Shown piece by piece: positions 1-64,000 of a stretch of DNA of 64,000 bases. A program made the translations under genes and the position numbers. Every line of letters begins with the position of its first letter. Position 1 is the first letter of the stretch. The DNA comes from Candidatus Latescibacterota bacterium (GTDB lineage: Bacteria > Latescibacterota > UBA2968 > GCA-2709665): the NCBI GenBank assembly GCA_965219995.1, contig CBDCOX010000002.1, positions 3,200,001-3,264,000 of the forward strand, given 5' to 3'. Under the pieces are notes generated by a model. That model worked only from the letters and a program-made list of their open reading frames with translations, was not told where the DNA came from and did not search any database.

Positions 1-1
1 T

Positions 2-193
2 GTCGCCGATGCCGTTGTCCTTGACGACGAAGGCCGTATCGACGTGGTGGTGGACTGGAAGAGCGATACGGTTGTCCGGGAGAATCAGGTCTCGATGTAC
101 CGCCGCCAGGTTCGCGATTACCTGAAGGCCACCGGCGCGACAACCGGGCTCATCGTGTTCCTGAATTCAGACCACATCGAGACGGTGCCGTGA
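2..193 (+). CDS. C-terminal fragment of a RecB/AddA-type PD-(D/E)XK nuclease domain, probably of a UvrD-like helicase-nuclease (5' end outside the window)
   Basis: Frame 2 reads VADAVVLDDEGRIDVVVDWKSD...YRRQVRDYL...ETVP-stop; D...DWK plus Q..Y motifs of RecB-family nucleases. Confidence 0.7.
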   Translation, partial: VADAVVLDDEGRIDVVVDWKSDTVVRENQVSMYRRQVRDYLKATGATTGLIVFLNSDHIETVP

Positions 194-277
194 GAGTAAG
201 CGGCGGCCAATGGGGATAAGGGATTCACTGAAAGGGAGAAAAGTTGACACATTCGCGACGTTCAGCGCAGAGAATGA

Positions 278-1021
278 TCAGTAGTGGGTCGCAGGGACAA
301 AGTCGCCGGCAGCGATCGCAAACTGCCATTTGACACCGTAAAAAAAGCGGGTGCGGAAGGTTCTGTCCTGGTTTCTGAGCAGTTTCAGCGTCCTCTGGAT
401 GGTGTCGATTTCGCCGCGCCGTTCCGCATCGTCGAACAGGATCAGGAAGTTTTCTCCGAGTCCCTGCTCGATCCACTGCAGCGCCGCCCAGCGGGAACGT
501 CTCGACCCGCCCGGCGGTCCGTCGACCAATAGCAGATCGGGCGGCGCGCCGAGTCCGACGTCCGTATCGTAGACCAGGGTTCTGTGACCCTGTACAATTC
601 GCTCTGCCAGTTCGGTACAGGTGATCCGGTGCCTCACCTGCGCCTGAATTCGTCCGGCCCACTCGCGGTCGTGTTCCAGCGTAGTCAATTCCATGGGGTG
701 TCGTTCCGTAAGCGCGTCCAAAAGCAGGGTCGTCTGGCCGCAACCCAGTTCGACAACGCGCCTCACGGGAAGCTCCGTTATGGCCCGAAGCAGCACGTAC
801 ATAAGCGAAAAATTGGCGGCGGCTCCGGTCGGGTAGTACCGGTTCACCAGTTTCAGTCGACCCAGCCCATTGGAAAAGAGACGTTCATACAACAGTTCCC
901 TGTCGTACATTGCCATTGGTTGCAGCAATGTTCTGGCGATCGGCAAGAGCGGCGCGCCAAATGCCTTGTACAGGCGAAGTCCCCAGACTCCCCCCTCGTT
1001 GATGGGTCGAATGATCTTCAT
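278..1021 (-). CDS. Class I SAM-dependent methyltransferase-like protein
   Basis: VVELGCGQTT motif I, LLLVDGPPG, ILFDD; ATG at 1021 has an upstream GGAGG. Confidence 0.7.
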   Translation of the reverse strand: MKIIRPINEGGVWGLRLYKAFGAPLLPIARTLLQPMAMYDRELLYERLFSNGLGRLKLVNRYYPTGAAANFSLMYVLLRAITELPVRRVVELGCGQTTLLLDALTERHPMELTTLEHDREWAGRIQAQVRHRITCTELAERIVQGHRTLVYDTDVGLGAPPDLLLVDGPPGGSRRSRWAALQWIEQGLGENFLILFDDAERRGEIDTIQRTLKLLRNQDRTFRTRFFYGVKWQFAIAAGDFVPATHY

Positions 1022-1129
1022 GCGTCGCGCTTTCCTCCAGTACTCGTTGTGGAGGCTCCACAAGTGCCGGCGGTGTCGAGGATTCACGTCCTCATTGTTG
1101 AATATAAACCTATCTGTCTGAGAAACCAC

Positions 1130-2314
1130 ATGCGAATTGTCCACGTCAATCAATTCTATATCCCCGGGCTGAGCTACCAGGAGAACATCCTGCCTCATGA
1201 ACAGGCGAAACTGGGACACGACGTGTGGGTCCTCACAAGCGATCGCCTGCCGCACCCGAAGAAATACCCCGAATCCAGGGGACGGCTTCCCCAGGGAATA
1301 TACCGGGAAGATTCCGTACGGATCTGGCGGTTGCCGTCATTTGTACCCATCAAGAGCCGGGGGCAGGTGTATATCCGGAACCTGAACCGGACCATCTACA
1401 GACTTCGTCCCGACGTCGTTAACACCCACGGGTTGAGGTTCTTTCCTGTACTTCAGGTATTATCCAATCGGCCGTTTTTCGTCCACGTGGGCGACGACCA
1501 TTCGGACAACGGCAATCTGCCCACGGGACCCGGAAATGTTATCCGGTTCGGGGTTGGCAGACTGGTGTGCAGAAAAATCGGCAGCCTCGGCAGCAAGGTC
1601 TTTACGTCCAATCCCTTCGCTGAATGGTTCGTAAAGCATGTATACGCCGCGCGGCCGGAAGGCGTCCACCTTCTCCCGTTGGGCGTCAACACCCATACAT
1701 TCTTCCCGGACCCCGTGAAACGCGAGAAATGGCGAACCAAACTGGCAATTCCCGACGACGCGTGCCTGTTCATCACGTCCGGTCGACTGACGCCCGGCAA
1801 GGGATTCGAGCTCCTCTTCAGGTCCTTCGCGGAGGTCCACCGCCAATACCCTGCCGCAAGACTCGCGATTGCGGGATCCGGTACTCCGGAATACGAAGCG
1901 CACCTCCACGCCCTTGCGAAAGACCTGGGCATCGCGGGCGTTGTGGTTTTCCTGAATTGGATGGCTGAATCAGATCTTTGCGCGGTTTACAACGCCGCGG
2001 ACGTGGGCGTGATGCCCGGCAAGCTGGGCGGAATGAAGGAAATCATCGGCGTTGGGCGCCCGCTCATCGCGCCCGACCATCTCGCGACAGCCTACCTCGT
2101 CGAAAGGGGAAACGGCCTGACGTTCGCGCCCGACGACGGCGGAAGTCTCGTGGGTGCGATACGGCGCTATGCGGAGAGTTCCGATCTTCGAAGAAACCAT
2201 GGCGAGAGGTCCCTCCAGGTGTCACGAAACCAGCTTTCCTGGGCCCGAATCGCGCGTGATAGCCTTCGCGTGTATGAGGACCTGCTGGGCGGTTCTTACG
2301 ACGTCGGACCGTAA
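1130..2314 (+). CDS. Glycosyltransferase family 4 (GT-B)
   Basis: Starts MRIVHVNQFY...LGHDVWVLTSD; GRLTPGKG, YNAADVGVMP, C-terminal SWARIA. Confidence 0.9.
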   Translation: MRIVHVNQFYIPGLSYQENILPHEQAKLGHDVWVLTSDRLPHPKKYPESRGRLPQGIYREDSVRIWRLPSFVPIKSRGQVYIRNLNRTIYRLRPDVVNTHGLRFFPVLQVLSNRPFFVHVGDDHSDNGNLPTGPGNVIRFGVGRLVCRKIGSLGSKVFTSNPFAEWFVKHVYAARPEGVHLLPLGVNTHTFFPDPVKREKWRTKLAIPDDACLFITSGRLTPGKGFELLFRSFAEVHRQYPAARLAIAGSGTPEYEAHLHALAKDLGIAGVVVFLNWMAESDLCAVYNAADVGVMPGKLGGMKEIIGVGRPLIAPDHLATAYLVERGNGLTFAPDDGGSLVGAIRRYAESSDLRRNHGERSLQVSRNQLSWARIARDSLRVYEDLLGGSYDVGP

Positions 2315-2349
2315 GCGCACATAAGGCGTTTTCCAATCTCAGCATCAGA

Positions 2350-3222
2350 GTGCGATCGCAGCTCATGTTCAATCCACGATCCGGGGCGCCAGTCTTGCCT
2401 GATAACGCACCATCGCTTTCCGTCATCATCGTCAATGTCGACACCGCGAAATGGTTGAGGCCATGCCTCGAGTCGCTGCAAGAACAGGATAAATCCGAGT
2501 CGATCGAAGTCGTCGTCGTGGACAATGGATCCAGTGACGGATCCGCCGGCATGGTGCGGCAGGATTTCCCCGATGTGAAACTGGTGCGGCTGGAAGAAAC
2601 GGTCGGTTTCGGCACGGCGAACAATTACGGCGCGAAGCATTCCGCGGCGCCCGTCATTCTCTTTCTGAATCCGGACACCAGATTGGGCGAAGGCAGCCTG
2701 TCACAGCTGTTGCCGAGGTTCGCCGAACGTACGGACTGTGGAATCGCGGGGGGTACTGTCTTCGACAGCAAGGGCGGGTTGGAACGTTCAAAGGGATCGT
2801 TCCCGACTCTGTTCAGTATGGGATTGGGACGTCTTCTGAAATATCTCCCGCCGCTCCGCCCGCTTCTGGGACGGTTTTCTCATCAGCACTGGGTCGGCTA
2901 CGACAAACCTCGCCGGGTCGACTGGGTTACCGGCGCTTATCTCTGGATACGAAGGGAGGTATTTGAAAGGGTCGGGGGATTCGATCCACGGATTTTCATG
3001 TACTGTGAGGACGTGGACCTCTGCTATCGGGTCCGGCAACTCGGATTCGAGGTCCGGTTTTATCCTGAAGCGCCGATCATTCATTACGGCGGCAAATCCC
3101 GCGCGCCGCGCCCTCGAAAGAAGATGCTGTACGAGAGCCTGTGCTATTTTTCCGACAAGCACTACGAGTCTCCCAGATATTGGATGACGCGATTTGTCTT
3201 CCGGATCATGTCAAAACGATAG
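2350..3222 (+). CDS. Glycosyltransferase family 2
   Basis: SVIIVN, VVVVDNGSSDGS, FLNPD, WVTGA, FMYCEDVDLC motifs; start could be 2365. Confidence 0.92.
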   Translation: MRSQLMFNPRSGAPVLPDNAPSLSVIIVNVDTAKWLRPCLESLQEQDKSESIEVVVVDNGSSDGSAGMVRQDFPDVKLVRLEETVGFGTANNYGAKHSAAPVILFLNPDTRLGEGSLSQLLPRFAERTDCGIAGGTVFDSKGGLERSKGSFPTLFSMGLGRLLKYLPPLRPLLGRFSHQHWVGYDKPRRVDWVTGAYLWIRREVFERVGGFDPRIFMYCEDVDLCYRVRQLGFEVRFYPEAPIIHYGGKSRAPRPRKKMLYESLCYFSDKHYESPRYWMTRFVFRIMSKR

Positions 3223-3226
3223 CGCC

Positions 3227-5608
3227 ATGTCCGATCTCCCAAAGTCTCCTTCAATAGAGCAGTCCCGCCGCACGCTCTTCCGAGCCACCATTGTCGCTGC
3301 CGTATTCCTGGCGCTCCACGTCCTGCCGCTCTTCTGGCGGCCCAACCCGCTGTGGGGCGTGGACTTCCTCTTCTATCTGCCCGCGCCTGTCCAGGCGCTC
3401 CTCGTCTTACTTTCCGTTCTCCTGTTTGTTCCCGGATTTCGCCGGCAGGTCCGCACCGCGGCAGCTACCCTCCCCTTCTCGCTGTGGGGCCGGGGCAGGC
3501 GCGTGCGGATTACCCGGACGCTGGTGCTGATCCTTGCCCTGGCGAGCTTTTGCTCGCTCTCTTCCGCCCGCCACTTCCTCGGCGATGGTTATTTACTCAT
3601 TGGAAAACTGGATGCGGATACGTTTCAGGATCAGTACCGAGCGCCGCTCACCTTCGCGTTTATCCGCGCGTTGCACCATGCGGGCCGTGCTTTCTGGGAA
3701 ACGGCGGAGAACACGTACCGCGTCTACAGCTATGCGTCCGGCGTACTCTATGTTCTGCTCAGCTTTCCCGTCGCCTCCGCCCTTGGAAAAAACAAGCGGG
3801 AGATGTCAATTGTCCTGGCCGCGCTCCTTACCGCCGGATACATGCTGCTCTTCTATGGATACGTGGAGAATTATGCACTCTACATGCCAGGCGTTCTTCT
3901 CTACCTCTTCCTGGGTTTGCGTACGTTGGAAAACCGGATGCCCCTGTACGCGCCCGCGCTCGTCCTGGGCCTGCTGCTCGCCCTTCACCAGGCGTTCACC
4001 GTATTCGGACCGTCCCTGCTCTTCCTCGCGTACCGAAGATGGCGCCACCGGCAGGAAGCCGCTTTGTTTTTTAAAACCACCGCTACCGTCGCAGCCCTTT
4101 TGTGCGTCCCTGTAAGCACCGCTGCGTTGCTCGGGTTAAGTGGATTCGGTTTCGAAGGATATCTGGACCGGATGGGCGGCAGGAATTTCCTTCCGCTTTT
4201 TGCGGAACCCGGCCTTCACTCGGAATACCGAATATTCTCGTTCGCGCATGTTCTCGACTTTGTAAACCAGCAATTGCTTGCAGCGCCGGTTGTGTGTATG
4301 GCCTGCATTCTGCTTCGGAAGAGAGACCTTCGGCATCAACCCTTCCTCCTGATCGCCGCCGTATTCCCTCTCTTCTCCACGTTCATCGCAAGACCGGAAA
4401 TCGGTGTCTTCAGAGATTGGGACGTTTTTTCGCTGCCGGCACTGCCCCTTACGCTTTGGGTCGCCACGGCGCTCATGGCACGCATCCGCGCTCGTGAGCC
4501 TCTCTTCCACAGTGCCTTCCTCATCTGCGGCACGGCTGCATTCCATACCCTTTTCTGGGTCAGCCTCAACGCCGGGGCCGGGGCCGCCGAAGCCCGATTC
4601 ACCCACTTGGCAAACCGGCTCACCGGCATTTCCGCAGTCAACAGCTGGATGACACTGGCCGAATTCCATCGCGACCAGGGAAACACTGCTGCTGCTCTCA
4701 AGTCTTACCAACGTTCTATCGAGGCCGATCCGACGAATCCAAATCGCTGGATGACCGTAGGTAAAGTCTACCGCGAAATTGGACAGCCCGCCGATGCCAT
4801 CTCATTCTTTGATAAAGCCGTTGAACTCCAGCCGGACATCGCGGTTTCGTATATGAACCTGGGAGCGGCATACAGCGATCTCGGGCAGTTCGCAAAAGCC
4901 ATAGAATTCACGAGAAAGGCCATCGCGATACAGCCGGACAACGCCACGGCGCACGCGAACCTGGGCGCCATTTACAGGAAGACCGGGCAAGTCGCCAATG
5001 CGATCGAACACCTCGAGAGAGCCGCCGCGCTACAACCTGACCAGGCCGTCACCCATGGAAATCTTGGCGCCATGTACCGTGAAGCTGGTAAATATACACG
5101 TGCGATCACGGCTCTGAAGAAAGCTGTGACGATTCAGCCTGAAGATGCCACGGACAATTTGAACCTCGGCGTCGTTTACTGCGACATCGGGCAGTTCGAC
5201 AACGCCATTGAATACCTGGGAAAAGCCCTCGAAATTGATCCACGCTACGTGTTGGCATATACGAACATCGGCAATGTATACAAACTCCAGAGAAAGTATC
5301 CTTTAGCCATTGAATACTTTGAGAAAGCGCTTGAGCTTCAGACAGGCCGCGCACAATTTCAGACCTTTCTGATCATCGGCGACACGTACGACAAGATGAG
5401 CGAATTCGAAAAAGCGATCCCCTATTTTCAAAAGGCCATTCGACTGAACCCCGACCACGGAAACGCACATTTGCTCCTGGGCCTGGCCTACCGAGCCCTG
5501 AAACGCTGCGACGAGGCCAGAGTTCATTTCGAGAAAACCCTGGATCTCGAGCCCAACCATCCTCAGGCAACACAGATCAGGCAATGGATAAAGGGAATTG
5601 GCGAATAG
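3227..5608 (+). CDS. Polytopic membrane protein with a C-terminal TPR array
   Basis: About 460 aa with many hydrophobic segments followed by about 9 TPR units (NLGAAY..LGQF.KAI...KAI.I.P). Confidence 0.85.
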   Translation: MSDLPKSPSIEQSRRTLFRATIVAAVFLALHVLPLFWRPNPLWGVDFLFYLPAPVQALLVLLSVLLFVPGFRRQVRTAAATLPFSLWGRGRRVRITRTLVLILALASFCSLSSARHFLGDGYLLIGKLDADTFQDQYRAPLTFAFIRALHHAGRAFWETAENTYRVYSYASGVLYVLLSFPVASALGKNKREMSIVLAALLTAGYMLLFYGYVENYALYMPGVLLYLFLGLRTLENRMPLYAPALVLGLLLALHQAFTVFGPSLLFLAYRRWRHRQEAALFFKTTATVAALLCVPVSTAALLGLSGFGFEGYLDRMGGRNFLPLFAEPGLHSEYRIFSFAHVLDFVNQQLLAAPVVCMACILLRKRDLRHQPFLLIAAVFPLFSTFIARPEIGVFRDWDVFSLPALPLTLWVATALMARIRAREPLFHSAFLICGTAAFHTLFWVSLNAGAGAAEARFTHLANRLTGISAVNSWMTLAEFHRDQGNTAAALKSYQRSIEADPTNPNRWMTVGKVYREIGQPADAISFFDKAVELQPDIAVSYMNLGAAYSDLGQFAKAIEFTRKAIAIQPDNATAHANLGAIYRKTGQVANAIEHLERAAALQPDQAVTHGNLGAMYREAGKYTRAITALKKAVTIQPEDATDNLNLGVVYCDIGQFDNAIEYLGKALEIDPRYVLAYTNIGNVYKLQRKYPLAIEYFEKALELQTGRAQFQTFLIIGDTYDKMSEFEKAIPYFQKAIRLNPDHGNAHLLLGLAYRALKRCDEARVHFEKTLDLEPNHPQATQIRQWIKGIGE

Positions 5609-5630
5609 CGGCTTCGCAATCAGCATCTTC

Positions 5631-5659
5631 TTGACAGCATTTCTAGATTTAGTTATTTT
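5631..5659 (+). promoter_or_regulatory. Putative sigma70 promoter
   Basis: TTGACA (5631) - 17 bp - TATTTT (5654). Confidence 0.5.
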
Positions 5660-5664
5660 CTGGT

Positions 5665-5728
5665 ATCCTCCCTCCAGAAAAATCATTCTGGAGCCCCCGG
5701 ATTCCCAAGTGGGTCCGGGTTTTTTTTT
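5665..5728 (+). ncRNA. Candidate small RNA with two hairpins and a U-tract
   Basis: Own promoter; hairpin CTCCAGAA/TTCTGGAG (5672-5693); terminator hairpin 5696-5719 followed by T9; no ORF. Confidence 0.35.
5696..5728 (+). terminator. Intrinsic terminator
   Basis: CCCGGATTC-loop-GGGTCCGGG followed by 9 T. Confidence 0.8.
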
Positions 5729-5740
5729 AAAAAAAAGCAA

Positions 5741-6070
5741 TCAGCGATCAGCAATAAGCTGTCAGCTTTAATCAAAAGCCCTTCCCGTTGCCGTCAGCGC
5801 CGTTGATATGGCAGGACCCAAAGTGGCGCAGACCTATCCCCCTGCCTGCCGAAGAATCACCGGCAGGCAGGACCCTTTCCTGAAGGAAAGGGCAAAGCGG
5901 GTCTCGCAATAGGATCCCGGCTTCCCCCTTCCTTCAGGAAGGGGGTCAGGGGGTAGGTCTCAGAAGCGGGGAGACGTGAGACGGAAGACGGGAGATGATA
6001 ACCCGCGTCGACGGGACGATGATGCGGACTGGCGAAATCTATCGGCGATGGGCGCGGGACCCTCACCCTC
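5741..6070. repeat. Intergenic repeat mosaic: TCAGCNN heptamers, GC-rich double-hairpin element with nested CCTGCCTGCCG/CGGCAGGCAGG palindrome, GAGACG heptamer arm plus core type III
   Basis: Most parts recur elsewhere in the window (12608, 16781, 29420; 7016, 7280, 9795; 6921, 16860, 43970). Confidence 0.85.
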
Positions 6071-6123
6071 CGGGTACCACTCCCTGCATGCAGCCACACG
6101 GTGCGCCATATCGGCCGCCGCGT

Positions 6124-6170
6124 TATGCCGTTATGGCATACAATATATGATAGTATGCCATTTTGGCATA
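6124..6170. promoter_or_regulatory. Two tandem palindromes TATGCC-N5-GGCATA, putative enhancer (UAS) for a sigma54 activator
   Basis: Copies at 6124-6140 and 6154-6170, 120-170 bp upstream of a sigma54 promoter. Confidence 0.6.
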
Positions 6171-6289
6171 TAAGGGCCATTGAATTTCGGCTGTCGCATC
6201 GTTCATGCAATTCGATACCGTATGTAAAATACTCATAACTATATATTTTTTTAATCATTTATATGTATCTCGAATCAGATCGGACGAGA

Positions 6290-6305
6290 TTGGCACGGGG
6301 CTTGC
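6290..6305 (+). promoter_or_regulatory. sigma54 (-24/-12) promoter of the hsp20 gene
   Basis: TTGGCACGGGGCTTGC matches TGGCAC-N5-TTGC. Confidence 0.8.
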
Positions 6306-6407
6306 GAATAGAGACTGGCGCAAGCTCGAGGGTGAGCAGACAGCTCTCGAGTCCCGAAACAAACAGCCATTCGTCGGGAAAACCGTTAACCTAAAGGAGG
6401 ATTCACC

Positions 6408-6842
6408 ATGACACTCACCAGGTGGCAACCCAGGCGGCGCTTTGGCTTCGTGCCCGAGATCGACCGGTTCTTCGACAGCTTCTGGAGAGGCCCGCAGCAC
6501 GATTTTCCGGCGCTGTCCACGTGGAGCCCGGCAACGGACGTGCAGGAGACCGATACGGACCTGCTGGTCCACGTTGAGCTTCCCGGCCTGTCCAAGAAGG
6601 ACATCAAGGTCAATATGGACAACGGCGTGCTGTCGGTCCAGGGCGAGAAACAGCACGCGGCCGACGAGAAGGAGAACCGGTACCACGTGTCCGAGCGGAC
6701 CTACGGCCGCTTTGCCCGGTCGTTCACGCTTCCGTCCGAGGTGGACGGGGAGAAGATCAAGGCCGGATTCGAGAACGGCGTGCTCACGCTGACGCTGCCG
6801 AAGGTGAAGGCGGCTACGCCGAAGGCGATCGAAATCGCGTGA
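6408..6842 (+). CDS. Hsp20/alpha-crystallin small heat-shock protein
   Basis: WSPATDVQET, ELPG, ERTYGRFARSFTLP, AGFENGVLTLTLPK, IEI C-terminus; GGAGG RBS. Confidence 0.97.
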   Translation: MTLTRWQPRRRFGFVPEIDRFFDSFWRGPQHDFPALSTWSPATDVQETDTDLLVHVELPGLSKKDIKVNMDNGVLSVQGEKQHAADEKENRYHVSERTYGRFARSFTLPSEVDGEKIKAGFENGVLTLTLPKVKAATPKAIEIA

Positions 6843-6866
6843 CGCACAAAGCCACGATGTCCCCAT

Positions 6867-6902
6867 AAAAAGAGACCGGCGGAAGACCCGCCGGTCTCTT
6901 TT
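6867..6902 (+). terminator. Intrinsic terminator, possibly bidirectional
   Basis: AAAAAGAGACCGGCGG-AAGAC-CCGCCGGTCTCTTTT. Confidence 0.9.
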
Positions 6903-6920
6903 CATGGGGAACCATCATCT

Positions 6921-7715
6921 AAAGACGGGGAGACGGGAGAGGTGAGACGGGAGACGATAACCCGCGTCCTTAGGACGATGCTACGGCCTTGCGAAATTTA
7001 CCGGCGATCCGCGCGCAGACCTCTCCCCCCAACCCCCCCTCCCGGGGGGAGAGGGGGAGCAATTCAGGATACCGCGAGGGGATCACAGTTCCCCCCTTCC
7101 CCCCGGGAAGGGGGATAGGGGGTAGGTCGGTGGAGGCGGTGAGAGGGTAGACGTGAGACGGGAGACGTGAGATATTATGTGCCCCGTGTGGTTTCACATC
7201 TTGCCAGAGGCATTGAGTAAGAACCAATGGGGCAAGGATGTCATCTACCGTCTACCGTCTCACTTCTCACCGAATTTACGCAGACCTCTCCCCCCAACCC
7301 GCTCTCCCGGGGGGAGAGGGGGAGAAAGACAGGACACCGCGAGGGGATCACAGTTCCCCCCTTCCCCCCGGGAAGGGGGATAGGGGGTAGGTCGGTGGAG
7401 GCGGTGAGAGGGTAGACGTGAGACGGGAGATGATATCAGTGCCTTGTGGTATTTCTTGTTGTTACGATAACGGTAGAGAAACAGGCACGGTTAGCGCGAA
7501 AACACTGTGGTGACGTTATCGTCTACCGTCTACCGTCTAACGACTCACCGAGTTTACGCAGACCTCTCCCCCCGGCCCCTCAAAAGCGGTGAGAGGGGAG
7601 ACGTTAGACGTGAGATGATGTCAGTGCCTTTTTGGTATCATCTCTCGCCGCAGGAATAAAGGAAGAACCAATCGGGCGAGGATATCATCTACCGTCTCCC
7701 GTCTAACGACTCACC
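6921..7715. repeat. Array of modular heptamer-arm elements (cores III, I, II, I) alternating with GC-rich double-hairpin units
   Basis: Arms GCGGTGAGA..GTAGACGTGAGACGGGAGATGA and TCATCTACCGTCT..CGTCTAACGACTCACC; near-identical ~150-bp blocks at 7016-7170 and 7280-7432. Confidence 0.9.
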
Positions 7716-8064
7716 TGGGCGGGGGGGCGGGGGCGTCGGTCTCAAGGTCCAGCGCGATGGCGAGCGCGTTGTCAAGCGCACGGACCTTATTGGGAGACAG
7801 GGTGCCGATGAAGTGGATCAGCGCGGACTTGAGAATGCTGACCAGTTGGTCGCAGAAGATGCTGCTGTTGTGCTTGAGACCTTCGTCCACCCCCACGGGG
7901 ACCTGGGTGGAAAGCCCGTCAAAGGAAGAAAAGACCGGAGCACAGATAGCGGTCGAGAACTTCGAATCAATGAGCGCCGGGCGGCTGACGATGACAAATA
8001 CCCGGTAGTCACGGGGGTCCTCGCGCGACCCCTTATAGACCCGATAGAGTTCGCCGCGTGTCAC
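7711..8064 (-). CDS. mazF: PemK/MazF-family toxin
   Basis: MTRGELYRV...RVFVIVSR...ICAPV...SIFCDQL..I...L...IGTLS...[11 protein letters not shown]. Confidence 0.9.
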
Positions 8065-8300
8065 AGGCCGACCTGCAAGGCAAGCACGTCATTCGCTTCA
8101 TCGTTGAATTGCGACGCCTTCCGATCGAGGATTTCCGCATCCCGGGAATCCCGGACCCCTCTTCTCACTAGAGCGACATATTGCTTCAGCGCGGCCTCCA
8201 GGAAGGCCGATCGGTTTTTCGGCGTATCGGGCGCCTTCAACAGGCTGTCCATCTCCCGGACCAGCCCTTCGGACAGGGTAATTGAAGTTTTAATTTTCAA
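8061..8300 (-). CDS. Ribbon-helix-helix antitoxin
   Basis: KIKTSITLS...MD...[13 protein letters not shown]; TTG start with GGAGG; 4-bp overlap with the toxin. Confidence 0.85.
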
Positions 8301-8327
8301 TGGGGCCTCCGTCACGAAATGCAATAG

Positions 8328-8376
8328 GTAGTATAATTATCTTACTTAAAGTAGTATAAATGGAGATGTTTGTCAA
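8328..8376 (-). promoter_or_regulatory. TA operon promoter with two direct-repeat operators
   Basis: Minus strand TTGACA-17-TACTTT; GTAGTATAA at 8328-8336 and 8351-8359. Confidence 0.6.
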
Positions 8377-8382
8377 TGAAAC

Positions 8383-8635
8383 CAGCTATCAGCGGTCAGC
8401 TAAAGGCGGGGAGACGTTAGAGGTAAGACGGGAGAGATTGTCCGCCGCGTCCGGTTTCGCTTTTTGCCGCAGGCATAAAGGAAAAACCAAACGGGCAAAG
8501 ACGTCATCTACCGTCTTGCGTCTCACCGGTTTTATTGCCCCGTGTGGTTTCATATCTTGCCAGAGGCATAAGGGAGAAACCAATCGGGCAAGGACGTCGT
8601 CTACCGTCTAACGTCTACCCTCTCCCCGCCTTTAA
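8383..8635. repeat. Heptamer-arm elements with two tandem core I copies
   Basis: Same arms and GCCCCGTGTGGTTTCA..TCTTGCCAGAGGCAT..AACCAATCGGGCAAGGACGTC core as at 7181. Confidence 0.88.
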
Positions 8636-9599
8636 CCATCGGTCCCATCGCCCGGATGTGCTCCGGGCCGGTCGCGCAGCAGCCGCCGATGATCCGCGCG
8701 CCCGCGTCCTTCCACTCGCCGGCGTACGCGGCAAGCCGATCGGGTGTGTTGTCGCCCCACTGCAGGACTTCGGCCGTCTCATCCGGCGATTCCGAGTCTT
8801 CCGCGGATTCCAGGGGCGCGAGCGGACGATACCCGATATTCGGATACGCGCCCACGCAGCCGTCGAAGGCCTCCCTGAGGAGCGGAAGTCCGGCCGAAAC
8901 CTCTTCCGGCGCCGTGCACATAATCAGGACCCCGGTGACACCGCGGCCCGCCAGCGCCTCGGCGAGGTCCTCGAGGCGTTCCCCGTATTGCATGGTCCCG
9001 TCTTCCCGGATATGCCGGATGCCCAGAAACACCGGCAGGCCTGTCCAGGCGCAAGCGTCCGCGGCCCCCACGCAGTCAGCGATATGCCCGATGTACTCCA
9101 CCCAGATCGCGTCTACGCCGACATCAGCCAGCAGCCTGGCATGGTCGCCGATCTCCTTCCGGTACGCCTCGACACCCATGATGTCCACGTCGGGCGGGGT
9201 TCCCTCGGCGCGCCGCTGAAGACACGGCGCCGCGATTCCGCCGGCGACAAACGCATCCGGCTTGACCGCGTCGCGCGCGGCGATCGCGTTCTCCCCTGCC
9301 GCGCGGGCGTATGCCTGCCACCGGTCCCCCAGTCCGATGGGCGTCATTCGTGCAGGACTCGTCCAGAAGTTGTTGCTGATGATGATGTCGGCGCCGGCAC
9401 GGAGGTAGTCCGCGTGGACCTCCCTGACCGCCTCCGGCGCGTCGATATTGGCGGTGGCGGACCAGGCCTGGAGCCCACCCTCGGCCGTGGCGCCTTGCAA
9501 CACGTCGACGCCTCGCCGTTGCAACTCGGACCCTGTCCCGCCATCCAGGAGAAGCGTCTCCCCGCTCTCGATCCGATCCGCAAAATGCTTTGAAGACAT
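8601..9599 (-). CDS. Homocysteine S-methyltransferase family protein
   Basis: LLLDGGTGSEL, HADYLRAGADII, IMC and IIGGCC zinc ligands, GAYPN. Confidence 0.92.
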   Translation of the reverse strand: MSSKHFADRIESGETLLLDGGTGSELQRRGVDVLQGATAEGGLQAWSATANIDAPEAVREVHADYLRAGADIIISNNFWTSPARMTPIGLGDRWQAYARAAGENAIAARDAVKPDAFVAGGIAAPCLQRRAEGTPPDVDIMGVEAYRKEIGDHARLLADVGVDAIWVEYIGHIADCVGAADACAWTGLPVFLGIRHIREDGTMQYGERLEDLAEALAGRGVTGVLIMCTAPEEVSAGLPLLREAFDGCVGAYPNIGYRPLAPLESAEDSESPDETAEVLQWGDNTPDRLAAYAGEWKDAGARIIGGCCATGPEHIRAMGPMVKGGERVDVRR

Positions 9600-9617
9600 C
9601 CTTTTCTCCTTTATTCA

Positions 9618-9925
9618 AATCAGCAAGCAGCTAAAGGCGGGTAGACGTGAGACGTGAGACGGGAGATGACATGAGTGCCCTACGGTTTTTCTCGTCGTTA
9701 CCATAGTCGGTAAAGAAACAGGCACGGTTAGCGTGAAAACACTGTGGTAACGTGATCATCTACCGTCTACCCTCTTACGTCTCACCGAATTTACGCAGAC
9801 CTCTCCCCCCGGCCCCCTCTCCCGGCGGGAGAGGGGGTGAGAACCAGGACACCGCGAGCGGATCACAATTCCCCCCTTCCCCCCGGGAAGGGGGAAAGGG
9901 GGTAGGTCGGCGGGGAGAGGGGTAC
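9618..9925. repeat. Heptamer-arm element (core II) plus GC-rich double-hairpin unit
   Basis: Core matches 7437-7520; hairpin unit matches 7280-7395. Confidence 0.88.
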
Positions 9926-9926
9926 G

Positions 9927-11186
9927 TCACGATGATCGTAATTCGGAATCCGGCAGCGTGAACCTGATTCGATCGAACCGCCGGGCCATGGCCGTCGCGC
10001 GGTCCCGGGCGCCGTCCGGATCCCGTTCGCTGAGCACGTCCAGAATACAGCCGGCGATTTCGGGGGCGTCTGCCTCCGTCATGCCGTATCGGGTCACTTC
10101 CTGCACGCCGATGCGCAGACCGTGCCTTCCCAGGCCCTCCGGCGCGCCGGAAGCATTGACGAGAATATGGCACGCTTCCAGCTTCCTGACCAGCGGCCCG
10201 CTTTCGCCGAACGCATCCACAACCGGAATCACCGTGTGCGATTCCGTATAGCCCCGGTGGGCGCCCACCACCGGCACGCCCTGTTCGTGGAAGGCACGGC
10301 CCAGCGCTTTGGCATTGCCGACGATCGCCTCCGCATGCGCCTCCCCGCACGCCATCCACTCCAGGAACGTCCCCGCGAGGGACGGCAGTCGGCTCAGGTG
10401 ATGGTTGGCGATCATCAGCGGGGATATGGCTTTCGCGATCCGCTCGGCGACGTCGCGGTCGTTGGTCAGGACCATCCCCCCCTGCGGCCCGGCCAGCGTT
10501 TTGTGCGTGCTCGTCACAATAACGTCCGCGCCTTCCGCCAGGGGAGACTGAAACCGCCCGCCCGCAATCAGACCCATCACGTGGGCCGCGTCGTAAACGA
10601 GGAACGAACCGGGACAATAGCGGTCCATCGCCTCCCTCAGCTCCCGGACGGGCTGCGGAAAGAGGAACCGGGCCGATCCGATGCTCACAAGCGCGGGACG
10701 GTGCTCGCGGATCAGCGAAACCGTGCGGTCCAGGTCGATATTGGAATTCAACCCGTCCCACGGGATCGGAATCGACTTCAGGTCCACCTTCAAGCCGGAG
10801 TTTTCCAGCTTCGCGGCATACATGTGCCCGTTGTGCACCTCGAGCACGGTTTCTCCCGGACGGGCAAGCGCGAACATGGCGATCAGACCGGCGATATTTC
10901 CGGAAAGGGGTCGCAGGTCCGCGTACGCCGCTCCGAAGAGCTGTTTCGCCAGGTCCTGGGCCAGCTCCTCGATCTGCGTCAGGAACGCATTCCCCGGGTA
11001 CCCCCGGTTTCGCAGATCGATCCCGGTATACGAGCCGTACCTGTGGTCCAGATCGTTCACGATCAGCCGCTCCACCAGGGGGCTCGGCCGGGTCTCCGAC
11101 GCAATCAGGTTCAGACATCGTTCCCGAAACGTCGTATGCGCTTCGACCAGGGCGTCGATTTCCCGGACCTTGCGGGCGAAATCCAT
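9927..11186 (-). CDS. SHMT-like fold-type I PLP enzyme (divergent serine hydroxymethyltransferase or aldolase)
   Basis: LNLIASE, YDAAHVMGLIAGG, TSTHKTLAGPQGG (PLP Lys), GLRIGVQEVTRYGM. Confidence 0.85.
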   Translation of the reverse strand: MDFARKVREIDALVEAHTTFRERCLNLIASETRPSPLVERLIVNDLDHRYGSYTGIDLRNRGYPGNAFLTQIEELAQDLAKQLFGAAYADLRPLSGNIAGLIAMFALARPGETVLEVHNGHMYAAKLENSGLKVDLKSIPIPWDGLNSNIDLDRTVSLIREHRPALVSIGSARFLFPQPVRELREAMDRYCPGSFLVYDAAHVMGLIAGGRFQSPLAEGADVIVTSTHKTLAGPQGGMVLTNDRDVAERIAKAISPLMIANHHLSRLPSLAGTFLEWMACGEAHAEAIVGNAKALGRAFHEQGVPVVGAHRGYTESHTVIPVVDAFGESGPLVRKLEACHILVNASGAPEGLGRHGLRIGVQEVTRYGMTEADAPEIAGCILDVLSERDPDGARDRATAMARRFDRIRFTLPDSELRSS

Positions 11187-11235
11187 AGGAATTTCCCTTC
11201 AGTGTTCCGTTAACCTGGATAGCTTTTAAACATGA

Positions 11236-11440
11236 ACTTACATGGATGGACAGGATGAACAGGATAAAATCCCAATGCCAGAAAAAAAACCCGCATCTTT
11301 CCGCGCTATCGCAGTGAACCCGTCACCCGCAGGCGGCGCCCCAACACCCCGACCGACCCGATCCGACAACATTACCGATTGGTGTTGTCTTCGACGTGAA
11401 TGGCATTGAAAAGCGATCACCTGTTCAATGGTTGCATCCG
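11236..11440. repeat. Degenerate element with 9-mer (ACAGGATGA-like) repeat end
   Basis: ATGGATGGACAGGATGAACAGGAT at the left end; weak inverse ATCACCTGTTCA..GCATCC at the right; related 9-mer at 12775-12791. Confidence 0.4.
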
Positions 11441-11454
11441 CTTTTGTGAGTAAT

Positions 11455-12501
11455 TCACGTTATCGCATGGATCAGGTCGACCTCGTCATATAGCAACGCC
11501 CGCGCGAAAGCGCCCTGTCCCAGATAGTCGGGCGCATTCCACGCTCCGGGCGCGCAGTAACAGGCCGTCACCAGCCGCTCTCCCAGCCTCACGGTCGAAG
11601 GATACCCCAGGTCGCTGTCGCCCAGATCGTCACATACGATCATCGGACCGCTCCAGCGCCGCCCCCCGTCTTTGCTCACCCGTGCCTGCACGCCGAAAGG
11701 GTCGTGGCGCACGCCGTAGACCATCAGGATCCAGTCGTTGGACAGCAGCGTGAGGTCGGCCGGGTGTTCCCGTCCGCCTGTCACCTCCAGCGGAGCGTCC
11801 CATGTGTCTCCTCCGTCCGTGGATCGGCACACCGAAATCAGGCCCCCCTCGTGGACCGAACGCATTGCGGCAACCAGAACGCCGTCGCCGGTCGAAAGCA
11901 GCGCCGTTTCATTGTATCCATCGGCGATAAGCGATGGGCGGTCCCACGTCCTGCCGTTGTCGTCGGAACGCAGAATATACGCGCAATCGCCCGCGTCATC
12001 TCCGGAAGGGCTATCGGAGCCGTAAAGGGGCAGCAGCATCGTACCGCCCGGCAGGGCGACGTTCCTCCCGAACGGGGAGTGCTTCTCCATCCCCGGGAAG
12101 TCGAGGGGTTCGGATTTCTGCCAGGTTCTTCCTCCGTCGCGGGAGCGGGTCTGGCGCATCTGGACCCGGCGCAATTGCGGCATCCAGCTTCCGTCTTCAC
12201 CATAGGACCCCTGTACGTGGTACGCCAGCACGACCGTACCGTCGGGCGCCACCCCCACCGCCGGATTCCGGTCGTCCGCACCGGAGTCGACGATCACGAC
12301 CGGCGCCTCCCACGTCCGCCCGCCGTCCACCGAGCGAATCGCTTCCAGGCGGCCGGTAACGCCCACGTGACCCGCGCCTGCGCGCACCACGGCCAGGATT
12401 TCGTCGCCCCCGACGCTGGTGAGTACCGGAAAGTAGCCCCGGTCCCGGCAGATGATCACCTCGGATGCCGAAGGAAACCTGCGAAAATCAATCCTGTTCA
12501 T
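11455..12501 (-). CDS. BNR/Asp-box sialidase-like beta-propeller protein
   Basis: Five S.DGG.TW-type Asp boxes, GYFP, DLGYPS; ATG 12501 with GGAGG. Confidence 0.88.
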   Translation of the reverse strand: MNRIDFRRFPSASEVIICRDRGYFPVLTSVGGDEILAVVRAGAGHVGVTGRLEAIRSVDGGRTWEAPVVIVDSGADDRNPAVGVAPDGTVVLAYHVQGSYGEDGSWMPQLRRVQMRQTRSRDGGRTWQKSEPLDFPGMEKHSPFGRNVALPGGTMLLPLYGSDSPSGDDAGDCAYILRSDDNGRTWDRPSLIADGYNETALLSTGDGVLVAAMRSVHEGGLISVCRSTDGGDTWDAPLEVTGGREHPADLTLLSNDWILMVYGVRHDPFGVQARVSKDGGRRWSGPMIVCDDLGDSDLGYPSTVRLGERLVTACYCAPGAWNAPDYLGQGAFARALLYDEVDLIHAIT

Positions 12502-12513
12502 GGCGAAACCTCC

Positions 12514-13340
12514 AAAGGCGGTGAGACGGGAGATGATGATGAGAACGAAAATCATCTCACACGGAGACACAAAGACACGAAGAAAACCAAAGGGTAAGGA
12601 CAACTTTCAGCGGTCAGTGATCAGCGGTCAGCTTGAATCAAAAAGCGAGAATCAAGTTCAAAACCCCTTTTCCCCAAATTCCCTGCCTCCGGCGGGTTCC
12701 TTTTGAAGCGACCAAAAGGAACCAAAAGTCGCCACTGGGCGTGGGGCCTGCCACAGGCACAGCGCGAACACACTCACAGGATGCACAGGATCCGCTGCCC
12801 TGACACCCTCGGAGGAATATCGGTCCCCGCCGCTGGACGGAACCGCGCGCTCTGCTCTGGTAGTCCTCCTGTCAGGAAGTACCTTTGTAGACCGATTGGC
12901 GTCTGGATGATGAGGGCAGCTTTTGGCAGTCAGCTCTCAGCAATCAGCTTGAATCAAAAGCGCCCTCACCCCCCCCGACCCCCTCTCCCAAGGGGAGAGG
13001 GGGAGCAGAGAGAAATGTCTTCACGCGATCACACTTCCCCCTTCCTTCGGGAAGGGGAAAGGCAGTAGGTTGGTGGGGGTGTTGGGGGGTCTGTAAACGC
13101 TCCAGCGCGCAGGAACATCGCCGTACGGTTCTTTGTAAGTTCCTATCATGCGAACGGTGGTGGTGTGGAGGGTTTTTCCGTGCTAATCCGTCCGGCAACA
13201 TGGTTTGGGATGGGCGAGTCCGGTGACAGGGCACCCAAATTCCAATTGCGCCACTGAGGTGGTTCACGGAAAAACCGGCCCCGCGCCGAGCGGCGCCGTT
13301 CTTTTTGGTCCTTTTTCTTGGGCGTACAAGAAAAAGGACT
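12514..13340. repeat. Non-coding repeat mosaic: short heptamer arm, ACACAAAG octamers, TCAGC heptamers, GC double hairpin and two inverted T/A-rich hairpin ends
   Basis: Hairpins 12695-12723 and 13308-13339; 12-bp inverted repeat 13171-13182/13265-13276; no credible ORF. Confidence 0.7.
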
Positions 13341-13437
13341 TAAGTAAAATAGAAATAATAATTTGAGACCGAAAAAAAGACCTCGCAGGCCCCGAGCGAA
13401 AAATCTCGTCGGCGTTATCCGCATGTTTATGGTGATA

Positions 13438-16400
13438 TCAAAGGTTCCAGACATCAGCTATCCGCCAGGTGTCCCCCGGTGCGACGTCGTAGATGTAGAA
13501 GGGTTTTCCCGAAAAGGCCTCCGCGTGGCCGGGATCGGCGAGCGTGAGCTTTCCCTTCTCGGCGGCCTTCAATCGGGTTCCGGTCTGTCCCGGCGTACGC
13601 GAGATCGTCTTTCCGTCGAACAGGTCCCGCACGACCTCGAGCTTCAGCATGGGCGTATCCGTCAGCAACGTTGCGCCGTCCACCCCGGTGATACTCCCCT
13701 CGCTCAGCAGAAAGTCCATCCTGTCCAGGGAGATCCGGTACCGGCCCTCGCCAGCTTGCACTATGTCCGTGACCTCGTATGACGAATTGCAGATGTAGTC
13801 CGGATGCGAGAGCACGATTGTCCGCTCCGTCAATGAACCGTCCACCGGCAGGGGGACGCGGGACGAGACGACGATCCGGCGGTCCTCGATCTCCACGGCA
13901 TCCACCTCCCCCGCCCATTCTCCCGCACCCTCCATCCCGACGTCTCCGAACCGGAACGCCTTTCCATTCACCACCTGCGCCCGCGTGATGGAATCGCCAT
14001 CCCGCTCCACAAACGCCCAGTCGCCCTCGAATCGAAACGGCAGGCCGTCCGCCTCGCCTGCCGCCACGCCACCCGTTCCGTGTACGATATAGTGGACCCG
14101 TTCGCCGATCGCCACCCTCAAGCCCACGTCCCTGCCGCCGGCACGAAGCGCCGACATGCCGTCAATATACGGCGTTCCGCAATACGGCTCGAGTACGCCC
14201 GTGAACCGGTTCTCCCTCCCTTCCCCGCCCGGTCGCCTTACGATCACGTGCCGGTCCCACGGACTGTGGCCCTGCAGTCCCGTCCCTTCTGCGAGCCCGG
14301 TAATGACCGTCGAGCCCGCCTCACCCGTCATGTGGAGCCGGATGCCGGCGCCGCTTTCTTCCGTTCGCCAGGTCGCCCTGAACCCGCCATCCGTCCGGGA
14401 CCTCGCCACGTCCTTCACGAACCCGTACCCGGGCGCCTCGCCGAACGGGACGTCCGCCCCTGCCAGCGTCCCGTCCGCCTGCGCGATCGGAGCCGCGCCG
14501 TCCTCCAGGGCGATCTCGAACCGTTCCGCGTTGTCTCCCGCCCAGCTGTGGAAGGTGTAATCGTGCTCCGCGCCACCCGCAATCCGGAACAGATCGACCA
14601 TATATGCCCGCTCTTCGTCCACCGGAATGAGCGCCACCGCCCTGCGGTACAGGTCCGCGAGACCGGGATAGGCCCGCTCGGCCGAGGCATCCGCCACGCG
14701 CACCCACGGTCCGTCCGCGAACAGATTCAGGCTGCCCGTTGCGAACGCCTGGTTCCGGCCGTCGATCAGCGCGGTGCAGTGGCTGGCCGTATGGGTTTCC
14801 CATCCGTCCTTCTTCGGCGCCACCCAGCTCGGCGGATATCCCAGGTCGGCGGACAGATCGTACCCGTACGCGATCAGATTCACCGCCAGTTTGTCCATAT
14901 GCCCGTGACCCCGGTTTCCCTTCCCGTAGTTCAGGACCACGTGCCGGCGGCTGGATTGTTCATCGCCCGCGCGCAGGATGCAGAATCCCGAGTCGTGCAG
15001 CACGTCGCTCCCGGGCGACAGATCTTCCGGCGCCCGGGCTTCGCTCCACGGTTCGCAATGGAACAACGTGTAGAGGTCGCCGCCCCTGCGCGCTGCGTCC
15101 GGATCTCCGCCGGTGCCCGAGAGGATTCGCCGGGCATAATGGTCGCGCGCCTCGGGCAGACGCAGGTAGCCGATCTCGTCCTCCAGCGAATAGGGCGTCC
15201 GCAACACGCTGCTCCTGCCCCCGCCCGTATCCCCGATCAGGGGGACGCGCCCGTCGCAGTCCACCGCGCGGGCGAAGTCCATCATCTCCCGCAGCCGGAA
15301 CCCGGGATCCCGATACAGGTCTACCGGCGGCGCAGCGTGCTCTCCGTCCTGAAATCCGAGGGTCCATTCGGCGGCATTCAGCGCCCCCCGTATGTTGCCC
15401 GCGCCGTAGCCGATCGAGTCGTACCAGAATTTCCCGTCCCGGAAAAAACTGTTGGACATCACGTTGTAGAGGCCCGTCGGCGCTTCCAGGGCCTGTCTGA
15501 TCATCGCGCCGTTCTGCAGGCAGGCCCCAACCTCGAGTAACGCGTAGAGCGACGACGTCAGGAAATCGCCGCCGGCGAGGGGCAGCGTGCGGTCCAGGAA
15601 TTCATAGGCGTACGCGAACAGGTTCCGGTGGATATTAAATATGATATCTCCTGTTGTCGCCGGTCCGTCCGCGCCGTCGCGCGTCCGGAAGAGTCCGACG
15701 AGTTCCTCATCCTCGCGAATCGCGTCGAAGACCAGATCGTACGTCACCGCCACGTTATGCAGGAAGGACTGCTCGCGCCCCGACGCCTCGCCCACGTACC
15801 CGCGGATCGGGTCCTTGCTCCGGTCGTAGGCCTCGTATCCCTCCTTGATGCCCCGCAACCTCCCGTACACGTCGGCCAGACGGTTCAACAGGATTCCGGC
15901 CTTGTGCGAATACTTCCGTTCGCCCGTAAATGCGTATGCCAGCGCCAGCGCCTGCGAGGCCGGCCGCCCCTGGTGCCCGTCCCCGGTCTGCGGGGCATAG
16001 GGACTGGAAAACAGGCGGTAGAGCAGATAGCACCGGTACGCCCCGGTGAAATAGTACGTGACGCCGGCGTTCGGAAACCCTTCGGGGGCCACCCACCCCG
16101 GCCCGTCATCCACCATCCGGACCGTCTCGCCCGTGCCCGGATTGACGATCTCGATGCCCTTGTACCACCACTCGTCCCCCAGATTGCACCGCCACTGGTA
16201 TGGATGCAGAAGATCCGCCTCGAACGTGGACCGGTTGCCGCCGTGAATCGGACACCCGTCGTACTGGGCCACGGTCAGCGCCATCGGATTCTGCGTGGGC
16301 GCCATCGCATAGAGCGTCTCATCCGAGAATCCCGCCCAGAAGTCGGCGTCCCTCAAGACCTCGTCCACCATATCCCGCGCCCAATCCAGTCGATCCGCGT

Positions 16401-16614
16401 TCCTCCTCGCACGGTCGAGGTCCTCCCGGTTGTAGATCCCGACCAGCCCCTGTCGCTTTCCGGCGCCGATCACCTCCGTGTGGAATCCCGCCGCGCGCGT
16501 GTACCGGTCCGGTTCGTGGTCCGGGAGCGACTCCTGGAGATGCAGACTTTCGTAAAGCGCCCGCAACGCCGCTTCATCCTCGACGACCTCGCCTTTCACA
16601 GGCATTCTGGCCAT
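13438..16614 (-). CDS. Heparinase II/III-like protein (1058 aa)
   Basis: Helical N-terminal half; GHGHMDKL, DLGY, HTASHCTALIDGRNQ, YRRAVAL, VDLFRI motifs; GGAGG RBS. Confidence 0.82.
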   Translation of the reverse strand: MARMPVKGEVVEDEAALRALYESLHLQESLPDHEPDRYTRAAGFHTEVIGAGKRQGLVGIYNREDLDRARRNADRLDWARDMVDEVLRDADFWAGFSDETLYAMAPTQNPMALTVAQYDGCPIHGGNRSTFEADLLHPYQWRCNLGDEWWYKGIEIVNPGTGETVRMVDDGPGWVAPEGFPNAGVTYYFTGAYRCYLLYRLFSSPYAPQTGDGHQGRPASQALALAYAFTGERKYSHKAGILLNRLADVYGRLRGIKEGYEAYDRSKDPIRGYVGEASGREQSFLHNVAVTYDLVFDAIREDEELVGLFRTRDGADGPATTGDIIFNIHRNLFAYAYEFLDRTLPLAGGDFLTSSLYALLEVGACLQNGAMIRQALEAPTGLYNVMSNSFFRDGKFWYDSIGYGAGNIRGALNAAEWTLGFQDGEHAAPPVDLYRDPGFRLREMMDFARAVDCDGRVPLIGDTGGGRSSVLRTPYSLEDEIGYLRLPEARDHYARRILSGTGGDPDAARRGGDLYTLFHCEPWSEARAPEDLSPGSDVLHDSGFCILRAGDEQSSRRHVVLNYGKGNRGHGHMDKLAVNLIAYGYDLSADLGYPPSWVAPKKDGWETHTASHCTALIDGRNQAFATGSLNLFADGPWVRVADASAERAYPGLADLYRRAVALIPVDEERAYMVDLFRIAGGAEHDYTFHSWAGDNAERFEIALEDGAAPIAQADGTLAGADVPFGEAPGYGFVKDVARSRTDGGFRATWRTEESGAGIRLHMTGEAGSTVITGLAEGTGLQGHSPWDRHVIVRRPGGEGRENRFTGVLEPYCGTPYIDGMSALRAGGRDVGLRVAIGERVHYIVHGTGGVAAGEADGLPFRFEGDWAFVERDGDSITRAQVVNGKAFRFGDVGMEGAGEWAGEVDAVEIEDRRIVVSSRVPLPVDGSLTERTIVLSHPDYICNSSYEVTDIVQAGEGRYRISLDRMDFLLSEGSITGVDGATLLTDTPMLKLEVVRDLFDGKTISRTPGQTGTRLKAAEKGKLTLADPGHAEAFSGKPFYIYDVAPGDTWRIADVWNL

Positions 16615-16780
16615 GATCGCGCCTCCATTGTATTATCCGGGAAAACAGCGATCCGTAATGCGTCAATGTCCCCGGACTTGCATTTCGGATGGACTGAAAA
16701 AGTGCTTTAAGATCGAAGAACTTCCAGTTATTTTCGTACGCCGGAAGGGGGCTTCTACCCACGGTCGTCAAAAAGCAGCA

Positions 16781-17330
16781 ATTGGCTATCAGCGTACAGC
16801 GGCCGTCTTGAATCAAAGTCGAACATCAAATTCAAAATCCCCTTTTCCCCAAATTCCCTAAAAGCGGGGAGAAGGGAGACGTGAGACGGGAGATGATGTC
16901 ATCGCGTCGACCGGATATCATTATGGCCTGGCGAAGAGTATCATCGATGCGGACGGGACCACTACCCACAGCCCACCTCCCCGGGGTAGACGGGAGACGT
17001 TAGACGTGAGATGATGTCAGTGCCCTGAAGGCGGGGAGACGTTAGACGTAAGAGGGGAGAGGAGATGAGTGCCCTATGGTTTTTCAAGTCGTTACGATAG
17101 CGGAAAATTGGCAGGCACGGTTTTTGTGGAAACACTGCTGTAAATGTCTTCATCTACCGTCTACCCTCTTACGTCTCACCGCTTTTATTGCCCCGTGCGG
17201 TATCATCTCTTGCCAGAGGCATAAAGGCGCAAACAATCGAGCAACGACGTCATCTACCGTCTTGCGTCTCACGTCTCACCGCTTTTTCGGAACCTTTCCA
17301 GGAGGGAAAGGGGGAGACAACCAGGAGACC
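16781..17330. repeat. Array of TCAGC heptamers and heptamer-arm elements (cores III, II, I)
   Basis: Matches 12608-12685, 5964-6065, 7399-7549 and 8536-8634. Confidence 0.88.
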
Positions 17331-17339
17331 CTGTAGTCA

Positions 17340-18416
17340 ATGCATAGACCCTTGAAACTCGCGGTTGTGGGCGTGGGCCGAATCGGCGTATTCCACGCCA
17401 GGCACGTGCAGGAACTGGGCGAAGCCGACGGGACCTGCGAACTGTCCGCCGTGGTGGACCGCTACGGCAGCACCGCGGAGACGGTTGCCCGGGAACTCCA
17501 GGAAAGCCAGGCAGCTGAAATCCACGCCTTCAGGAACACGTCCGACCTGGCAGACGCGGGTCTGATCGACGCGGCCGTGGTGGCTTCCAGGACCGAGGAC
17601 CACGAAGCGGACGCGCGTACGCTGATCGACGCCGGCTGTCGCGTGATGCTGGAGAAACCGCTCGCCCACTCTGTCGAGTCCGCTTCCGACTTCGTCAGGT
17701 ATCTGTCGCACGATAATACGAAAAAGCAAGCGCTCATGCAGGCCTTTATGAGGCGCTTCGACGAACCGCTATGCCATGCGAAAGACCTTCTGGACGGGAA
17801 TACGATCGGCGCGCCGTTCAAGATCGTATCCGTCCTCGAAGACCCGCACCCTCCCCCGGTGGGCTACAACAGCCCCGGCATCCTGCCGGACATGGCCGTG
17901 CACAACATCGACGAAGCGATCTGGCTTCTTGGCGCGAATCCGGTGCGCGCCAGCGCCATGGGCGCCAACCTGCATAACTACAGAATCACGACCGTGAAGG
18001 AAGACTTCGACGACGCTTTTCTCCAGCTGGCCTTTCCTGACGACGTGATCGCGCAGATCCAGGTAAGCAGAAACCACGTGGCGGGGTATCGCAACGAAAC
18101 GTGGATCTACGGGCGGAGCGGCCTGATCCACGTGGGCCATTTCCAGGAAGATCCAAACCGGGTAACGGTGGAAGCGTACAACCGGGAGGGCGCCATCGAA
18201 AAGAAGGGCTTCCGGATGAGAGATTACGGCGGGGAAGTCCCCGTGTTCATCGAACGTTTCGGCCCGGCCTACAAGCGGGAACTCGCGCACTTTGTCGACC
18301 GGTGCCTGAGAGACGAGCCCTTCAGCGTGACCCAGGAGGCCGGCCTCCAGGCGATGCGTGTGGCCGACGCGGGAGTCCGTTCGCTGCGGGCCCCCACGAC
18401 GGCGGTAACCATTTAA
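17340..18416 (+). CDS. Gfo/Idh/MocA oxidoreductase (inositol dehydrogenase-like)
   Basis: GVGRIG Rossmann motif, LEKP, FMRRFD, DMAVHNID. Confidence 0.92.
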   Translation: MHRPLKLAVVGVGRIGVFHARHVQELGEADGTCELSAVVDRYGSTAETVARELQESQAAEIHAFRNTSDLADAGLIDAAVVASRTEDHEADARTLIDAGCRVMLEKPLAHSVESASDFVRYLSHDNTKKQALMQAFMRRFDEPLCHAKDLLDGNTIGAPFKIVSVLEDPHPPPVGYNSPGILPDMAVHNIDEAIWLLGANPVRASAMGANLHNYRITTVKEDFDDAFLQLAFPDDVIAQIQVSRNHVAGYRNETWIYGRSGLIHVGHFQEDPNRVTVEAYNREGAIEKKGFRMRDYGGEVPVFIERFGPAYKRELAHFVDRCLRDEPFSVTQEAGLQAMRVADAGVRSLRAPTTAVTI

Positions 18417-18440
18417 GCGAAACGCGAATCCGGCCATCCC

Positions 18441-19499
18441 TCACAACAGGGGGAAATCGACCCGGCAATTCCCGCCGTGGTGCGACTTCAGGATCCCCAT
18501 CATGATCTCCACCGTCTTGCGCGCCTCCCGTGCAGGCGAGACCAGATCGCCGCCTTCCTCCAGTACCCGGATCAGTTCCGCCACCGCGGCGGTCTGGTTT
18601 TCCATCGCGTATTTCCCGGACAGGATGGGCGACGCGGACGACTCGAAATGCGACCTGCCCCGGATCAGGGTTGCGCCCTGGTCTGAAATCTCGATGCGTC
18701 CGTCCTCGCACGTCAGCGCGAATTTCGAACCGGGGAAATCCACCTTGTACGCGTTATAGAACGCCCTCACGCCGTTGTCGAACCGGATGTACGCCGACGC
18801 GTACGGATCGACCGCCGGATCTTTTCCGCCGTCCCCCTTGTATTCGGTGAAATGTTCGAACCCCTCTTCGAGTTCAGCCGCCAGCCACAGAGGATTGGCC
18901 TCGGCAAAGAAGCAGATCATGTCCAGCAGGTGGGTGCCGTTCCGGAACATCATCGCCCTCCGGCTGAATTGCTCGCACACAACCGTGCGAAGCGGTCCGA
19001 TCTCTCCGCTGCGAATGATCTCACGCGCCCTGAGATAACTGGAGTTCCAGCGTCGGGTGTGTTCGATTGAAAGCAGTACGCCGTTGGCTTCGGCGGCGGC
19101 GATCATCCGGTCCGCGTCTTCCAGAGAGGTCGCGATCGGCTTCTCGCACAGAATGGCGCGCGCACCGCCCCGGGCGGCCGCCACGGTCATATCGGCGTGT
19201 ACGTGGTCCGAGGTGGCCACGCTCACCAGGTCGGGTTTCTCTACCTGCAGCATTTCCCGGTAGTCCGTATAGAGCCGCACGTCCGGCCACACGTCTTTCC
19301 ACTGCGCCGTGAAATCCGCCAGCGCCTCCTCCCGCAGGTCGCATACGCCCACCACTTCCGTTTGGGGATGCCGGTCGTAGGCCCCCGCGTGGGAGCCGGG
19401 CATGGCGCCGTACACCGGAAGCTGACCGTCTTCCTCGGGCCGCCTGGCGCCGATGCCGGTCAGGCCGATAATCACCGCACGGTACTCGGGTTTTGACAT
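18441..19499 (-). CDS. Gfo/Idh/MocA oxidoreductase
   Basis: IIGLTGIG, LCEKP, HTRRW, GTHLLD; ATG 19499 with AGGAGG. Confidence 0.92.
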   Translation of the reverse strand: MSKPEYRAVIIGLTGIGARRPEEDGQLPVYGAMPGSHAGAYDRHPQTEVVGVCDLREEALADFTAQWKDVWPDVRLYTDYREMLQVEKPDLVSVATSDHVHADMTVAAARGGARAILCEKPIATSLEDADRMIAAAEANGVLLSIEHTRRWNSSYLRAREIIRSGEIGPLRTVVCEQFSRRAMMFRNGTHLLDMICFFAEANPLWLAAELEEGFEHFTEYKGDGGKDPAVDPYASAYIRFDNGVRAFYNAYKVDFPGSKFALTCEDGRIEISDQGATLIRGRSHFESSASPILSGKYAMENQTAAVAELIRVLEEGGDLVSPAREARKTVEIMMGILKSHHGGNCRVDFPLL

Positions 19500-19559
19500 G
19501 GTCGTTCCTCCTGAATTTATCCCTGAAGGGTTCGTTCCCACGCACTAAACATGCCGCGG

Positions 19560-20260
19560 GAGGCCGGGCGCCCACAAGGGACGCCCCTACATTGGCCAGG
19601 GGAGTCACGGTACGATAGCGCCGATGAAAAAGCCGGTGTGAAGGTGGGACAGACATTCCTGTCTGCCTGCCTCGTGTTGTACGTGCTGCCTGAATACGGG
19701 CATTTCGACATTTCGACAAGCTCAATGCAGGCAATGACCACGCTTTGGTAGTTTCAATAAACGTCATTGAGCCGTGAACGGGATCCCGTTCAATACCCTG
19801 AGCCGATCCCTGAGCATGCGGTGCCCTGAGCTTGTCGAAGGGTCGAAGGGCCGGCGAAGGGATTGCGAATGGTTTACGTGCTGCCTGAATGCGGGCATTT
19901 CGACACTTCGGCAAGCTCACTTCGGCAAGCTCAGCACAGGCAATGACCACGCTTTGGTAGTTTCAATGAACGTCATTGATCGGCGAAATGGTTCCGTTAC
20001 ACCTTCTCCCGACTGTCATGATGAGACGGCGCCACGGAAACCAAACCTCCGCGCATATGGGCCGCTGAAGGCTGCCGCTTCGCGTCAAGCCGAGAAGACG
20101 GGAGATTCTTCGCTCCGCTCAGAATGACATGTTTGGCAATAGCCACAGCAAGATGGCTCGGCCATACCTTCGCCAACACTGTGAGGAATCCGGTGTGAAG
20201 GTGGGGCAGACATTCCTGTCTGCCGGCTTCGCGTCGCTCAGAATGACATGTTTTGCAATA
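19560..20260. repeat. Mosaic of REP-like palindromes with internal direct repeats
   Basis: GTAG-type 19565-19590; GTGG..CAGACATTCCTGTCTG twice; CCCTGAGCTTGTCGAAGGG; CGCTCAGAATGACATGTTT twice; ~90-bp duplicate 19680-19770/19876-19979. Confidence 0.85.
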
Positions 20261-20261
20261 C

Positions 20262-21413
20262 CTACTCCAGTTTCTCCAGCGCCTTTCTGGCCCCCTTGTG
20301 CTTTTCGTTCAATTTCAGAACCTGCCTGTACGCATCGCGGGCAAGGTCCCGTTCTCCCTGGCGCGCGTATATACGGCCGAGCCTGTAGAGTCCGTTTATG
20401 CGTGCAATCTTCCATCGCGCCGGCAGTTGGCGAAGATACGTCGTCAGCGATTCCAGTCCCAGGTCCAGTTCCGTCCCGGTCAGGGCGGCGAAGCGGCCGA
20501 TTGCATAGAGCGCCTGGAGTCGATCTCCCGCGGCAGCGAGCGCATTCTCGAAGGTTTCTGCGCTCGGGTCCGAATCGGACGCCAGCGCTGCGAGAGCATC
20601 CATCGCCGCTTCCAGGCTGCGGCGTGCGGCCTCGAACGCTTTTTCGTTTTCCTTCTCCAGACGGTACAGGTTGCTCAATCGCCGCAGGATGGTGCTGTGG
20701 CCCGGAGAGGTTTGCAGAAAGGCCTCGTAGACCCGAATTGCGTCCTGGCGACGTTCACCGCGCAGGTAGAGCGACGCCAGCGAAATGACGGGGCGCACGT
20801 CGCCATTCGCCGACGCGACCGCCGCAAGATAGGCATTCTCCCGTTTGTCCCGGGTCTTTTCTTTCGCGTGGATGAGACCCCACGCCAGATGACCTTCCAT
20901 CGGATTCCGGGATTCTATCGCCCTGGCCTGCTCAAGAGCTCTTTCCTTTTTACCGCCCAGAATCCCCGGTGCGAAAAGGTGATACTCCAGCAGCTTCGTC
21001 CGGGCGTCGAGGTGATCGGGGTCGAGCCGGACGGCCTCCTCGAACGCCTTTCGGGCGCGGCGGGCCTTGCCGGGCTTCCCGAAGATGCTGGCGCGCTGCG
21101 CCCTGGCGCCGTACATCATTCCCAGCCAGTACTGATAGTCTGCCACTTCAGGATCCGCCTCAACGGCCTTCTCGAACCAGTCGAACCCCGCCTCGATGTC
21201 CCCCTCCCAGGTATTGATGCGACCCAGCAGATAGAAGATTTCCGCCCGACCGGTCCCCGGACGCGCGAGGCGCGTTTTCAGACTGTCTTCGGCATCGGCG
21301 TATCGGCCGTCGATAAATGCCGCCATGGCGGGTCGTATCCCCGTTGACGTTGCCTCGAGGCTCGGCGACAGGAATACCAGAACAAAAATGAAGATTACCA
21401 CTTGCCTTGCCAA
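20262..21413 (-). CDS. Exported tetratricopeptide-repeat protein
   Basis: Signal peptide (MARQVVIFIFVLVFLSPSLEA), TPR units, APGILGG motif; probable TTG start. Confidence 0.8.
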   Translation of the reverse strand: MARQVVIFIFVLVFLSPSLEATSTGIRPAMAAFIDGRYADAEDSLKTRLARPGTGRAEIFYLLGRINTWEGDIEAGFDWFEKAVEADPEVADYQYWLGMMYGARAQRASIFGKPGKARRARKAFEEAVRLDPDHLDARTKLLEYHLFAPGILGGKKERALEQARAIESRNPMEGHLAWGLIHAKEKTRDKRENAYLAAVASANGDVRPVISLASLYLRGERRQDAIRVYEAFLQTSPGHSTILRRLSNLYRLEKENEKAFEAARRSLEAAMDALAALASDSDPSAETFENALAAAGDRLQALYAIGRFAALTGTELDLGLESLTTYLRQLPARWKIARINGLYRLGRIYARQGERDLARDAYRQVLKLNEKHKGARKALEKLE

Positions 21414-21431
21414 TTCACCCCCCTGAGTTTT

Positions 21432-21487
21432 CTCGCCCACTCGTCCTCTCGTTCCCTCATCTTCTCGTTTTCTCGTCTTCTCGCCTA
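21432..21487. repeat. Imperfect 8-mer tandem repeat (CTCGNNNN)x7
   Basis: ctcgccca ctcgtcct ctcgttcc ctcatctt ctcgtttt ctcgtctt ctcgccta. Confidence 0.8.
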
Positions 21488-23176
21488 TTGCCACAGTCCG
21501 TGAAAATCCGCGTATAGCGCATGCCTGCTCAGCAGTTCGTCGTGATTGCCCACGTCGATGCCCGAACCGTCCATGACCAGCACCCTTTGCGCCCGACGGG
21601 TGGCCGCCATGCGGTGCGCGACCACAATCAGCGTGCAACCCAGCGCCATGAATGCCCGCTCCGCTCGTTCCTCGGCGGCGGGATCCAGGTGACAGGTGGC
21701 CTCGTCCAGCACGACAATGGGCGCCGCCGCCAGGTGCGACCGCACCAGGGTCACCAGTTGGCGTTCGCCCTCGGACAGACCGGACTTCGTCAGGTTGACT
21801 TCGGCGTCCAGGCCGCCGAGCCGGGCCATTACACGATCGAGCCCCACGGCCGCGGCGGACGCGGCGATCTCCTCGTCGGTTGCGGAGGGCCGCAGGTAAT
21901 TCAGATTCTCTCGGAGAGAACCCGCGAAGACGTACGCCTCCTGCGGGACCATCGTGACCAGCCGCGGTCGATCCGGTCGCAGAAAGCAGGGCTGCGCGTC
22001 GACCGTGATCTTGCCGCTGTCGGGGCGCAGCACCCCGGCCATCAGAGCGGCCAGCGTGGACTTGCCGATCCCGCTCGGGCCGACAATGGCCAGGTGGTCG
22101 CCGTGAGCGACGTCCAGTGAAAATCCCCGGACGATCGGCTCGCCGGCGCCATACGCGAATGTCAGATCGCGTACGGCCAATTCAGGCCGTCTATTCGGCG
22201 GGGACGGTTCGGAAGGAGCGTCAACGGGCCGGTCGGCTGCCTCCCCGCCGGTCTCCAGCAGGCGCGCGTGGTAAACGCGAAGCGTCACCAGTCTGGCCAG
22301 CCCGTACGTGACGAAAGCCGTCGCGGCGGGCAGACCGGCAAGAAGGTAGGTAAATGAACCGACGACCTCTCCCGCGGTCAGCAGCTCGCCGCGGACCAGG
22401 TACGGGACGAAGCCGAGACCCGTCAGCGCCGGAAACGTGGTCGCGATCGCGTTCACCAATCCGAATCCGACCGACTGATGGTCGCGGTCCCTGAGCGACG
22501 CCCGGACGGTACGCTCAATCCGTTTTTCGACACGGTCCATGGCGAAACCCTTCGCGCCCGCCGCCACCAGGTCGCGCACCGACTGAAGCGCCCGGGTCGT
22601 TTCGCCATGGGTATCCTCCTCGGCGAGCATGGACGCCGTCTCGTTGCGGACTTTGCGGCGGACGACCACGACCTGCAGTACGGCGCCGATAACCAGCCAC
22701 GGGAGAACGAGGGCCAGAAGCGTCCACGACAGCGTCGCGAGACCGACTGCCGAACCGATGGCGAAAAGACCGCTCGGGCCCAGGCGCAGGAAGTGCGCCA
22801 GTACGTCGACGAGCGCCGGCACGTGCTGGGTGAGTTCCGCTCCGGAACGCAGAACCCGGTCTGAGTAAACCGCGTCTCCAAGTGTGTGCCGAACGACGTC
22901 TCGGGTGAGGTCGAACCGCACCCGTGAAGTGAGTATCGCGGTCCAGTGATAGAGACGCAGCAGCGACCAGACGCCCGCCCCACCCACGGCCAGAAGCCCG
23001 CCGATCCACTCCATGGACGCTGTCAGGTCGCCCGCCCGCGCCGCATCCACGGCGCTGGCGATCAGGCGTCCGGAGAGCGCCGGCGCGAGGGTCACCCCCA
23101 CGCTGCACACGGCGATGCGAAACAGGCATCCGCGATGCCTCGATACGTAGCCGTATAACGGCCGGATGGGTGTCAT
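21485..23176 (-). CDS. ABC exporter half-transporter (TMD+NBD), RamB/AmfA-like
   Basis: GPSGIGKST, degenerate signature LSEGE, VVLDEATCHLDPAAEERAERAF, AHR. Confidence 0.9.
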   Translation of the reverse strand: MTPIRPLYGYVSRHRGCLFRIAVCSVGVTLAPALSGRLIASAVDAARAGDLTASMEWIGGLLAVGGAGVWSLLRLYHWTAILTSRVRFDLTRDVVRHTLGDAVYSDRVLRSGAELTQHVPALVDVLAHFLRLGPSGLFAIGSAVGLATLSWTLLALVLPWLVIGAVLQVVVVRRKVRNETASMLAEEDTHGETTRALQSVRDLVAAGAKGFAMDRVEKRIERTVRASLRDRDHQSVGFGLVNAIATTFPALTGLGFVPYLVRGELLTAGEVVGSFTYLLAGLPAATAFVTYGLARLVTLRVYHARLLETGGEAADRPVDAPSEPSPPNRRPELAVRDLTFAYGAGEPIVRGFSLDVAHGDHLAIVGPSGIGKSTLAALMAGVLRPDSGKITVDAQPCFLRPDRPRLVTMVPQEAYVFAGSLRENLNYLRPSATDEEIAASAAAVGLDRVMARLGGLDAEVNLTKSGLSEGERQLVTLVRSHLAAAPIVVLDEATCHLDPAAEERAERAFMALGCTLIVVAHRMAATRRAQRVLVMDGSGIDVGNHDELLSRHALYADFHGLWQ

Positions 23177-24927
23177 GAAGCCGCCTCCTGGGCCGGGTCG
23201 CCCTGAAACGCGGCGCGGTAGGCAGGGTCTCGCCACAGTTCGATATGCGGCGCCACACGCCGGACCCCGCCTCTGTAGAGCCAGGCGACGAGATCTGCCG
23301 CGGCGGCCGTACTCGCCCGGTGGGCAATGACGACAGTCGTGCGTGAAGCGCCGAGCTTTCGCAGTGCGGCAAGGACGCGCGCCTCGGTAGCCACGTCCAG
23401 ACTGCTGAGCGCGTCGTCCAGAATCAGAATGGGCGTATCCCTGAGCGCGGCCCTTGCGAGGCCCAGCCGCTGGTGTTCGCCGCCGGACATCGGCGCATCG
23501 CCAAGAGGTGTATCGTAGCCCTTCGGCAGACGTTCGATGAACGCATCCGCTTCGACGTACCCTGCGGCCGCCCGCACCTCCTCACGCGTGGTTTCTGCGC
23601 CCAGCACGATCACGTCGCGGATTGTGTCGCCGAAGAGCGCGGGCCGCTCGAATGCGTAGCCCACCCGGCGCGAGAGTTCGTCGCGCGACATTTCGGCAAC
23701 CGGCGTACCGTCGATGCGAATGAACCCGCTGTCCGGGTCCTGAAGCCGACCGATCAGCCCGGCAAGCGTGGTCTTGCCAACCCCTGATCTGCCGACCAGC
23801 GCAACCGTCTTTCCGGCGGGTACGCGCAGATCCACGTGCCGGAGAACCTCCCTTTCCGGCGCACCCAGAGATACGTCTTCGATCCTGACCTCGCCGGGCC
23901 CCGCGGCGCCGGACGCGGCCGACCGGGGTTCCGGAACCGCGGCCGGAGATCGAAGAACGGCCAGCGTCCGGGCCGCATGGGCGCGAAAGAAGGCGATCTG
24001 GAACCAGCCGTTGTCCAACACGCCGGCGACGCTTGAATAGGTCATCTGGGCGTAACGGATCGCGGCCATCAGCGCGCCCACGGTCAGGTCGCCCGCCGCC
24101 AGGAGGCAAACGCCGGTGACCGCGGTAACCGTCAGAACGACGTGGTTGGCGCTCGTCACCGTCACCGCGCCGCGGCCGAAGCTTTCCAGGATCTCGCGCG
24201 TTTTGTCCGCCAGATCCGGAAGGGGCCGCGTGATCCGTTCGACTTCACGTTCCAGGGTCCCGGCCGCGCGTATCGTGCGCCGTCCCGCGAGGGCGCCGGT
24301 GTACGCGTTGACCATTCGGCTGTTCAATTCGTCGTGTGCGGTCTGTCCGGCGGTCAACGTACCCATCAGTCGACGCATGAGCAGGGTGACGGTCCCCACG
24401 CCGCCAAGCGCAACCGCGACAAACACCCAGTGTACGTACAACAGCGCGACGAGGCTGCCCGCCGCCGTGAGGATTCCCGTGCCGATTCTCAACAGGGTCT
24501 CCGGGTAACGCGGCAGGTGCGTCGCCTCCTGCCGAATCCTGTTCTGCAGGTCTCCGTCGTCGAACGGCCGGCGGCCGGGCAGGCCGAGATCCAGCGCATG
24601 GTCGACCATTTCGCGCGTGAGCCGCCGTTCCGTGACGGCGCGGAATCTGGCCCGCACGGGTTCGGCGACGATATCGACGATTACGGACAGGACCATCGCC
24701 ACCGACAGGCCCTTGAACCCCCAACCGATGCGGCCGTCCACCGCCTCGTCGATAGCCAGTGCGGCCAGGGCCGGCGCGGCCAGACCCGCGCCGATGGCGA
24801 GCAGGCTGAGCAGGGCGTCCAGCGCGAACCAGTGCCACGCCCCCCGGGCATAGGGGCGCAGGAACGCCATCACTTCGATGATCCCCGGTACCGCAGGATC
24901 GGCCGCCTGACTGTTCGTGTCCTTCAT
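23173..24927 (-). CDS. ABC exporter half-transporter (TMD+NBD), RamA/AmfB-like
   Basis: GRSGVGKTT, MSGGEHQR, LILDDALSSLD, AHRASTAAAADLVAWL; ATGA overlap with its partner; start may be 24945. Confidence 0.9.
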   Translation of the reverse strand: MKDTNSQAADPAVPGIIEVMAFLRPYARGAWHWFALDALLSLLAIGAGLAAPALAALAIDEAVDGRIGWGFKGLSVAMVLSVIVDIVAEPVRARFRAVTERRLTREMVDHALDLGLPGRRPFDDGDLQNRIRQEATHLPRYPETLLRIGTGILTAAGSLVALLYVHWVFVAVALGGVGTVTLLMRRLMGTLTAGQTAHDELNSRMVNAYTGALAGRRTIRAAGTLEREVERITRPLPDLADKTREILESFGRGAVTVTSANHVVLTVTAVTGVCLLAAGDLTVGALMAAIRYAQMTYSSVAGVLDNGWFQIAFFRAHAARTLAVLRSPAAVPEPRSAASGAAGPGEVRIEDVSLGAPEREVLRHVDLRVPAGKTVALVGRSGVGKTTLAGLIGRLQDPDSGFIRIDGTPVAEMSRDELSRRVGYAFERPALFGDTIRDVIVLGAETTREEVRAAAGYVEADAFIERLPKGYDTPLGDAPMSGGEHQRLGLARAALRDTPILILDDALSSLDVATEARVLAALRKLGASRTTVVIAHRASTAAAADLVAWLYRGGVRRVAPHIELWRDPAYRAAFQGDPAQEAAS

Positions 24928-24963
24928 TCGATTCTCTTCTGCCACAATTTCGGCGCCTTTTCG

Positions 24964-25149
24964 AAAAGCGGCGAGACGGTAGACGTGAGACGGTAGATGA
25001 CGTCCATGCCCGATTGGTTTTTCCTTTATGCCTCCGGCACAAAACGAAACCGGATGCGGCGGACAATCTCTCCCCTCTTACGTCTAACGTCTCCCCGCCT
25101 TTAGGGCGCTGATATCATCTACCGTCTACCCTCTCCCGTCTCACCGCCC
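24964..25149. repeat. Heptamer-arm element with reversed core I plus an extra right arm
   Basis: Reverse complement resembles 8401-8529. Confidence 0.88.
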
Positions 25150-26313
25150 TCAATACATGTGTATCGCCCCGTCAGGCCCTTCGTAGCGACGGGGAGGCAG
25201 CGGCCGATATGGACGGGACTTCACCAGATCCATATCCAGTTCCACCCCAAGCCCCGGGCGCCGCTCCAGTTCGCCGACGTCCACGTATCCGCCCGAAACG
25301 GGCACCCGCAGCGTTTGCACGTCGTCGAACCACGGGCGCAGTCTGCAATGCTCGAGAATTTCGAAATTCTGCATCGCGGCCGCCGCGTGGGCCGCGGCCG
25401 CCAGCGCCACCGGCCCATACGGATTGTGCGGCGCGATTCCGATTCCGTACACCTCGGCGAAATGCGCCACCTTCATCAGTTCGCTGATGCCCCCCACGTG
25501 GCAGATATCCACCTGGCAAACGTCCACCGCCTGCCTTTCGAACCACTCCCGGCACTCCCACCGGGTGATCCAGCGCTCGCCCGCGGCAACCCGCATTCCC
25601 GGGAAGTCCCGTTTCAACCTGACGTACGGCTCAACCGTGCTCTGCTCCATGGGCTCTTCCACGAAGAGCATGTCCAGCGCCTGCAATTCCCGCATCAGGC
25701 GGTGCGCCGCCGCGGGCGAGAACACCCCGCCGCAGTCGATCATCAGCGCCGCGTCCGGCCCCAGCGCCTCTCGCAGCCGGGTCATCTCTCTCACGGCCAC
25801 GTCTACCTGCGCGTCCATATCGAACGGCGCGACCGCCGGACCGTGTCCGTGCTTGAACGCATCGAAGCCCTCCTCCAGGGCCTGCGCGGCGTGCGCCTCC
25901 AGCGAATCCAGCCCCAGGTCCGCCCGCGCGTAGCAGCGAACCCTGTTTCGAACCCTGCCGCCCAGCAGCCGGAACACGGGCTGTCCCGTCGCCTTTCCCG
26001 CGATGTCCCAGAGCGCCATGTCGATACCGCTGACCGCGCTGGTATGTACCACGCCCCGTTTCCACCAGTAATCGCGGTATCCCAGTTGCCAGACCTGCTC
26101 CACGTCCATTGGATTCATTCCCAGCAGCCTGGGTTTCAGCGCCGTTTCCACCTGCGCCGCGACGGCCATTTCGTGATGCTCCGTCGTGGCCTCGCCGACC
26201 CCCGTGACGCCCGCGTCCGTCTGCACCTCCACGAAGATCCAGTTCCGCCTGGGTGTGTGGCCGTCCGCCGCCGGGATGTTCATGACGTGCGCCCTGATGT
26301 CCGCGATCCTCAT
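25150..26313 (-). CDS. Enolase-superfamily dehydratase (galactonate dehydratase-like)
   Basis: RNWIFVEV.TD.G..GVGE, SGIDMALWDIAGK, EEP, AGER, APHNP, PGLG. Confidence 0.9.
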   Translation of the reverse strand: MRIADIRAHVMNIPAADGHTPRRNWIFVEVQTDAGVTGVGEATTEHHEMAVAAQVETALKPRLLGMNPMDVEQVWQLGYRDYWWKRGVVHTSAVSGIDMALWDIAGKATGQPVFRLLGGRVRNRVRCYARADLGLDSLEAHAAQALEEGFDAFKHGHGPAVAPFDMDAQVDVAVREMTRLREALGPDAALMIDCGGVFSPAAAHRLMRELQALDMLFVEEPMEQSTVEPYVRLKRDFPGMRVAAGERWITRWECREWFERQAVDVCQVDICHVGGISELMKVAHFAEVYGIGIAPHNPYGPVALAAAAHAAAAMQNFEILEHCRLRPWFDDVQTLRVPVSGGYVDVGELERRPGLGVELDMDLVKSRPYRPLPPRRYEGPDGAIHMY

Positions 26314-26316
26314 CCT

Positions 26317-27546
26317 TCAGTCCTCTTTTTCCATGAACGCCCCCTCACGTTGGACGCGTTCGTACACCCGGGCGAACGCCTCGGACCCGTCGTCCTCCCA
26401 CACCTCCGAATTCACGCCGCGTATGGACCCCTCCTCGAACCCGGTCAGCCGGCGCACGTCCGGAATGCTCGGCGCAACCATCCGGTTCCCGCCCGGAAGG
26501 TGGAGCACGCCCACGTGTTTCGGCATCTCCGTGGGCCCCACCGCCGCCAGGCGCGCGAGCTTCTCTTCGTCCACGTCGAACCCCAGGCCCGGTCCTTCCG
26601 GCACCGGCGAACACCCGCCCGCAATCTCGATCCGCTCCGTCGTGATGTCCTCCTCGTACTGATCGTCCAGATTGATCGAATGTCCCGCGGTGGGCAGCAC
26701 CGCCCCCAGGTGCATCGCCAGCGCCTTCGTCAGGGTGCCTCCGGTCAGCTGCACCACCGCCTGCACGTTCGCCTTTCCGTACGCGAAACCGCGGAACAGC
26801 GCGTCTCCGAACCCGCCGCAATATTCGCCGATGATGTAGGCGTCCGCCATTCCCAGGATCATCTCCTGCAACCCGCCGAGCGGGGGCAGATGCATCACCA
26901 GCGGCACGTTGCACTGGGCCCGGAGCCGGCGCCAGCCGTCCGCGTCGGTCAGCAGCAGCGGGTCCTCGATGAACCCCGTGATCCGCGACCGCTCAAGGGC
27001 CTTCACGATGGGCAGCACCGTCGCCATGGCCCGGTTGTGGTTCATATCCCATTGCATCAGGAATCCCTCCGGCGCCACGTCCTCCACCGCGCGTTGCTGT
27101 TCGAGCACGTCGAAGTGCTGGCAGGTATGCATCTTGAACAACATATAGCCCTGGTCCACCGCGCGCAGGATCTCGTTGCTCAGGTCCTCGGGCGAGGCCG
27201 GCCGTGTCCAGGCCATCACCGGCACCCGGTCCCTGACCTTTTGTCCCATCAGCTTGTAGGCGGGTACGCCCAGGTGCTTGCCCATCACGTCGTACAGCGC
27301 GCCTCCCAGGGCCAGGTGCAACGTCTCATGGTTGAGAAAGTCGAACGGATTGCGGTCGATCAGTGGCGCCACGCTCTCCTTCGGCGGCGCGGCCGACCGG
27401 TAGTCGCCGTAGCCCACGATCCCGTTGTCCGTGACAACCTTGAAAATGGTCCGCTGGTCGATGGCGCGAAAACGCACCTTGTGATCCGCGTTCCGGGCCG
27501 CGAGTCCCGGGTTGATCGGAATGATGTCGATATCGACAATTTTCAT
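26317..27546 (-). CDS. Mandelate racemase/muconate lactonizing enzyme family protein
   Basis: ALYDVMGK.LGVP.YKLMG, FKMH, WDMN, IEDP, PGLG. Confidence 0.88.
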   Translation of the reverse strand: MKIVDIDIIPINPGLAARNADHKVRFRAIDQRTIFKVVTDNGIVGYGDYRSAAPPKESVAPLIDRNPFDFLNHETLHLALGGALYDVMGKHLGVPAYKLMGQKVRDRVPVMAWTRPASPEDLSNEILRAVDQGYMLFKMHTCQHFDVLEQQRAVEDVAPEGFLMQWDMNHNRAMATVLPIVKALERSRITGFIEDPLLLTDADGWRRLRAQCNVPLVMHLPPLGGLQEMILGMADAYIIGEYCGGFGDALFRGFAYGKANVQAVVQLTGGTLTKALAMHLGAVLPTAGHSINLDDQYEEDITTERIEIAGGCSPVPEGPGLGFDVDEEKLARLAAVGPTEMPKHVGVLHLPGGNRMVAPSIPDVRRLTGFEEGSIRGVNSEVWEDDGSEAFARVYERVQREGAFMEKED

Positions 27547-28457
27547 CTCAGCACTCCTGTTGAAGTGAAGAATTCCCTCAACCCTTCCATCTCCTCGTCG
27601 TTCAGCGAATGGTACGGTTTCCGGCGCCAGCGCCCGGCCACGCCGAAGATCTCCATCGCTCCGTGGAAACCGGCGTTCCACCCGCCCGTGAGCGTGCCGA
27701 TATAGTCGAAGAACGGCATGTCGTAGTCCCGGACAATCCGGCGCGCCGTCACCAGGTCATTTTTCTCGATCGCGCGCCAGTACCGTCGCGCGATTTCGGG
27801 CTTGAACGTGATATACGACGACATATACCCGTCGCATCCGTACGGCCACATATTCATGTGGTTTACCTTCTGCCCTCCGGCAAATACGGCCACCCGCTCG
27901 TGGGCGACGAGACACAATCGCCGTGCGAAGTCCCCGCACACGTCATCCTTGATGGCCACCACGTTCTCGAATCGATCCAGCGTTTTTTCGATCACCTCCA
28001 GCCCGAACGCCGGCCCCCTGGCGGAGAACGCCCCCGTTACGATCATCACGGGCATCGTGCGCGACACCTCGCCGTAGTGTTCCACCAGCGTCCGGGCAGT
28101 GCTCGAAGCCCCCCATGCCGGAGGAAGCACCATCAGCACGTCGGCTCCCAGTCCTTCCGCGAACGATGCAAACGCAACCGAACGCCGCGTATCGTAATAC
28201 CGGTCCGCCGCCACCACCATTCCGCGGCCGGCGGTATGCTCGCACGCAACCTTCGTCACCTCGGCGATTTCCGCTTCGGACATACAGATATAGTGGCTGT
28301 CCCCGGCCGTCAACAGCACGGTGCGGCTGCCTCCCGCCAGCACGAAATCGATCTGATGACGCAACCCGTCGTAGTCCACGCTGCCGTCTTCGTTGAACGG
28401 CGTGGCGATTGATGAAATGATGCCCGTCAGGTGCGCCCGAACCTCGTCGCGATCCAT
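27543..28457 (-). CDS. Dihydrodipicolinate synthase/N-acetylneuraminate lyase family protein
   Basis: TPFNEDGSVDYDGL, GADVLMVLPP, NVVAIKD (Schiff-base Lys). Confidence 0.88.
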   Translation of the reverse strand: MDRDEVRAHLTGIISSIATPFNEDGSVDYDGLRHQIDFVLAGGSRTVLLTAGDSHYICMSEAEIAEVTKVACEHTAGRGMVVAADRYYDTRRSVAFASFAEGLGADVLMVLPPAWGASSTARTLVEHYGEVSRTMPVMIVTGAFSARGPAFGLEVIEKTLDRFENVVAIKDDVCGDFARRLCLVAHERVAVFAGGQKVNHMNMWPYGCDGYMSSYITFKPEIARRYWRAIEKNDLVTARRIVRDYDMPFFDYIGTLTGGWNAGFHGAMEIFGVAGRWRRKPYHSLNDEEMEGLREFFTSTGVLR

Positions 28458-28469
28458 AACAAACCCCAA

Positions 28470-28697
28470 GGTGAGAAGGGAGAGGGTAGACGGTAGATGA
28501 AAGCGGGGAGACGGTAGACAGTAGACGGTAGATGAAGGCGGTGAGACGTGAGACGGAAGACGGTAGATGACGTCCTTGCCCGATTGATTCTCGCTTAATG
28601 CCTCTGGCAAGAAGTGAAACTACACGGGGCAGACAACCTTTCACGTCGTACGTCTTGCGTCTACCCGTTTTTCAGGTTTTTCCTGTACCGTCTACTA
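28470..28697. repeat. Stacked heptamer arms plus reversed core I
   Basis: Three successive left arms; core is the reverse complement of the 7181/8537 type. Confidence 0.88.
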
Positions 28698-29102
28698 CGG
28701 CCTGACGTCAAACCCCATCTGCCGGAAATGGTGGTCCAACGTCAACACACAACGAATTCTCAGCTCCCTCATGAGAACAAAGCTGCAGCAATCCGTAAAG
28801 GAGAATTCCTTGTCACGATATCCAAAGAAGAGTGTCCGTGCCTGTTCCCTTCGTGCTTCGTCGATGGACTCGATCCTCAGGCGGGATGAACGTTCGATCT
28901 GCACCCACCAGGCTTCAGCGGCATCGAGACCAAGTCTGGACCGAATAACTGTCAGCGTCTCGTCGATGACGTAGTCGGAGGTCGTCAGCAACCCCCCCGA
29001 CGACAGCCATTGGTCGCGGGATTCCCTGACTGCCGACCCCTTCGCGTCGCGGCTGTCTGCTGCCGCGACCCATCCCGCGGTATCGACGAACATATCATTC
29101 AC
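28695..29102 (-). CDS. vapC: PIN-domain VapC toxin
   Basis: FVDTAG, DYVIDET, SFTDCCSF, LTLDHHF. Confidence 0.92.
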   Translation of the reverse strand: MNDMFVDTAGWVAAADSRDAKGSAVRESRDQWLSSGGLLTTSDYVIDETLTVIRSRLGLDAAEAWWVQIERSSRLRIESIDEARREQARTLFFGYRDKEFSFTDCCSFVLMRELRIRCVLTLDHHFRQMGFDVRP

Positions 29103-29347
29103 TGGTACAACGCCTCGTCATGCCGCTCTGCAACGTCGCCCGATTCCGACGCACCGACAGGGGGCGCCTGGTAAAGGGGATCCGCCTGCAGCGGTGTGCT
29201 TCCCCGTGGCGGACTGCCTACGGGGACGATGTCGAAAGCAGGCCGACTGCGATAGAGAACGGTAAATCGCTCCCCGTGCCGCACCCTTGCGACAACCTCT
29301 TTGAGACGCGCGCGGAGCTGTTTGGCATTGATTGTCTCTGGCATCAC
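29099..29347 (-). CDS. Phd/YefM-family antitoxin
   Basis: TINAKQLRARL.EVVARV..GERFTV..R.RP...IVP; 4-bp overlap with vapC. Confidence 0.88.
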   Translation of the reverse strand: MMPETINAKQLRARLKEVVARVRHGERFTVLYRSRPAFDIVPVGSPPRGSTPLQADPLYQAPPVGASESGDVAERHDEALYQ

Positions 29348-29399
29348 GGATCCTTTCTAAAGTTAAACTTAAGATAAACTGCTTCGATAAGAAAAGCAA

Positions 29400-29656
29400 G
29401 ACGGTAGACGTAGCCAACGGCGATCAGCGGTCAGCCGTCAGCTTGAAACAAGAACGAAAATCATAATCAATAATCAAATTCAACGTCTACATTGCCCCAA
29501 ATACCCTAAAGGGGGTGAAACGGGAGAGGGGGAGAATAGCAGCGGTCAGTTTTCAGTCGTCAGCAAAGATCAAAAAAGACAATCAGCGCACACAAAGACA
29601 CGAAGACACAAAGGGAAACCATCGAAAAGCGGGCAACCACAAGGGCTGGCCGTACA
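29400..29656. repeat. Repeat mosaic: heptamer remnant, TCAGC heptamers, ACACAAAG octamers, GTAG-type palindrome
   Basis: Matches 12557-12685, 16781-16861 and 19565-19590. Confidence 0.75.
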
Positions 29657-29819
29657 AATGCGACGACGGCGCGGACGACTCAACGGATATCTATAGTTCC
29701 GATGGGAGGTATTGTCGCGGGGGCGGCTCGCAGGCGCGTCAGGCACTGGGGTCTGCAACAGGAGTACCGGAAGTAGCCAGGCGCTCGTCTTCGAACGGGA
29801 ACGGTTCGGACAGATGGGA

Positions 29820-30044
29820 TTAGCCGATCAACGACTTTACAAGCGGAATGGCGACACAGGCCAGGACAACGCCAAGCATCCACTTCAAAAGCCTGATATC
29901 GCCCTCGATGTTCTGGAGGGGGGACTCAATACCCGTCAGCCGATGTTCGAAGTCGGCGATTTCTTCAGCGGCTTCCCGGGCATGTGCGTCAGGGGTGCCA
30001 GCGGCAACAAAGGCTGCGTAGGTCTTGGAGAGCACGATCGGCAT
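29820..30044 (-). CDS. Small coiled-coil protein with a C-terminal membrane anchor (CCDC90/DUF1640-like)
   Basis: MPIVLSKTYAAFVAAG.P...AREAAEEIA...DIRLLKWMLGVVLA. Confidence 0.65.
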   Translation of the reverse strand: MPIVLSKTYAAFVAAGTPDAHAREAAEEIADFEHRLTGIESPLQNIEGDIRLLKWMLGVVLACVAIPLVKSLIG

Positions 30045-30251
30045 CGTGCAGCCCTTTTGGTGAAGGGATGAAGATGGTTTTTGCAAACTTGAATCAGAGT
30101 ATTCCAAATCCTTCTTTGTTCTGACTGTAGCAGTCTCACAAACAAATGATCGCGGAAATGGCAGACAATGGCAAGTCAAAAATCGTCGGTAAGACGGTCT
30201 TGATGAATTGCGGCTGTCGGCGGCCGCGATGCCGATTCGCGATATTCGCCC

Positions 30252-30812
30252 TTAATGGTGCCCTTTCTCCTTCCCGCCGTCATCGTCCGCTCCCTCGCCA
30301 TGCTCTTTCTTTCCCTCACCGTGTTCGTCCCCATTCTCCCCGTGCCCGCCCGTGCCGGGCCCTCCGATTCGCAATATATGCCCATCGATATCGGCGACAA
30401 GCATCTCCCGTGCCCCCCACGACCGGTCGACGGGTCTCTGCCTGATTTCCGCCCCCGCCCGTGCGTATTTCTCGTGCAGTTCATCGACGTCGTTGACGCT
30501 GTAATAGATCCACACCGGCCGGGCGCCCTGCCCGTTTTCGCTCAGAAAGACGTTGACTTCGCCGTTGGAAATCGAGGCAAAGGTCTTGTCTTCTTTTTCG
30601 GCAGGCCAGTCCCAGTCCTTTTTGAAACCGAGAACCGTGGTATAGTGCGCGATGCTTGCTTCAACGCTTTGAACGTTCAGAATTGGCGTAACCGCGGTGA
30701 ATGCCGTGGATTCGGGACCGGAATCCCTGTCGCGGTCCTCGTGCGCAGAGACGACGAGACTCATGCCGATGGCGAATCCTGCAACGACTGCTGCGATTCC
30801 GGGACGCGTCAT
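30252..30812 (-). CDS. Exported VOC/glyoxalase-bleomycin resistance family protein
   Basis: Signal peptide; PILNV..VEASI.HY..VLGF, WGAREMLVADIDGH; AGGAGG RBS. Confidence 0.85.
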   Translation of the reverse strand: MTRPGIAAVVAGFAIGMSLVVSAHEDRDRDSGPESTAFTAVTPILNVQSVEASIAHYTTVLGFKKDWDWPAEKEDKTFASISNGEVNVFLSENGQGARPVWIYYSVNDVDELHEKYARAGAEIRQRPVDRSWGAREMLVADIDGHILRIGGPGTGGHGENGDEHGEGKKEHGEGADDDGGKEKGHH

Positions 30813-31031
30813 GGTTTTCCTCCTGGGGTAGGTTGACTCAGGTTGCGTTGCAAGATGCGTTTGTGGGGCAATCTGCGACGCATCCGCTGACTGCCGCGGG
30901 TGAATTTCCCTTAACTTAATTGATAACAGATAGTTGAATTCAACTTCGGCGTCAGGACCGTTTCACCGAGATTCCTTTTGGGTTGCAATGTGCGACGCCC
31001 TTACCCTTTGCCGACTTGCCCTCTTATAGTT

Positions 31032-31089
31032 TAATCTATTGTTTTTTAATAGGTTGTATATAGATCCCCACATCGGCACGGATTTTGTA
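31032..31089 (+). promoter_or_regulatory. Putative sigma54 promoter with an upstream IHF-like site
   Basis: CGGCACGGATTTTGT at 31074-31088; TAATCTATTGTTT at 31032 (one mismatch to the IHF consensus). Confidence 0.5.
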
Positions 31090-31234
31090 TTTATTCTAAG
31101 GACCCGCTATCCGGCAGTATGGCGCGAGGTGACACACTTCCGTAGGGGCGCCCCGCGGGTCAACCCTCGTGGAAACCCGAGGGTATGTTGCGCACTTCCA
31201 ATTGGCAGACGACGTCGTCCATGGGAGGGAAACC

Positions 31235-31939
31235 ATGCCGTCTTCCGAAAACGGATTCGCACGCCAGATCGCGAGGTTGTTCAAGGAGTTGGTCGAACGG
31301 GAACTGATAAGCATCGAACGGACTATCAAGGGGCGAAAACGGGAGCTGCGTCGAAAGATCGAAGCGAGGGAAACGGAACTGAAAGACGACGGTGGACTGG
31401 AGTCCCTGTTCGATCAATACAAAGCCGGCCTTTCGGAAACAGAGCGGCCGGAGAGTCGGGTGCAGGAACGCCGCATGTATTACAGTTGGGAAGGCGGACT
31501 CAGGTCAGAACTGGGGCGGTGGAGAATGGAGCTGGCGGAACTGGAAAACCGTTCCAGCGACCCGCAGGCAACTCTGACGAGTGCGCGGAAAAAGGTCATG
31601 CGCCTGCTGCTGCGTGAGACGCTGGTGGCGGCCGGTCCGGAAGGCAACCATGAACCGGAATCGGGTGAGGACGTGTATGACAGTCTCGAGGACTGTCTCA
31701 TTCCGGTTATCCGCCACATGAAGAAAGGCAAAAGCCATTCGGTGGCATTCCGCATGGTTGCCGAAACATTGGGGATTCGAAAAACGACGGTTGTCTCTCG
31801 ATGTACTGGCGACCTGGACCTGACAACGGAACAATTCGTCAGGCATGTTACCAACGGCGGGATCGTTCAGGTCGTGAAGGAAAGATACCCCGATCAGATC
31901 GAGCTGATTTGCCGCGAGCTTGCGCCGCTGTATCGGTAG
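31235..31939 (+). CDS. Hypothetical protein with a coiled coil and possible C-terminal HTH
   Basis: GGAGGG RBS before ATG 31235; charged helical N-terminus; AFRMVAETLGIRKTTVVSRC. Confidence 0.7.
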   Translation: MPSSENGFARQIARLFKELVERELISIERTIKGRKRELRRKIEARETELKDDGGLESLFDQYKAGLSETERPESRVQERRMYYSWEGGLRSELGRWRMELAELENRSSDPQATLTSARKKVMRLLLRETLVAAGPEGNHEPESGEDVYDSLEDCLIPVIRHMKKGKSHSVAFRMVAETLGIRKTTVVSRCTGDLDLTTEQFVRHVTNGGIVQVVKERYPDQIELICRELAPLYR

Positions 31940-32051
31940 TGCTCACAGATCCTTTCGGGACTCGAACCGCGGGCGGCCCCCCGCACGTGCTCGCATCCGC
32001 ACGTATCCATCGGATATGCTGCGCCCGGAGCGATTCAGAGGGATCGAGCGG

Positions 32052-33470
32052 CTAATTCTTCAACGCTTCCAACCCGAACCGTTCCGTGGTCTCGAGCGTC
32101 TCCCTCACGTCGTCCCAGCTGGTGTTGTGGTTGAGGATGCACATCCTCAGCGAAAACGTCCCGTGAAGAAGCGTCGACGAAAAAAACGCCCGATCTTCCC
32201 AGAACACGCGCGCAAGCACCTTCCTGTTGATTTCTTCCAATGCCGCTTCGTCCAGCTCCTCGCCGGAAGGATTCACGCGAAAACAAACCACGCCCAGCGA
32301 CACGGGCGTCAGAAGCTCCAGGTTCGGACGCTTCTCCACGAATTCCCCGGCGCGGACGGCAAGCTCCATACCCCTGGATACAGCGCGCCGGAACGCCGCC
32401 ATGCCGAACGTCTGCACGGACATCCAGATCTTCAACGCACGCACAGACCGGCTCAGTTGCAGGCCCCGGTCCGCGATGTTGGGATGGTTCGCGCCCCATA
32501 CCGTATCCTGCAGGATATCCGGATGCACACCGAAAGCGCGCTCGAGAGTGCCCTCGTCCTTGACGAGGAGGCCGCCAGCCTCGTACGGCTGGAAGAACCA
32601 CTTGTGGGCATCCAGACCGATCGAATCGGCGCGCGCGATTCCACGCAGCAACGTACTGCCACGCTCCGTCACAAGCGCGAAGCCGCCGTAGGCCGCATCC
32701 ACGTGAAGCCAGATCCCTTCCGCCTCGCAGAAATCCGCCATCGCCGCCAGCGGGTCAATTGCCCCGGTGCTGCTGGTTCCCGCGTTTGCGCAGACCGCGA
32801 TGGGGTTGAACCCCGCCGCGCGATCCTCGGCCACCGAGCGCGCCAGCGCGTCCACGTCCAGCCGGAACCGTTCATCGCTGGGAATCATGCGGGTACATTC
32901 CGGGCGTACGCCCACGATCCCGGCCGCGCGGACGTGCGCGCTGTGGCTCTGGTCGCTCATGTAGACGGTCGCGCGATCGGGATGGCCCGCGGCTTCACGA
33001 GCGGCTACCAATGCGTCGATGCTGGCGGCCGAACCCCCGCTCGTGAGCAGGCCGCCCGCGCTTTCAGGATAGCCGACCCAGCGTCGCAGCCAGTCGATCA
33101 CCACCAGTTCAAGTTGACTCGGACCGCTGGCGACCAGCCAGGTGCACGCGTTGACATTGTATCCGGCCGCCAGGAAATCGGCGAGCACGCCCGGCCACGT
33201 GGGCGACGAGGGGATGAATCCGAAGCATCTCGGATGGTCGAGCCGAGTCGTGAATGGAAGGATCTCCTTCGCGGCCTGATCCATCACCTCCTCGGCCGGT
33301 CGCCCCGCCTCCGGGGGCGCCTCCATCAACCGATGTTCGAGTTCGCGCCGGAACTCGCCGTCCCATGCGCCTTCCTCGGGCAGGTTTTCGGCCCGCGCAA
33401 CCAGGAGTTCGGCAGCTTTACGCGCCAGTGCGAGCATCGCCTGGGGCGACATCTGAAGATCGCCGCACAC
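32052..33470 (-). CDS. Group II PLP-dependent decarboxylase (aromatic L-amino-acid decarboxylase-like)
   Basis: HPRCFGFIP, TSGGS, HVDAAYGG, DAHKW, LRMCILN. Confidence 0.93.
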   Translation of the reverse strand: MCGDLQMSPQAMLALARKAAELLVARAENLPEEGAWDGEFRRELEHRLMEAPPEAGRPAEEVMDQAAKEILPFTTRLDHPRCFGFIPSSPTWPGVLADFLAAGYNVNACTWLVASGPSQLELVVIDWLRRWVGYPESAGGLLTSGGSAASIDALVAAREAAGHPDRATVYMSDQSHSAHVRAAGIVGVRPECTRMIPSDERFRLDVDALARSVAEDRAAGFNPIAVCANAGTSSTGAIDPLAAMADFCEAEGIWLHVDAAYGGFALVTERGSTLLRGIARADSIGLDAHKWFFQPYEAGGLLVKDEGTLERAFGVHPDILQDTVWGANHPNIADRGLQLSRSVRALKIWMSVQTFGMAAFRRAVSRGMELAVRAGEFVEKRPNLELLTPVSLGVVCFRVNPSGEELDEAALEEINRKVLARVFWEDRAFFSSTLLHGTFSLRMCILNHNTSWDDVRETLETTERFGLEALKN

Positions 33471-33686
33471 GCCGTTGTTCTTTTTCTTATCGGATCCTAT
33501 GGCGCCGTCTCGTTGTTCTTTGTTGACTCTCGGGGATTTGCGACACGACCGCCCTGTTATTGCCGCCTGTCGGTGTTACGGAGGTTCCAGGCAGGAAGCC
33601 AGGACCCGATTAGTTCATTTATTTGCACTAAATGGGTTGACATCCCCCAGGAAAACGCACATATATAATACAAGGGAGACGCGGAA

Positions 33687-33751
33687 TTGCAAACCAGAAC
33701 CGATCAGGTCCGGCGCCGGCTGGAAAAGGAAAGGCCGGTTGGCTTGAATAA
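33687..33751 (+). pseudogene. hicA: Internally deleted hicA toxin remnant
   Basis: TTG-start LQTRTDQVRRRLEKE joined out of frame to KAGWLE-stop, directly upstream of hicB; TTGACA at 33637 and TATAAT at 33664 upstream. Confidence 0.6.
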
Positions 33752-33775
33752 ACGAGTTGGAAGGAGGACCCGCGC

Positions 33776-34162
33776 GTGGCTCGTTATCCCGCGCTGATCG
33801 ATGGCGAAACCGGCGCTTATGGTGTGACGTTTCCCGGTATTCCCGGCATCGTCGCCATGGGAAAAACCGTGGACGAGGCGCTGATGAACGCCGAAGAAGC
33901 GCTTCGCGACTATGTAGTCGAGGCCGAGAAGGACGGAGAGACGATACCGCCGCCAGGGGCTCTGGAACGGGTGGAGGTCCCGAACGGACAGGCGCTTGTG
34001 TCCGTCCCGCTGATTCGAATCTCCGGCCGGAACGTACGCGCCCACATGACGCTGGACGAAGGCGTCGCGGCGTTTATCGACGGTGAGGCGCGAAGACGCC
34101 GTATGACCCGCAAGGCCTATGTCGAATGGATGGTCCGACGTATCGCGGAGATGGGCGGATAG
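33776..34162 (+). CDS. hicB: HicB-family antitoxin
   Basis: RYPALID...YGVTFP.IPG..AMG.TVDEAL.NAEEAL; C-terminal RHH-like domain; AGGAGG RBS. Confidence 0.9.
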   Translation: MARYPALIDGETGAYGVTFPGIPGIVAMGKTVDEALMNAEEALRDYVVEAEKDGETIPPPGALERVEVPNGQALVSVPLIRISGRNVRAHMTLDEGVAAFIDGEARRRRMTRKAYVEWMVRRIAEMGG

Positions 34163-34193
34163 GCGCCGCAAACGCACGCCCGGATACGGACCC

Positions 34194-35723
34194 TTATTCG
34201 AAAACGACCAGTTCGCCGTTCCTTACGACCAGCACGACCGGATCGTAAACCGCGTCGCCGCTTTCGTCGAATGAAAACGAGCCCAGAACCGTTTCCAGGT
34301 CCCTCGTACCCGCCATCGCGTCTCGAATCGCGCCCGCGTCGGTTGACCAGGCCCCGGCGATTGCTTCCGTGAGAATGTACATGGCGGCGTACGACTGCGC
34401 GGCCCACGTGTCAGGTTCAGTACCGTATTTCGTTACGTAATTCTCCACAAAGGTCTCATTGCCCGGCGTGGAAGCCGCGCCCGACCAGCTGACAAATGAA
34501 ATCGCGCCCTCCGCAGCGTCACCCGCGGCCTCGACTTCAGCCCTCGACAGAGCGGGAACGAGAAAGGTTACGTTCGAAGCTATGCCGACCTCGCGCGCCT
34601 GAATCAAAATCTCCGATAGTTCGGTACCCAGGGCCGAGACGAAGACGGCATGCGGATTCAACGCCTTGATGCGCGTTAACTGTTCCGTAAAGGTGGTATC
34701 GCCGGTGTTGATGGTTTCTCGCGCCAGGATTTCGACGTCGATTTCGGCCAGTGTGTTTCTGATCGCCTCGTCGCTGCTGCGGGAGAAGAGGTCGACCTCG
34801 TCCACGATCATGGCGACTCTACGATACCTCAGCTTTTCCTGTGTCTCCCTGACCGAGCCGGGGACAAGCGCATTGACGTTCAGTCCGGCGCGGAAGATAT
34901 AGTCGCCTATCGCGCTCAGGCCGGCCGCGGTCGACGTGGAACTGAACGCAATGACCTCGTTCCGCTGGGCGATGGGAAACGCTTCCCTGGCGGCGGTGGA
35001 AATCACAGGACCGAGTATGGCGGACACACCGTCCTTGTCGATCAGTCTGTTGAACGCTTCAACGGCTCCGTCCGCGGTACCTCGTGAATCCACGACAATG
35101 AAGCGGATGCGCGCGCCGCCAAGTTTCGATGAACCGTTGATTTCGTTCTGCGCCAGCGCAAACCCGTCTCGCGCGGGAAATCCGTATCGCGTCTGCGGGC
35201 CTGTCAGAGGAAGAACGACACCGATCGCAATCTCCGCCGGAAGCCCGCCGGGCGCCAGCATGATCGAACCCGCCACGCGGGCTCTGTCGCCGACCGGCAG
35301 TTCGACCGTCGTTTCGTAGCCGCCGTTAACGGGAATACTGGACCAGGTTCCCAGCACACGACCGCCCCGTATCGCGCGCGCGCGGTAATAACCGGTCACC
35401 CGGTCATCTCCGATATTGATCCTCGCCCGGCCGCGGGCGTTGGTTGTGCCCGACCACATGTACTCCGCGGCCCTCCCCGAAACGGATCGTCCGAGTTCCA
35501 CGGTGACGCCGCTTACCGGCGTCTGATCCCGTGTTGCGCGGGCCACCACAACCGCCAATGCCCGGTCCCCACCCGAAGCCAGTTTGCCCAGCGGCCCCAC
35601 CGCCTGCCCGTCGGCCTCCGGCAATTGAGACGTCGTCAACCGATCGCCGGCGCAACCCCATGCTGCGCATATGGCCAGAGCCGGCAACAACACACTGCGG
35701 ATACGGAAAGATTGATTACGCAT
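34194..35723 (-). CDS. Lipoprotein: shared N-terminal module plus LivJ/K-type solute-binding domain (type A)
   Basis: Lipobox AWGC; IGVVLPLTG, ILGP..S, YIFR, AAQSYAA, LGSFSFDESGD. Confidence 0.9.
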   Translation of the reverse strand: MRNQSFRIRSVLLPALAICAAWGCAGDRLTTSQLPEADGQAVGPLGKLASGGDRALAVVVARATRDQTPVSGVTVELGRSVSGRAAEYMWSGTTNARGRARINIGDDRVTGYYRARAIRGGRVLGTWSSIPVNGGYETTVELPVGDRARVAGSIMLAPGGLPAEIAIGVVLPLTGPQTRYGFPARDGFALAQNEINGSSKLGGARIRFIVVDSRGTADGAVEAFNRLIDKDGVSAILGPVISTAAREAFPIAQRNEVIAFSSTSTAAGLSAIGDYIFRAGLNVNALVPGSVRETQEKLRYRRVAMIVDEVDLFSRSSDEAIRNTLAEIDVEILARETINTGDTTFTEQLTRIKALNPHAVFVSALGTELSEILIQAREVGIASNVTFLVPALSRAEVEAAGDAAEGAISFVSWSGAASTPGNETFVENYVTKYGTEPDTWAAQSYAAMYILTEAIAGAWSTDAGAIRDAMAGTRDLETVLGSFSFDESGDAVYDPVVLVVRNGELVVFE

Positions 35724-35758
35724 TGGATCCCCTTGTTCTTCGGAGTTCAGGACCTTTC

Positions 35759-35838
35759 CAGCCCGTTGAAAAAGCCCACCCGGACTGCGTCCGGCCCTTG
35801 CGGCCGAAACCCTGCGTTGCGACTTTGTCAACGGACTG
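35759..35838. mobile_element. 80-bp MITE-like element
   Basis: Imperfect terminal inverted repeats CAGCCCGTTGAAAAAGC / GACTTTGTCAACGGACTG. Confidence 0.5.
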
Positions 35839-37449
35839 TTACGGCTCGAACCGATAGACCACCGGCAATTGCGAAGGGTCGGTGACATTCGGATCCGTGT
35901 GGTGATAGATATTGATGCGCCCGGTTCCGCAATCTCCAAACTCATCGCTGGAGATCGTGCCGATGAGACCCTCGAATCCGGACGTGGCGAAGAGCTCCCG
36001 GCGCAGCGCGTTGCGGTCGACGATCAACGATTCGTCGTCCTGAATCGCCACGGACGCGATGGCGCTGAGCAGCAGCGTCGCGGCGTCGTAGGAGTGCGCC
36101 CAGTACGGCGTGCCCGGAAACCCGCCGTGCGCGGCTTCATAGGCGGTCAGGACGTCCTCAACGCTTTTTCCGGTTACCGCATTGACATTTGTGCCCAGGT
36201 CTGCCTCCGGCCCGGCAGCGTAAACGCCCTCGGACTGCGGGGTGGCCAGAAATTCCGAATCGAGAAGGGCCGCGCCCGTGATAAGCGTCACGCTTTCCAG
36301 GCCGTCGAATTCCTTCGCCTGCTTCGCAAATGGTATTCCTTCCTCGTCGAAGAGCGGGAAGAAGATTCCGTCCGGCCCTGCCTCGGCAAACTGCGTGAGG
36401 ACGGAGGTCATGTCCTCTTGCCCCTTGTCTATCCGGGCGCTGACCGGTACCTCGCCTCCCACGGCGGCGAACGCATCGCCGAACGCACTGACGAGGGCCG
36501 TTGTGTACGGGTCGCCGTCGTCCAGCGCTACCATGCGCCTCAGACCCAGTTCATTGTACGCGAAGTCAGCCACAGCCCGTGCCTGGTAGAGGTCGTTGAC
36601 CGCAACGCGAAAGTATCCGGGGTGGTAGTCGGAACTTGCGTTGCCCGCCAGATCGGACGTCAGCCTCGGCGACGTATTGGACGGCGAGATCATTACGAGC
36701 CCGGCTTCGCTGATCACCGGCGAGGCGGCCACGGCCGCCCCGGAGCAGGAGGTCCCGATAACCCCCAGCACCCGCGAATCCGCGACAATCTGTTCCGCCC
36801 CCGCGCGTCCGCCGTCGGGACCGCACATGCCGTCGATTGCCTCACCGAGTTCGACGCCGTGTCCATGGATCATTCCAAAATCGGCAACGGCCAGTTCAAC
36901 GGCATTTCGCGACGGATTGCCAAGCGACGCGGCGATGGTGTGCGTGAGCAGCGAACGAATGTGCACGGCCTCGCCTCCGCCAATCGTCACCAGGGTCCGG
37001 ACGTATGTACCCGTCACGCGTGCGTTTCCGCCAACGGGCAGATCGACCATGACTTCGTACCCCATGTTAACGGGTATGCTCGACCACGAACCGAGCAGGC
37101 TCCCGGCATCCATGGCGCGGACCTGATAGTAACCTCCGCCCGACGCGACTTCGACCCGCGCCAGGCCGTTCGCGTCGGTGGCGCCCGACGACTGGAAGCT
37201 GGCCGCCCGTCCTGAAATCGATCGCGCGATTTCCACCGTAACGCCGCCCAACGGCATTTGACCGTCCAGCACCCGGCCCACGACCAGGGCCGGAGTCACG
37301 TCCCCGCCGGAAGCCAGTTTGCCCAGCGGCTGACCGCCCGGTTCGCCGGACTCAGGTGCCTGCGACGTGGTCACGGGTTCCCCGCCGCAGCCCCAGGTTA
37401 CTGCTGCGACGAGTGTCAGCGCCAATAGACTGCGAGCCCGGTTAAACAT
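35839..37449 (-). CDS. Lipoprotein: shared N-terminal module plus branched-chain amino acid-type binding domain (type B)
   Basis: Lipobox TWGC; IGTSCSGA, ISPSNTSP.LT, YFRV, AHSYDAA, DEFGDCG; GGAGGG RBS. Confidence 0.9.
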   Translation of the reverse strand: MFNRARSLLALTLVAAVTWGCGGEPVTTSQAPESGEPGGQPLGKLASGGDVTPALVVGRVLDGQMPLGGVTVEIARSISGRAASFQSSGATDANGLARVEVASGGGYYQVRAMDAGSLLGSWSSIPVNMGYEVMVDLPVGGNARVTGTYVRTLVTIGGGEAVHIRSLLTHTIAASLGNPSRNAVELAVADFGMIHGHGVELGEAIDGMCGPDGGRAGAEQIVADSRVLGVIGTSCSGAAVAASPVISEAGLVMISPSNTSPRLTSDLAGNASSDYHPGYFRVAVNDLYQARAVADFAYNELGLRRMVALDDGDPYTTALVSAFGDAFAAVGGEVPVSARIDKGQEDMTSVLTQFAEAGPDGIFFPLFDEEGIPFAKQAKEFDGLESVTLITGAALLDSEFLATPQSEGVYAAGPEADLGTNVNAVTGKSVEDVLTAYEAAHGGFPGTPYWAHSYDAATLLLSAIASVAIQDDESLIVDRNALRRELFATSGFEGLIGTISSDEFGDCGTGRINIYHHTDPNVTDPSQLPVVYRFEP

Positions 37450-37987
37450 GCCAAGTCCCTCCATTCTGGCGATAATCTGCGAATTGGAAACGAAAAGAGT
37501 TCGGGCGTTTCGGAGACCTTTCAGAAACGAACATCAATGACCCGGTCACGCGGGCTTTTGCGCCAACCGGCAATTCAACCGTGGATTCGTACCCCGCGTT
37601 GATCGGGATGCTGGTCCAGGAGCCCAGTGAGATCCCTTCCTGCGTCGCCCTCACGCTATAATAACCGCTTACGCCGCTTCCTGCAATCTCCACGCGCGCG
37701 CGCCCGCGCGCGCCGGTCTTACCCGACCACGCATAGTCTGCCGCCCGCCCGGAGACGGATCGAGCGAAATGGACGGTGACGCCGCTCAGCGGCGCCTGAC
37801 CCTGCCGGACGCGAACGATGACCGAGGCCGGGGTCGTGTTGGCGTCTAAAGCGAGTTTTCCCGGCGCGCGGCGAACCCCGACCCCGCCTTCCGGAACCTG
37901 CGAGGTTGTCAAGCGTTCGCGGCCGCAGCCCAACACCAGGAATCCGGCCAACGCCAAAACGGACACACGGCGCAAGCTCTTGAGCAT
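37442..37987 (-). CDS. Lipoprotein made of the shared N-terminal module only (no cargo domain; possibly truncated)
   Basis: VLGCGRERLTTSQVPE..GKLA..RSVSGRAA..WSG.T..GYY..WTSIPINAGYE..VTGS then an unrelated 31-aa tail; AAGGAG RBS. Confidence 0.75.
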   Translation of the reverse strand: MLKSLRRVSVLALAGFLVLGCGRERLTTSQVPEGGVGVRRAPGKLALDANTTPASVIVRVRQGQAPLSGVTVHFARSVSGRAADYAWSGKTGARGRARVEIAGSGVSGYYSVRATQEGISLGSWTSIPINAGYESTVELPVGAKARVTGSLMFVSERSPKRPNSFRFQFADYRQNGGTWHV

Positions 37988-38050
37988 TTCAGCGCTCCTT
38001 ATCGCAGAACCTGAGAGTCCCGACTCCGGTTGTACCGTTGGGCACAGACC

Positions 38051-38088
38051 CCAAAATGACAGGCAGCGTACACTGCCTGTCATTTTGG
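38051..38088. other. Perfect 16-bp stem hairpin in the intergenic region
   Basis: CCAAAATGACAGGCAG-CGTACA-CTGCCTGTCATTTTGG. Confidence 0.75.
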
Positions 38089-38328
38089 CGAAACATTCAC
38101 CAGGTTAACCTTGATTCGTCATTTTCCGGTGACGTTACATCGTATATACGCAAGTCAACAACGGCGATTCGACGTCGGATTTTCTGGAACCTTCAGGTCA
38201 CTGGAGGTGAACGGAAAAAACGTCCGTTTCGACGACCTCTTCGGCCCAATTCGGAAGATCTTGCCGCGGTGCAGCGTTGCTTTTTTTTCTCGAATTCCGG
38301 AATCTACTCCCGAGCGCCGCGGAGCGCA

Positions 38329-39945
38329 TCACGGTCCGAACCGATAGACCACGGGCAACTGCGCCGGGTCTACGATGCTCGTGTCCGTGTGGTGATAGAT
38401 GTTCACGACACCGGTGCCGCAGTCTCCGAACTCGTCACAGGTGAGTTCCCCGATGAGACCGGGGAAGCCGGCTGTGGCCCCGATTTCCGCGCGCAGCGCA
38501 ACGCGGTCAATGTACAATTTCCCGCCATCGGTCACCGCAACGGCGTTGATGGCGCCCAGCAGCAGCGTCGCCGCGTCGTACGCGTGCGCCCAGAAGGGAT
38601 TGGTATGGGTCCCGCCGTAGATTGACTCGATCTCCGCAAGAACCGCACTTCCGCTCTTGCCGGTGGCGATATTGACGTTTTCGCCGTGAACCGGCTCCGG
38701 CCCGGCAAAATAGACGCCCTCGGACTGCGGCGTGCCGAGGAACTCCGAAAGGAGGAGGGCCGCGTCCGTGAGGAGCGTCGCGTCTTTCAGACCGTCGACC
38801 TCCCGAACCTGCACGGCGAATGGCGAGCCCTCTGCGATGAAGAGAGGAAAGAAGATGCCGTCGGGTTCGGCATCCGAAAATTCCGCAAGGACGGACGTCA
38901 TGTCCGTCTGTTCTTTCTCGATCCGGGCATTGACCGGGACCTCGCCGCCCAATTCACGGAACGCATTGCCGAACGCAGTGGTGAGACCCATGGTATACGG
39001 GTCGCCGTCGTCGATGGATACCATCCGCCGAAGGCCCAGTTCGTTGTATGCGAAGTCGGCGACGGCCTGCCCCTGGTACAGGTCGTTGTTGGCCGTGCGA
39101 AAATAGCCCGGGTGATAGTCCGGACTGGCGTTGCCGAAGAGGTCGGACGTGAGCGTCGGCGACGTGTTGGCCGGCGAGACCATCACCAGGCCCGCCGCAC
39201 TCAGCAGAGGTGAAGCCGCCACCGCGGATCCGGAACACAACGTGCCGATGATGCCGAGCGCCTGTGGATTGGCGATGACCTGCTGTGCGCTGGCGCGGCC
39301 GCCTTCGGCCGAACACATGCCGTCTATGGGATCGCCAAGCTCAACCTCGCGACCGTGGATCGGGCCGAAATCCCGAATGGCCAACTCGGCGCTGTATCGC
39401 GCCCAATCCGAAACCGAAGGCACGATGACGTGCGCAAGCACGGTACGGATTTGCACAGCCTCGCCCTCGCCATACGGTACCACGTCCCGAACGCTTGAAC
39501 CCGTCACGAGCGCCCCGCCGTCAACGGACAGTTCGACCTGCGTTTCATATCCTTCGTTAACCGGAATGCTCGACCACGAACCCAGAACGTTGTCGTCCTG
39601 CGTCGCCCGCGCCTGGTAGTATCCCCCCACCCGGGCGCCGCCGATAACAACCCTTGCCCGGCCGCGGGCATCGGTTGTGCCCGACCACTCAAAGTTCGCG
39701 GAACGGCCCGATACCGAACGCGAGAACGCCACGGTGACGCCTTCGACGGCCGTCTCGCCATCTTGCACGCGGGCCAGAACCGCGGCCTGCTCGACGTCTC
39801 CGCCGGGAGCCAGCTTTCCGAGCGCCTGCCCCGGCTGATCCTCTGCCTCAGGCATCTGTGACGTCGTCACGCGCTCACCACCGCAGCCCCACGCCAGAAC
39901 TGCGACAAGCGCCGGCAAAAACAAACTGCCGTTTCGTGAGAACAT
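38329..39945 (-). CDS. Lipoprotein: shared N-terminal module plus binding domain (type B)
   Basis: Paralog of 35839-37449 (DGMCS, GTLCSG, DYHPGYFR, QLPVVYRF); GGAGG RBS. Confidence 0.9.
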   Translation of the reverse strand: MFSRNGSLFLPALVAVLAWGCGGERVTTSQMPEAEDQPGQALGKLAPGGDVEQAAVLARVQDGETAVEGVTVAFSRSVSGRSANFEWSGTTDARGRARVVIGGARVGGYYQARATQDDNVLGSWSSIPVNEGYETQVELSVDGGALVTGSSVRDVVPYGEGEAVQIRTVLAHVIVPSVSDWARYSAELAIRDFGPIHGREVELGDPIDGMCSAEGGRASAQQVIANPQALGIIGTLCSGSAVAASPLLSAAGLVMVSPANTSPTLTSDLFGNASPDYHPGYFRTANNDLYQGQAVADFAYNELGLRRMVSIDDGDPYTMGLTTAFGNAFRELGGEVPVNARIEKEQTDMTSVLAEFSDAEPDGIFFPLFIAEGSPFAVQVREVDGLKDATLLTDAALLLSEFLGTPQSEGVYFAGPEPVHGENVNIATGKSGSAVLAEIESIYGGTHTNPFWAHAYDAATLLLGAINAVAVTDGGKLYIDRVALRAEIGATAGFPGLIGELTCDEFGDCGTGVVNIYHHTDTSIVDPAQLPVVYRFGP

Positions 39946-40045
39946 AACGAGTCACCTCCAATTTTTCAGACGTCGAAAAACGGAATCCATACCCGAAAGC
40001 GGCGACTATGGACGCCGGAACCTGCCGGCGATTTTAACGTAAAAC

Positions 40046-40077
40046 AGCCTCCGGACACATTGGCATCCGGAGGCTGG
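40046..40077 (-). terminator. Probable intrinsic terminator after the first lipoprotein gene
   Basis: CAGCCTCCGGA...TCCGGAGGCTG followed by TTTT on the minus strand. Confidence 0.65.
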
Positions 40078-40091
40078 AGACGTGTACTTGA

Positions 40092-41609
40092 TTACTCGAA
40101 CGGCTCGAATGCGCCGTCCCGGACGATCAGCACGATGGGATCGTAGACCGCGTCGCCGTCGTCGTTGAACGAGAAGGTGCCCAGAATCGTGTCGACGTCC
40201 CGGGTAGCAGCCATTGCATCCTTTATTGCGCTCGCGTTCGTCGATCCGGCGTTTGCGATCGCATCCGCGAGTATGTTCAGCGAGGCGTACGAAAGCGCGG
40301 CCCACGGACCCGGTTCACTGTCGTGTTCCGCCATATAACTATCAATGAAGGTCTGATTCCCAGGCGTGGAAGCATTGGTTGCCCAACTCGTAATGCTGAT
40401 CACGCGTTCCGCGGCCTCTCCGGCGGCGGCGACTTCAGTCAACGTCATTTCCGGGATAATGATGGGAATATTCGAGGGTATGCCAACTTCACGGGCCTGG
40501 ACCATAATTTGAATCATTTCCGCTGCCAGACACGAAACGAAGAGTGCGTGCGGATTCAGATCTTTGATATTGTTCAACTGGTCCGCGAACGATGTATCTC
40601 CCGTCGCAAAGGTCTCCCGGCCCAGAATCTCAACCTCGCCTTCCACAAGGGAATTGCTTACGGCCTCGTCCAGGCTCCGGGAATAGACGTCGGCGTCGTC
40701 AACCATTGTGGCTACCCTGCTGAACCTCAGTTTCTCCTGCAATTCCTTGACGGCGCCGGGAACCAGCGTACCCACGTTGAGGCCGGAGCGGAAAATATAA
40801 TCGCCGATCGCGCTCAGGCCAACAGCGGTTGAGGTCGAACTGAATGCCAGGACTTCGTTCCGTTGGGCGATCGGGAACACTTCCTTTCCGACGGTGGAAA
40901 TGCCGGGGCCCAGGATGACGTTCACGCCGTCTTCGTTGATGAGTTTGTTGAACGCCGCGGTGGCAGCGTCGACCGTACCTTCCGTATCCTCGACGATAAA
41001 TTCGATACTTGCGCCGCCGAGCCTCGCAGAGTTGTTGATTTCTCCTTGAGCCAACTCAAAGCCTTCCAGCGCCGGCACGCCGTACACGTCCTGAGGACCC
41101 GTAAGCGGCACGGCGACACCAATGGCGATCTTTGCGGGCAGACCGCCTGGCGTCAGCGCGATCGAACCGGTCGCGCTCGCCTTGTCGCCGATTGGCAGTT
41201 CAACTGTCGACTGATACCCGCTGTTGATCGGTATGCTCAACCACGAACCGATCTCGCTTCCGCCACTCATGGCCCGCGCCGCATAGTAGCCCGTTACACC
41301 GGCGCCGCCGATATCCACGTACGCCTTGCCCCGCACGTTGGTCGTTCCGGACCATTTGAAATCGGCCGCCCGACCGGAAACCGAACGCGAGAACTCGACG
41401 GTAGCGCCGCTGACCGGCATGCCGCCGTCCTGCACGTTCGCTACGACCACGGCCCGCATCATTCCGTTCAGGGCCAGCTTGCCCAGGGGTTGGCCGGCGC
41501 CGTCCCCTGCCTCCGGTATCTGCGACGTTGTAAGGCGCTCGCCGCCACAACCCCATATCAGACCTGCGGAAAGCGCAAACAGCAACACACTGCGAACACT
41601 CCGAAACAT
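40092..41609 (-). CDS. Lipoprotein: shared N-terminal module plus binding domain (type A)
   Basis: Paralog of 34194-35723 (PGGLPA.IAIG, FPIAQRNEV, GDAVYDP); lipobox IWGC. Confidence 0.9.
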   Translation of the reverse strand: MFRSVRSVLLFALSAGLIWGCGGERLTTSQIPEAGDGAGQPLGKLALNGMMRAVVVANVQDGGMPVSGATVEFSRSVSGRAADFKWSGTTNVRGKAYVDIGGAGVTGYYAARAMSGGSEIGSWLSIPINSGYQSTVELPIGDKASATGSIALTPGGLPAKIAIGVAVPLTGPQDVYGVPALEGFELAQGEINNSARLGGASIEFIVEDTEGTVDAATAAFNKLINEDGVNVILGPGISTVGKEVFPIAQRNEVLAFSSTSTAVGLSAIGDYIFRSGLNVGTLVPGAVKELQEKLRFSRVATMVDDADVYSRSLDEAVSNSLVEGEVEILGRETFATGDTSFADQLNNIKDLNPHALFVSCLAAEMIQIMVQAREVGIPSNIPIIIPEMTLTEVAAAGEAAERVISITSWATNASTPGNQTFIDSYMAEHDSEPGPWAALSYASLNILADAIANAGSTNASAIKDAMAATRDVDTILGTFSFNDDGDAVYDPIVLIVRDGAFEPFE

Positions 41610-41952
41610 AGCGAACCCTCCCGATGTTGTGGGCTACCGGCGAAACAGAGCCAGGAAGCGGCAAACGGCAAGCGCAAGAAACCTACCCGTCCGAATCGGC
41701 CCCCGACTCGTCGACACATTACGTATATAAACAGAATGCCACAACCTGAATATCGAACAACCTGCCGACAGCGTTCGACTGCGCCGCGCTATTTGGCAGT
41801 AATATTGAATATAAGCGCATTTCGCGTGTACACAAGGGCATATTGAAATTTCTTTTTCAATATTGCGGCGGTTTTCCGAATGCGGAAGCCGTCGCGGCGG
41901 CGATTTGACGTCCTCCAGGTCCGGCCTGGACGGTTGCACGGCAGGACCTGTA

Positions 41953-43575
41953 TCAGATGCCGAGGATCCCTCGCGCTGCCTGGCGCGCGTCTTCCAGCGT
42001 TTCGACAACGCGGTGCCTGGGTAGATGTCTCAGGATGCCGAGCGCGTTCAGGGTTCGCGGAACCAGGCCGGACAGACCCATTACAATGCATTCGGTCTGC
42101 TCGCCTTTGGCGATATCCATGAGTTGCCCGATGACCATGGCTGCGCTGTCGTCGAGATAGTTGGCCCCTGAAAAGTCGAAGATGACCACATCGTGGTCTT
42201 TGATGTCCGCGCCAATGACGCCGGCCAGCTTGTGGGAGGATGCGACGGTGAGACTTCCTCTGAGCGCGACCAGACCGACCCGCGCAGAGTACGGACTCAG
42301 CGCGTCGGCGTCCATGTCTTCCTCCTCGGCGAAGAACGCCCGGTCCAGCAGCGGCACGGAGACCACGCTGTCCAGCTCCAGTCGTTCCAGTTGCCGGGCG
42401 TGCACCATTCCGGCGGCGATCAGACCGATTGCCACGGCCGTTACCAGATCGACAAATACCGTGAGTCCAAGCGTAATCATCATGACGATGAGATGCTCCC
42501 GCCGCAGCCGGTGAACGCGGGTAAGAAGACGCCAGTCGACGACATCCCATCCGACCTTTATCAGAATGCCGGCGAGAACCGCATGGGGAATCGGCTCCAC
42601 GTACCGCCCGAGACCCAGCATCAGAAACAGCAGGAGTAACGCGTACAACGCACCGGAGACCGGCGTCACCCCGCCGGCGCGTATATTGGTTACTGTCCCG
42701 GTGGTGGAACCCGCGCCGGGCAGCCCGCCAAACAATCCCGATACCATGTTGCCGATCCCCTGCCCAACGAGTTCCCGGCTCGCGTGGTGCCTCGTGCCGG
42801 TCAGTGAATCGGCAACCAGTGAGGTGAGGAGGCTGTCCACCGAACCGAGAAGCGCGAGGATGAGCGCAGGTTCCAACGCCATCATCAAGAAGGAGACCGT
42901 GGGCAGCGTCAGTTGCAGATCGGGCAATCCCGTGGGTATCCGGCCGATAACCGGTACGTCTTTCAGCCAGAAGACGCCGAGCAGCGTCCCGGCAAGCAGC
43001 GCCAGGAGCGGGCCGGGCAGATATCTTGCGAAGCGTCGCGGCCAAAGCACTCCGACGGCGAGCGCGACCGTGGCGATGGCCAGCGCGTTATAATTGACAT
43101 TGTCCACCGCATCCAACACAGCGCGAATCGTGCCCACGACGCCGCCCGGCGCCGCGGGGGATCCCAGAAACGGCAGGATGTGAATCACCATGATGATGAT
43201 TCCGATCCCCGACATGAACCCGGAGATGACCACGTGCGGCGTATAGGCGACGAATCGGCCGATCCTCGACAAGCCGAGTAGCACCTGCAGCAGACCGGCC
43301 ATGACGACCACTGTCAGGGCTTCTGAAAGGTTGGACGTGTAGCCCGAAACTATGACCACCAGGGCAACCGTCATCGGCGCAGTGGGGCCCGAAATCTGGG
43401 TCCGGGTACCGCCGAATACCGCCGCGAAAAAACCCACCGCGATCGCGCCGTACATCCCCGCCGCCGCGCCCATTCCCGACGCGACGCCCAGGGCCAACGC
43501 CACGGGCAGCGCCACCACGGTTGCCGTGATGCCGCCGAAAATGTCGCCCCGCAGCGCACTCAAGTCATATTTCAT
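41953..43575 (-). CDS. sulP: SulP/SLC26 anion transporter with STAS domain (BicA-like)
   Basis: GDIFGGITA.VVALP.ALA.G, GG...QISGPT, ELVGQGIGN, STAS VIFDFSG..YLD. Confidence 0.95.
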   Translation of the reverse strand: MKYDLSALRGDIFGGITATVVALPVALALGVASGMGAAAGMYGAIAVGFFAAVFGGTRTQISGPTAPMTVALVVIVSGYTSNLSEALTVVVMAGLLQVLLGLSRIGRFVAYTPHVVISGFMSGIGIIIMVIHILPFLGSPAAPGGVVGTIRAVLDAVDNVNYNALAIATVALAVGVLWPRRFARYLPGPLLALLAGTLLGVFWLKDVPVIGRIPTGLPDLQLTLPTVSFLMMALEPALILALLGSVDSLLTSLVADSLTGTRHHASRELVGQGIGNMVSGLFGGLPGAGSTTGTVTNIRAGGVTPVSGALYALLLLFLMLGLGRYVEPIPHAVLAGILIKVGWDVVDWRLLTRVHRLRREHLIVMMITLGLTVFVDLVTAVAIGLIAAGMVHARQLERLELDSVVSVPLLDRAFFAEEEDMDADALSPYSARVGLVALRGSLTVASSHKLAGVIGADIKDHDVVIFDFSGANYLDDSAAMVIGQLMDIAKGEQTECIVMGLSGLVPRTLNALGILRHLPRHRVVETLEDARQAARGILGI

Positions 43576-43609
43576 TGCAACGTTTCCTTCGTGTCCTTTC
43601 GGATCGCAT

Positions 43610-44095
43610 AAAAGCGGTGAGACGGTAGAGAAAAGCGGTGAGACGTAAGAGGGTAGACGGTAGATGATAACGTTACCACAGTGTTTTCAAGCTAACCGTG
43701 CCTGTTTTTTTACCGAAATGGTAACGACAAGAAAGACCATAGGGCACTGATGTCATCTCCCGTCTCACGTCTACCCTCTCACCGCTTTTGACGGGCCGGG
43801 GGGAGAGGTCTGCGTAAATTCGGTGAGACGTAAGAGGGTAGACGGTAGAGGAAGACATTTACAGCAGTGTTTCCCTACAAACCGTGCCTGATTATTTACC
43901 GCTATCGTAACGACAAGAAAAACCATACGGCATTGATTTCACGTCACGTCTACCCCGGAGTTGAAGGGTTGTGGGGAGAGGTCCGCCCGTATCGCTGATA
44001 GATTTCGCCAGTCCATATCGATATCCTGCAGGCACGGTGTCATCATCTCACCTCTCACGTCTTACGTCTCCCCCGGAGGGGAGGTGCGGGGTGGC
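43610..44095. repeat. Array of heptamer-arm elements with reversed cores II, II and III
   Basis: Reverse complements of the 9631-9810, 17027-17185 and 16860-16990 types. Confidence 0.88.
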
Positions 44096-44107
44096 GATGT
44101 CCCAGGC

Positions 44108-44135
44108 TTGACAATGCCCCAACATACCGTATCAT
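44108..44135 (+). promoter_or_regulatory. Putative sigma70 promoter
   Basis: TTGACA-16-TATCAT upstream of 44177. Confidence 0.55.
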
Positions 44136-44176
44136 TATTGTTGGACATGATCTTTCAAACCTGAAAGGAAGGACCG

Positions 44177-44833
44177 ATGCTGAGATTCCCCGAAGAACTC
44201 ATGCTCCTGATACTCGACGACGAGAACGGGAGGTTCGCCCGTGTTCCGGACCAGTCCCTGCGTTATGCGCTCGCCGGCGGGGTGCTGATGGACCTGGCGA
44301 TGGAGAACCGCATTGACACCGATCCGAAGCAGCTTGTTCTTGTGGATTCGACTCCCGTAAACGACAGCCTCCTCGATCCGACGCTCGCCGACATCTCGCA
44401 GGCTGAAGAAACACACGACGCGCGCTATTGGGTGGAACGCACCGCCATCAGCAGCGCCGCGGGCATTCGAGAGACGTCTCTGGACCGGCTGGTTGAAAAA
44501 GGAATCCTGGAACGCCGTGACGACCGGTTTCTGTGGGTCTTCCGGTCACGGCGGTATCCCGTCGTGGACGACCAGGCCGAGCGGGAAGTCAAGCTCAGAA
44601 TTATGGAGATCCTGTTCAGCGACCAGATTCCCGACCCTCGCGACGTGGTGATCATCAGCCTTGCGCACGCCTGCAACCTCTTCAGCCAGATATTGTCCGC
44701 CAGGGAACTGGCGCGCGTGGCCCCCCGGATCAACCAGGTGCGGAAGCTCGATCTGATCGGCCAGGCGACGTTCCGGGCGATCACGGAAATTGAACTGTCG
44801 CTCGCTATGGCCGTACAGATGCGTCCGTATTAG
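44177..44833 (+). CDS. GOLPH3/Vps74 (GPP34) family protein
   Basis: EELMLLILDD..G, LAGGVLMDLA...RI, LV.KGIL.R...FLWVF..RRYP. Confidence 0.85.
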   Translation: MLRFPEELMLLILDDENGRFARVPDQSLRYALAGGVLMDLAMENRIDTDPKQLVLVDSTPVNDSLLDPTLADISQAEETHDARYWVERTAISSAAGIRETSLDRLVEKGILERRDDRFLWVFRSRRYPVVDDQAEREVKLRIMEILFSDQIPDPRDVVIISLAHACNLFSQILSARELARVAPRINQVRKLDLIGQATFRAITEIELSLAMAVQMRPY

Positions 44834-44872
44834 CGTCCGGTCGGCCCGGTTTCGCAGCCCCGTTCGCCTCCA

Positions 44873-46615
44873 TTACGACGCGTCCTCCACCCGAACGGTA
44901 ACGATGTCCAGATCGTGATACTTCTGGTGGCGCACCGTCGAAGCGTAATGGCGTAACAGCCTGAACGATATTTCATGCTCGTCCAGGATCTCCGGCTGTT
45001 CACTCAGATACGCCAGCCTGTCTTCCAGGTTTTCTCCCGCCGCAGCCGCCAGAAACTCCAGTTCCGCAGTCTCGTCCACTTGCCGGGCGGTGATGACGAG
45101 CAGCCGCCCACCCTCACGCGCACTCTCACCGGCCTGTTCTATCAGAATCGACAGGGTCTCCTCGCCCGCGGCGCACAGCCGGCCGGTTGCCGGCTCCGTC
45201 CAGCCGATACCTGCCCCAAACCCGCGGATGAACTCGTCGATCCCGGGAAGTGATCCGGCGGACAATTCAACCTGGAGGCGCTTCCGGCGGCGGGCCGTCA
45301 ACTCCATGAAAGCGGTCAGCAGGATTGCCGCGAGACCGCCCGCGGTCATCCCGTTTCCAAGCAACGTCCCCCACGTCCCGCCAATCAGATCAGGAAAGAT
45401 CACCTGATTCTGAAAACCCACACCCAGCCAGAACGCCAGTCCGACCACCGTGGCTTTCCGGTGATCGATGCCGTCCTCGACAATCAGCTTCATGCCCTGT
45501 ACGAATAACAGGCCGATCAGCAACGTGACATAGGCAGCTGCGACGGGATTGGGAATGGCGATCACGAGGGCGGTTACTTTGGGGGACAGGGCCAGCAGGA
45601 CGAATATGATCCCAAGATATATCCCGACGCGGCGCGCCGCGACTCCGGTCAGTTCGGCAAGCGATATGCTGGTCGAATAGGTGGTATTGGGAGGTGTGCC
45701 GATGAGGCCGGAGAGCAGATTGCCCATGCCGTCGGCGTTGAGGGCGCCCTGCACCAGGCGGAAGTCGGTTGCACGGGGCCGGCGTCGGGAGACCCGTTGA
45801 ATGGCGACGCCGTCGCCAACGGTCTCGATCGCCCCAACGACCGTGACCACCACAAATGCCGGAAGCAGCGCCCAGAACTCCGCGCTCAGCGAGAGGTCCA
45901 GCCCCGGCCAGGCGTAATTCGGAAAACCGATCCAGGGCGCGTCGACGACAGGACGTACATCGTACAGGCCCAACAGGGCGGCGACCGCGCATCCGACCGC
46001 GATTCCGATCAGCGGCGCCCACAGCCTCAAGGACGCGGGGGCCCGCAGCGCCAGCACGACGAGCGTAACAAACGCCGCACCGGCCGCGACCGGCGGCGCT
46101 GCCGCCGGCGTCCCCTCGGGAACGTCCTTCAACAGTCCGAAAACCACAGGCATCACCGTGACGGCGATCAGCATGATCACGGTTCCGGCGACAACCGGCG
46201 TGATAATCCTGCGAAGCAACGAAAGCTTGGCGGCCAGCGCGAACTGAAATAACGAGGATACTACGATGAGGCTCGCCATCAGGGCCGGACCGCCCTTCAC
46301 CAGTGCGGTAATGCACACGGCGATGAAAGCGCCGGACGTGCCCATGATGAGCACGTGTCCCGCCCCGATGCGTCCAACCCGGACCGCCTGCAGGACCGTA
46401 CTCACGCCGCTGACCACGAGCGCCGCGAAGGCGATCCAGTTCAGGTAGCTGTCCGGTTGACCGGCCGCCCGGCCGATGATCACCGCGCTGAGCACCACCG
46501 GCGCCAGAACCACGACAGCGGCCTGAAAGCCGACGGCGGCGGCAACGGAGTGCGGCGGCCGTTCGTCCGGTTCATACCGAATGGTATCGCTTGCTGCGGT
46601 TTTTTCTTCAGGCAT
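44873..46615 (-). CDS. NCS2 xanthine/uracil permease with a C-terminal degenerate HATPase-like domain
   Basis: MGTSGAFI, ITPVVAG.VI, IETVGD, ADGMGN, PNTTYS; soluble ~140-aa tail. Confidence 0.88.
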   Translation of the reverse strand: MPEEKTAASDTIRYEPDERPPHSVAAAVGFQAAVVVLAPVVLSAVIIGRAAGQPDSYLNWIAFAALVVSGVSTVLQAVRVGRIGAGHVLIMGTSGAFIAVCITALVKGGPALMASLIVVSSLFQFALAAKLSLLRRIITPVVAGTVIMLIAVTVMPVVFGLLKDVPEGTPAAAPPVAAGAAFVTLVVLALRAPASLRLWAPLIGIAVGCAVAALLGLYDVRPVVDAPWIGFPNYAWPGLDLSLSAEFWALLPAFVVVTVVGAIETVGDGVAIQRVSRRRPRATDFRLVQGALNADGMGNLLSGLIGTPPNTTYSTSISLAELTGVAARRVGIYLGIIFVLLALSPKVTALVIAIPNPVAAAYVTLLIGLLFVQGMKLIVEDGIDHRKATVVGLAFWLGVGFQNQVIFPDLIGGTWGTLLGNGMTAGGLAAILLTAFMELTARRRKRLQVELSAGSLPGIDEFIRGFGAGIGWTEPATGRLCAAGEETLSILIEQAGESAREGGRLLVITARQVDETAELEFLAAAAGENLEDRLAYLSEQPEILDEHEISFRLLRHYASTVRHQKYHDLDIVTVRVEDAS

Positions 46616-46655
46616 TGATCTCTCCCGATCGAGTCGAATTGGTATACTGTCCCGC

Positions 46656-47429
46656 TTACATTCGCCAGACCACGAGCATCTGCGCGATCATTTCGTCCTG
46701 GTCCGCTCCGAGCTTGTTCCGCCAATACTGGAACTCCACGCCGACCATGAACTGGTTGGTTTCGCCGGCCATCGCCTTGCCCACGTCCCACACCAGCTGC
46801 GGCTGCGCCAGAATCGAGCCGTTGACGTCGTCTCCGAATTCGTTGGAACGACCACCGATGTATTCGGCATGCCCCGTGAACGTGAACGATTGCTCGCCCG
46901 CCTCGATGGGCAGCAGCCAGCTGACGTCGAACATGAAGCTGTTGCCGGTCTTCGGAGCGCCGCCGCCGTCCACGCCGGTGTTGTCGTCAATATAGGCCGT
47001 CAGATCCGTATTCAGGAAGACAAATCCCGGCACGTTCCAGGAAGCCCTCACGCCCGGCAGGTATTTCAATACCTTGGCGTCGCCCCCCGCGTTGACGCCG
47101 GCAACCAGGGCGACGTCCCGAATGGGTCCCAGACGCACGTCCTTTCTCGCCAGCTTGCCGAAGCTCAGTGTCGGATACCATTCGGAATAGAAATCTCTGT
47201 CGTTGAAACCGTCGCTGCCGCTGTCGTCAATATAGTCCAGAAAGAAGAAACTGTCGCCCAGCTTCCATCTCGAGGCGTTCTGCACGGTAAACACCAGCGT
47301 CCAGTGGCTGGACCCCGAGAATGGATTCAATTGAGAGCCGTATTGAAGGTGGAACTCCGTCTGCGCGATCGCCGCGGTCGGAAACGCTTGCAGCACAGCC
47401 CACGCAATACCGGCGTATACCGTTTTCAT
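46656..47429 (-). CDS. Tsx-like nucleoside-specific outer-membrane channel
   Basis: Signal peptide; W..GD.FFFLD, YSEWYP.LS, QPQL.WD, GVEFQYWRNKLG. Confidence 0.82.
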   Translation of the reverse strand: MKTVYAGIAWAVLQAFPTAAIAQTEFHLQYGSQLNPFSGSSHWTLVFTVQNASRWKLGDSFFFLDYIDDSGSDGFNDRDFYSEWYPTLSFGKLARKDVRLGPIRDVALVAGVNAGGDAKVLKYLPGVRASWNVPGFVFLNTDLTAYIDDNTGVDGGGAPKTGNSFMFDVSWLLPIEAGEQSFTFTGHAEYIGGRSNEFGDDVNGSILAQPQLVWDVGKAMAGETNQFMVGVEFQYWRNKLGADQDEMIAQMLVVWRM

Positions 47430-47557
47430 TGCCCTATCCTGTTACGTTATATTGGATGCGCATTTCGAGAGTCTCGCCGACCGGCGTACCAGGCGTCGAC
47501 AATCGAATCGTTTTCCACAAACGAGGCAAAATGTACAAACTCACACAGGAGATCCTT

Positions 47558-48313
47558 ATGCGTATCGTCTGCACCTCGATGACTTGCTGTACGGAATCAG
47601 ACAATCCACGGTCTCATCCGGACAAGGTTGCCTGGGGATACGACGCCGGCAACGGACCCGACGTCTGGGGCCGGCTGAGCCCGGACTTTGCGCTTTGCGC
47701 CGACGGGACGTGCCAGTCTCCCGTCGACCTCCGGGATCCCATTGCGGAACGGCTCCCGCCAATCATCTTCAACTACCGGCCGACAGCGCTGGAAATCGGG
47801 AATACCGGACGCACCGTCCTCGCGACGCCTTCCGTGGAAAACTGGATCGTCATTGCCGGCGAAAAATACAGCCTGCTGCAGTTCCATTACCACGCGCCGT
47901 CCGAACACACGGTGGACGGGAAACCGTTCGACGTGGAGATGCACCTCGTTCACCGGAACGAAGAAGGCGCGCTGGCGGTTATCGGTGTGCTGATCGAGAA
48001 GGGAAAACCGCTCACCGCGTTCGATCGGATTCGAGCGCATCTGCCGCACGCGCCGGGCGAGAATAAACGCATTGACGGCGCCCCTGTCAACATCGGCGAT
48101 CTGCTGCCTCGAAGCAAGCGCTCCTACCGGTATGAAGGTTCCCTGACGACTCCGCCCTGCTCCGAGGGCGTCAGGTGGATTGTGATGGCAACGCCCATCC
48201 AACTCTCAGAGACGCAGATTGGCGCGTTCGAAGACATCGTTCACAAGAATAACCGGCCGGTACAGTCGCTGAACGGCCGCGAGATTTTCGTGGATATCGG
48301 AGACGGGAGTTAA
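47558..48313 (+). CDS. cah: Alpha-class carbonic anhydrase
   Basis: WGY..GP..WG, QSPVD, QFHYH.PSEH, EMHLVH, YEGSLTTPPCSEGV.W, NNRPVQ.LNGR; GGAG RBS. Confidence 0.95.
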   Translation: MRIVCTSMTCCTESDNPRSHPDKVAWGYDAGNGPDVWGRLSPDFALCADGTCQSPVDLRDPIAERLPPIIFNYRPTALEIGNTGRTVLATPSVENWIVIAGEKYSLLQFHYHAPSEHTVDGKPFDVEMHLVHRNEEGALAVIGVLIEKGKPLTAFDRIRAHLPHAPGENKRIDGAPVNIGDLLPRSKRSYRYEGSLTTPPCSEGVRWIVMATPIQLSETQIGAFEDIVHKNNRPVQSLNGREIFVDIGDGS

Positions 48314-48464
48314 TCGGGGATCGGTAGGATGAAGAAACGGGGGAAGGTCTTCCCGCGGTTCCGACTTCAAATCCGCAGATGCCGGCCTGTGCGGCTTCCT
48401 GCAAGTCCAGACTCCGGAGGCTGCCTGCCGGAATTGCCGTGCCCCAATCCGTCCGCGGTCGCGC

Positions 48465-49769
48465 TCAGGATTTACCGGCCGCGAGGATCCCGTATCGCTG
48501 TAACGTACTCGCCAGCGTGGGACGACCCAGCCGAATCCTGCCGTCGTTCAGCAGGTATGTGAACAGATATCCGACGCCGAGCATGAGGATCCCGATCAAA
48601 AAGCAATACATGACCGCTCGATCCGGATATACATCCTTGAGATATCCGACGTACAGGGGACCTGAGATGCCGGCGGCCGCCCAGGCCGTCAGGACGGCGC
48701 CGTAGATGGTGGACATCTTCTTCGTGCCGAACACGTCGAGGACGAAAGGGGGCATGGTCGCGAATCCGCCGCCGAAGCAGAGCAGGACGTAGCAGACCAG
48801 AGCCGAAAATATCCAGGGGTTGGTTTCCGTCATGAGGATGCCGAAGACGACCATCTGGCTGGCGAGGAGTACCCTGAAGACGGTAACACGGCCGAACCGG
48901 TCGGATAACAGACCCCAGAACAGTCGCCCCAATCCGTTGCAGATGGAACTGACGGCAATAAGCGTCGCGCCGTACTCAGCCAGTGTACTCGGTTCGATCG
49001 AACTGTCCGCCAGGCCCCAGATCTCCTGGAGGATTTCCGACTGGAAGCTGATGACCGAGATTCCTGCGGCGATGTTGAAGAAGAAGACGATCCACATGAT
49101 CACGAACTGGGTTGTCTTGAGGTACGATACAGCAGAATCCGGTTCCCCGTAATCCAGCGCGTCATCCGGTGCGCCGCCCGCGGGTACCGCTGACGCAGGC
49201 GGATCGCTGAGGGCCAGGCTGCAGGGAAGCAGTATGGCGCCGAATATGATCCCGAGCCAGATAAAAACAAGTGGAAGCGTGCCCGCTGTTGTTACGATCA
49301 AGAACGGCGCCAACCCCTTGCTCAAGAGGAAGGCGCCAACGCCGAAGCCCATAACGACGATACCCGTGGCCAGGCCCTTGCGGTCGGGGAACCACTTCGC
49401 TACGGTCGCGACCGGCGTGACGTATCCCAGCCCGATTCCCGCGCCGCCGATCACGCCGTAACCCAGGTAGAAAAGCGGTATGGAATCCATGTGAAGCGCG
49501 GCTCCGGAAATCAGGTATCCGCCTGAAAACAGGATGCTGCCGGTGACCGCCAGAAACCTTGGGCCCAATCGAGAGAGCATGTTGCCCGCCCAGGCCGCCG
49601 AGACGCCCAGCGTAAAAATCGCGATACTGAAGGCCCATGCCGTCTCCGTATGCGTCCAGCCGCCCTGATGCACCAGGATCGTCTGGAAGAAACTCCAGGC
49701 GTAGACCGTGCCGAAGCATACCTGCAGAACCGTGCAGAACAGCGCAATAGCGCCTCTTGGAATGCGCAA
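48465..49769 (-). CDS. OFA-family MFS transporter (oxalate/formate antiporter-like)
   Basis: GTVYAWS, GLGYVTPV....KWFPDRKGLATG, NGLGRLFWG.LSD. Confidence 0.92.
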   Translation of the reverse strand: MRIPRGAIALFCTVLQVCFGTVYAWSFFQTILVHQGGWTHTETAWAFSIAIFTLGVSAAWAGNMLSRLGPRFLAVTGSILFSGGYLISGAALHMDSIPLFYLGYGVIGGAGIGLGYVTPVATVAKWFPDRKGLATGIVVMGFGVGAFLLSKGLAPFLIVTTAGTLPLVFIWLGIIFGAILLPCSLALSDPPASAVPAGGAPDDALDYGEPDSAVSYLKTTQFVIMWIVFFFNIAAGISVISFQSEILQEIWGLADSSIEPSTLAEYGATLIAVSSICNGLGRLFWGLLSDRFGRVTVFRVLLASQMVVFGILMTETNPWIFSALVCYVLLCFGGGFATMPPFVLDVFGTKKMSTIYGAVLTAWAAAGISGPLYVGYLKDVYPDRAVMYCFLIGILMLGVGYLFTYLLNDGRIRLGRPTLASTLQRYGILAAGKS

Positions 49770-49783
49770 CCCCGATCCTCCGC

Positions 49784-50527
49784 TTAATCTCGCCGTTCTC
49801 CCGCCTCCCCCGACCCCTCCGTATCTGGCGAGTTCCCCGATACGTACCGAAACAGGCGCGCGAGGTCGCCGACCTCATCATCGCGGCCAAGCAACTCGTC
49901 GACCTCTGACTTCTCACGACTTCGATCCTCGGCAAGGTCCACCGCGTAGGAAAGAAGCCCTCCCAGCGGCTTTGCGGCCAGGTTGACCAGCCAGATCGAC
50001 GCCAGGACGCCAACAACAAGAAAAATACTGATGAGAATGACCTGCTGGCCGATGGCGCGCTGTATTTTGAGTGCGACAATGTCCAGGTCCATTCCAACGT
50101 GAACCGTGCCGGCAACGCCGGCCAGAATCGGGCTTCCCACCTCCAGGAAGTCGCCCAGACCGGGAATGCTTCGCTCAACCGGTTCGGTGTTGGACGGATC
50201 GCTTGCGAGAATCTCCTCGGGGATGCCGGGAACGAAGGTATGCGCCAGATACTCGCCCTCTTCGCTGGTAATATAGATGTAGCGGATGCCCTGAATCTCG
50301 ACGAACTGATCGATCATCGACTGCAGCGTTGCAAGATTCCGGTTCAGGAGGATGTCCACACTGGCGTTGGCGATGGTCTTCGCGATATCTTTGCTGTTGG
50401 ACGCGTATTCCGCCGACAATTGCGTGTCTACCGTGTAAATGCACAGGAAAGACGTCGACAGTACGATCAGCCCGAAGAGCGCGAAGATGCCGAATCTGGT
50501 CTTCTGAAACAGCTTTTGAATTTTCAT
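49784..50527 (-). CDS. Two-TM membrane protein with periplasmic sensor and HAMP domain, no output domain
   Basis: TM1, Cache-like YIYI....G..LAHTF, TM2, KPL..L....DL...DDEVGDLARLF, then a short tail. Confidence 0.8.
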   Translation of the reverse strand: MKIQKLFQKTRFGIFALFGLIVLSTSFLCIYTVDTQLSAEYASNSKDIAKTIANASVDILLNRNLATLQSMIDQFVEIQGIRYIYITSEEGEYLAHTFVPGIPEEILASDPSNTEPVERSIPGLGDFLEVGSPILAGVAGTVHVGMDLDIVALKIQRAIGQQVILISIFLVVGVLASIWLVNLAAKPLGGLLSYAVDLAEDRSREKSEVDELLGRDDEVGDLARLFRYVSGNSPDTEGSGEAGERRD

Positions 50528-50528
50528 A

Positions 50529-51896
50529 TTACGAAAGCCAGCTTTCCCAGTCGTCCAGAGTCACAAAGCGGCCGTCCTGAACGACGGTGTAGTAAACGGT
50601 TTGCAGACCCTGTCGCCGGTCGGGTCCGAAAGAAACCCGCTCCCCGATGCCGAGATCGAAATCCCGAACCGAGAAGACCGCGTCCTCCAGCCCCTCCCTG
50701 CTGGGAATGTCTCCCAGGCGCCGGAGAATCTCGGTCATCAGCTTCGCGTCCAGAAAGCCTTCCAGGCTGACAAAGCTCTGCTCGAACGGGCTGTAGGGCT
50801 CTTTGACCAGTTCCTTCGGAACGTCCGGATTGTAGCGCGCCATCAACTCGCGGTACTCTCTCACGGCAGGAATGGAAGTGTCCTCATAGCTGGGCACGAC
50901 CTGGGAATTGACGAGATACCGGGTGTACGTCTCGGCGTCGTCACGGCCCTCGCTGAGCAGATGCAGCAGATTCTCGCTGCCTACGAACGAAAGATTGGCG
51001 ATCGGGACCTTCAGGCCCAGGTCGATCGCGTCGCGGGCGAAAGCGGCGCACGCGGCGTATGATCCGATGCAGATGACGGCGTCCGGTGAAGCGCCTTGCA
51101 GGATTTCAACCTGGCGCCTCATGCTTCCGGTGAACCTTTGACCGCGGCGGTAGGTCGCCTCGCCGGCAATGTGTTTGCCGTGCGCCTCGATTGCCGCCCG
51201 CACGCCCGCCCATCCGCTGCGTCCGTACGCGTCGGCCTGGTAGAACACCGCGATCCGCTTTCTGCCGGTCCGGACGAAATTGTCCACAAGCCCCGCGGTC
51301 TCCTGGCGATAGGACGCCCGGAGGTTGAACGCGAAATCCCCGTATGGCGGCTCCCTCTGAGGCTGGGCGCCGGTAAACGGGAAAAACAGATAGACCCGCT
51401 CGTCCTGGAACTTCTTCAGCAGGGGAAGCGCGCGGGTCACGGTTGGCGTGCCGACGTACCCGAATAACAGGAACACCTGGTCTTCCAGCATGAGCTTCAT
51501 GGTGTTCTTCACGCATGGGTCCGGCTGGTACCCGTCGTCATAGAGCTTGAAGACGATCTGGCGGCCGCCAACCCCGCCGTTGTCATTTACGTGATTGAAG
51601 TACGATTTGGCGCCCCGGTAGAGTTCGCTGCCCAGCCCCCGCGAGGGCCCGGAAAACGCCGCGGACATGCCCAGGACGATCTTGCCGTCATATACGCCTT
51701 CAGAGCCTTCGCCGCGATCGGGGTTTTCTGTTGAAACTCCCGCTGATCCTCCTGTTTGGGCTCCTACGTCCCTCCAACCTCCCCAGGACAACGCCAGCAG
51801 CCCGAAAAGGCCTCGACGGAGGAGCGACCTTCGCGTGAGATCAAACGCGTGATTGTTCCTGGCGTCGTGTCCGTCGGTCCAATTGGGAAAATCCAT
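50529..51896 (-). CDS. Periplasmic type-1 solute-binding protein with a probable Tat signal
   Basis: TRRSLLRRG; LGMSAAFSGP, DDGYQP, GYVGTPT, FNLRASYRQE. Confidence 0.88.
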   Translation of the reverse strand: MDFPNWTDGHDARNNHAFDLTRRSLLRRGLFGLLALSWGGWRDVGAQTGGSAGVSTENPDRGEGSEGVYDGKIVLGMSAAFSGPSRGLGSELYRGAKSYFNHVNDNGGVGGRQIVFKLYDDGYQPDPCVKNTMKLMLEDQVFLLFGYVGTPTVTRALPLLKKFQDERVYLFFPFTGAQPQREPPYGDFAFNLRASYRQETAGLVDNFVRTGRKRIAVFYQADAYGRSGWAGVRAAIEAHGKHIAGEATYRRGQRFTGSMRRQVEILQGASPDAVICIGSYAACAAFARDAIDLGLKVPIANLSFVGSENLLHLLSEGRDDAETYTRYLVNSQVVPSYEDTSIPAVREYRELMARYNPDVPKELVKEPYSPFEQSFVSLEGFLDAKLMTEILRRLGDIPSREGLEDAVFSVRDFDLGIGERVSFGPDRRQGLQTVYYTVVQDGRFVTLDDWESWLS

Positions 51897-51978
51897 TCGG
51901 TTCCTCTTCAGCTGAAATACGGATTTGCCTGCATCACCGGGGGCTTCCGCGCCAATTCGATCGCAGGCCGGCCGATCC

Positions 51979-53094
51979 TCAGAAATTGTATGTAAAATGA
52001 ATGTCGAGCCGGTTGGCGATTCCGTCGTTCGGTCCCTTGTAGGTGGTTTTCCAGTACAGATATTCGACCGCCACCTGTAATGGTTTCCAGGGCCGATATC
52101 GGCCGACAGCGTAGAAGGCGCCATTCCTGGTACGCCCGCCCGAGGGCACGGCATCCTCGTCCGGCTTCTCCATCGTTGCTCCGGCGTAGAGCTTCCACTG
52201 GGCATTGGGCATGATCACGATTTGGGCCCACCCGCCGGTGGAGGCAATCTCCTCGCCTGTCGACGTGTTGACCCCCTGGCCGATACCGCCGCGTATATCC
52301 GTGAGATTGCTCCCGGTCCAGGCTTCGCCCTGCACCATAAATTGGTCGGTAAGGGAAATCGAAGCGTCAAGACCCACCGCGGTCGAAGCGAAGCTTGTCT
52401 CGCCGCCCACGGGTTCGGCTGTCTCCTCGGCGCCCCAATGGGCCCACGCGCCCGCCTTGAATTTCGGCTGCTCGAATCCCAGACGGGCCTGCAGAAAGGG
52501 CAGCGCCGCATCCCAACCATCCAGAATGCCGTTCCTGTCCAGGTCTTTCTTGTCCACGGCCCCGGTCTGGCCTGCCGCCACCGCCAGGGAAAAGCCACCC
52601 TCCGGTTTGAACGTGAGCCTGACCTGGGGATGCCGGTCTCCCAGGTTGCCCGCGTGCCACATCAGGCCGTCGTTGTTGGCGATCGGAAAGATCGGCGAAA
52701 TCACGTCCCAGCACTGGCCGGCGAGAAAATGCCAGTCCCCCCGCTGCAGATTGAAATAGGCCTGCCGCAGCCGGAGAATCTGGCGCGATTCGCTGCCGCC
52801 GTTCTGGAAATCGATCTCGACGAGGCCGCTGATGCTGGAGATCTCGTCCAGCTTCACGGGTTTGTACCTGGCGCCCAACCGGGTCAGACGCGGGTACATG
52901 GTCAAATTGCCATCTGTTTCGGCGCCGGGATCTTCCGGCTTTACCCAGAAACCGAATTGGTGGCTTTGCATCTTCGAATCGTCGAATACGGCGTCGAAGC
53001 GGACAAAACCGTAAACCGAGAATTCTCCGGCATAGGCCGAATTTCCCCCGCTCAACAGGCAGGCCAATATTGCTGCGGCGATAGCCCTTTTCAA
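51979..53094 (-). CDS. DcaP-like outer-membrane porin
   Basis: TTG start with AAGGAG; signal peptide; VYGFVRFD, TRLG, EIDF, LRLRQAY, AGQ.W, C-terminal YNF. Confidence 0.8.
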   Translation of the reverse strand: MKRAIAAAILACLLSGGNSAYAGEFSVYGFVRFDAVFDDSKMQSHQFGFWVKPEDPGAETDGNLTMYPRLTRLGARYKPVKLDEISSISGLVEIDFQNGGSESRQILRLRQAYFNLQRGDWHFLAGQCWDVISPIFPIANNDGLMWHAGNLGDRHPQVRLTFKPEGGFSLAVAAGQTGAVDKKDLDRNGILDGWDAALPFLQARLGFEQPKFKAGAWAHWGAEETAEPVGGETSFASTAVGLDASISLTDQFMVQGEAWTGSNLTDIRGGIGQGVNTSTGEEIASTGGWAQIVIMPNAQWKLYAGATMEKPDEDAVPSGGRTRNGAFYAVGRYRPWKPLQVAVEYLYWKTTYKGPNDGIANRLDIHFTYNF

Positions 53095-53182
53095 AAATCC
53101 GCTCCTTTGCAGAAGAGTACCCAGGTCCGACAGAACGTTGGCGGCGAAAGCTCGCGATTCCAGCATCGGGCGCCGGCGGGAT

Positions 53183-53416
53183 CTATTCTTCAGCCGTTTC
53201 TTCCGCACCGTCGCCGTTTTGTGCGCGGATGCGTTCCACGTATGACCGGCCCCTGTTTACGGCTTTGTCCACTTTGCGTCGAACGGTCTGACGCGTTTCG
53301 ATACCGCTTCGAGGAGCCAGCATTACACCGGCGATGATTCCAAATGCCATTCCGATAATGGCGCCCAGGCCGAATATGCCCAGGCATAGACTCACGTTGT
53401 TCGTCTCGCGATCCAC
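53183..53416 (-). CDS. YtxH-domain small membrane protein
   Basis: GAIIG...G...G.MLAP.SG.ETR motif; GTG start with GGGAGG. Confidence 0.75.
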   Translation of the reverse strand: MDRETNNVSLCLGIFGLGAIIGMAFGIIAGVMLAPRSGIETRQTVRRKVDKAVNRGRSYVERIRAQNGDGAEETAEE

Positions 53417-53511
53417 TGAAGCCTCCCGGTCCGAAAACCATAAATATCGATGCATGGCAACGTCATTGCAGACGAAACCGAACAATCGTCGATTTTCACC
53501 AGAACCTCTAA

Positions 53512-53540
53512 TTTATAATGCAAAGCATCCGAATAGTCAA
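53512..53540 (-). promoter_or_regulatory. Putative sigma70 promoter of the ytxH-porin-SBP-HAMP-MFS operon
   Basis: Minus strand TTGACT-17-TATAAA. Confidence 0.5.
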
Positions 53541-53661
53541 TGCATTTGGTAAAATCTGCGGGGAATCGAAGCGCGAAATTCGCGAGGCAAACAGGGATTA
53601 CCACCCAATCTGCAGGAAGGGCGTCTGCGTCCGCCCACGCGACTTCCCGGTTCCGCGCCGC

Positions 53662-54942
53662 TCAGATCCGTTTGCGATCGTAAATCCACGTCAACGGATA
53701 CACGCGCAGTACCAGTTCCCCGGGCTTTCTGGCCGTCTGCTTGCGTTCACCGAGCGTCACCGCCTCGCCGGTATCCTCATCCGGCTCCACCCAGCTTCGA
53801 TGGTACATCAGCAGCACCCGGTCGCCGTGAAACCACACGTTCGCGTAGTCGAACGTGGCGAAGTCCTCCGGCAGCGTTCCCAGTTCCGGAAGCGCGACGA
53901 CAGGACTGACCGGATACTGAGGGGGAACCCGCGCCAGGTCCTCCATGCCGCCGCTGAGTTCGATCGTCCGGAAGTGCGACCAGCTGGCCCCGTTGTCGCT
54001 CGAAACCGCGGCTGACAACCTGCCGCGCCGGTACCCTCTCAGGATCTCCTCGCGCGACGTCTGGTTCCAGACGCACATCAGGTCGCCGGTACCCGGAATC
54101 CGCCTGATCCTGGGCGGCGAATAGGAAGCGGCGAGATCGCTCGGCACCACCGGTGTCCAGGTCTCGCCTTCGTCCTCGCTGTAGCTCTGCACGAGCCGCC
54201 CCACCGTGGACCTCGCCACCATCATCAGCCGTCCATCCGGACACGCCGCCACACCGGGCTCATCCACGGCGGTAATACCTCCCCGGCCGTTCGGAATGCC
54301 CTCGGCGTCGAACCAGCCCATCAGCTGACCCCGGCACATCTGCCAGGTGCGGCCTTCGTCGTCCGAATAACTCACCGAAGCAATATCCACTTCCGGATAA
54401 TGATAGTGCCCGCTCACCTGCAGCCGCCGCCCCTTCCAGAATCCATAGCTGCTCACGCGCGCGTACTCCAGCCCCGAATGATGGTTGTTGCTGTGGCAGA
54501 TCCGGCTCGGCATTACCATCCGGCCGTTCGGCATCTGAATCATCGTATCGTAATACGGTCCGCCGAGCAGATTCATCGGCCATTCTCCGGACCAGGACCT
54601 GCCCTCGTCGTCCGATACCGAAAGGAAGAACGGGTTCCAGTTGAACATCTCCGATCCGCGATGTCGATTTCCACGTCCGAGATGCGCGAGGGCCAGCCGG
54701 CCCGACGACAACCGGATGCAGGACAGGCAGGAGGTTTCGCCAAGGGAATCCCAGTCCGGCGCTTGCGCTCTTTCCCACGTCAGACCGGAGTCTCCGGATC
54801 GGTAAACCCCGCGGCCCGCGATCATCAGCAGTCCGTCTTGTACTTCCACAACGGCCGTCGCGCTTCCGGCGCCCAGGCCGATATGCTCTGTAGCGCCTTC
54901 CGGCAAAGACTTTCGAAATACCGGCTTTCCTGGATCGGCCAT
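53662..54942 (-). CDS. BNR/Asp-box sialidase-like protein
   Basis: Repeated SDDEG.TW boxes, DEP, QSYS.D.GETW. Confidence 0.88.
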   Translation of the reverse strand: MADPGKPVFRKSLPEGATEHIGLGAGSATAVVEVQDGLLMIAGRGVYRSGDSGLTWERAQAPDWDSLGETSCLSCIRLSSGRLALAHLGRGNRHRGSEMFNWNPFFLSVSDDEGRSWSGEWPMNLLGGPYYDTMIQMPNGRMVMPSRICHSNNHHSGLEYARVSSYGFWKGRRLQVSGHYHYPEVDIASVSYSDDEGRTWQMCRGQLMGWFDAEGIPNGRGGITAVDEPGVAACPDGRLMMVARSTVGRLVQSYSEDEGETWTPVVPSDLAASYSPPRIRRIPGTGDLMCVWNQTSREEILRGYRRGRLSAAVSSDNGASWSHFRTIELSGGMEDLARVPPQYPVSPVVALPELGTLPEDFATFDYANVWFHGDRVLLMYHRSWVEPDEDTGEAVTLGERKQTARKPGELVLRVYPLTWIYDRKRI

Positions 54943-55035
54943 GCTTCTTTCCTCCCCGGTCGGTTACGCTCACATACGTGATATCATGGGCGGAATCTCG
55001 GCCCTGAAGGGTCTTCAGGGGCGCGAACCTGTCCG

Positions 55036-56418
55036 CTAGCTGAAGCGTATGGCGTAGAGGTCGGCCTCTTTCATCGCCGCGCGAAGACGCACCGGCCTTC
55101 CGGCCAGCGCCGACACGTCTGAGCCGTTATCCCAGCGAACCGTCCGCGCGATCTCGTCTCCGAAGATCTCGACACTTTCGGAGAGCGTGCGGCCGGGGAT
55201 GGGGCGGCCCTGCTCGTCCTGAATCTCGAAACGGATTTCGCCGGCCACCGAGGTCGCGTAGTTGATGGCCAGCTCACTGCCTGCGAAGGTGAAGGGCCTG
55301 GTTACGAACTCGCCTCCGCCGAAGGGCGCGTTGACGGAGACGAAGCCGTCGGTCCGAAGCACGCCTCGACGGAGCCGGCACGTCGGGTTCCGGTAGTTCT
55401 CTACGTAGTAGACCGAGATCTCCCCGGGCCCGGTGGGCACGACGCCGACGCCGGCGGCCATGTTCCGCTCATTCCAGTTCCTTGAGTCAAGGCCCGGACG
55501 GATGAACGGTCCCATAAACCGGCGGTCCCACCGGACGCCGTCCCGGCTGGTCATGAAGACCCCCTCTGACAGGCCGTCGGACACCCAGTCTCTGTGGAAT
55601 TTCCGGCCAAGCCGAAGCCGCTTGGGGAACATCAGGTAGACGTGGGGAGCGCGGAAGTAGAGGGTCGCCGCGTTGGTGTACAGGTGCTCCTTTTGCCTTC
55701 CGCCCATGTCGATCAGCTCCGGCGCGGTCCAGTCCAGGAAGTCGTCCGACTCGGCCCTCCGAATCGACCGGTATACGCCACCCTGACCGGGCTCGCCGCC
55801 ATGATCGCATTCGGGCGTGAAACCCCTCAGGTAGCTGACGTACTTGCGAATATTGACGTCCCAGAAAGCCACATTGGGGGAGTCGAAGCTGGGATGGTCG
55901 TCGGGTGGCGCGTGCAGGATCGGCACGTCCCGGATCAGCTTCCAATGGATGCCGTCGGGCGAACCATAGCCGTAAATCGTGGAGCGTTTGTCCAGCTTTT
56001 CGCCCCTCAGGAAGCCTTTGTACCGCAGAGATTCCGGTGCGGCCGGATTCGGATCCTTGAAGACGCAGGCGTTCCAGTGCACGGCCCCCATGACGATGTT
56101 GTTCTCCTTCGAGCCCTCGAACTCGTGGAGCCCGAGGGTCGGACGCTCGAAGTGGATGCCGTCCGGGCTTTCGGCGTAGCAGGTCGTCCGGTGCGTTCCA
56201 TCAGGGCCGGTGGCGCGGTACCAGAGGCGGTATCGCCCGTCGTCGAGGATAATGTTCGCGGCCCACGACGTCTCCCCTTCCCAGGATTGGTCGAAGTCGA
56301 GGGCGACCTCAGCCGGCACCGGAGGATGGAGTTTGAGGCTCGTGTCCGTCATCGTGTCGATCAGCCAGTCGTCGACGAACAGTTCAAGCCTGGAGCCAAT
56401 GTCTCTCACGCCAGCCAT
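55036..56418 (-). CDS. Five-bladed beta-propeller glycoside hydrolase-like protein (GH32/GH43 clan-like)
   Basis: LELFVDD, YAES.DGIH.ERP, S.DGIHW, FDS, R.DGFVS, DLYAIRF. Confidence 0.75.
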   Translation of the reverse strand: MAGVRDIGSRLELFVDDWLIDTMTDTSLKLHPPVPAEVALDFDQSWEGETSWAANIILDDGRYRLWYRATGPDGTHRTTCYAESPDGIHFERPTLGLHEFEGSKENNIVMGAVHWNACVFKDPNPAAPESLRYKGFLRGEKLDKRSTIYGYGSPDGIHWKLIRDVPILHAPPDDHPSFDSPNVAFWDVNIRKYVSYLRGFTPECDHGGEPGQGGVYRSIRRAESDDFLDWTAPELIDMGGRQKEHLYTNAATLYFRAPHVYLMFPKRLRLGRKFHRDWVSDGLSEGVFMTSRDGVRWDRRFMGPFIRPGLDSRNWNERNMAAGVGVVPTGPGEISVYYVENYRNPTCRLRRGVLRTDGFVSVNAPFGGGEFVTRPFTFAGSELAINYATSVAGEIRFEIQDEQGRPIPGRTLSESVEIFGDEIARTVRWDNGSDVSALAGRPVRLRAAMKEADLYAIRFS

Positions 56419-56464
56419 GGATCATCCTCCTGACACGCCGATACTGCACCTGCCGGCTGACCTG

Positions 56465-57688
56465 CTAATTCCAATCCACCGGCGAATGCAACTCGCCCAG
56501 AAGCACCCGCCGCACACGGTCCAGGCCCTGGATCACCGTCCACCGACGAACCAGGTCCGAGTCATCGAAGGACCGCCCCTGCTCGTTCATGCTCAGGTCT
56601 CCCGGCCCTCGAACCGCGATTACCGTCGTGTTCCCGTTGCAGGGGCCGATCATCGCCAACCCCACGCCGCCATCGGGCGCAACGCGCTCCGCCAACTCCC
56701 GCGCCGTCGTCCGGTCATCGGCGCCTCGAGGCAAGCCGTTGCGTGCGGCCGCCGTCGCCCGCTCGGCATCGCTCCCGTGCAGATCCGTGAGTACGACGCT
56801 CTGGAATCCCGCCTCGCCCAACTCCCGTGACAGTTGTCCGCCGGTAAGTCCGTCTACCAGTCCGAGCTTCAGTTCACGCTGCGTCAGGAGCCTGCCCACG
56901 ACTTCGGCAACGGTCTCTTTCTCCACACCGTAGACGGCCACACCCAGCCGGCGCCGCAGTTCGGTTTCCATACCGGCAATCAGCGCGTCGGCATCCGCTT
57001 CCGAATCGGCCCTGGCTGTCACGCGAACGTCCGTCTGCCCGGCGTGCGCCGCCAGGCCGACCGATGGGTTCGAAGACGCCATCAGGTCGCCGATGCCACG
57101 ATCGATATTGCTTTCCCCAACCGCGCACGTCCGGAGCACCCGCACCCGGATAACCTTCACCCCGCCCATCCTTTCCACGAGCAGGGGCACCACGGTATGC
57201 TCCATCATGTGCGCGAGTTCCCGCGGAACGCCCGGCAGGCAGACGATGAACCCCCGCCCTTTCGTGTCTTCGCTCAGAAAACACGGCGCCGTGCCAACGG
57301 GATTCTCCAGCGGCAACGCGCCCTCCGGAAGGTACGCCTGCCGTTTGTTGTTTGCCGCCATTTTCCGGCCGAAATTCCGGAACCGGGCGGCGATCTGCGC
57401 CTCCAGGTCGTTGCTGTAAACCAGCTTCCGTCCGGTTGCACGCGCGATCGCCTGCCGGGTCACGTCGTCAACCGTGGGTCCGATGCCCCCCGACGTAATC
57501 ACCACGTCCGACCTGTCCAACGCGAGGTCGAGGACTTCGGTGATGCGTTCCTCGTTGTCTCCCACGGTGGTCTTGTAATAGAGGTCCATTCCGATGTTTC
57601 GGAGCGCCACGGCCAGCAGATTCGCGTTCGTGTCGACGATTTCTCCAAGCAGAAGCTCGGTCCCGACCATAACAATCTCAGCGCGCAC
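56465..57688 (-). CDS. cinA: CinA-family protein (MoCF-like N-terminal domain, degenerate C-terminal PncC domain)
   Basis: GTELLLGEIVDTN, VGDN, GGIGPTVDDVT, NPVGTAP, LPGVPRE. Confidence 0.9.
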   Translation of the reverse strand: MRAEIVMVGTELLLGEIVDTNANLLAVALRNIGMDLYYKTTVGDNEERITEVLDLALDRSDVVITSGGIGPTVDDVTRQAIARATGRKLVYSNDLEAQIAARFRNFGRKMAANNKRQAYLPEGALPLENPVGTAPCFLSEDTKGRGFIVCLPGVPRELAHMMEHTVVPLLVERMGGVKVIRVRVLRTCAVGESNIDRGIGDLMASSNPSVGLAAHAGQTDVRVTARADSEADADALIAGMETELRRRLGVAVYGVEKETVAEVVGRLLTQRELKLGLVDGLTGGQLSRELGEAGFQSVVLTDLHGSDAERATAAARNGLPRGADDRTTARELAERVAPDGGVGLAMIGPCNGNTTVIAVRGPGDLSMNEQGRSFDDSDLVRRWTVIQGLDRVRRVLLGELHSPVDWN

Positions 57689-57708
57689 AATCCCCCCTCA
57701 AGCTATTA

Positions 57709-57848
57709 AGAAGCGGTGAGACGTAAGAGGGTAGACGGTAGATGACGTCCGTGCCCGATTGGTTCTTCCTTTCTGCCTGCGGCAAGAGATGATACCGAAC
57801 AGGCATTCAAATCATCTCCCGTCTCACGTCTTACGTCTACCCGCCTTT
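57709..57848. repeat. Single complete heptamer-arm element with reversed core I
   Basis: AGAAGCGGTGAGACGTAAGAGGGTAGACGGTAGATGA...TCATCTCCCGTCTCACGTCTTACGTCTACCCGCCTTT. Confidence 0.9.
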
Positions 57849-57857
57849 ATTCGCTTT

Positions 57858-59447
57858 TCATCGAAACATCGGCGCCGCGGCCGGTTCGATCGCCACGTTC
57901 ACGCACGCGGGAAGGCCGGACGCCACCGCGCCGTTCAGCGCGGCCGGGAGATCCGCCGCCCTGTCCACAAACGCGCCGAACCCCCCCAGCGCTTCCGCCA
58001 CCCGATCGTACCTGGTCGCGAGCAAATCGCACGCCACGGTGCGATCTGCGCCGTAGGTTTCGACCTGGAGTTGATGCTCTGCGTTCCACCTTGCGTCGTT
58101 GCCTACGATGACGACAACCGGAAGCCCGCAGCGCAATGCCGTGTCCAGTTCGATCGCATGATAACCGAATGTCCCGTCCCCCAGCAACACGAATACCGTC
58201 CTGTCCGGATGCGCCAGCCTTGCCGCCAGACCCATAGGGAGCGCACTCCCGATGGCGCCGGACGGCCCGTTGATCAACCGGGTCTCCGCCGCCAGTCCCG
58301 CCTGGGCCCACTGGCCGAACTCCCCGCCGTCGCTCACAAATACCGCCCCGGAGTCCAGGAACGGCTGCACCGCCTCGCAAACGGCCAGCGGATGCAAGCG
58401 GCCGGCCGTCCTCCGCGACAGGCCGTTCCAATCAGCCGGCACGGCGCTCAGCAAGTCTTCCACTTCCGACCGCCACGTCCCGGTATTCCACGACCGCTCG
58501 GACGCCCCGGCCGAAAGCCGCCGCGTCGTTTGCCACGGGTCAGCGCAAGAGCGCAGCGCCACGCAGGCGTCGTCGCGCAACTCGCTCTGTTCAGCGTCGA
58601 TCTGGATGAAACGTCGCTGTTCGAAAAAGAAAGGCGGCTGGCCGAATCGCAGTGAAAAATCCAGCTTCTTGCCCAGGAGCAGCACGACGTCGGCCTTCGC
58701 CAGACACGCCGTCGCCCGTCGAAGCGCGGGATCGTTCACGCCCCGAGGGCTTTCCATGGGCAGCGCGGGAATTCCCGTTATTTCCACCAGCTCCTGTACA
58801 GCCGTCCAGCGCTGCCCCCGCGTCATCGCGGGCCCGGCCAGAATCAGCGGCCGCTCCGCGTTCCCCAGCAGATCCAGCACGGCGTCCGGATTGGCGTCCG
58901 CCACGTCCTCCGTCCGTTCGAGCTGCGCAGCATTCGTACCTGGCGCCGATGCCTCCAGGACATCGGACGGCAAGCTCAGGTGCACCGGACCGGGCCGTCC
59001 GGATACGGCCAACCCCAGCGCTCTCGACAGGCCGCTCGCCAGATCTTCACGTCTCTCCACCCGCCAGGATGCCTTGGCCACGGGACGCGCGGCCGCCGCC
59101 TGGTCCATCTCCTGGAACGCTCCCCTCCCGATCTGCGCCTCGGGACAATGTCCGCTCAGCATCACCACGGGAGACTCCGCCATCAACGCCACGTAGAGCG
59201 CCGACAGCCCGTTGCAATGACCGGGGCCCGCCGTCAGCAGCGCGATGCCGGGCTCGCCGGTCAGCCGTCCCCAACCGTCCGCCATATGCACCGCCGCTGC
59301 TTCATGCCGGGTGTGGATCAGTTCGATGTCCCGACCGATGGTCGCATCGTAAACCGAGAGGATCTGATTGCCCGACAGCGAGAACAGATGTCTCACTCCG
59401 GCCGCCATCAACCCTTCGACGAGCGCCTCCGCGCCGGTTATTGACAT
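57858..59447 (-). CDS. Thiamine pyrophosphate-binding enzyme (acetolactate synthase-like)
   Basis: TRHEAAAVHMADG, TAGPG, GRPGPVHLSLP, GDGTFG...GND. Confidence 0.92.
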   Translation of the reverse strand: MSITGAEALVEGLMAAGVRHLFSLSGNQILSVYDATIGRDIELIHTRHEAAAVHMADGWGRLTGEPGIALLTAGPGHCNGLSALYVALMAESPVVMLSGHCPEAQIGRGAFQEMDQAAAARPVAKASWRVERREDLASGLSRALGLAVSGRPGPVHLSLPSDVLEASAPGTNAAQLERTEDVADANPDAVLDLLGNAERPLILAGPAMTRGQRWTAVQELVEITGIPALPMESPRGVNDPALRRATACLAKADVVLLLGKKLDFSLRFGQPPFFFEQRRFIQIDAEQSELRDDACVALRSCADPWQTTRRLSAGASERSWNTGTWRSEVEDLLSAVPADWNGLSRRTAGRLHPLAVCEAVQPFLDSGAVFVSDGGEFGQWAQAGLAAETRLINGPSGAIGSALPMGLAARLAHPDRTVFVLLGDGTFGYHAIELDTALRCGLPVVVIVGNDARWNAEHQLQVETYGADRTVACDLLATRYDRVAEALGGFGAFVDRAADLPAALNGAVASGLPACVNVAIEPAAAPMFR

Positions 59448-59496
59448 GGAATGCTTCCTTCCTTAGCCCGTTGCGCGGGCGCACAACCCGATCAGG

Positions 59497-60720
59497 CTAC
59501 ATTCCCGGACCCGGACGCATCGGCTCGAACCTGCCCCTGATCAGCGCGTTCATCTCACGCGCCCTGCGGAACGTCTCCGCGACTTCCTCTTTCAGGTCTT
59601 CCGGCCTGTAGACCGTACCCTTGCGAACCGTCGCCACCGGCTGAATCATACGCGCGCCCATCTCCAGGTTGTCCGCGACATCCCGAAACTCGAACGCGCC
59701 TTCCCGGACCTCGAACGCCGCCAGGTCCGCCACGGTCCCCACCTTCAACGTTCCCAGTTCGTCGTCCCGGCCGATCGCCGCGGCCGGCGCCGCCGTTGTC
59801 TGGTAGACGACCTCCGGAAGCTCCATTCCGAGGTTCAGCATCTTGGATGCCGTTTCGGGCAGGCTGTGAACCGGATCGTTCAGACAGTGTACGTGCAGAT
59901 CCGTGCTGATCACGTCGGAAGGGAACCCCTGCGCAAGGGCTTTCCTGGCAACTTCGAACAGGAAACTGCCGCCGCCGTGGCCCAGGTCGAACAGGACACC
60001 CCGTTCCCGTGCCTCCCACACCTCGGGAATAACCGTCTCCTCGTTACCGAGGATGGTATCACCGCCGCCATGATAGCAGTGGGTGACGATATCGCCCGGC
60101 CGGACCTCACCCAGCACATCCGGAAGCGGAACGCCTGCACCGGCGTGTACCATCACCCTGGAATTCGAGAACTCGGCGGCTTTCACCGCGAGCTTCAGTG
60201 GCGCAACGCCGTTTTCGCCCACCTGGTGTCTGCCCTCGCGCACCTTCACGCCCACGCAGAGTTCCGGCCACGTACCAATCACATATGCCGTGCGTTCCGG
60301 GTCCGCGTACCTCATGTCCACCATTTCACCCACGGGTCCATAGGTCAATCCGATGCCGCTGATATGCACGAAGGTCAGGACCTGCGTCCGCGCGGGCGCC
60401 GCCACGTAGTCTCTGAAACCCATGAAGTTCGCCCATCCCGGACTGCCAGCATCCACGACCGTGGTCACGCCCGTCGCCAGGCACAGCGCGTCCGCCCGGA
60501 TGCCCCAGGTGGTCGCCCCGGCATAGATGTGGGTGTGGATATCGATCCAGCCCGGTGTCAGAATCTTTCCGGCGAGATCAACCGTCTCTCTGGCGGGCTC
60601 GGCAATCTCCTTCTCAACAGCGGCGATCGATTCACCGCTGACCGCCACGTCATACACCCCGTTCAATCCCTGGGCGCCGTCAATCACGGTGCCGCCTTTC
60701 AGCACCAGGTCGTAGACCAT
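59497..60720 (-). CDS. Amidohydrolase/deacetylase family metallohydrolase (dihydroorotase-like)
   Basis: PGWIDIHTH, GVTTVVDAGS, GVKVR, MVH, THCY, GHG.GSF, ISTD. Confidence 0.92.
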   Translation of the reverse strand: MVYDLVLKGGTVIDGAQGLNGVYDVAVSGESIAAVEKEIAEPARETVDLAGKILTPGWIDIHTHIYAGATTWGIRADALCLATGVTTVVDAGSPGWANFMGFRDYVAAPARTQVLTFVHISGIGLTYGPVGEMVDMRYADPERTAYVIGTWPELCVGVKVREGRHQVGENGVAPLKLAVKAAEFSNSRVMVHAGAGVPLPDVLGEVRPGDIVTHCYHGGGDTILGNEETVIPEVWEARERGVLFDLGHGGGSFLFEVARKALAQGFPSDVISTDLHVHCLNDPVHSLPETASKMLNLGMELPEVVYQTTAAPAAAIGRDDELGTLKVGTVADLAAFEVREGAFEFRDVADNLEMGARMIQPVATVRKGTVYRPEDLKEEVAETFRRAREMNALIRGRFEPMRPGPGM

Positions 60721-60779
60721 AGCCTCGATTCCTTGTTCGAAATGCCGGTACTCCCGCGCCTGTTCGGGATCCGGTGGTT

Positions 60780-61514
60780 TCACCGGTGCATGACGGTATG
60801 GAACCGCTTCAGCAGCAAAGCCGCGGCCAGTCCGTTTGCCGCAAGTCCTCCCAGTCCGTACCAGGCGTATCCTTCTCCGGACGCAACCAGCCAGAACATC
60901 TTCATCGGCCAGTAGGCAGGCACCAGACCCGCGAGAAGCTGCCAGTCGGACACCACAAAAAAAGCGATCACGGGAATCATGGTGATCGCGTTCAGGATCT
61001 TTACGAAAGCGAACCCGGTTACCTTGTTCTCCGCGAAACCCGCCAGTGCGAGCGCGGTCATCGGGGCATTGAACGAAGCCAACAGCGATACCGCCGTCAG
61101 ATCGGACAACGAGACCGGCATCAGACCGATCAGGCGATAGCCGGCAATGGTAACGACGAAACCGGACATCAGTGGAATCGTGATCCTGTAGGCCAGATAC
61201 CCGGCCGCCGACGCGGGTGTGACCATCAGGGCCGTCAGCATCCGGTCGTCCCGCTCGTCCAGCAGAAGAAAACCGATCACCGTGCCGATCATCCCCGGGG
61301 CCGTCATTACGTAAATGCTCATCAGCAGTGGGTAATACGGCTTCAGATCAAACGCATAGCCTTCCAGCAACCAGCTGGCCAGCGGCGGCAGGCCGAATCG
61401 ATACAGGGCGGCGATCAGCAACGGCATGGCGGCCATCCAGGCCAACAGCCTGTCGCGCTTCACATTCTTGAAATCAACCCAGCCGAGGGATCGATAGGCA
61501 GCCAGAATCTGCAA
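60780..61514 (-). CDS. ABC-2 type exporter permease
   Basis: Six hydrophobic segments; LLDERDD..L.AL.VTP; NKVTG. Confidence 0.85.
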   Translation of the reverse strand: MQILAAYRSLGWVDFKNVKRDRLLAWMAAMPLLIAALYRFGLPPLASWLLEGYAFDLKPYYPLLMSIYVMTAPGMIGTVIGFLLLDERDDRMLTALMVTPASAAGYLAYRITIPLMSGFVVTIAGYRLIGLMPVSLSDLTAVSLLASFNAPMTALALAGFAENKVTGFAFVKILNAITMIPVIAFFVVSDWQLLAGLVPAYWPMKMFWLVASGEGYAWYGLGGLAANGLAAALLLKRFHTVMHR

Positions 61515-61529
61515 GTACCTGTACTCCGT

Positions 61530-62240
61530 CTATGCGCCCGCTTCACGGACGACAAACCGGGTAAACCGCCGCCGTGCAATGGCAAAGCCGACACCGGTCC
61601 ATGCGATCGCCGCCGCGATCGAAAGAACCGTCTCCACGATGCCGGTCGGACGAAATGCCGCCCGCATCAGTTCCATGGCCGGCTCCAACGGATGAAAAAC
61701 GAAGATCGACCGGTCCGCCAGTCCGAAATGCGGCAGCAGAGGCAGAAGCAGCGCCGTCACGTAGAGGACGGAAGGAATCAGGAACGCGTTGATCGAACCA
61801 TACCGCACAACCACGATAAACCCCGCCAACGAGTAAATCGCCCCCATCACGAATGCGCCCGCCAGCAATGGCGCCCAGTTTCCGCGGACTCCCAGAACGA
61901 CCACGACGATCAACAGGCTCTCCACGATCGCCAGCAGCGTCAATGAAACGACCTTCGAGACCAGGTACTCCAGGTCTCGAAGGGGCGTTGCCGCCAGCGT
62001 GGCCAGGATGCCCTCGCTCTTCTCGATCAGAACCAGACCGCTGATGAAGTAAAACGTCGTTACATAGAGGTTGATTGCGAAAAATGCCGGCACGACGACA
62101 CCGGCATCCGCTCGACCGATTCCAGGTATCAGGCTGAACAGCGCTCCCCAGAATATCACCATGCCGACGCCAACCGCATAGAACCTATATCTGTACTGCA
62201 ACATCGCATCCCAGCGGAGAACCGAAAACAGGCGTCTCAT
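61530..62240 (-). CDS. ABC-2 type exporter permease
   Basis: LQYRY.FY, VLIEKSEG.L..L..TP....YLVSK. Confidence 0.85.
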   Translation of the reverse strand: MRRLFSVLRWDAMLQYRYRFYAVGVGMVIFWGALFSLIPGIGRADAGVVVPAFFAINLYVTTFYFISGLVLIEKSEGILATLAATPLRDLEYLVSKVVSLTLLAIVESLLIVVVVLGVRGNWAPLLAGAFVMGAIYSLAGFIVVVRYGSINAFLIPSVLYVTALLLPLLPHFGLADRSIFVFHPLEPAMELMRAAFRPTGIVETVLSIAAAIAWTGVGFAIARRRFTRFVVREAGA

Positions 62241-63091
62241 TTCAGCGCTCTCCCGGTCACCTGGACGAAGATATCCTCCAGCGTGGTCTCCTGGGTATGC
62301 ATCGTCTGAATGGACGCGGCGCGCAGGATTTCCATAAACTCCGGTTGATCCGCCAGACCGTCCAGAGGGAATTCCGCCCGCTCGAGGCTGTCGTCGGCAA
62401 CGTATTCCACGCGCAGCGTACGCCGGCCGTACCGCAGCTTTAACGCGCGCGGCGCGTCGACAAGCCGGATGCCGCCGTCCACGAGAAACGCCACGCGATC
62501 GCAAAGTTCATCCGCCACGGCCATATCGTGGGTTGTCAGGAATACCGTGGCGCCCGTATCACGCTGTTCCCGTACCAGGTCCCGGATCCGGCGGCTGCTC
62601 ACCGGGTCCAGGCCCGCCGTGGGTTCATCCAGAAAAAGGACTTCCGGTCTGTTCAACAGCGCCCGCGCGAAGTTCAACCTCCCGCGCATGCCCCTCGAAA
62701 ACTGCCCCACGCGTTTGTCGCCGTCTTCCTCGAGCCCCACCAGATCCAGAAGGCGCCGTGGAGTTTCCGTTTGTACTGTGTAGAGCGTACGGAAATAACG
62801 GAGATTCTCCAGGGCCGTTAATTTCAAATAGTGATTGGGAACCTCGAACGAGACCCCGATCCGCTCGTAGTAACTGTTGTCCCAGGTTCCGAGATCCCGC
62901 TCGAAGATCAGAACCCGGCCGGTGTATTCCCGAAGAAGCCCGATCAGCACTTTCTGAGCCGTACTCTTGCCGGCACCGTTGGGGCCGAGGAAGCCGAAAA
63001 TCTCCCCCTTCTCAACCTTGAAGTCAATGGAGCGCACCGCCGGCGCCGGCGCGCCCGGATAGACGTAGGTCAAACCCTCGGCTTCAATCAT
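62237..63091 (-). CDS. ABC transporter ATP-binding protein
   Basis: GPNGAGKST, FSRGM, LFLDEPTAGLDP, TTH. Confidence 0.95.
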   Translation of the reverse strand: MIEAEGLTYVYPGAPAPAVRSIDFKVEKGEIFGFLGPNGAGKSTAQKVLIGLLREYTGRVLIFERDLGTWDNSYYERIGVSFEVPNHYLKLTALENLRYFRTLYTVQTETPRRLLDLVGLEEDGDKRVGQFSRGMRGRLNFARALLNRPEVLFLDEPTAGLDPVSSRRIRDLVREQRDTGATVFLTTHDMAVADELCDRVAFLVDGGIRLVDAPRALKLRYGRRTLRVEYVADDSLERAEFPLDGLADQPEFMEILRAASIQTMHTQETTLEDIFVQVTGRALK

Positions 63092-63657
63092 GAAACGCTC
63101 GCCCTGCGGAATTCCGGTTCAACCTGAATACGTTCTCTCTCCGCGCCCGCTTTCGTCAGATATTTCTGAAAGAACTCCCGTGTCGAGAGGCCGGATTCCC
63201 TGTATACACGCTCGAGGTCGATCCGGTCCACCTCGGCCCCCCACGGCCAGATCCGGTCCTGAAGACAGACCACGCCGCTGACCCCGTCGAACGCATCCTG
63301 AATCCACCGGCGGTGCCACCAGACAAAGGGTTCCGGCAGGTGTTGAGGCGAATGAAAACCGGTTTCGATAACCTCCTCCGGTTGCGGTTTCAAACCCTGG
63401 CTTCGAGGAACGGCGGCGAAGACAATCGAATGATTGCCACCTTCACGCCACCTGGGGCTGGAATAGATCCCCACCAGCCGCGTCAACTCGATTTCGATCC
63501 CGGTTTCCTCCCTGACCTCCCGGATTGCCGTTTCGGCAATGGTCTCTCCCGGCTCGCTATTCCCGCCCGGAAGGGCCCAGGCATCGCAGTCCTTCCGTTT
63601 GATCAGCAGCACATTGCCCGAAGCACTGACAACCGCGCTCGCTCCGATCGTCGGCAT
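63088..63657 (-). CDS. NUDIX hydrolase
   Basis: PGG..EPGET..ETAIREVREETG Nudix box; AAGGAG RBS. Confidence 0.93.
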   Translation of the reverse strand: MPTIGASAVVSASGNVLLIKRKDCDAWALPGGNSEPGETIAETAIREVREETGIEIELTRLVGIYSSPRWREGGNHSIVFAAVPRSQGLKPQPEEVIETGFHSPQHLPEPFVWWHRRWIQDAFDGVSGVVCLQDRIWPWGAEVDRIDLERVYRESGLSTREFFQKYLTKAGAERERIQVEPEFRRASVS

Positions 63658-63728
63658 ACTGTCTCCTTAATAACATGCCACTCAAGACACTCCCTGACTC
63701 CACAGCCAACACAGGAGGCGTACTCCGG

Positions 63729-64000
63729 TCAATTCCGCCGGAAATGCGGATGTTGCATCACCTCCTGCTCCGCCTCTGTCATATCCAGAATATAATCGGG
63801 ATACGTTACCGTATGCGCGCCCGCCCCGTACGCCTGGAATGAGGGACTGAACTTGTACAGCAGGGCCCGCCGTTGATGGTCGGCCGTCCACGGCAGCGTC
63901 CCGTGGGTCAGCGTCTCCGCAAAAATCACCACGTCGCCGGCGTTCCCGTTGACCTCCACCACGTGTTCCTGGTATTTCTCACCCCGAGTCAACTCCCTCG
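63729..64000 (-). CDS. Phytanoyl-CoA dioxygenase (PhyH) family protein, C-terminal part
   Basis: AGDVVIF.ETLTHGTLPW...RRALLYKFSP; runs off the window end. Confidence 0.85.
   Translation of the reverse strand, partial: RELTRGEKYQEHVVEVNGNAGDVVIFAETLTHGTLPWTADHQRRALLYKFSPSFQAYGAGAHTVTYPDYILDMTEAEQEVMQHPHFRRN

Follow-up and report, generated by a model that had tools for sequence, protein, structure and literature searches.

A lipoprotein cassette shared by five tandem genes and carried by unrelated proteins in one class of Latescibacterota

Why do five neighbouring lipoprotein genes share an N-terminal module when what follows it differs from gene to gene, and what might such a module do? The genes lie at positions 34194-41609, all on the minus strand, of the window analysed here (64,000 nucleotides of a Latescibacterota genome), and their open reading frames (ORFs) were as first described. 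The host belongs to a group of uncultured Latescibacterota that is probably sponge-associated. In transcription order the array reads as follows:

40092..41609, minus strand: G1, 505 aa; cassette and type-A Peripla_BP_6 binding domain. Signal peptide and lipobox, aa 1-21; Cys codon, 41547-41549; tether, aa 22-50; beta-sandwich, about aa 51-152 (down to 41154); Peripla_BP_6 cargo, aa 153-505.
38329..39945, minus strand: G2, 538 aa; Cys codon 39883-39885; module down to 39487; type-B Peripla_BP_6 cargo.
37442..37987, minus strand: G3, 181 aa counted from ATG; cassette only; Cys codon 37925-37927; module down to 37529.
35839..37464, minus strand: G4, 541 aa; Cys codon 37387-37389; module down to 36997; type-B Peripla_BP_6 cargo.
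34194..35723, minus strand: G5, 509 aa counted from the MRNQSF start (the listed ORF extends upstream to 35945); Cys codon 35652-35654; module down to 35256; type-A Peripla_BP_6 cargo.

All five products begin as lipoproteins, with Arg or Lys within the first 12 residues, about 12 hydrophobic residues and the lipobox (L/I/A/T)(W/L)GC; signal peptide and lipobox were assigned by reading the sequence. The residues directly after the Cys are GGERL, GGERV, GRERL, GGEPV and AGDRL. They open a tether, about 28 residues long and disordered by prediction, whose conserved pattern is CGGER-TTSQ-PE...PLGKLA, with (L/V)TTSQxPE and GKLA present in all five copies. The tether leads into a beta-sandwich of about 100 residues with a signature of its own (RS(V/I)SGRA, GYY, W.SIP(V/I)N). 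When the five modules were aligned from the Cys onwards, 44 of 133 columns were invariant and mean column identity was 73%. Five-way similarity ended right past TG(S/T), where the cargos diverge by type, so that both the shared module and the fixed boundary of the preliminary description were recovered. A profile built from the five modules found each copy with E-values of 1e-63 to 1e-68 and matched 15 further ORFs in the same genome (20 ORFs with the beta domain in all), which argues that the resemblance is not due to chance.

The cargos fell into the two binding-protein subfamilies that had been described, in the order A-B-none-B-A. Peripla_BP_6 exceeded the Pfam threshold in G1 (E = 5.6e-56, aa 161-488), G2 (7.2e-29), G4 (1.8e-36) and G5 (9.5e-56). 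Cargo identity was 63% between G1 and G5 (type A) and 65% between G2 and G4 (type B), against 25-28% between types. The closest solved structures were binding proteins for branched-chain and other amino acids (E = 1e-28 for type A, 3e-17 for type B). One further A-type binding protein in the genome has the same lipobox fused straight to its cargo and lacks the module.

We modelled the module with AlphaFold2, for which an Ig or transthyretin-like fold had been anticipated. In the model (pLDDT 83.6), post-Cys residues 1-30 were disordered and residues 31-131 formed a transthyretin-like sandwich of eight strands with pLDDT >90. Full-length G1 (pTM 0.86) was predicted with aa 1-48 below pLDDT 50, eight strands over aa 52-152 and only about 7 residues between the last module strand and the first cargo strand. 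Given the high pTM, the beta domain seems to pack against the binding domain, and it may modulate that domain as well as keep it off the membrane.

Was the module unrecognised, as first proposed? At the level of annotation it was: neither Pfam nor NCBIfam has a model for the N-terminal 150 residues. Its fold, on the other hand, is not new: the beta domain is transthyretin-like and a divergent relative of CarboxypepD_reg and Big_1. The five window proteins did not reach the Pfam gathering thresholds for Big_1 (PF02369; 13.5-19.8 bits, cut-off 34.9) or CarboxypepD_reg (PF13620; 17.2 bits, cut-off 32.3). Paralogues in the same genome gave 18-21 bits, again sub-threshold, and bMG3 was also among the sub-threshold Pfam matches. 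The nearest language-model Atlas clusters were CarboxypepD_reg (score 0.91), and the multi-repeat giants that we examined (P0023, P0039, P0102) proved to be Big_1/CarboxypepD_reg repeat proteins. In VIA-align the eight predicted strands superposed on solved members of the transthyretin-like (prealbumin-like) fold: 3e8v, a B. fragilis fragment (Z 10.4; 81 aa, 2.6 A), YedX (9.8) and the transthyretin-like domain of carboxypeptidase D (9.2; 77 aa, 2.5 A), with the SlaB stalk within 10.4-9.2. We took the fold from these matches, though the fold is common, Z-scores of 8-10 are only modestly over background and the VIA-align list mixes unrelated functions; Foldseek against the PDB placed transthyretin and its relatives on top, but weakly (TM 0.36-0.5, rmsd about 6 A).

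The same matches could be read to mean that the beta domain is an oligomerisation domain, with dimers or tetramers of the transthyretin kind, or one that binds carbohydrate or peptidoglycan, and that it clusters the cargos or fixes them to the wall. Transthyretin relatives do lead the Foldseek list, YedX, PucM and HIU hydrolase have Z-scores of 8-10, and the fold is common to CBM41, pilin CnaB domains and carbohydrate-binding proteins. Relatives, moreover, string several cargos on one cassette, such as two Peripla_BP_6 domains or Peripla_BP_6 plus Sod_Cu. Given the weakness of the Foldseek matches, the frequency of the fold and the functional mixture in the VIA-align list, we regard this as quite improbable.

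The range of cargos speaks more directly to what the module is. Elsewhere in the same genome the N-terminal cassette precedes OpuAC, Cu/Zn superoxide dismutase (Sod_Cu), a NigD_C-like domain and an unknown domain. A search of 1.84 billion representative proteins extended this list; 104 of the best 150 representatives were scanned for cargo domains. Among these 104, the cassette was followed by binding or redox domains (Peripla_BP_6, SBP_bac_3, OpuAC, Sod_Cu, Cytochrome_P460, CCP_MauG), by esterases, sCache_2, SnoaL, GDSL lipase, Exo_endo_phos and LRR, and by SGL, PrcB_C, Inhibitor_I42 and Spond_N. Related loci added SBP_bac_8 and cytochrome c. Relatives taken together have the N-terminal cassette on about 19 unrelated cargo families, four kinds of binding protein among them. 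The module was present in 84 of 168 Latescibacterota genomes, all from one class. The preliminary description had foreseen a portable, lineage-specific module with many unrelated C-terminal cargos, and this is what the profile search returned.

The histories of module and cargo were compared next to these distributions, and they were not congruent. B-type modules did not form one clade (AU test, p = 0.017, on a group chosen after the first tree had been viewed and with module trees of 132 columns only), and the G2 module fell inside a starred group of six B-type modules in the module tree. In another genome, the modules of A, B and OpuAC genes shared 76-94% identity, against 23-27% for cargos of different type. 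These comparisons indicate that modules are homogenised within genomes or exchanged between paralogues, independently of the cargo. Throughout the genus, nevertheless, every window gene is matched by positional orthologues of its own cargo type. Plain whole-gene duplication is thus disfavoured, and so is the possibility raised at the outset that the module is a known Pfam domain found only on binding proteins, with matching trees: it carries other cargos and the trees disagree. As part of the explanation that we prefer, and think probable overall, the locus is a birth-and-death tandem array that combines the cassette with HAAT-type binding domains A and B.

The copy that lacks a cargo, G3, continues for about 28 residues past its module into an unrelated tail, which overlaps the start of G4 by 23 bases. 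The G3 module clusters (support 100) with those of the full-length A-type genes that occupy this slot of the array in relatives, and the slot is split or truncated in other genomes too. G3 is therefore a truncated remnant of an A-type gene that has lost its cargo. We also considered a decaying pseudogene. Its terminal branch in the module tree is long (0.22, against 0.012-0.046 for the other four modules), yet module dN/dS (0.28-0.35) was not clearly relaxed and no higher than in intact paralogues, so that decay is not shown and we set this candidate aside.

One coral metatranscriptome run contained contigs that match parts of G5 and G2 at 93-97% identity, two of which cross module-cargo junctions. 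They come from a relative and DNA carry-over is possible, so we do not count them as proof of expression; array parts that they leave uncovered carry no meaning.

Binding proteins of this family would normally be expected to serve an importer. We scanned 18 flanking ORFs (25150-56418) and found no ABC permease, ATPase or chemoreceptor gene, in agreement with the preliminary description. The genome itself (98.6% complete, two contigs) contained no BPD_transp_2 permease by Pfam search, and tblastn with three permeases taken from relatives gave a best E-value of 0.12. The remaining 14 genomes of the genus likewise gave no BPD_transp_2 match, so LivHM-type permeases were absent from 15 of 15. All 15 keep Peripla_BP_6 ORFs, 6-15 each. 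For the array cargos, dN/dS was 0.09-0.22 in 12 of 13 comparisons (the outlier, 0.42, was at very low divergence), values which indicate that the array binding proteins are under purifying selection. G1, G2, G4 and G5 thus have the Peripla_BP_6 domain of HAAT binding proteins but no cognate LivH/LivM, and because the genus lacks the LivHM-type permease they are unable to supply the canonical ABC importer.

These data weigh on the view that the array encodes ordinary ABC-importer binding proteins, membrane-anchored as in Gram-positives, with the beta domain as a spacer and the array as the product of whole-gene duplication. It would account for the HAAT-family cargos with amino-acid binding proteins as closest structures and for positional orthologues of constant cargo type, and the 22 BPD_transp_1 matches in the genome show that ABC import exists there. 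It is at odds with the missing BPD_transp_2 family, with the non-transport cargos of the cassette and with the discordant module and cargo histories. Relatives that do have the permease contradict it as well, since the module was found neither in their 12 permease neighbourhoods nor in the four binding-protein ORFs located there (three of about 440 aa, one fragment). We consider this view highly improbable.

Other partners were sought around the array. The gene directly upstream was identified by Pfam:

41953..43575, minus strand: SulP/STAS transporter.

Relatives preserve the gene order NCS2 permease, GPP34, SulP, array, and tblastn placed SulP beside the array at 10 related loci. The genomes compared are close kin, which makes repeated synteny weak functional evidence, and we rejected SulP as a partner; it is probably syntenic context. 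A chemoreceptor partner of the MCP type was likewise dismissed, as no MCPsignal domain was found in the whole genome. HicB and a PLP decarboxylase also flank the array; a few genes off is a carbonic anhydrase. The flanks (SulP, GPP34, NCS2 permease, HicB, PLP decarboxylase) do not include the SusC-like and SusD-like pair of a Sus-like locus, and no TonB-dependent receptor adjoins the array, the nearest of 20 matches being about 41 kb away, outside the window.

The beta domain was also found at the other end of proteins. Eight of the nine own-genome proteins with a C-terminal copy also have FlgD_ig/Por_Secre_tail, as do 30 of the 104 scanned representatives with the domain; in about 25 of these 30 it lies no more than about 25 residues from the sorting domain (coordinates read by eye). 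The genome encodes the type IX secretion (T9SS) translocon SprA, and LolA too. Cache, LRR and esterase families occur both as cassette cargos and in T9SS-sorted proteins with the same beta domain. By Pfam, the five window proteins have no sorting domain of the Por_Secre_tail/FlgD_ig type, so they do not qualify as T9SS cargo. The domain adjoins the anchoring end in both architectures, on the side of the lipid at the N terminus and ahead of the sorting domain at the C terminus.

Could the cassette be a sorting or export device, its tether and beta domain recognised by machinery of this lineage that flips the lipoprotein to the cell surface, in a true display system whose binding proteins capture nutrients outside the outer membrane? 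The strongly conserved tether, predicted to be disordered, hints at recognition by machinery or a partner, because a plain spacer would not need conserved CGGER, TTSQxPE and PLGKLA motifs. In a crude lipobox scan, 9 of 299 candidates had a CG(G/R)(E/D)R-like start and cassette proteins made up 7 of these 9, which ties the signature to the cassette; the scan overlooked 4 of 11 N-terminal cassette ORFs, which makes this specificity a rough figure only. The domain and cargo families shared with T9SS-sorted, surface-exported proteins, the presence of SprA and LolA, and the post-Cys export signal of Bacteroidota (PMC5080379) point the same way. Against export, the motif is unlike C-X-K-(D/E)2 or SDDDD, in that its one acidic residue stands at +4 and is followed by Arg; cargos such as cytochrome c, di-haem peroxidase and SodC suit the periplasm better; and we found neither a candidate flippase nor an adjoining TonB-dependent receptor. 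On balance an export device seems rather unlikely.

We think it probable, instead, that the module is a standardised cassette of lipid anchor, tether and stalk for proteins that work outside the cytoplasm. The Sec/lipoprotein signal and lipobox Cys would let a lipid fix the protein to the membrane, the flexible tether of about 28 residues would give it reach, and the rigid transthyretin-like sandwich would act as a membrane-proximal stalk that keeps the functional domain off the bilayer. We infer the stalk role, and likeness of fold does not establish likeness of function. One class of Latescibacterota would have fused this cassette to many unrelated extracytoplasmic proteins and reused the beta domain as the last domain ahead of T9SS C-terminal sorting domains. 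The array binding proteins would then most likely be tethered proteins for ligand capture or retention, or ligand sensors. This retains the portable, lineage-specific anchor or stalk of the preliminary description, whereas the surface display of sensing or scavenging domains proposed with it is conjectural. "Display" may be the wrong word, because cytochrome c, di-haem peroxidase, SodC and binding proteins are typically periplasmic cargos.

A bolder version would make the cassette both the address label and the stalk for a surface-display route specific to Latescibacterota, with the tether as a new surface-export signal. Permease-free binding proteins of amino-acid, glycine-betaine and sugar type would trap nutrients and pass their ligands to outer-membrane transporters, much as BtuG, a Bacteroides surface lipoprotein, is reported to hand vitamin B12 to the TonB-dependent transporter BtuB. 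This is speculative and unlikely; if true, it would be a new use of binding proteins in a two-membrane bacterium and possibly an adaptation to sponge life.

With the anchor, tether and stalk reading, the locus defines a domain family that has no name and is restricted to one lineage, together with a reusable cassette that currently escapes annotation pipelines. The cassette explains how dozens of proteins in each genome (20 ORFs here) are built, in a metagenome-only phylum. It offers a clean natural case of domain exchange at a fixed boundary and of concerted evolution of a module. It is a puzzle that every genome of a genus retains 6-15 LivJ-like binding proteins while the matching permease family is lacking, and the task of these orphan tethered proteins bears on how two-membrane symbionts capture or sense small molecules. 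As a tool, the cassette could serve for membrane tethering.

Searches of openly accessible literature on Latescibacteria lipoproteins and on Ig-like spacers of surface lipoproteins brought up no description of the cassette. CarboxypepD_reg and Big_1 profiles match most of its beta domain below threshold, and the predicted fold and nearest language-model clusters match too; the cassette domain differs in having its own signature and a fixed association with lipobox and tether, and it reaches 13-21 bits only. The A and B cargos are clear Peripla_BP_6 domains like their HAAT relatives LivJ and LivK (PDB 4nqr, 4gnr, 3td9, 1z15), but are lipid-anchored through the cassette, in tandem and away from livHMGF, in a genus without LivH/LivM.

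The closest architectural parallels come from Bacteroidota. In PMC4850273, the Ig-like domains of SGBP-B hold its binding site off the membrane, and in BoGH5 the lipidated Cys is followed by an all-beta N-terminal module of 100 aa and a linker. SGBP-B, SusE/SusF and BoGH5 resemble the cassette proteins in build, with a lipidated Cys and flexible linker, at least one rigid beta-sandwich and a functional domain at the distal end, as well as in the proposed role of projecting a working domain off the membrane. The cassette differs in sequence family, in its transthyretin/CarboxypepD_reg-like fold and in lacking a SusC/SusD/PUL context. Its cargos are mostly small-molecule binders, redox proteins and SnoaL rather than glycan binders or glycosidases; its tether has conserved motifs; and its surface exposure is a supposition, whereas those are surface proteins. 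The Bacteroidota lipoprotein export signal (LES), given in PMC5080379 as K-(D/E)2, Q-A-(D/E)2 or SDDDD at +2 to +6 after the Cys, is likewise a short conserved motif that some lipoproteins carry right behind their lipidated Cys, but the cassette has G-G-(E/D)-R followed by TTSQxPE, and all five copies lack the LES pattern of two acidic residues after K or a polar residue at +2 to +5. Finally, in gingipains RgpB and Kgp and in PPAD an IgSF domain, proposed as a spacer or insulator, precedes the T9SS C-terminal domain (PMC4804311). There too a small beta-sandwich sits directly ahead of a sorting or anchoring domain, as in eight of nine C-terminal copies here; the cassette domain belongs to another sequence family and also serves the opposite end of proteins, beside an N-terminal lipid anchor.

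The array consists of five consecutive minus-strand ORFs between 34194 and 41609, named G1-G5 in transcription order. Four of them end in a functional domain (cargo) from one of two Peripla_BP_6 subfamilies, type A or type B.

Genes of the array
G1, 40092-41609, minus strand: ORF with type A Peripla_BP_6 cargo
G2, 38329-39945, minus strand: ORF with type B Peripla_BP_6 cargo
G3, 37442-37987, minus strand: ORF without cargo
G4, 35839-37464, minus strand: ORF with type B Peripla_BP_6 cargo
G5, 34194-35723, minus strand: ORF with type A Peripla_BP_6 cargo

In all five, a lipoprotein-type signal is closed by (W/L)GC and followed by (L/V)TTSQxPE, GKLA and a beta-rich block. An alignment starting at the Cys had 133 columns, 44 of them invariant (mean column identity 73%), and the five-way similarity ended at TG(S/T). 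Beyond this boundary the type A cargos of G1 and G5 are 63% identical, the type B cargos of G2 and G4 65%, and A and B cargos 25-28%. G3, which overlaps the start of G4, has only ~28 residues past TG(S/T). The ORFs and alignment confirmed every observed detail of the preliminary description, which had reported five tandem lipoprotein genes with a common N-terminal module, and the cargo identities agree with its fixed boundary at G(S/T) followed by cargos in the order A-B-none-B-A.

Within the first 150 residues, only sub-threshold Pfam matches were found (Big_1, 13-20 bits; CarboxypepD_reg, 17 bits; bMG3, 20 bits), and no NCBIfam model matched the module. An AlphaFold2 model of the G1 module, built from an alignment of 66 sequences, had a mean pLDDT of 83.6. 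The 30 residues past the Cys (the tether) were disordered and residues 31-131 formed an eight-strand beta-sandwich with pLDDT >90. Foldseek gave weak transthyretin matches only. VIA-align, run against 48,161 chains, retrieved a B. fragilis fragment (3e8v, Z 10.4), transthyretin-related YedX (9.8), the S-layer stalk protein SlaB (9.5) and the carboxypeptidase D transthyretin-like domain (9.2), with pilin CnaB domains, DUF3823 lipoproteins and a SusC NTE domain at Z 7.5-8.6. The nearest ESM-Atlas clusters were all CarboxypepD_reg (score 0.91). Giant proteins with 7-18 domain repeats also occur among matches to a profile of the module, and the three examined (P0023, P0039, P0102) are Big_1/Invasin_D3/CarboxypepD_reg repeat proteins. 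Because sub-threshold Pfam matches, VIA-align, ESM-Atlas and giant repeats agree, we place the beta domain in a known superfamily, as a divergent branch that lacks a model; its fold is not new. The module had been called unrecognised; this holds for the sequence family, which is without a Pfam or NCBIfam model, and fails for the fold, that of a Big_1/CarboxypepD_reg relative. In a full-length G1 model (pTM 0.86), residues 1-48 were disordered and ~7 residues separated the last module strand from the first binding-domain strand; the order is therefore lipid, flexible tether, rigid sandwich and closely joined cargo.

Using a profile of the five modules, we found the domain in 20 ORFs of the window's own genome (5.44 Mb, 2 contigs, 98.6% complete). 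The whole N-terminal cassette (lipobox Cys, tether and sandwich) is present in 11 of these, namely G1-G5, two more Peripla_BP_6 proteins and one protein each with OpuAC, Cu/Zn superoxide dismutase, a NigD_C-like domain and an unknown domain. The remaining nine have the beta core only (profile positions ~33-128), near the C-terminus, and eight of them run on into a FlgD_ig/Por_Secre_tail T9SS sorting domain with a PNPFN motif. In the ninth, a Cache-like protein (G000:C2:4252077-4253702, locus L034), an unrelated Arg/Pro-rich tail, probably a frameshift product, replaces the sorting domain of its eight paralogues. A type A binding protein encoded in this genome outside the window (C2:4829833-4830969, 379 aa) shows the cassette-less state at the same boundary: a similar signal and a SWGC lipobox abut the cargo start (AADGLPEKIEIGVALPL), with neither tether nor beta domain. 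In a crude scan of 299 lipobox candidates, the Cys was followed by a G(G/R)(E/D)R-like sequence in 9, seven of them cassette proteins; the tether motif thus goes with the cassette and does not characterise the lipoproteins of this organism in general.

Searching 1.84 billion representative proteins with the profile yielded 397 matches at E <= 1e-3, 221 at E <= 1e-10 and 26 at E <= 1e-30. The Pfam scan took in 104 (70 + 34) of the best 150; most of the 46 left out were giant repeat proteins or short fragments. N-terminal cassettes among the 104 carried Peripla_BP_6, OpuAC, Sod_Cu, PHB-depolymerase-type and other esterases, sCache_2, Cytochrome_P460, CCP_MauG, SnoaL (many), GDSL lipase, Exo_endo_phos, LRR, SGL, PrcB_C, the chagasin-type inhibitor I42 and Spond_N; related loci contributed SBP_bac_8 and cytochrome c. 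In relatives, single cassettes were also found with two cargos in series, either Peripla_BP_6 twice or Peripla_BP_6 with SBP_bac_3 or Sod_Cu (proteins P0009, P0011, P0021; loci L050, L070, L076). A T9SS sorting domain was present in 30 of the 104, and in ~25 of the 30 the beta domain ended within ~25 residues of it, with coordinates read by eye (exceptions: P0113, P0116, P0132, P0136, P0143). Given this proximity to either the N-terminal lipid or the C-terminal sorting domain, the beta domain adjoins whichever protein end anchors. Cache, LRR and esterase cargos were each found with either anchor type. The many unrelated cargo families from the own-genome profile and the search of representative proteins bear out the proposal that the module is portable.

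In relatives, as here, the array lies behind NCS2-GPP34-SulP genes (10 loci). Its composition is A-B-(A fragment)-B-A in L036, A-A-B-A in L037, A-A-A-B in L038 and A-B-A-A-B-A in L054 and L057, and in several genomes its members are split or truncated. A tree built from 106 distinct modules placed every window gene with its positional orthologues, in separate and well-supported groups. With a support of 100, the module of G3 clustered with those of full-length A-type genes; G3 is therefore an A-type gene whose cargo has been lost. We considered G3 as a decaying remnant; its terminal branch is long (0.22), but its module dN/dS (0.28-0.35) is like that of other modules and lends no support to decay of the remaining module.

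Within the window, module identity is 53-60% regardless of cargo. In the genome behind L051, L055 and L058, modules of A, B and OpuAC genes are 76-94% identical to each other, and a B cargo 83% identical to that of G2 is joined to a module only 59% identical to G2's. Constraining the 22 B-type modules together, a group chosen after the free tree had been seen, was 58 log-likelihood units worse (AU p = 0.017). This result and the discordant identities are the opposite of the congruent module and cargo trees named as counter-evidence in the preliminary description; module and cargo histories differ. Module exchange or gene conversion at the fixed boundary would produce such a pattern.

Scanning 185,579 species genomes for the pattern returned 170 confirmed stretches, from which 51 loci were kept. 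Most records were Candidatus Latescibacterota, with a few filed as 'Gemmatimonadota bacterium isolate RHO...' or 'uncultured bacterium'. At E <= 1e-8 the module was detected in 84 of 168 Latescibacterota genomes; the positive families (f1, 21/21; f2, 29/31; f3, 3/3; f4, 30/76) belong to one class, and none of the 36 genomes in the ten remaining families had it. The suggestion of a lineage-specific system was thus upheld among these 168 genomes.

On one side the array is flanked by a HicB-like antitoxin and a PLP decarboxylase, on the other by a SulP/STAS transporter, a GPP34 homologue and an NCS2 permease.

Genes near the array
HicB-like antitoxin, 33776-34162, plus strand: directly downstream of G5; recurs beside arrays in several relatives
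SulP/STAS transporter, 41953-43575, minus strand
GPP34, bacterial Golgi phosphoprotein 3 homologue, 44177-44833, plus strand: E 9e-49; between NCS2 permease and SulP
Eukaryotic-type (alpha) carbonic anhydrase, 47321-48313, plus strand: few genes from the SulP/STAS transporter

The GPP34 gene is 92-97% conserved in 10 related loci. The carbonic anhydrase and SulP/STAS transporter would fit a bicarbonate-related unit. A further Peripla_BP_6 protein (50529-52205, minus strand) has a different ~175-aa N-terminal extension and an RR-containing signal. Its gene is situated between those for an outer-membrane beta-barrel, a single-Cache protein and an MFS transporter (48465-53208, minus strand), with which it may form a separate binding-protein unit. 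Short intergenic stretches at 35759-35800, upstream of G5, and 38132-38408, upstream of G3, were covered several-fold more deeply (summed contig depth) in three metagenome or metatranscriptome runs, many of the contigs being 41-43 bases long. At 35759-35800 the stretch overlaps a GC-rich hairpin with a T run behind it and may represent a repeated terminator-like element. Coral metatranscriptome contigs 93-97% identical to the window cross the module-cargo junctions of G5 and G2, a weak hint of array expression that we left out of the evidence.

As the preliminary description had stated, no ABC component or chemoreceptor gene was found in the 18 flanking ORFs scanned (25150-56418). The own genome has 14 Peripla_BP_6 ORFs, one of them LpoA/LppC-like with an N-terminal helical region, and 22 BPD_transp_1 permease matches; it has no BPD_transp_2 (LivH/LivM-type, PF02653) permease, and tblastn with three such permeases from relatives gave a best E of 0.12. 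BPD_transp_2 was also absent from the remaining 14 genomes in the genus, several of which are assembled as one contig, and from both genomes of a second genus. Across the order, 34 of 53 genomes do have it, and in the sister family most carry 2-6 matches. Each of the 15 genus genomes, own one included, retains 6-15 Peripla_BP_6 ORFs (PF13458). Cargo dN/dS of G1, G2, G4 and G5 was 0.09-0.22 in 12 of 13 comparisons (outlier 0.42, at very low divergence), and these cargos are under purifying selection; module dN/dS was 0.11-0.48. The module was missing from 12 permease neighbourhoods of relatives, including the four binding-protein ORFs detected in them (three of ~440 aa, one fragment). That the array encodes ordinary ABC binding proteins is the weakest of the alternatives and very improbable, because the missing permease argues against it.

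The own genome has no MCP signalling domain; it has ~20 TonB-receptor matches, none near the array, and encodes the T9SS translocon SprA and a LolA homologue. The T9SS link and the cargo families shared between both anchor types point outward, to the cell-surface side; a periplasmic site is suggested by the cytochrome c, peroxidase and SodC cargos.

The best-supported reading of this anatomy, which we consider fairly probable, is that a lipid anchor, a tether and a stalk form one standard cassette: the lipid would anchor, the tether would link flexibly, the beta-sandwich would serve as stalk and the cargo would sit closely behind. The tether could instead be a lineage-specific sorting signal, a distinctly less probable option; passages of PMC5080379 give the Bacteroidota lipoprotein export signal as K-(D/E)2 or SDDDD, which the tether motifs (CGGER, TTSQxPE, PLGKLA) do not fit. 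Next comes the possibility that the transthyretin-like domain serves in oligomerisation or binding, which is unlikely.

The anchor-tether-stalk reading has parallels in known proteins. Passages of PMC4850273 describe Bacteroidota surface lipoproteins whose Ig-like domains, placed behind a lipidated Cys with a short linker, are proposed to hold the binding site off the membrane, and BoGH5 with a 100-residue all-beta N-terminal module; the cassette appears to follow the same spacer logic. This logic is also reported for the IgSF domain that precedes the T9SS CTD of RgpB and is called 'a spacer or insulator' (PMC4804311). We found no description of the cassette in Pfam, NCBIfam or the literature searched. 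The fold, and a beta-sandwich spacer beside a membrane anchor, are already known; new are the sequence family with its fixed lipobox-tether-sandwich unit, its cargo breadth and use at both protein ends, the concerted evolution of the module, its restriction to one Latescibacterota class and the fact that a whole genus keeps tethered LivJ-like proteins while lacking the matching permease family.
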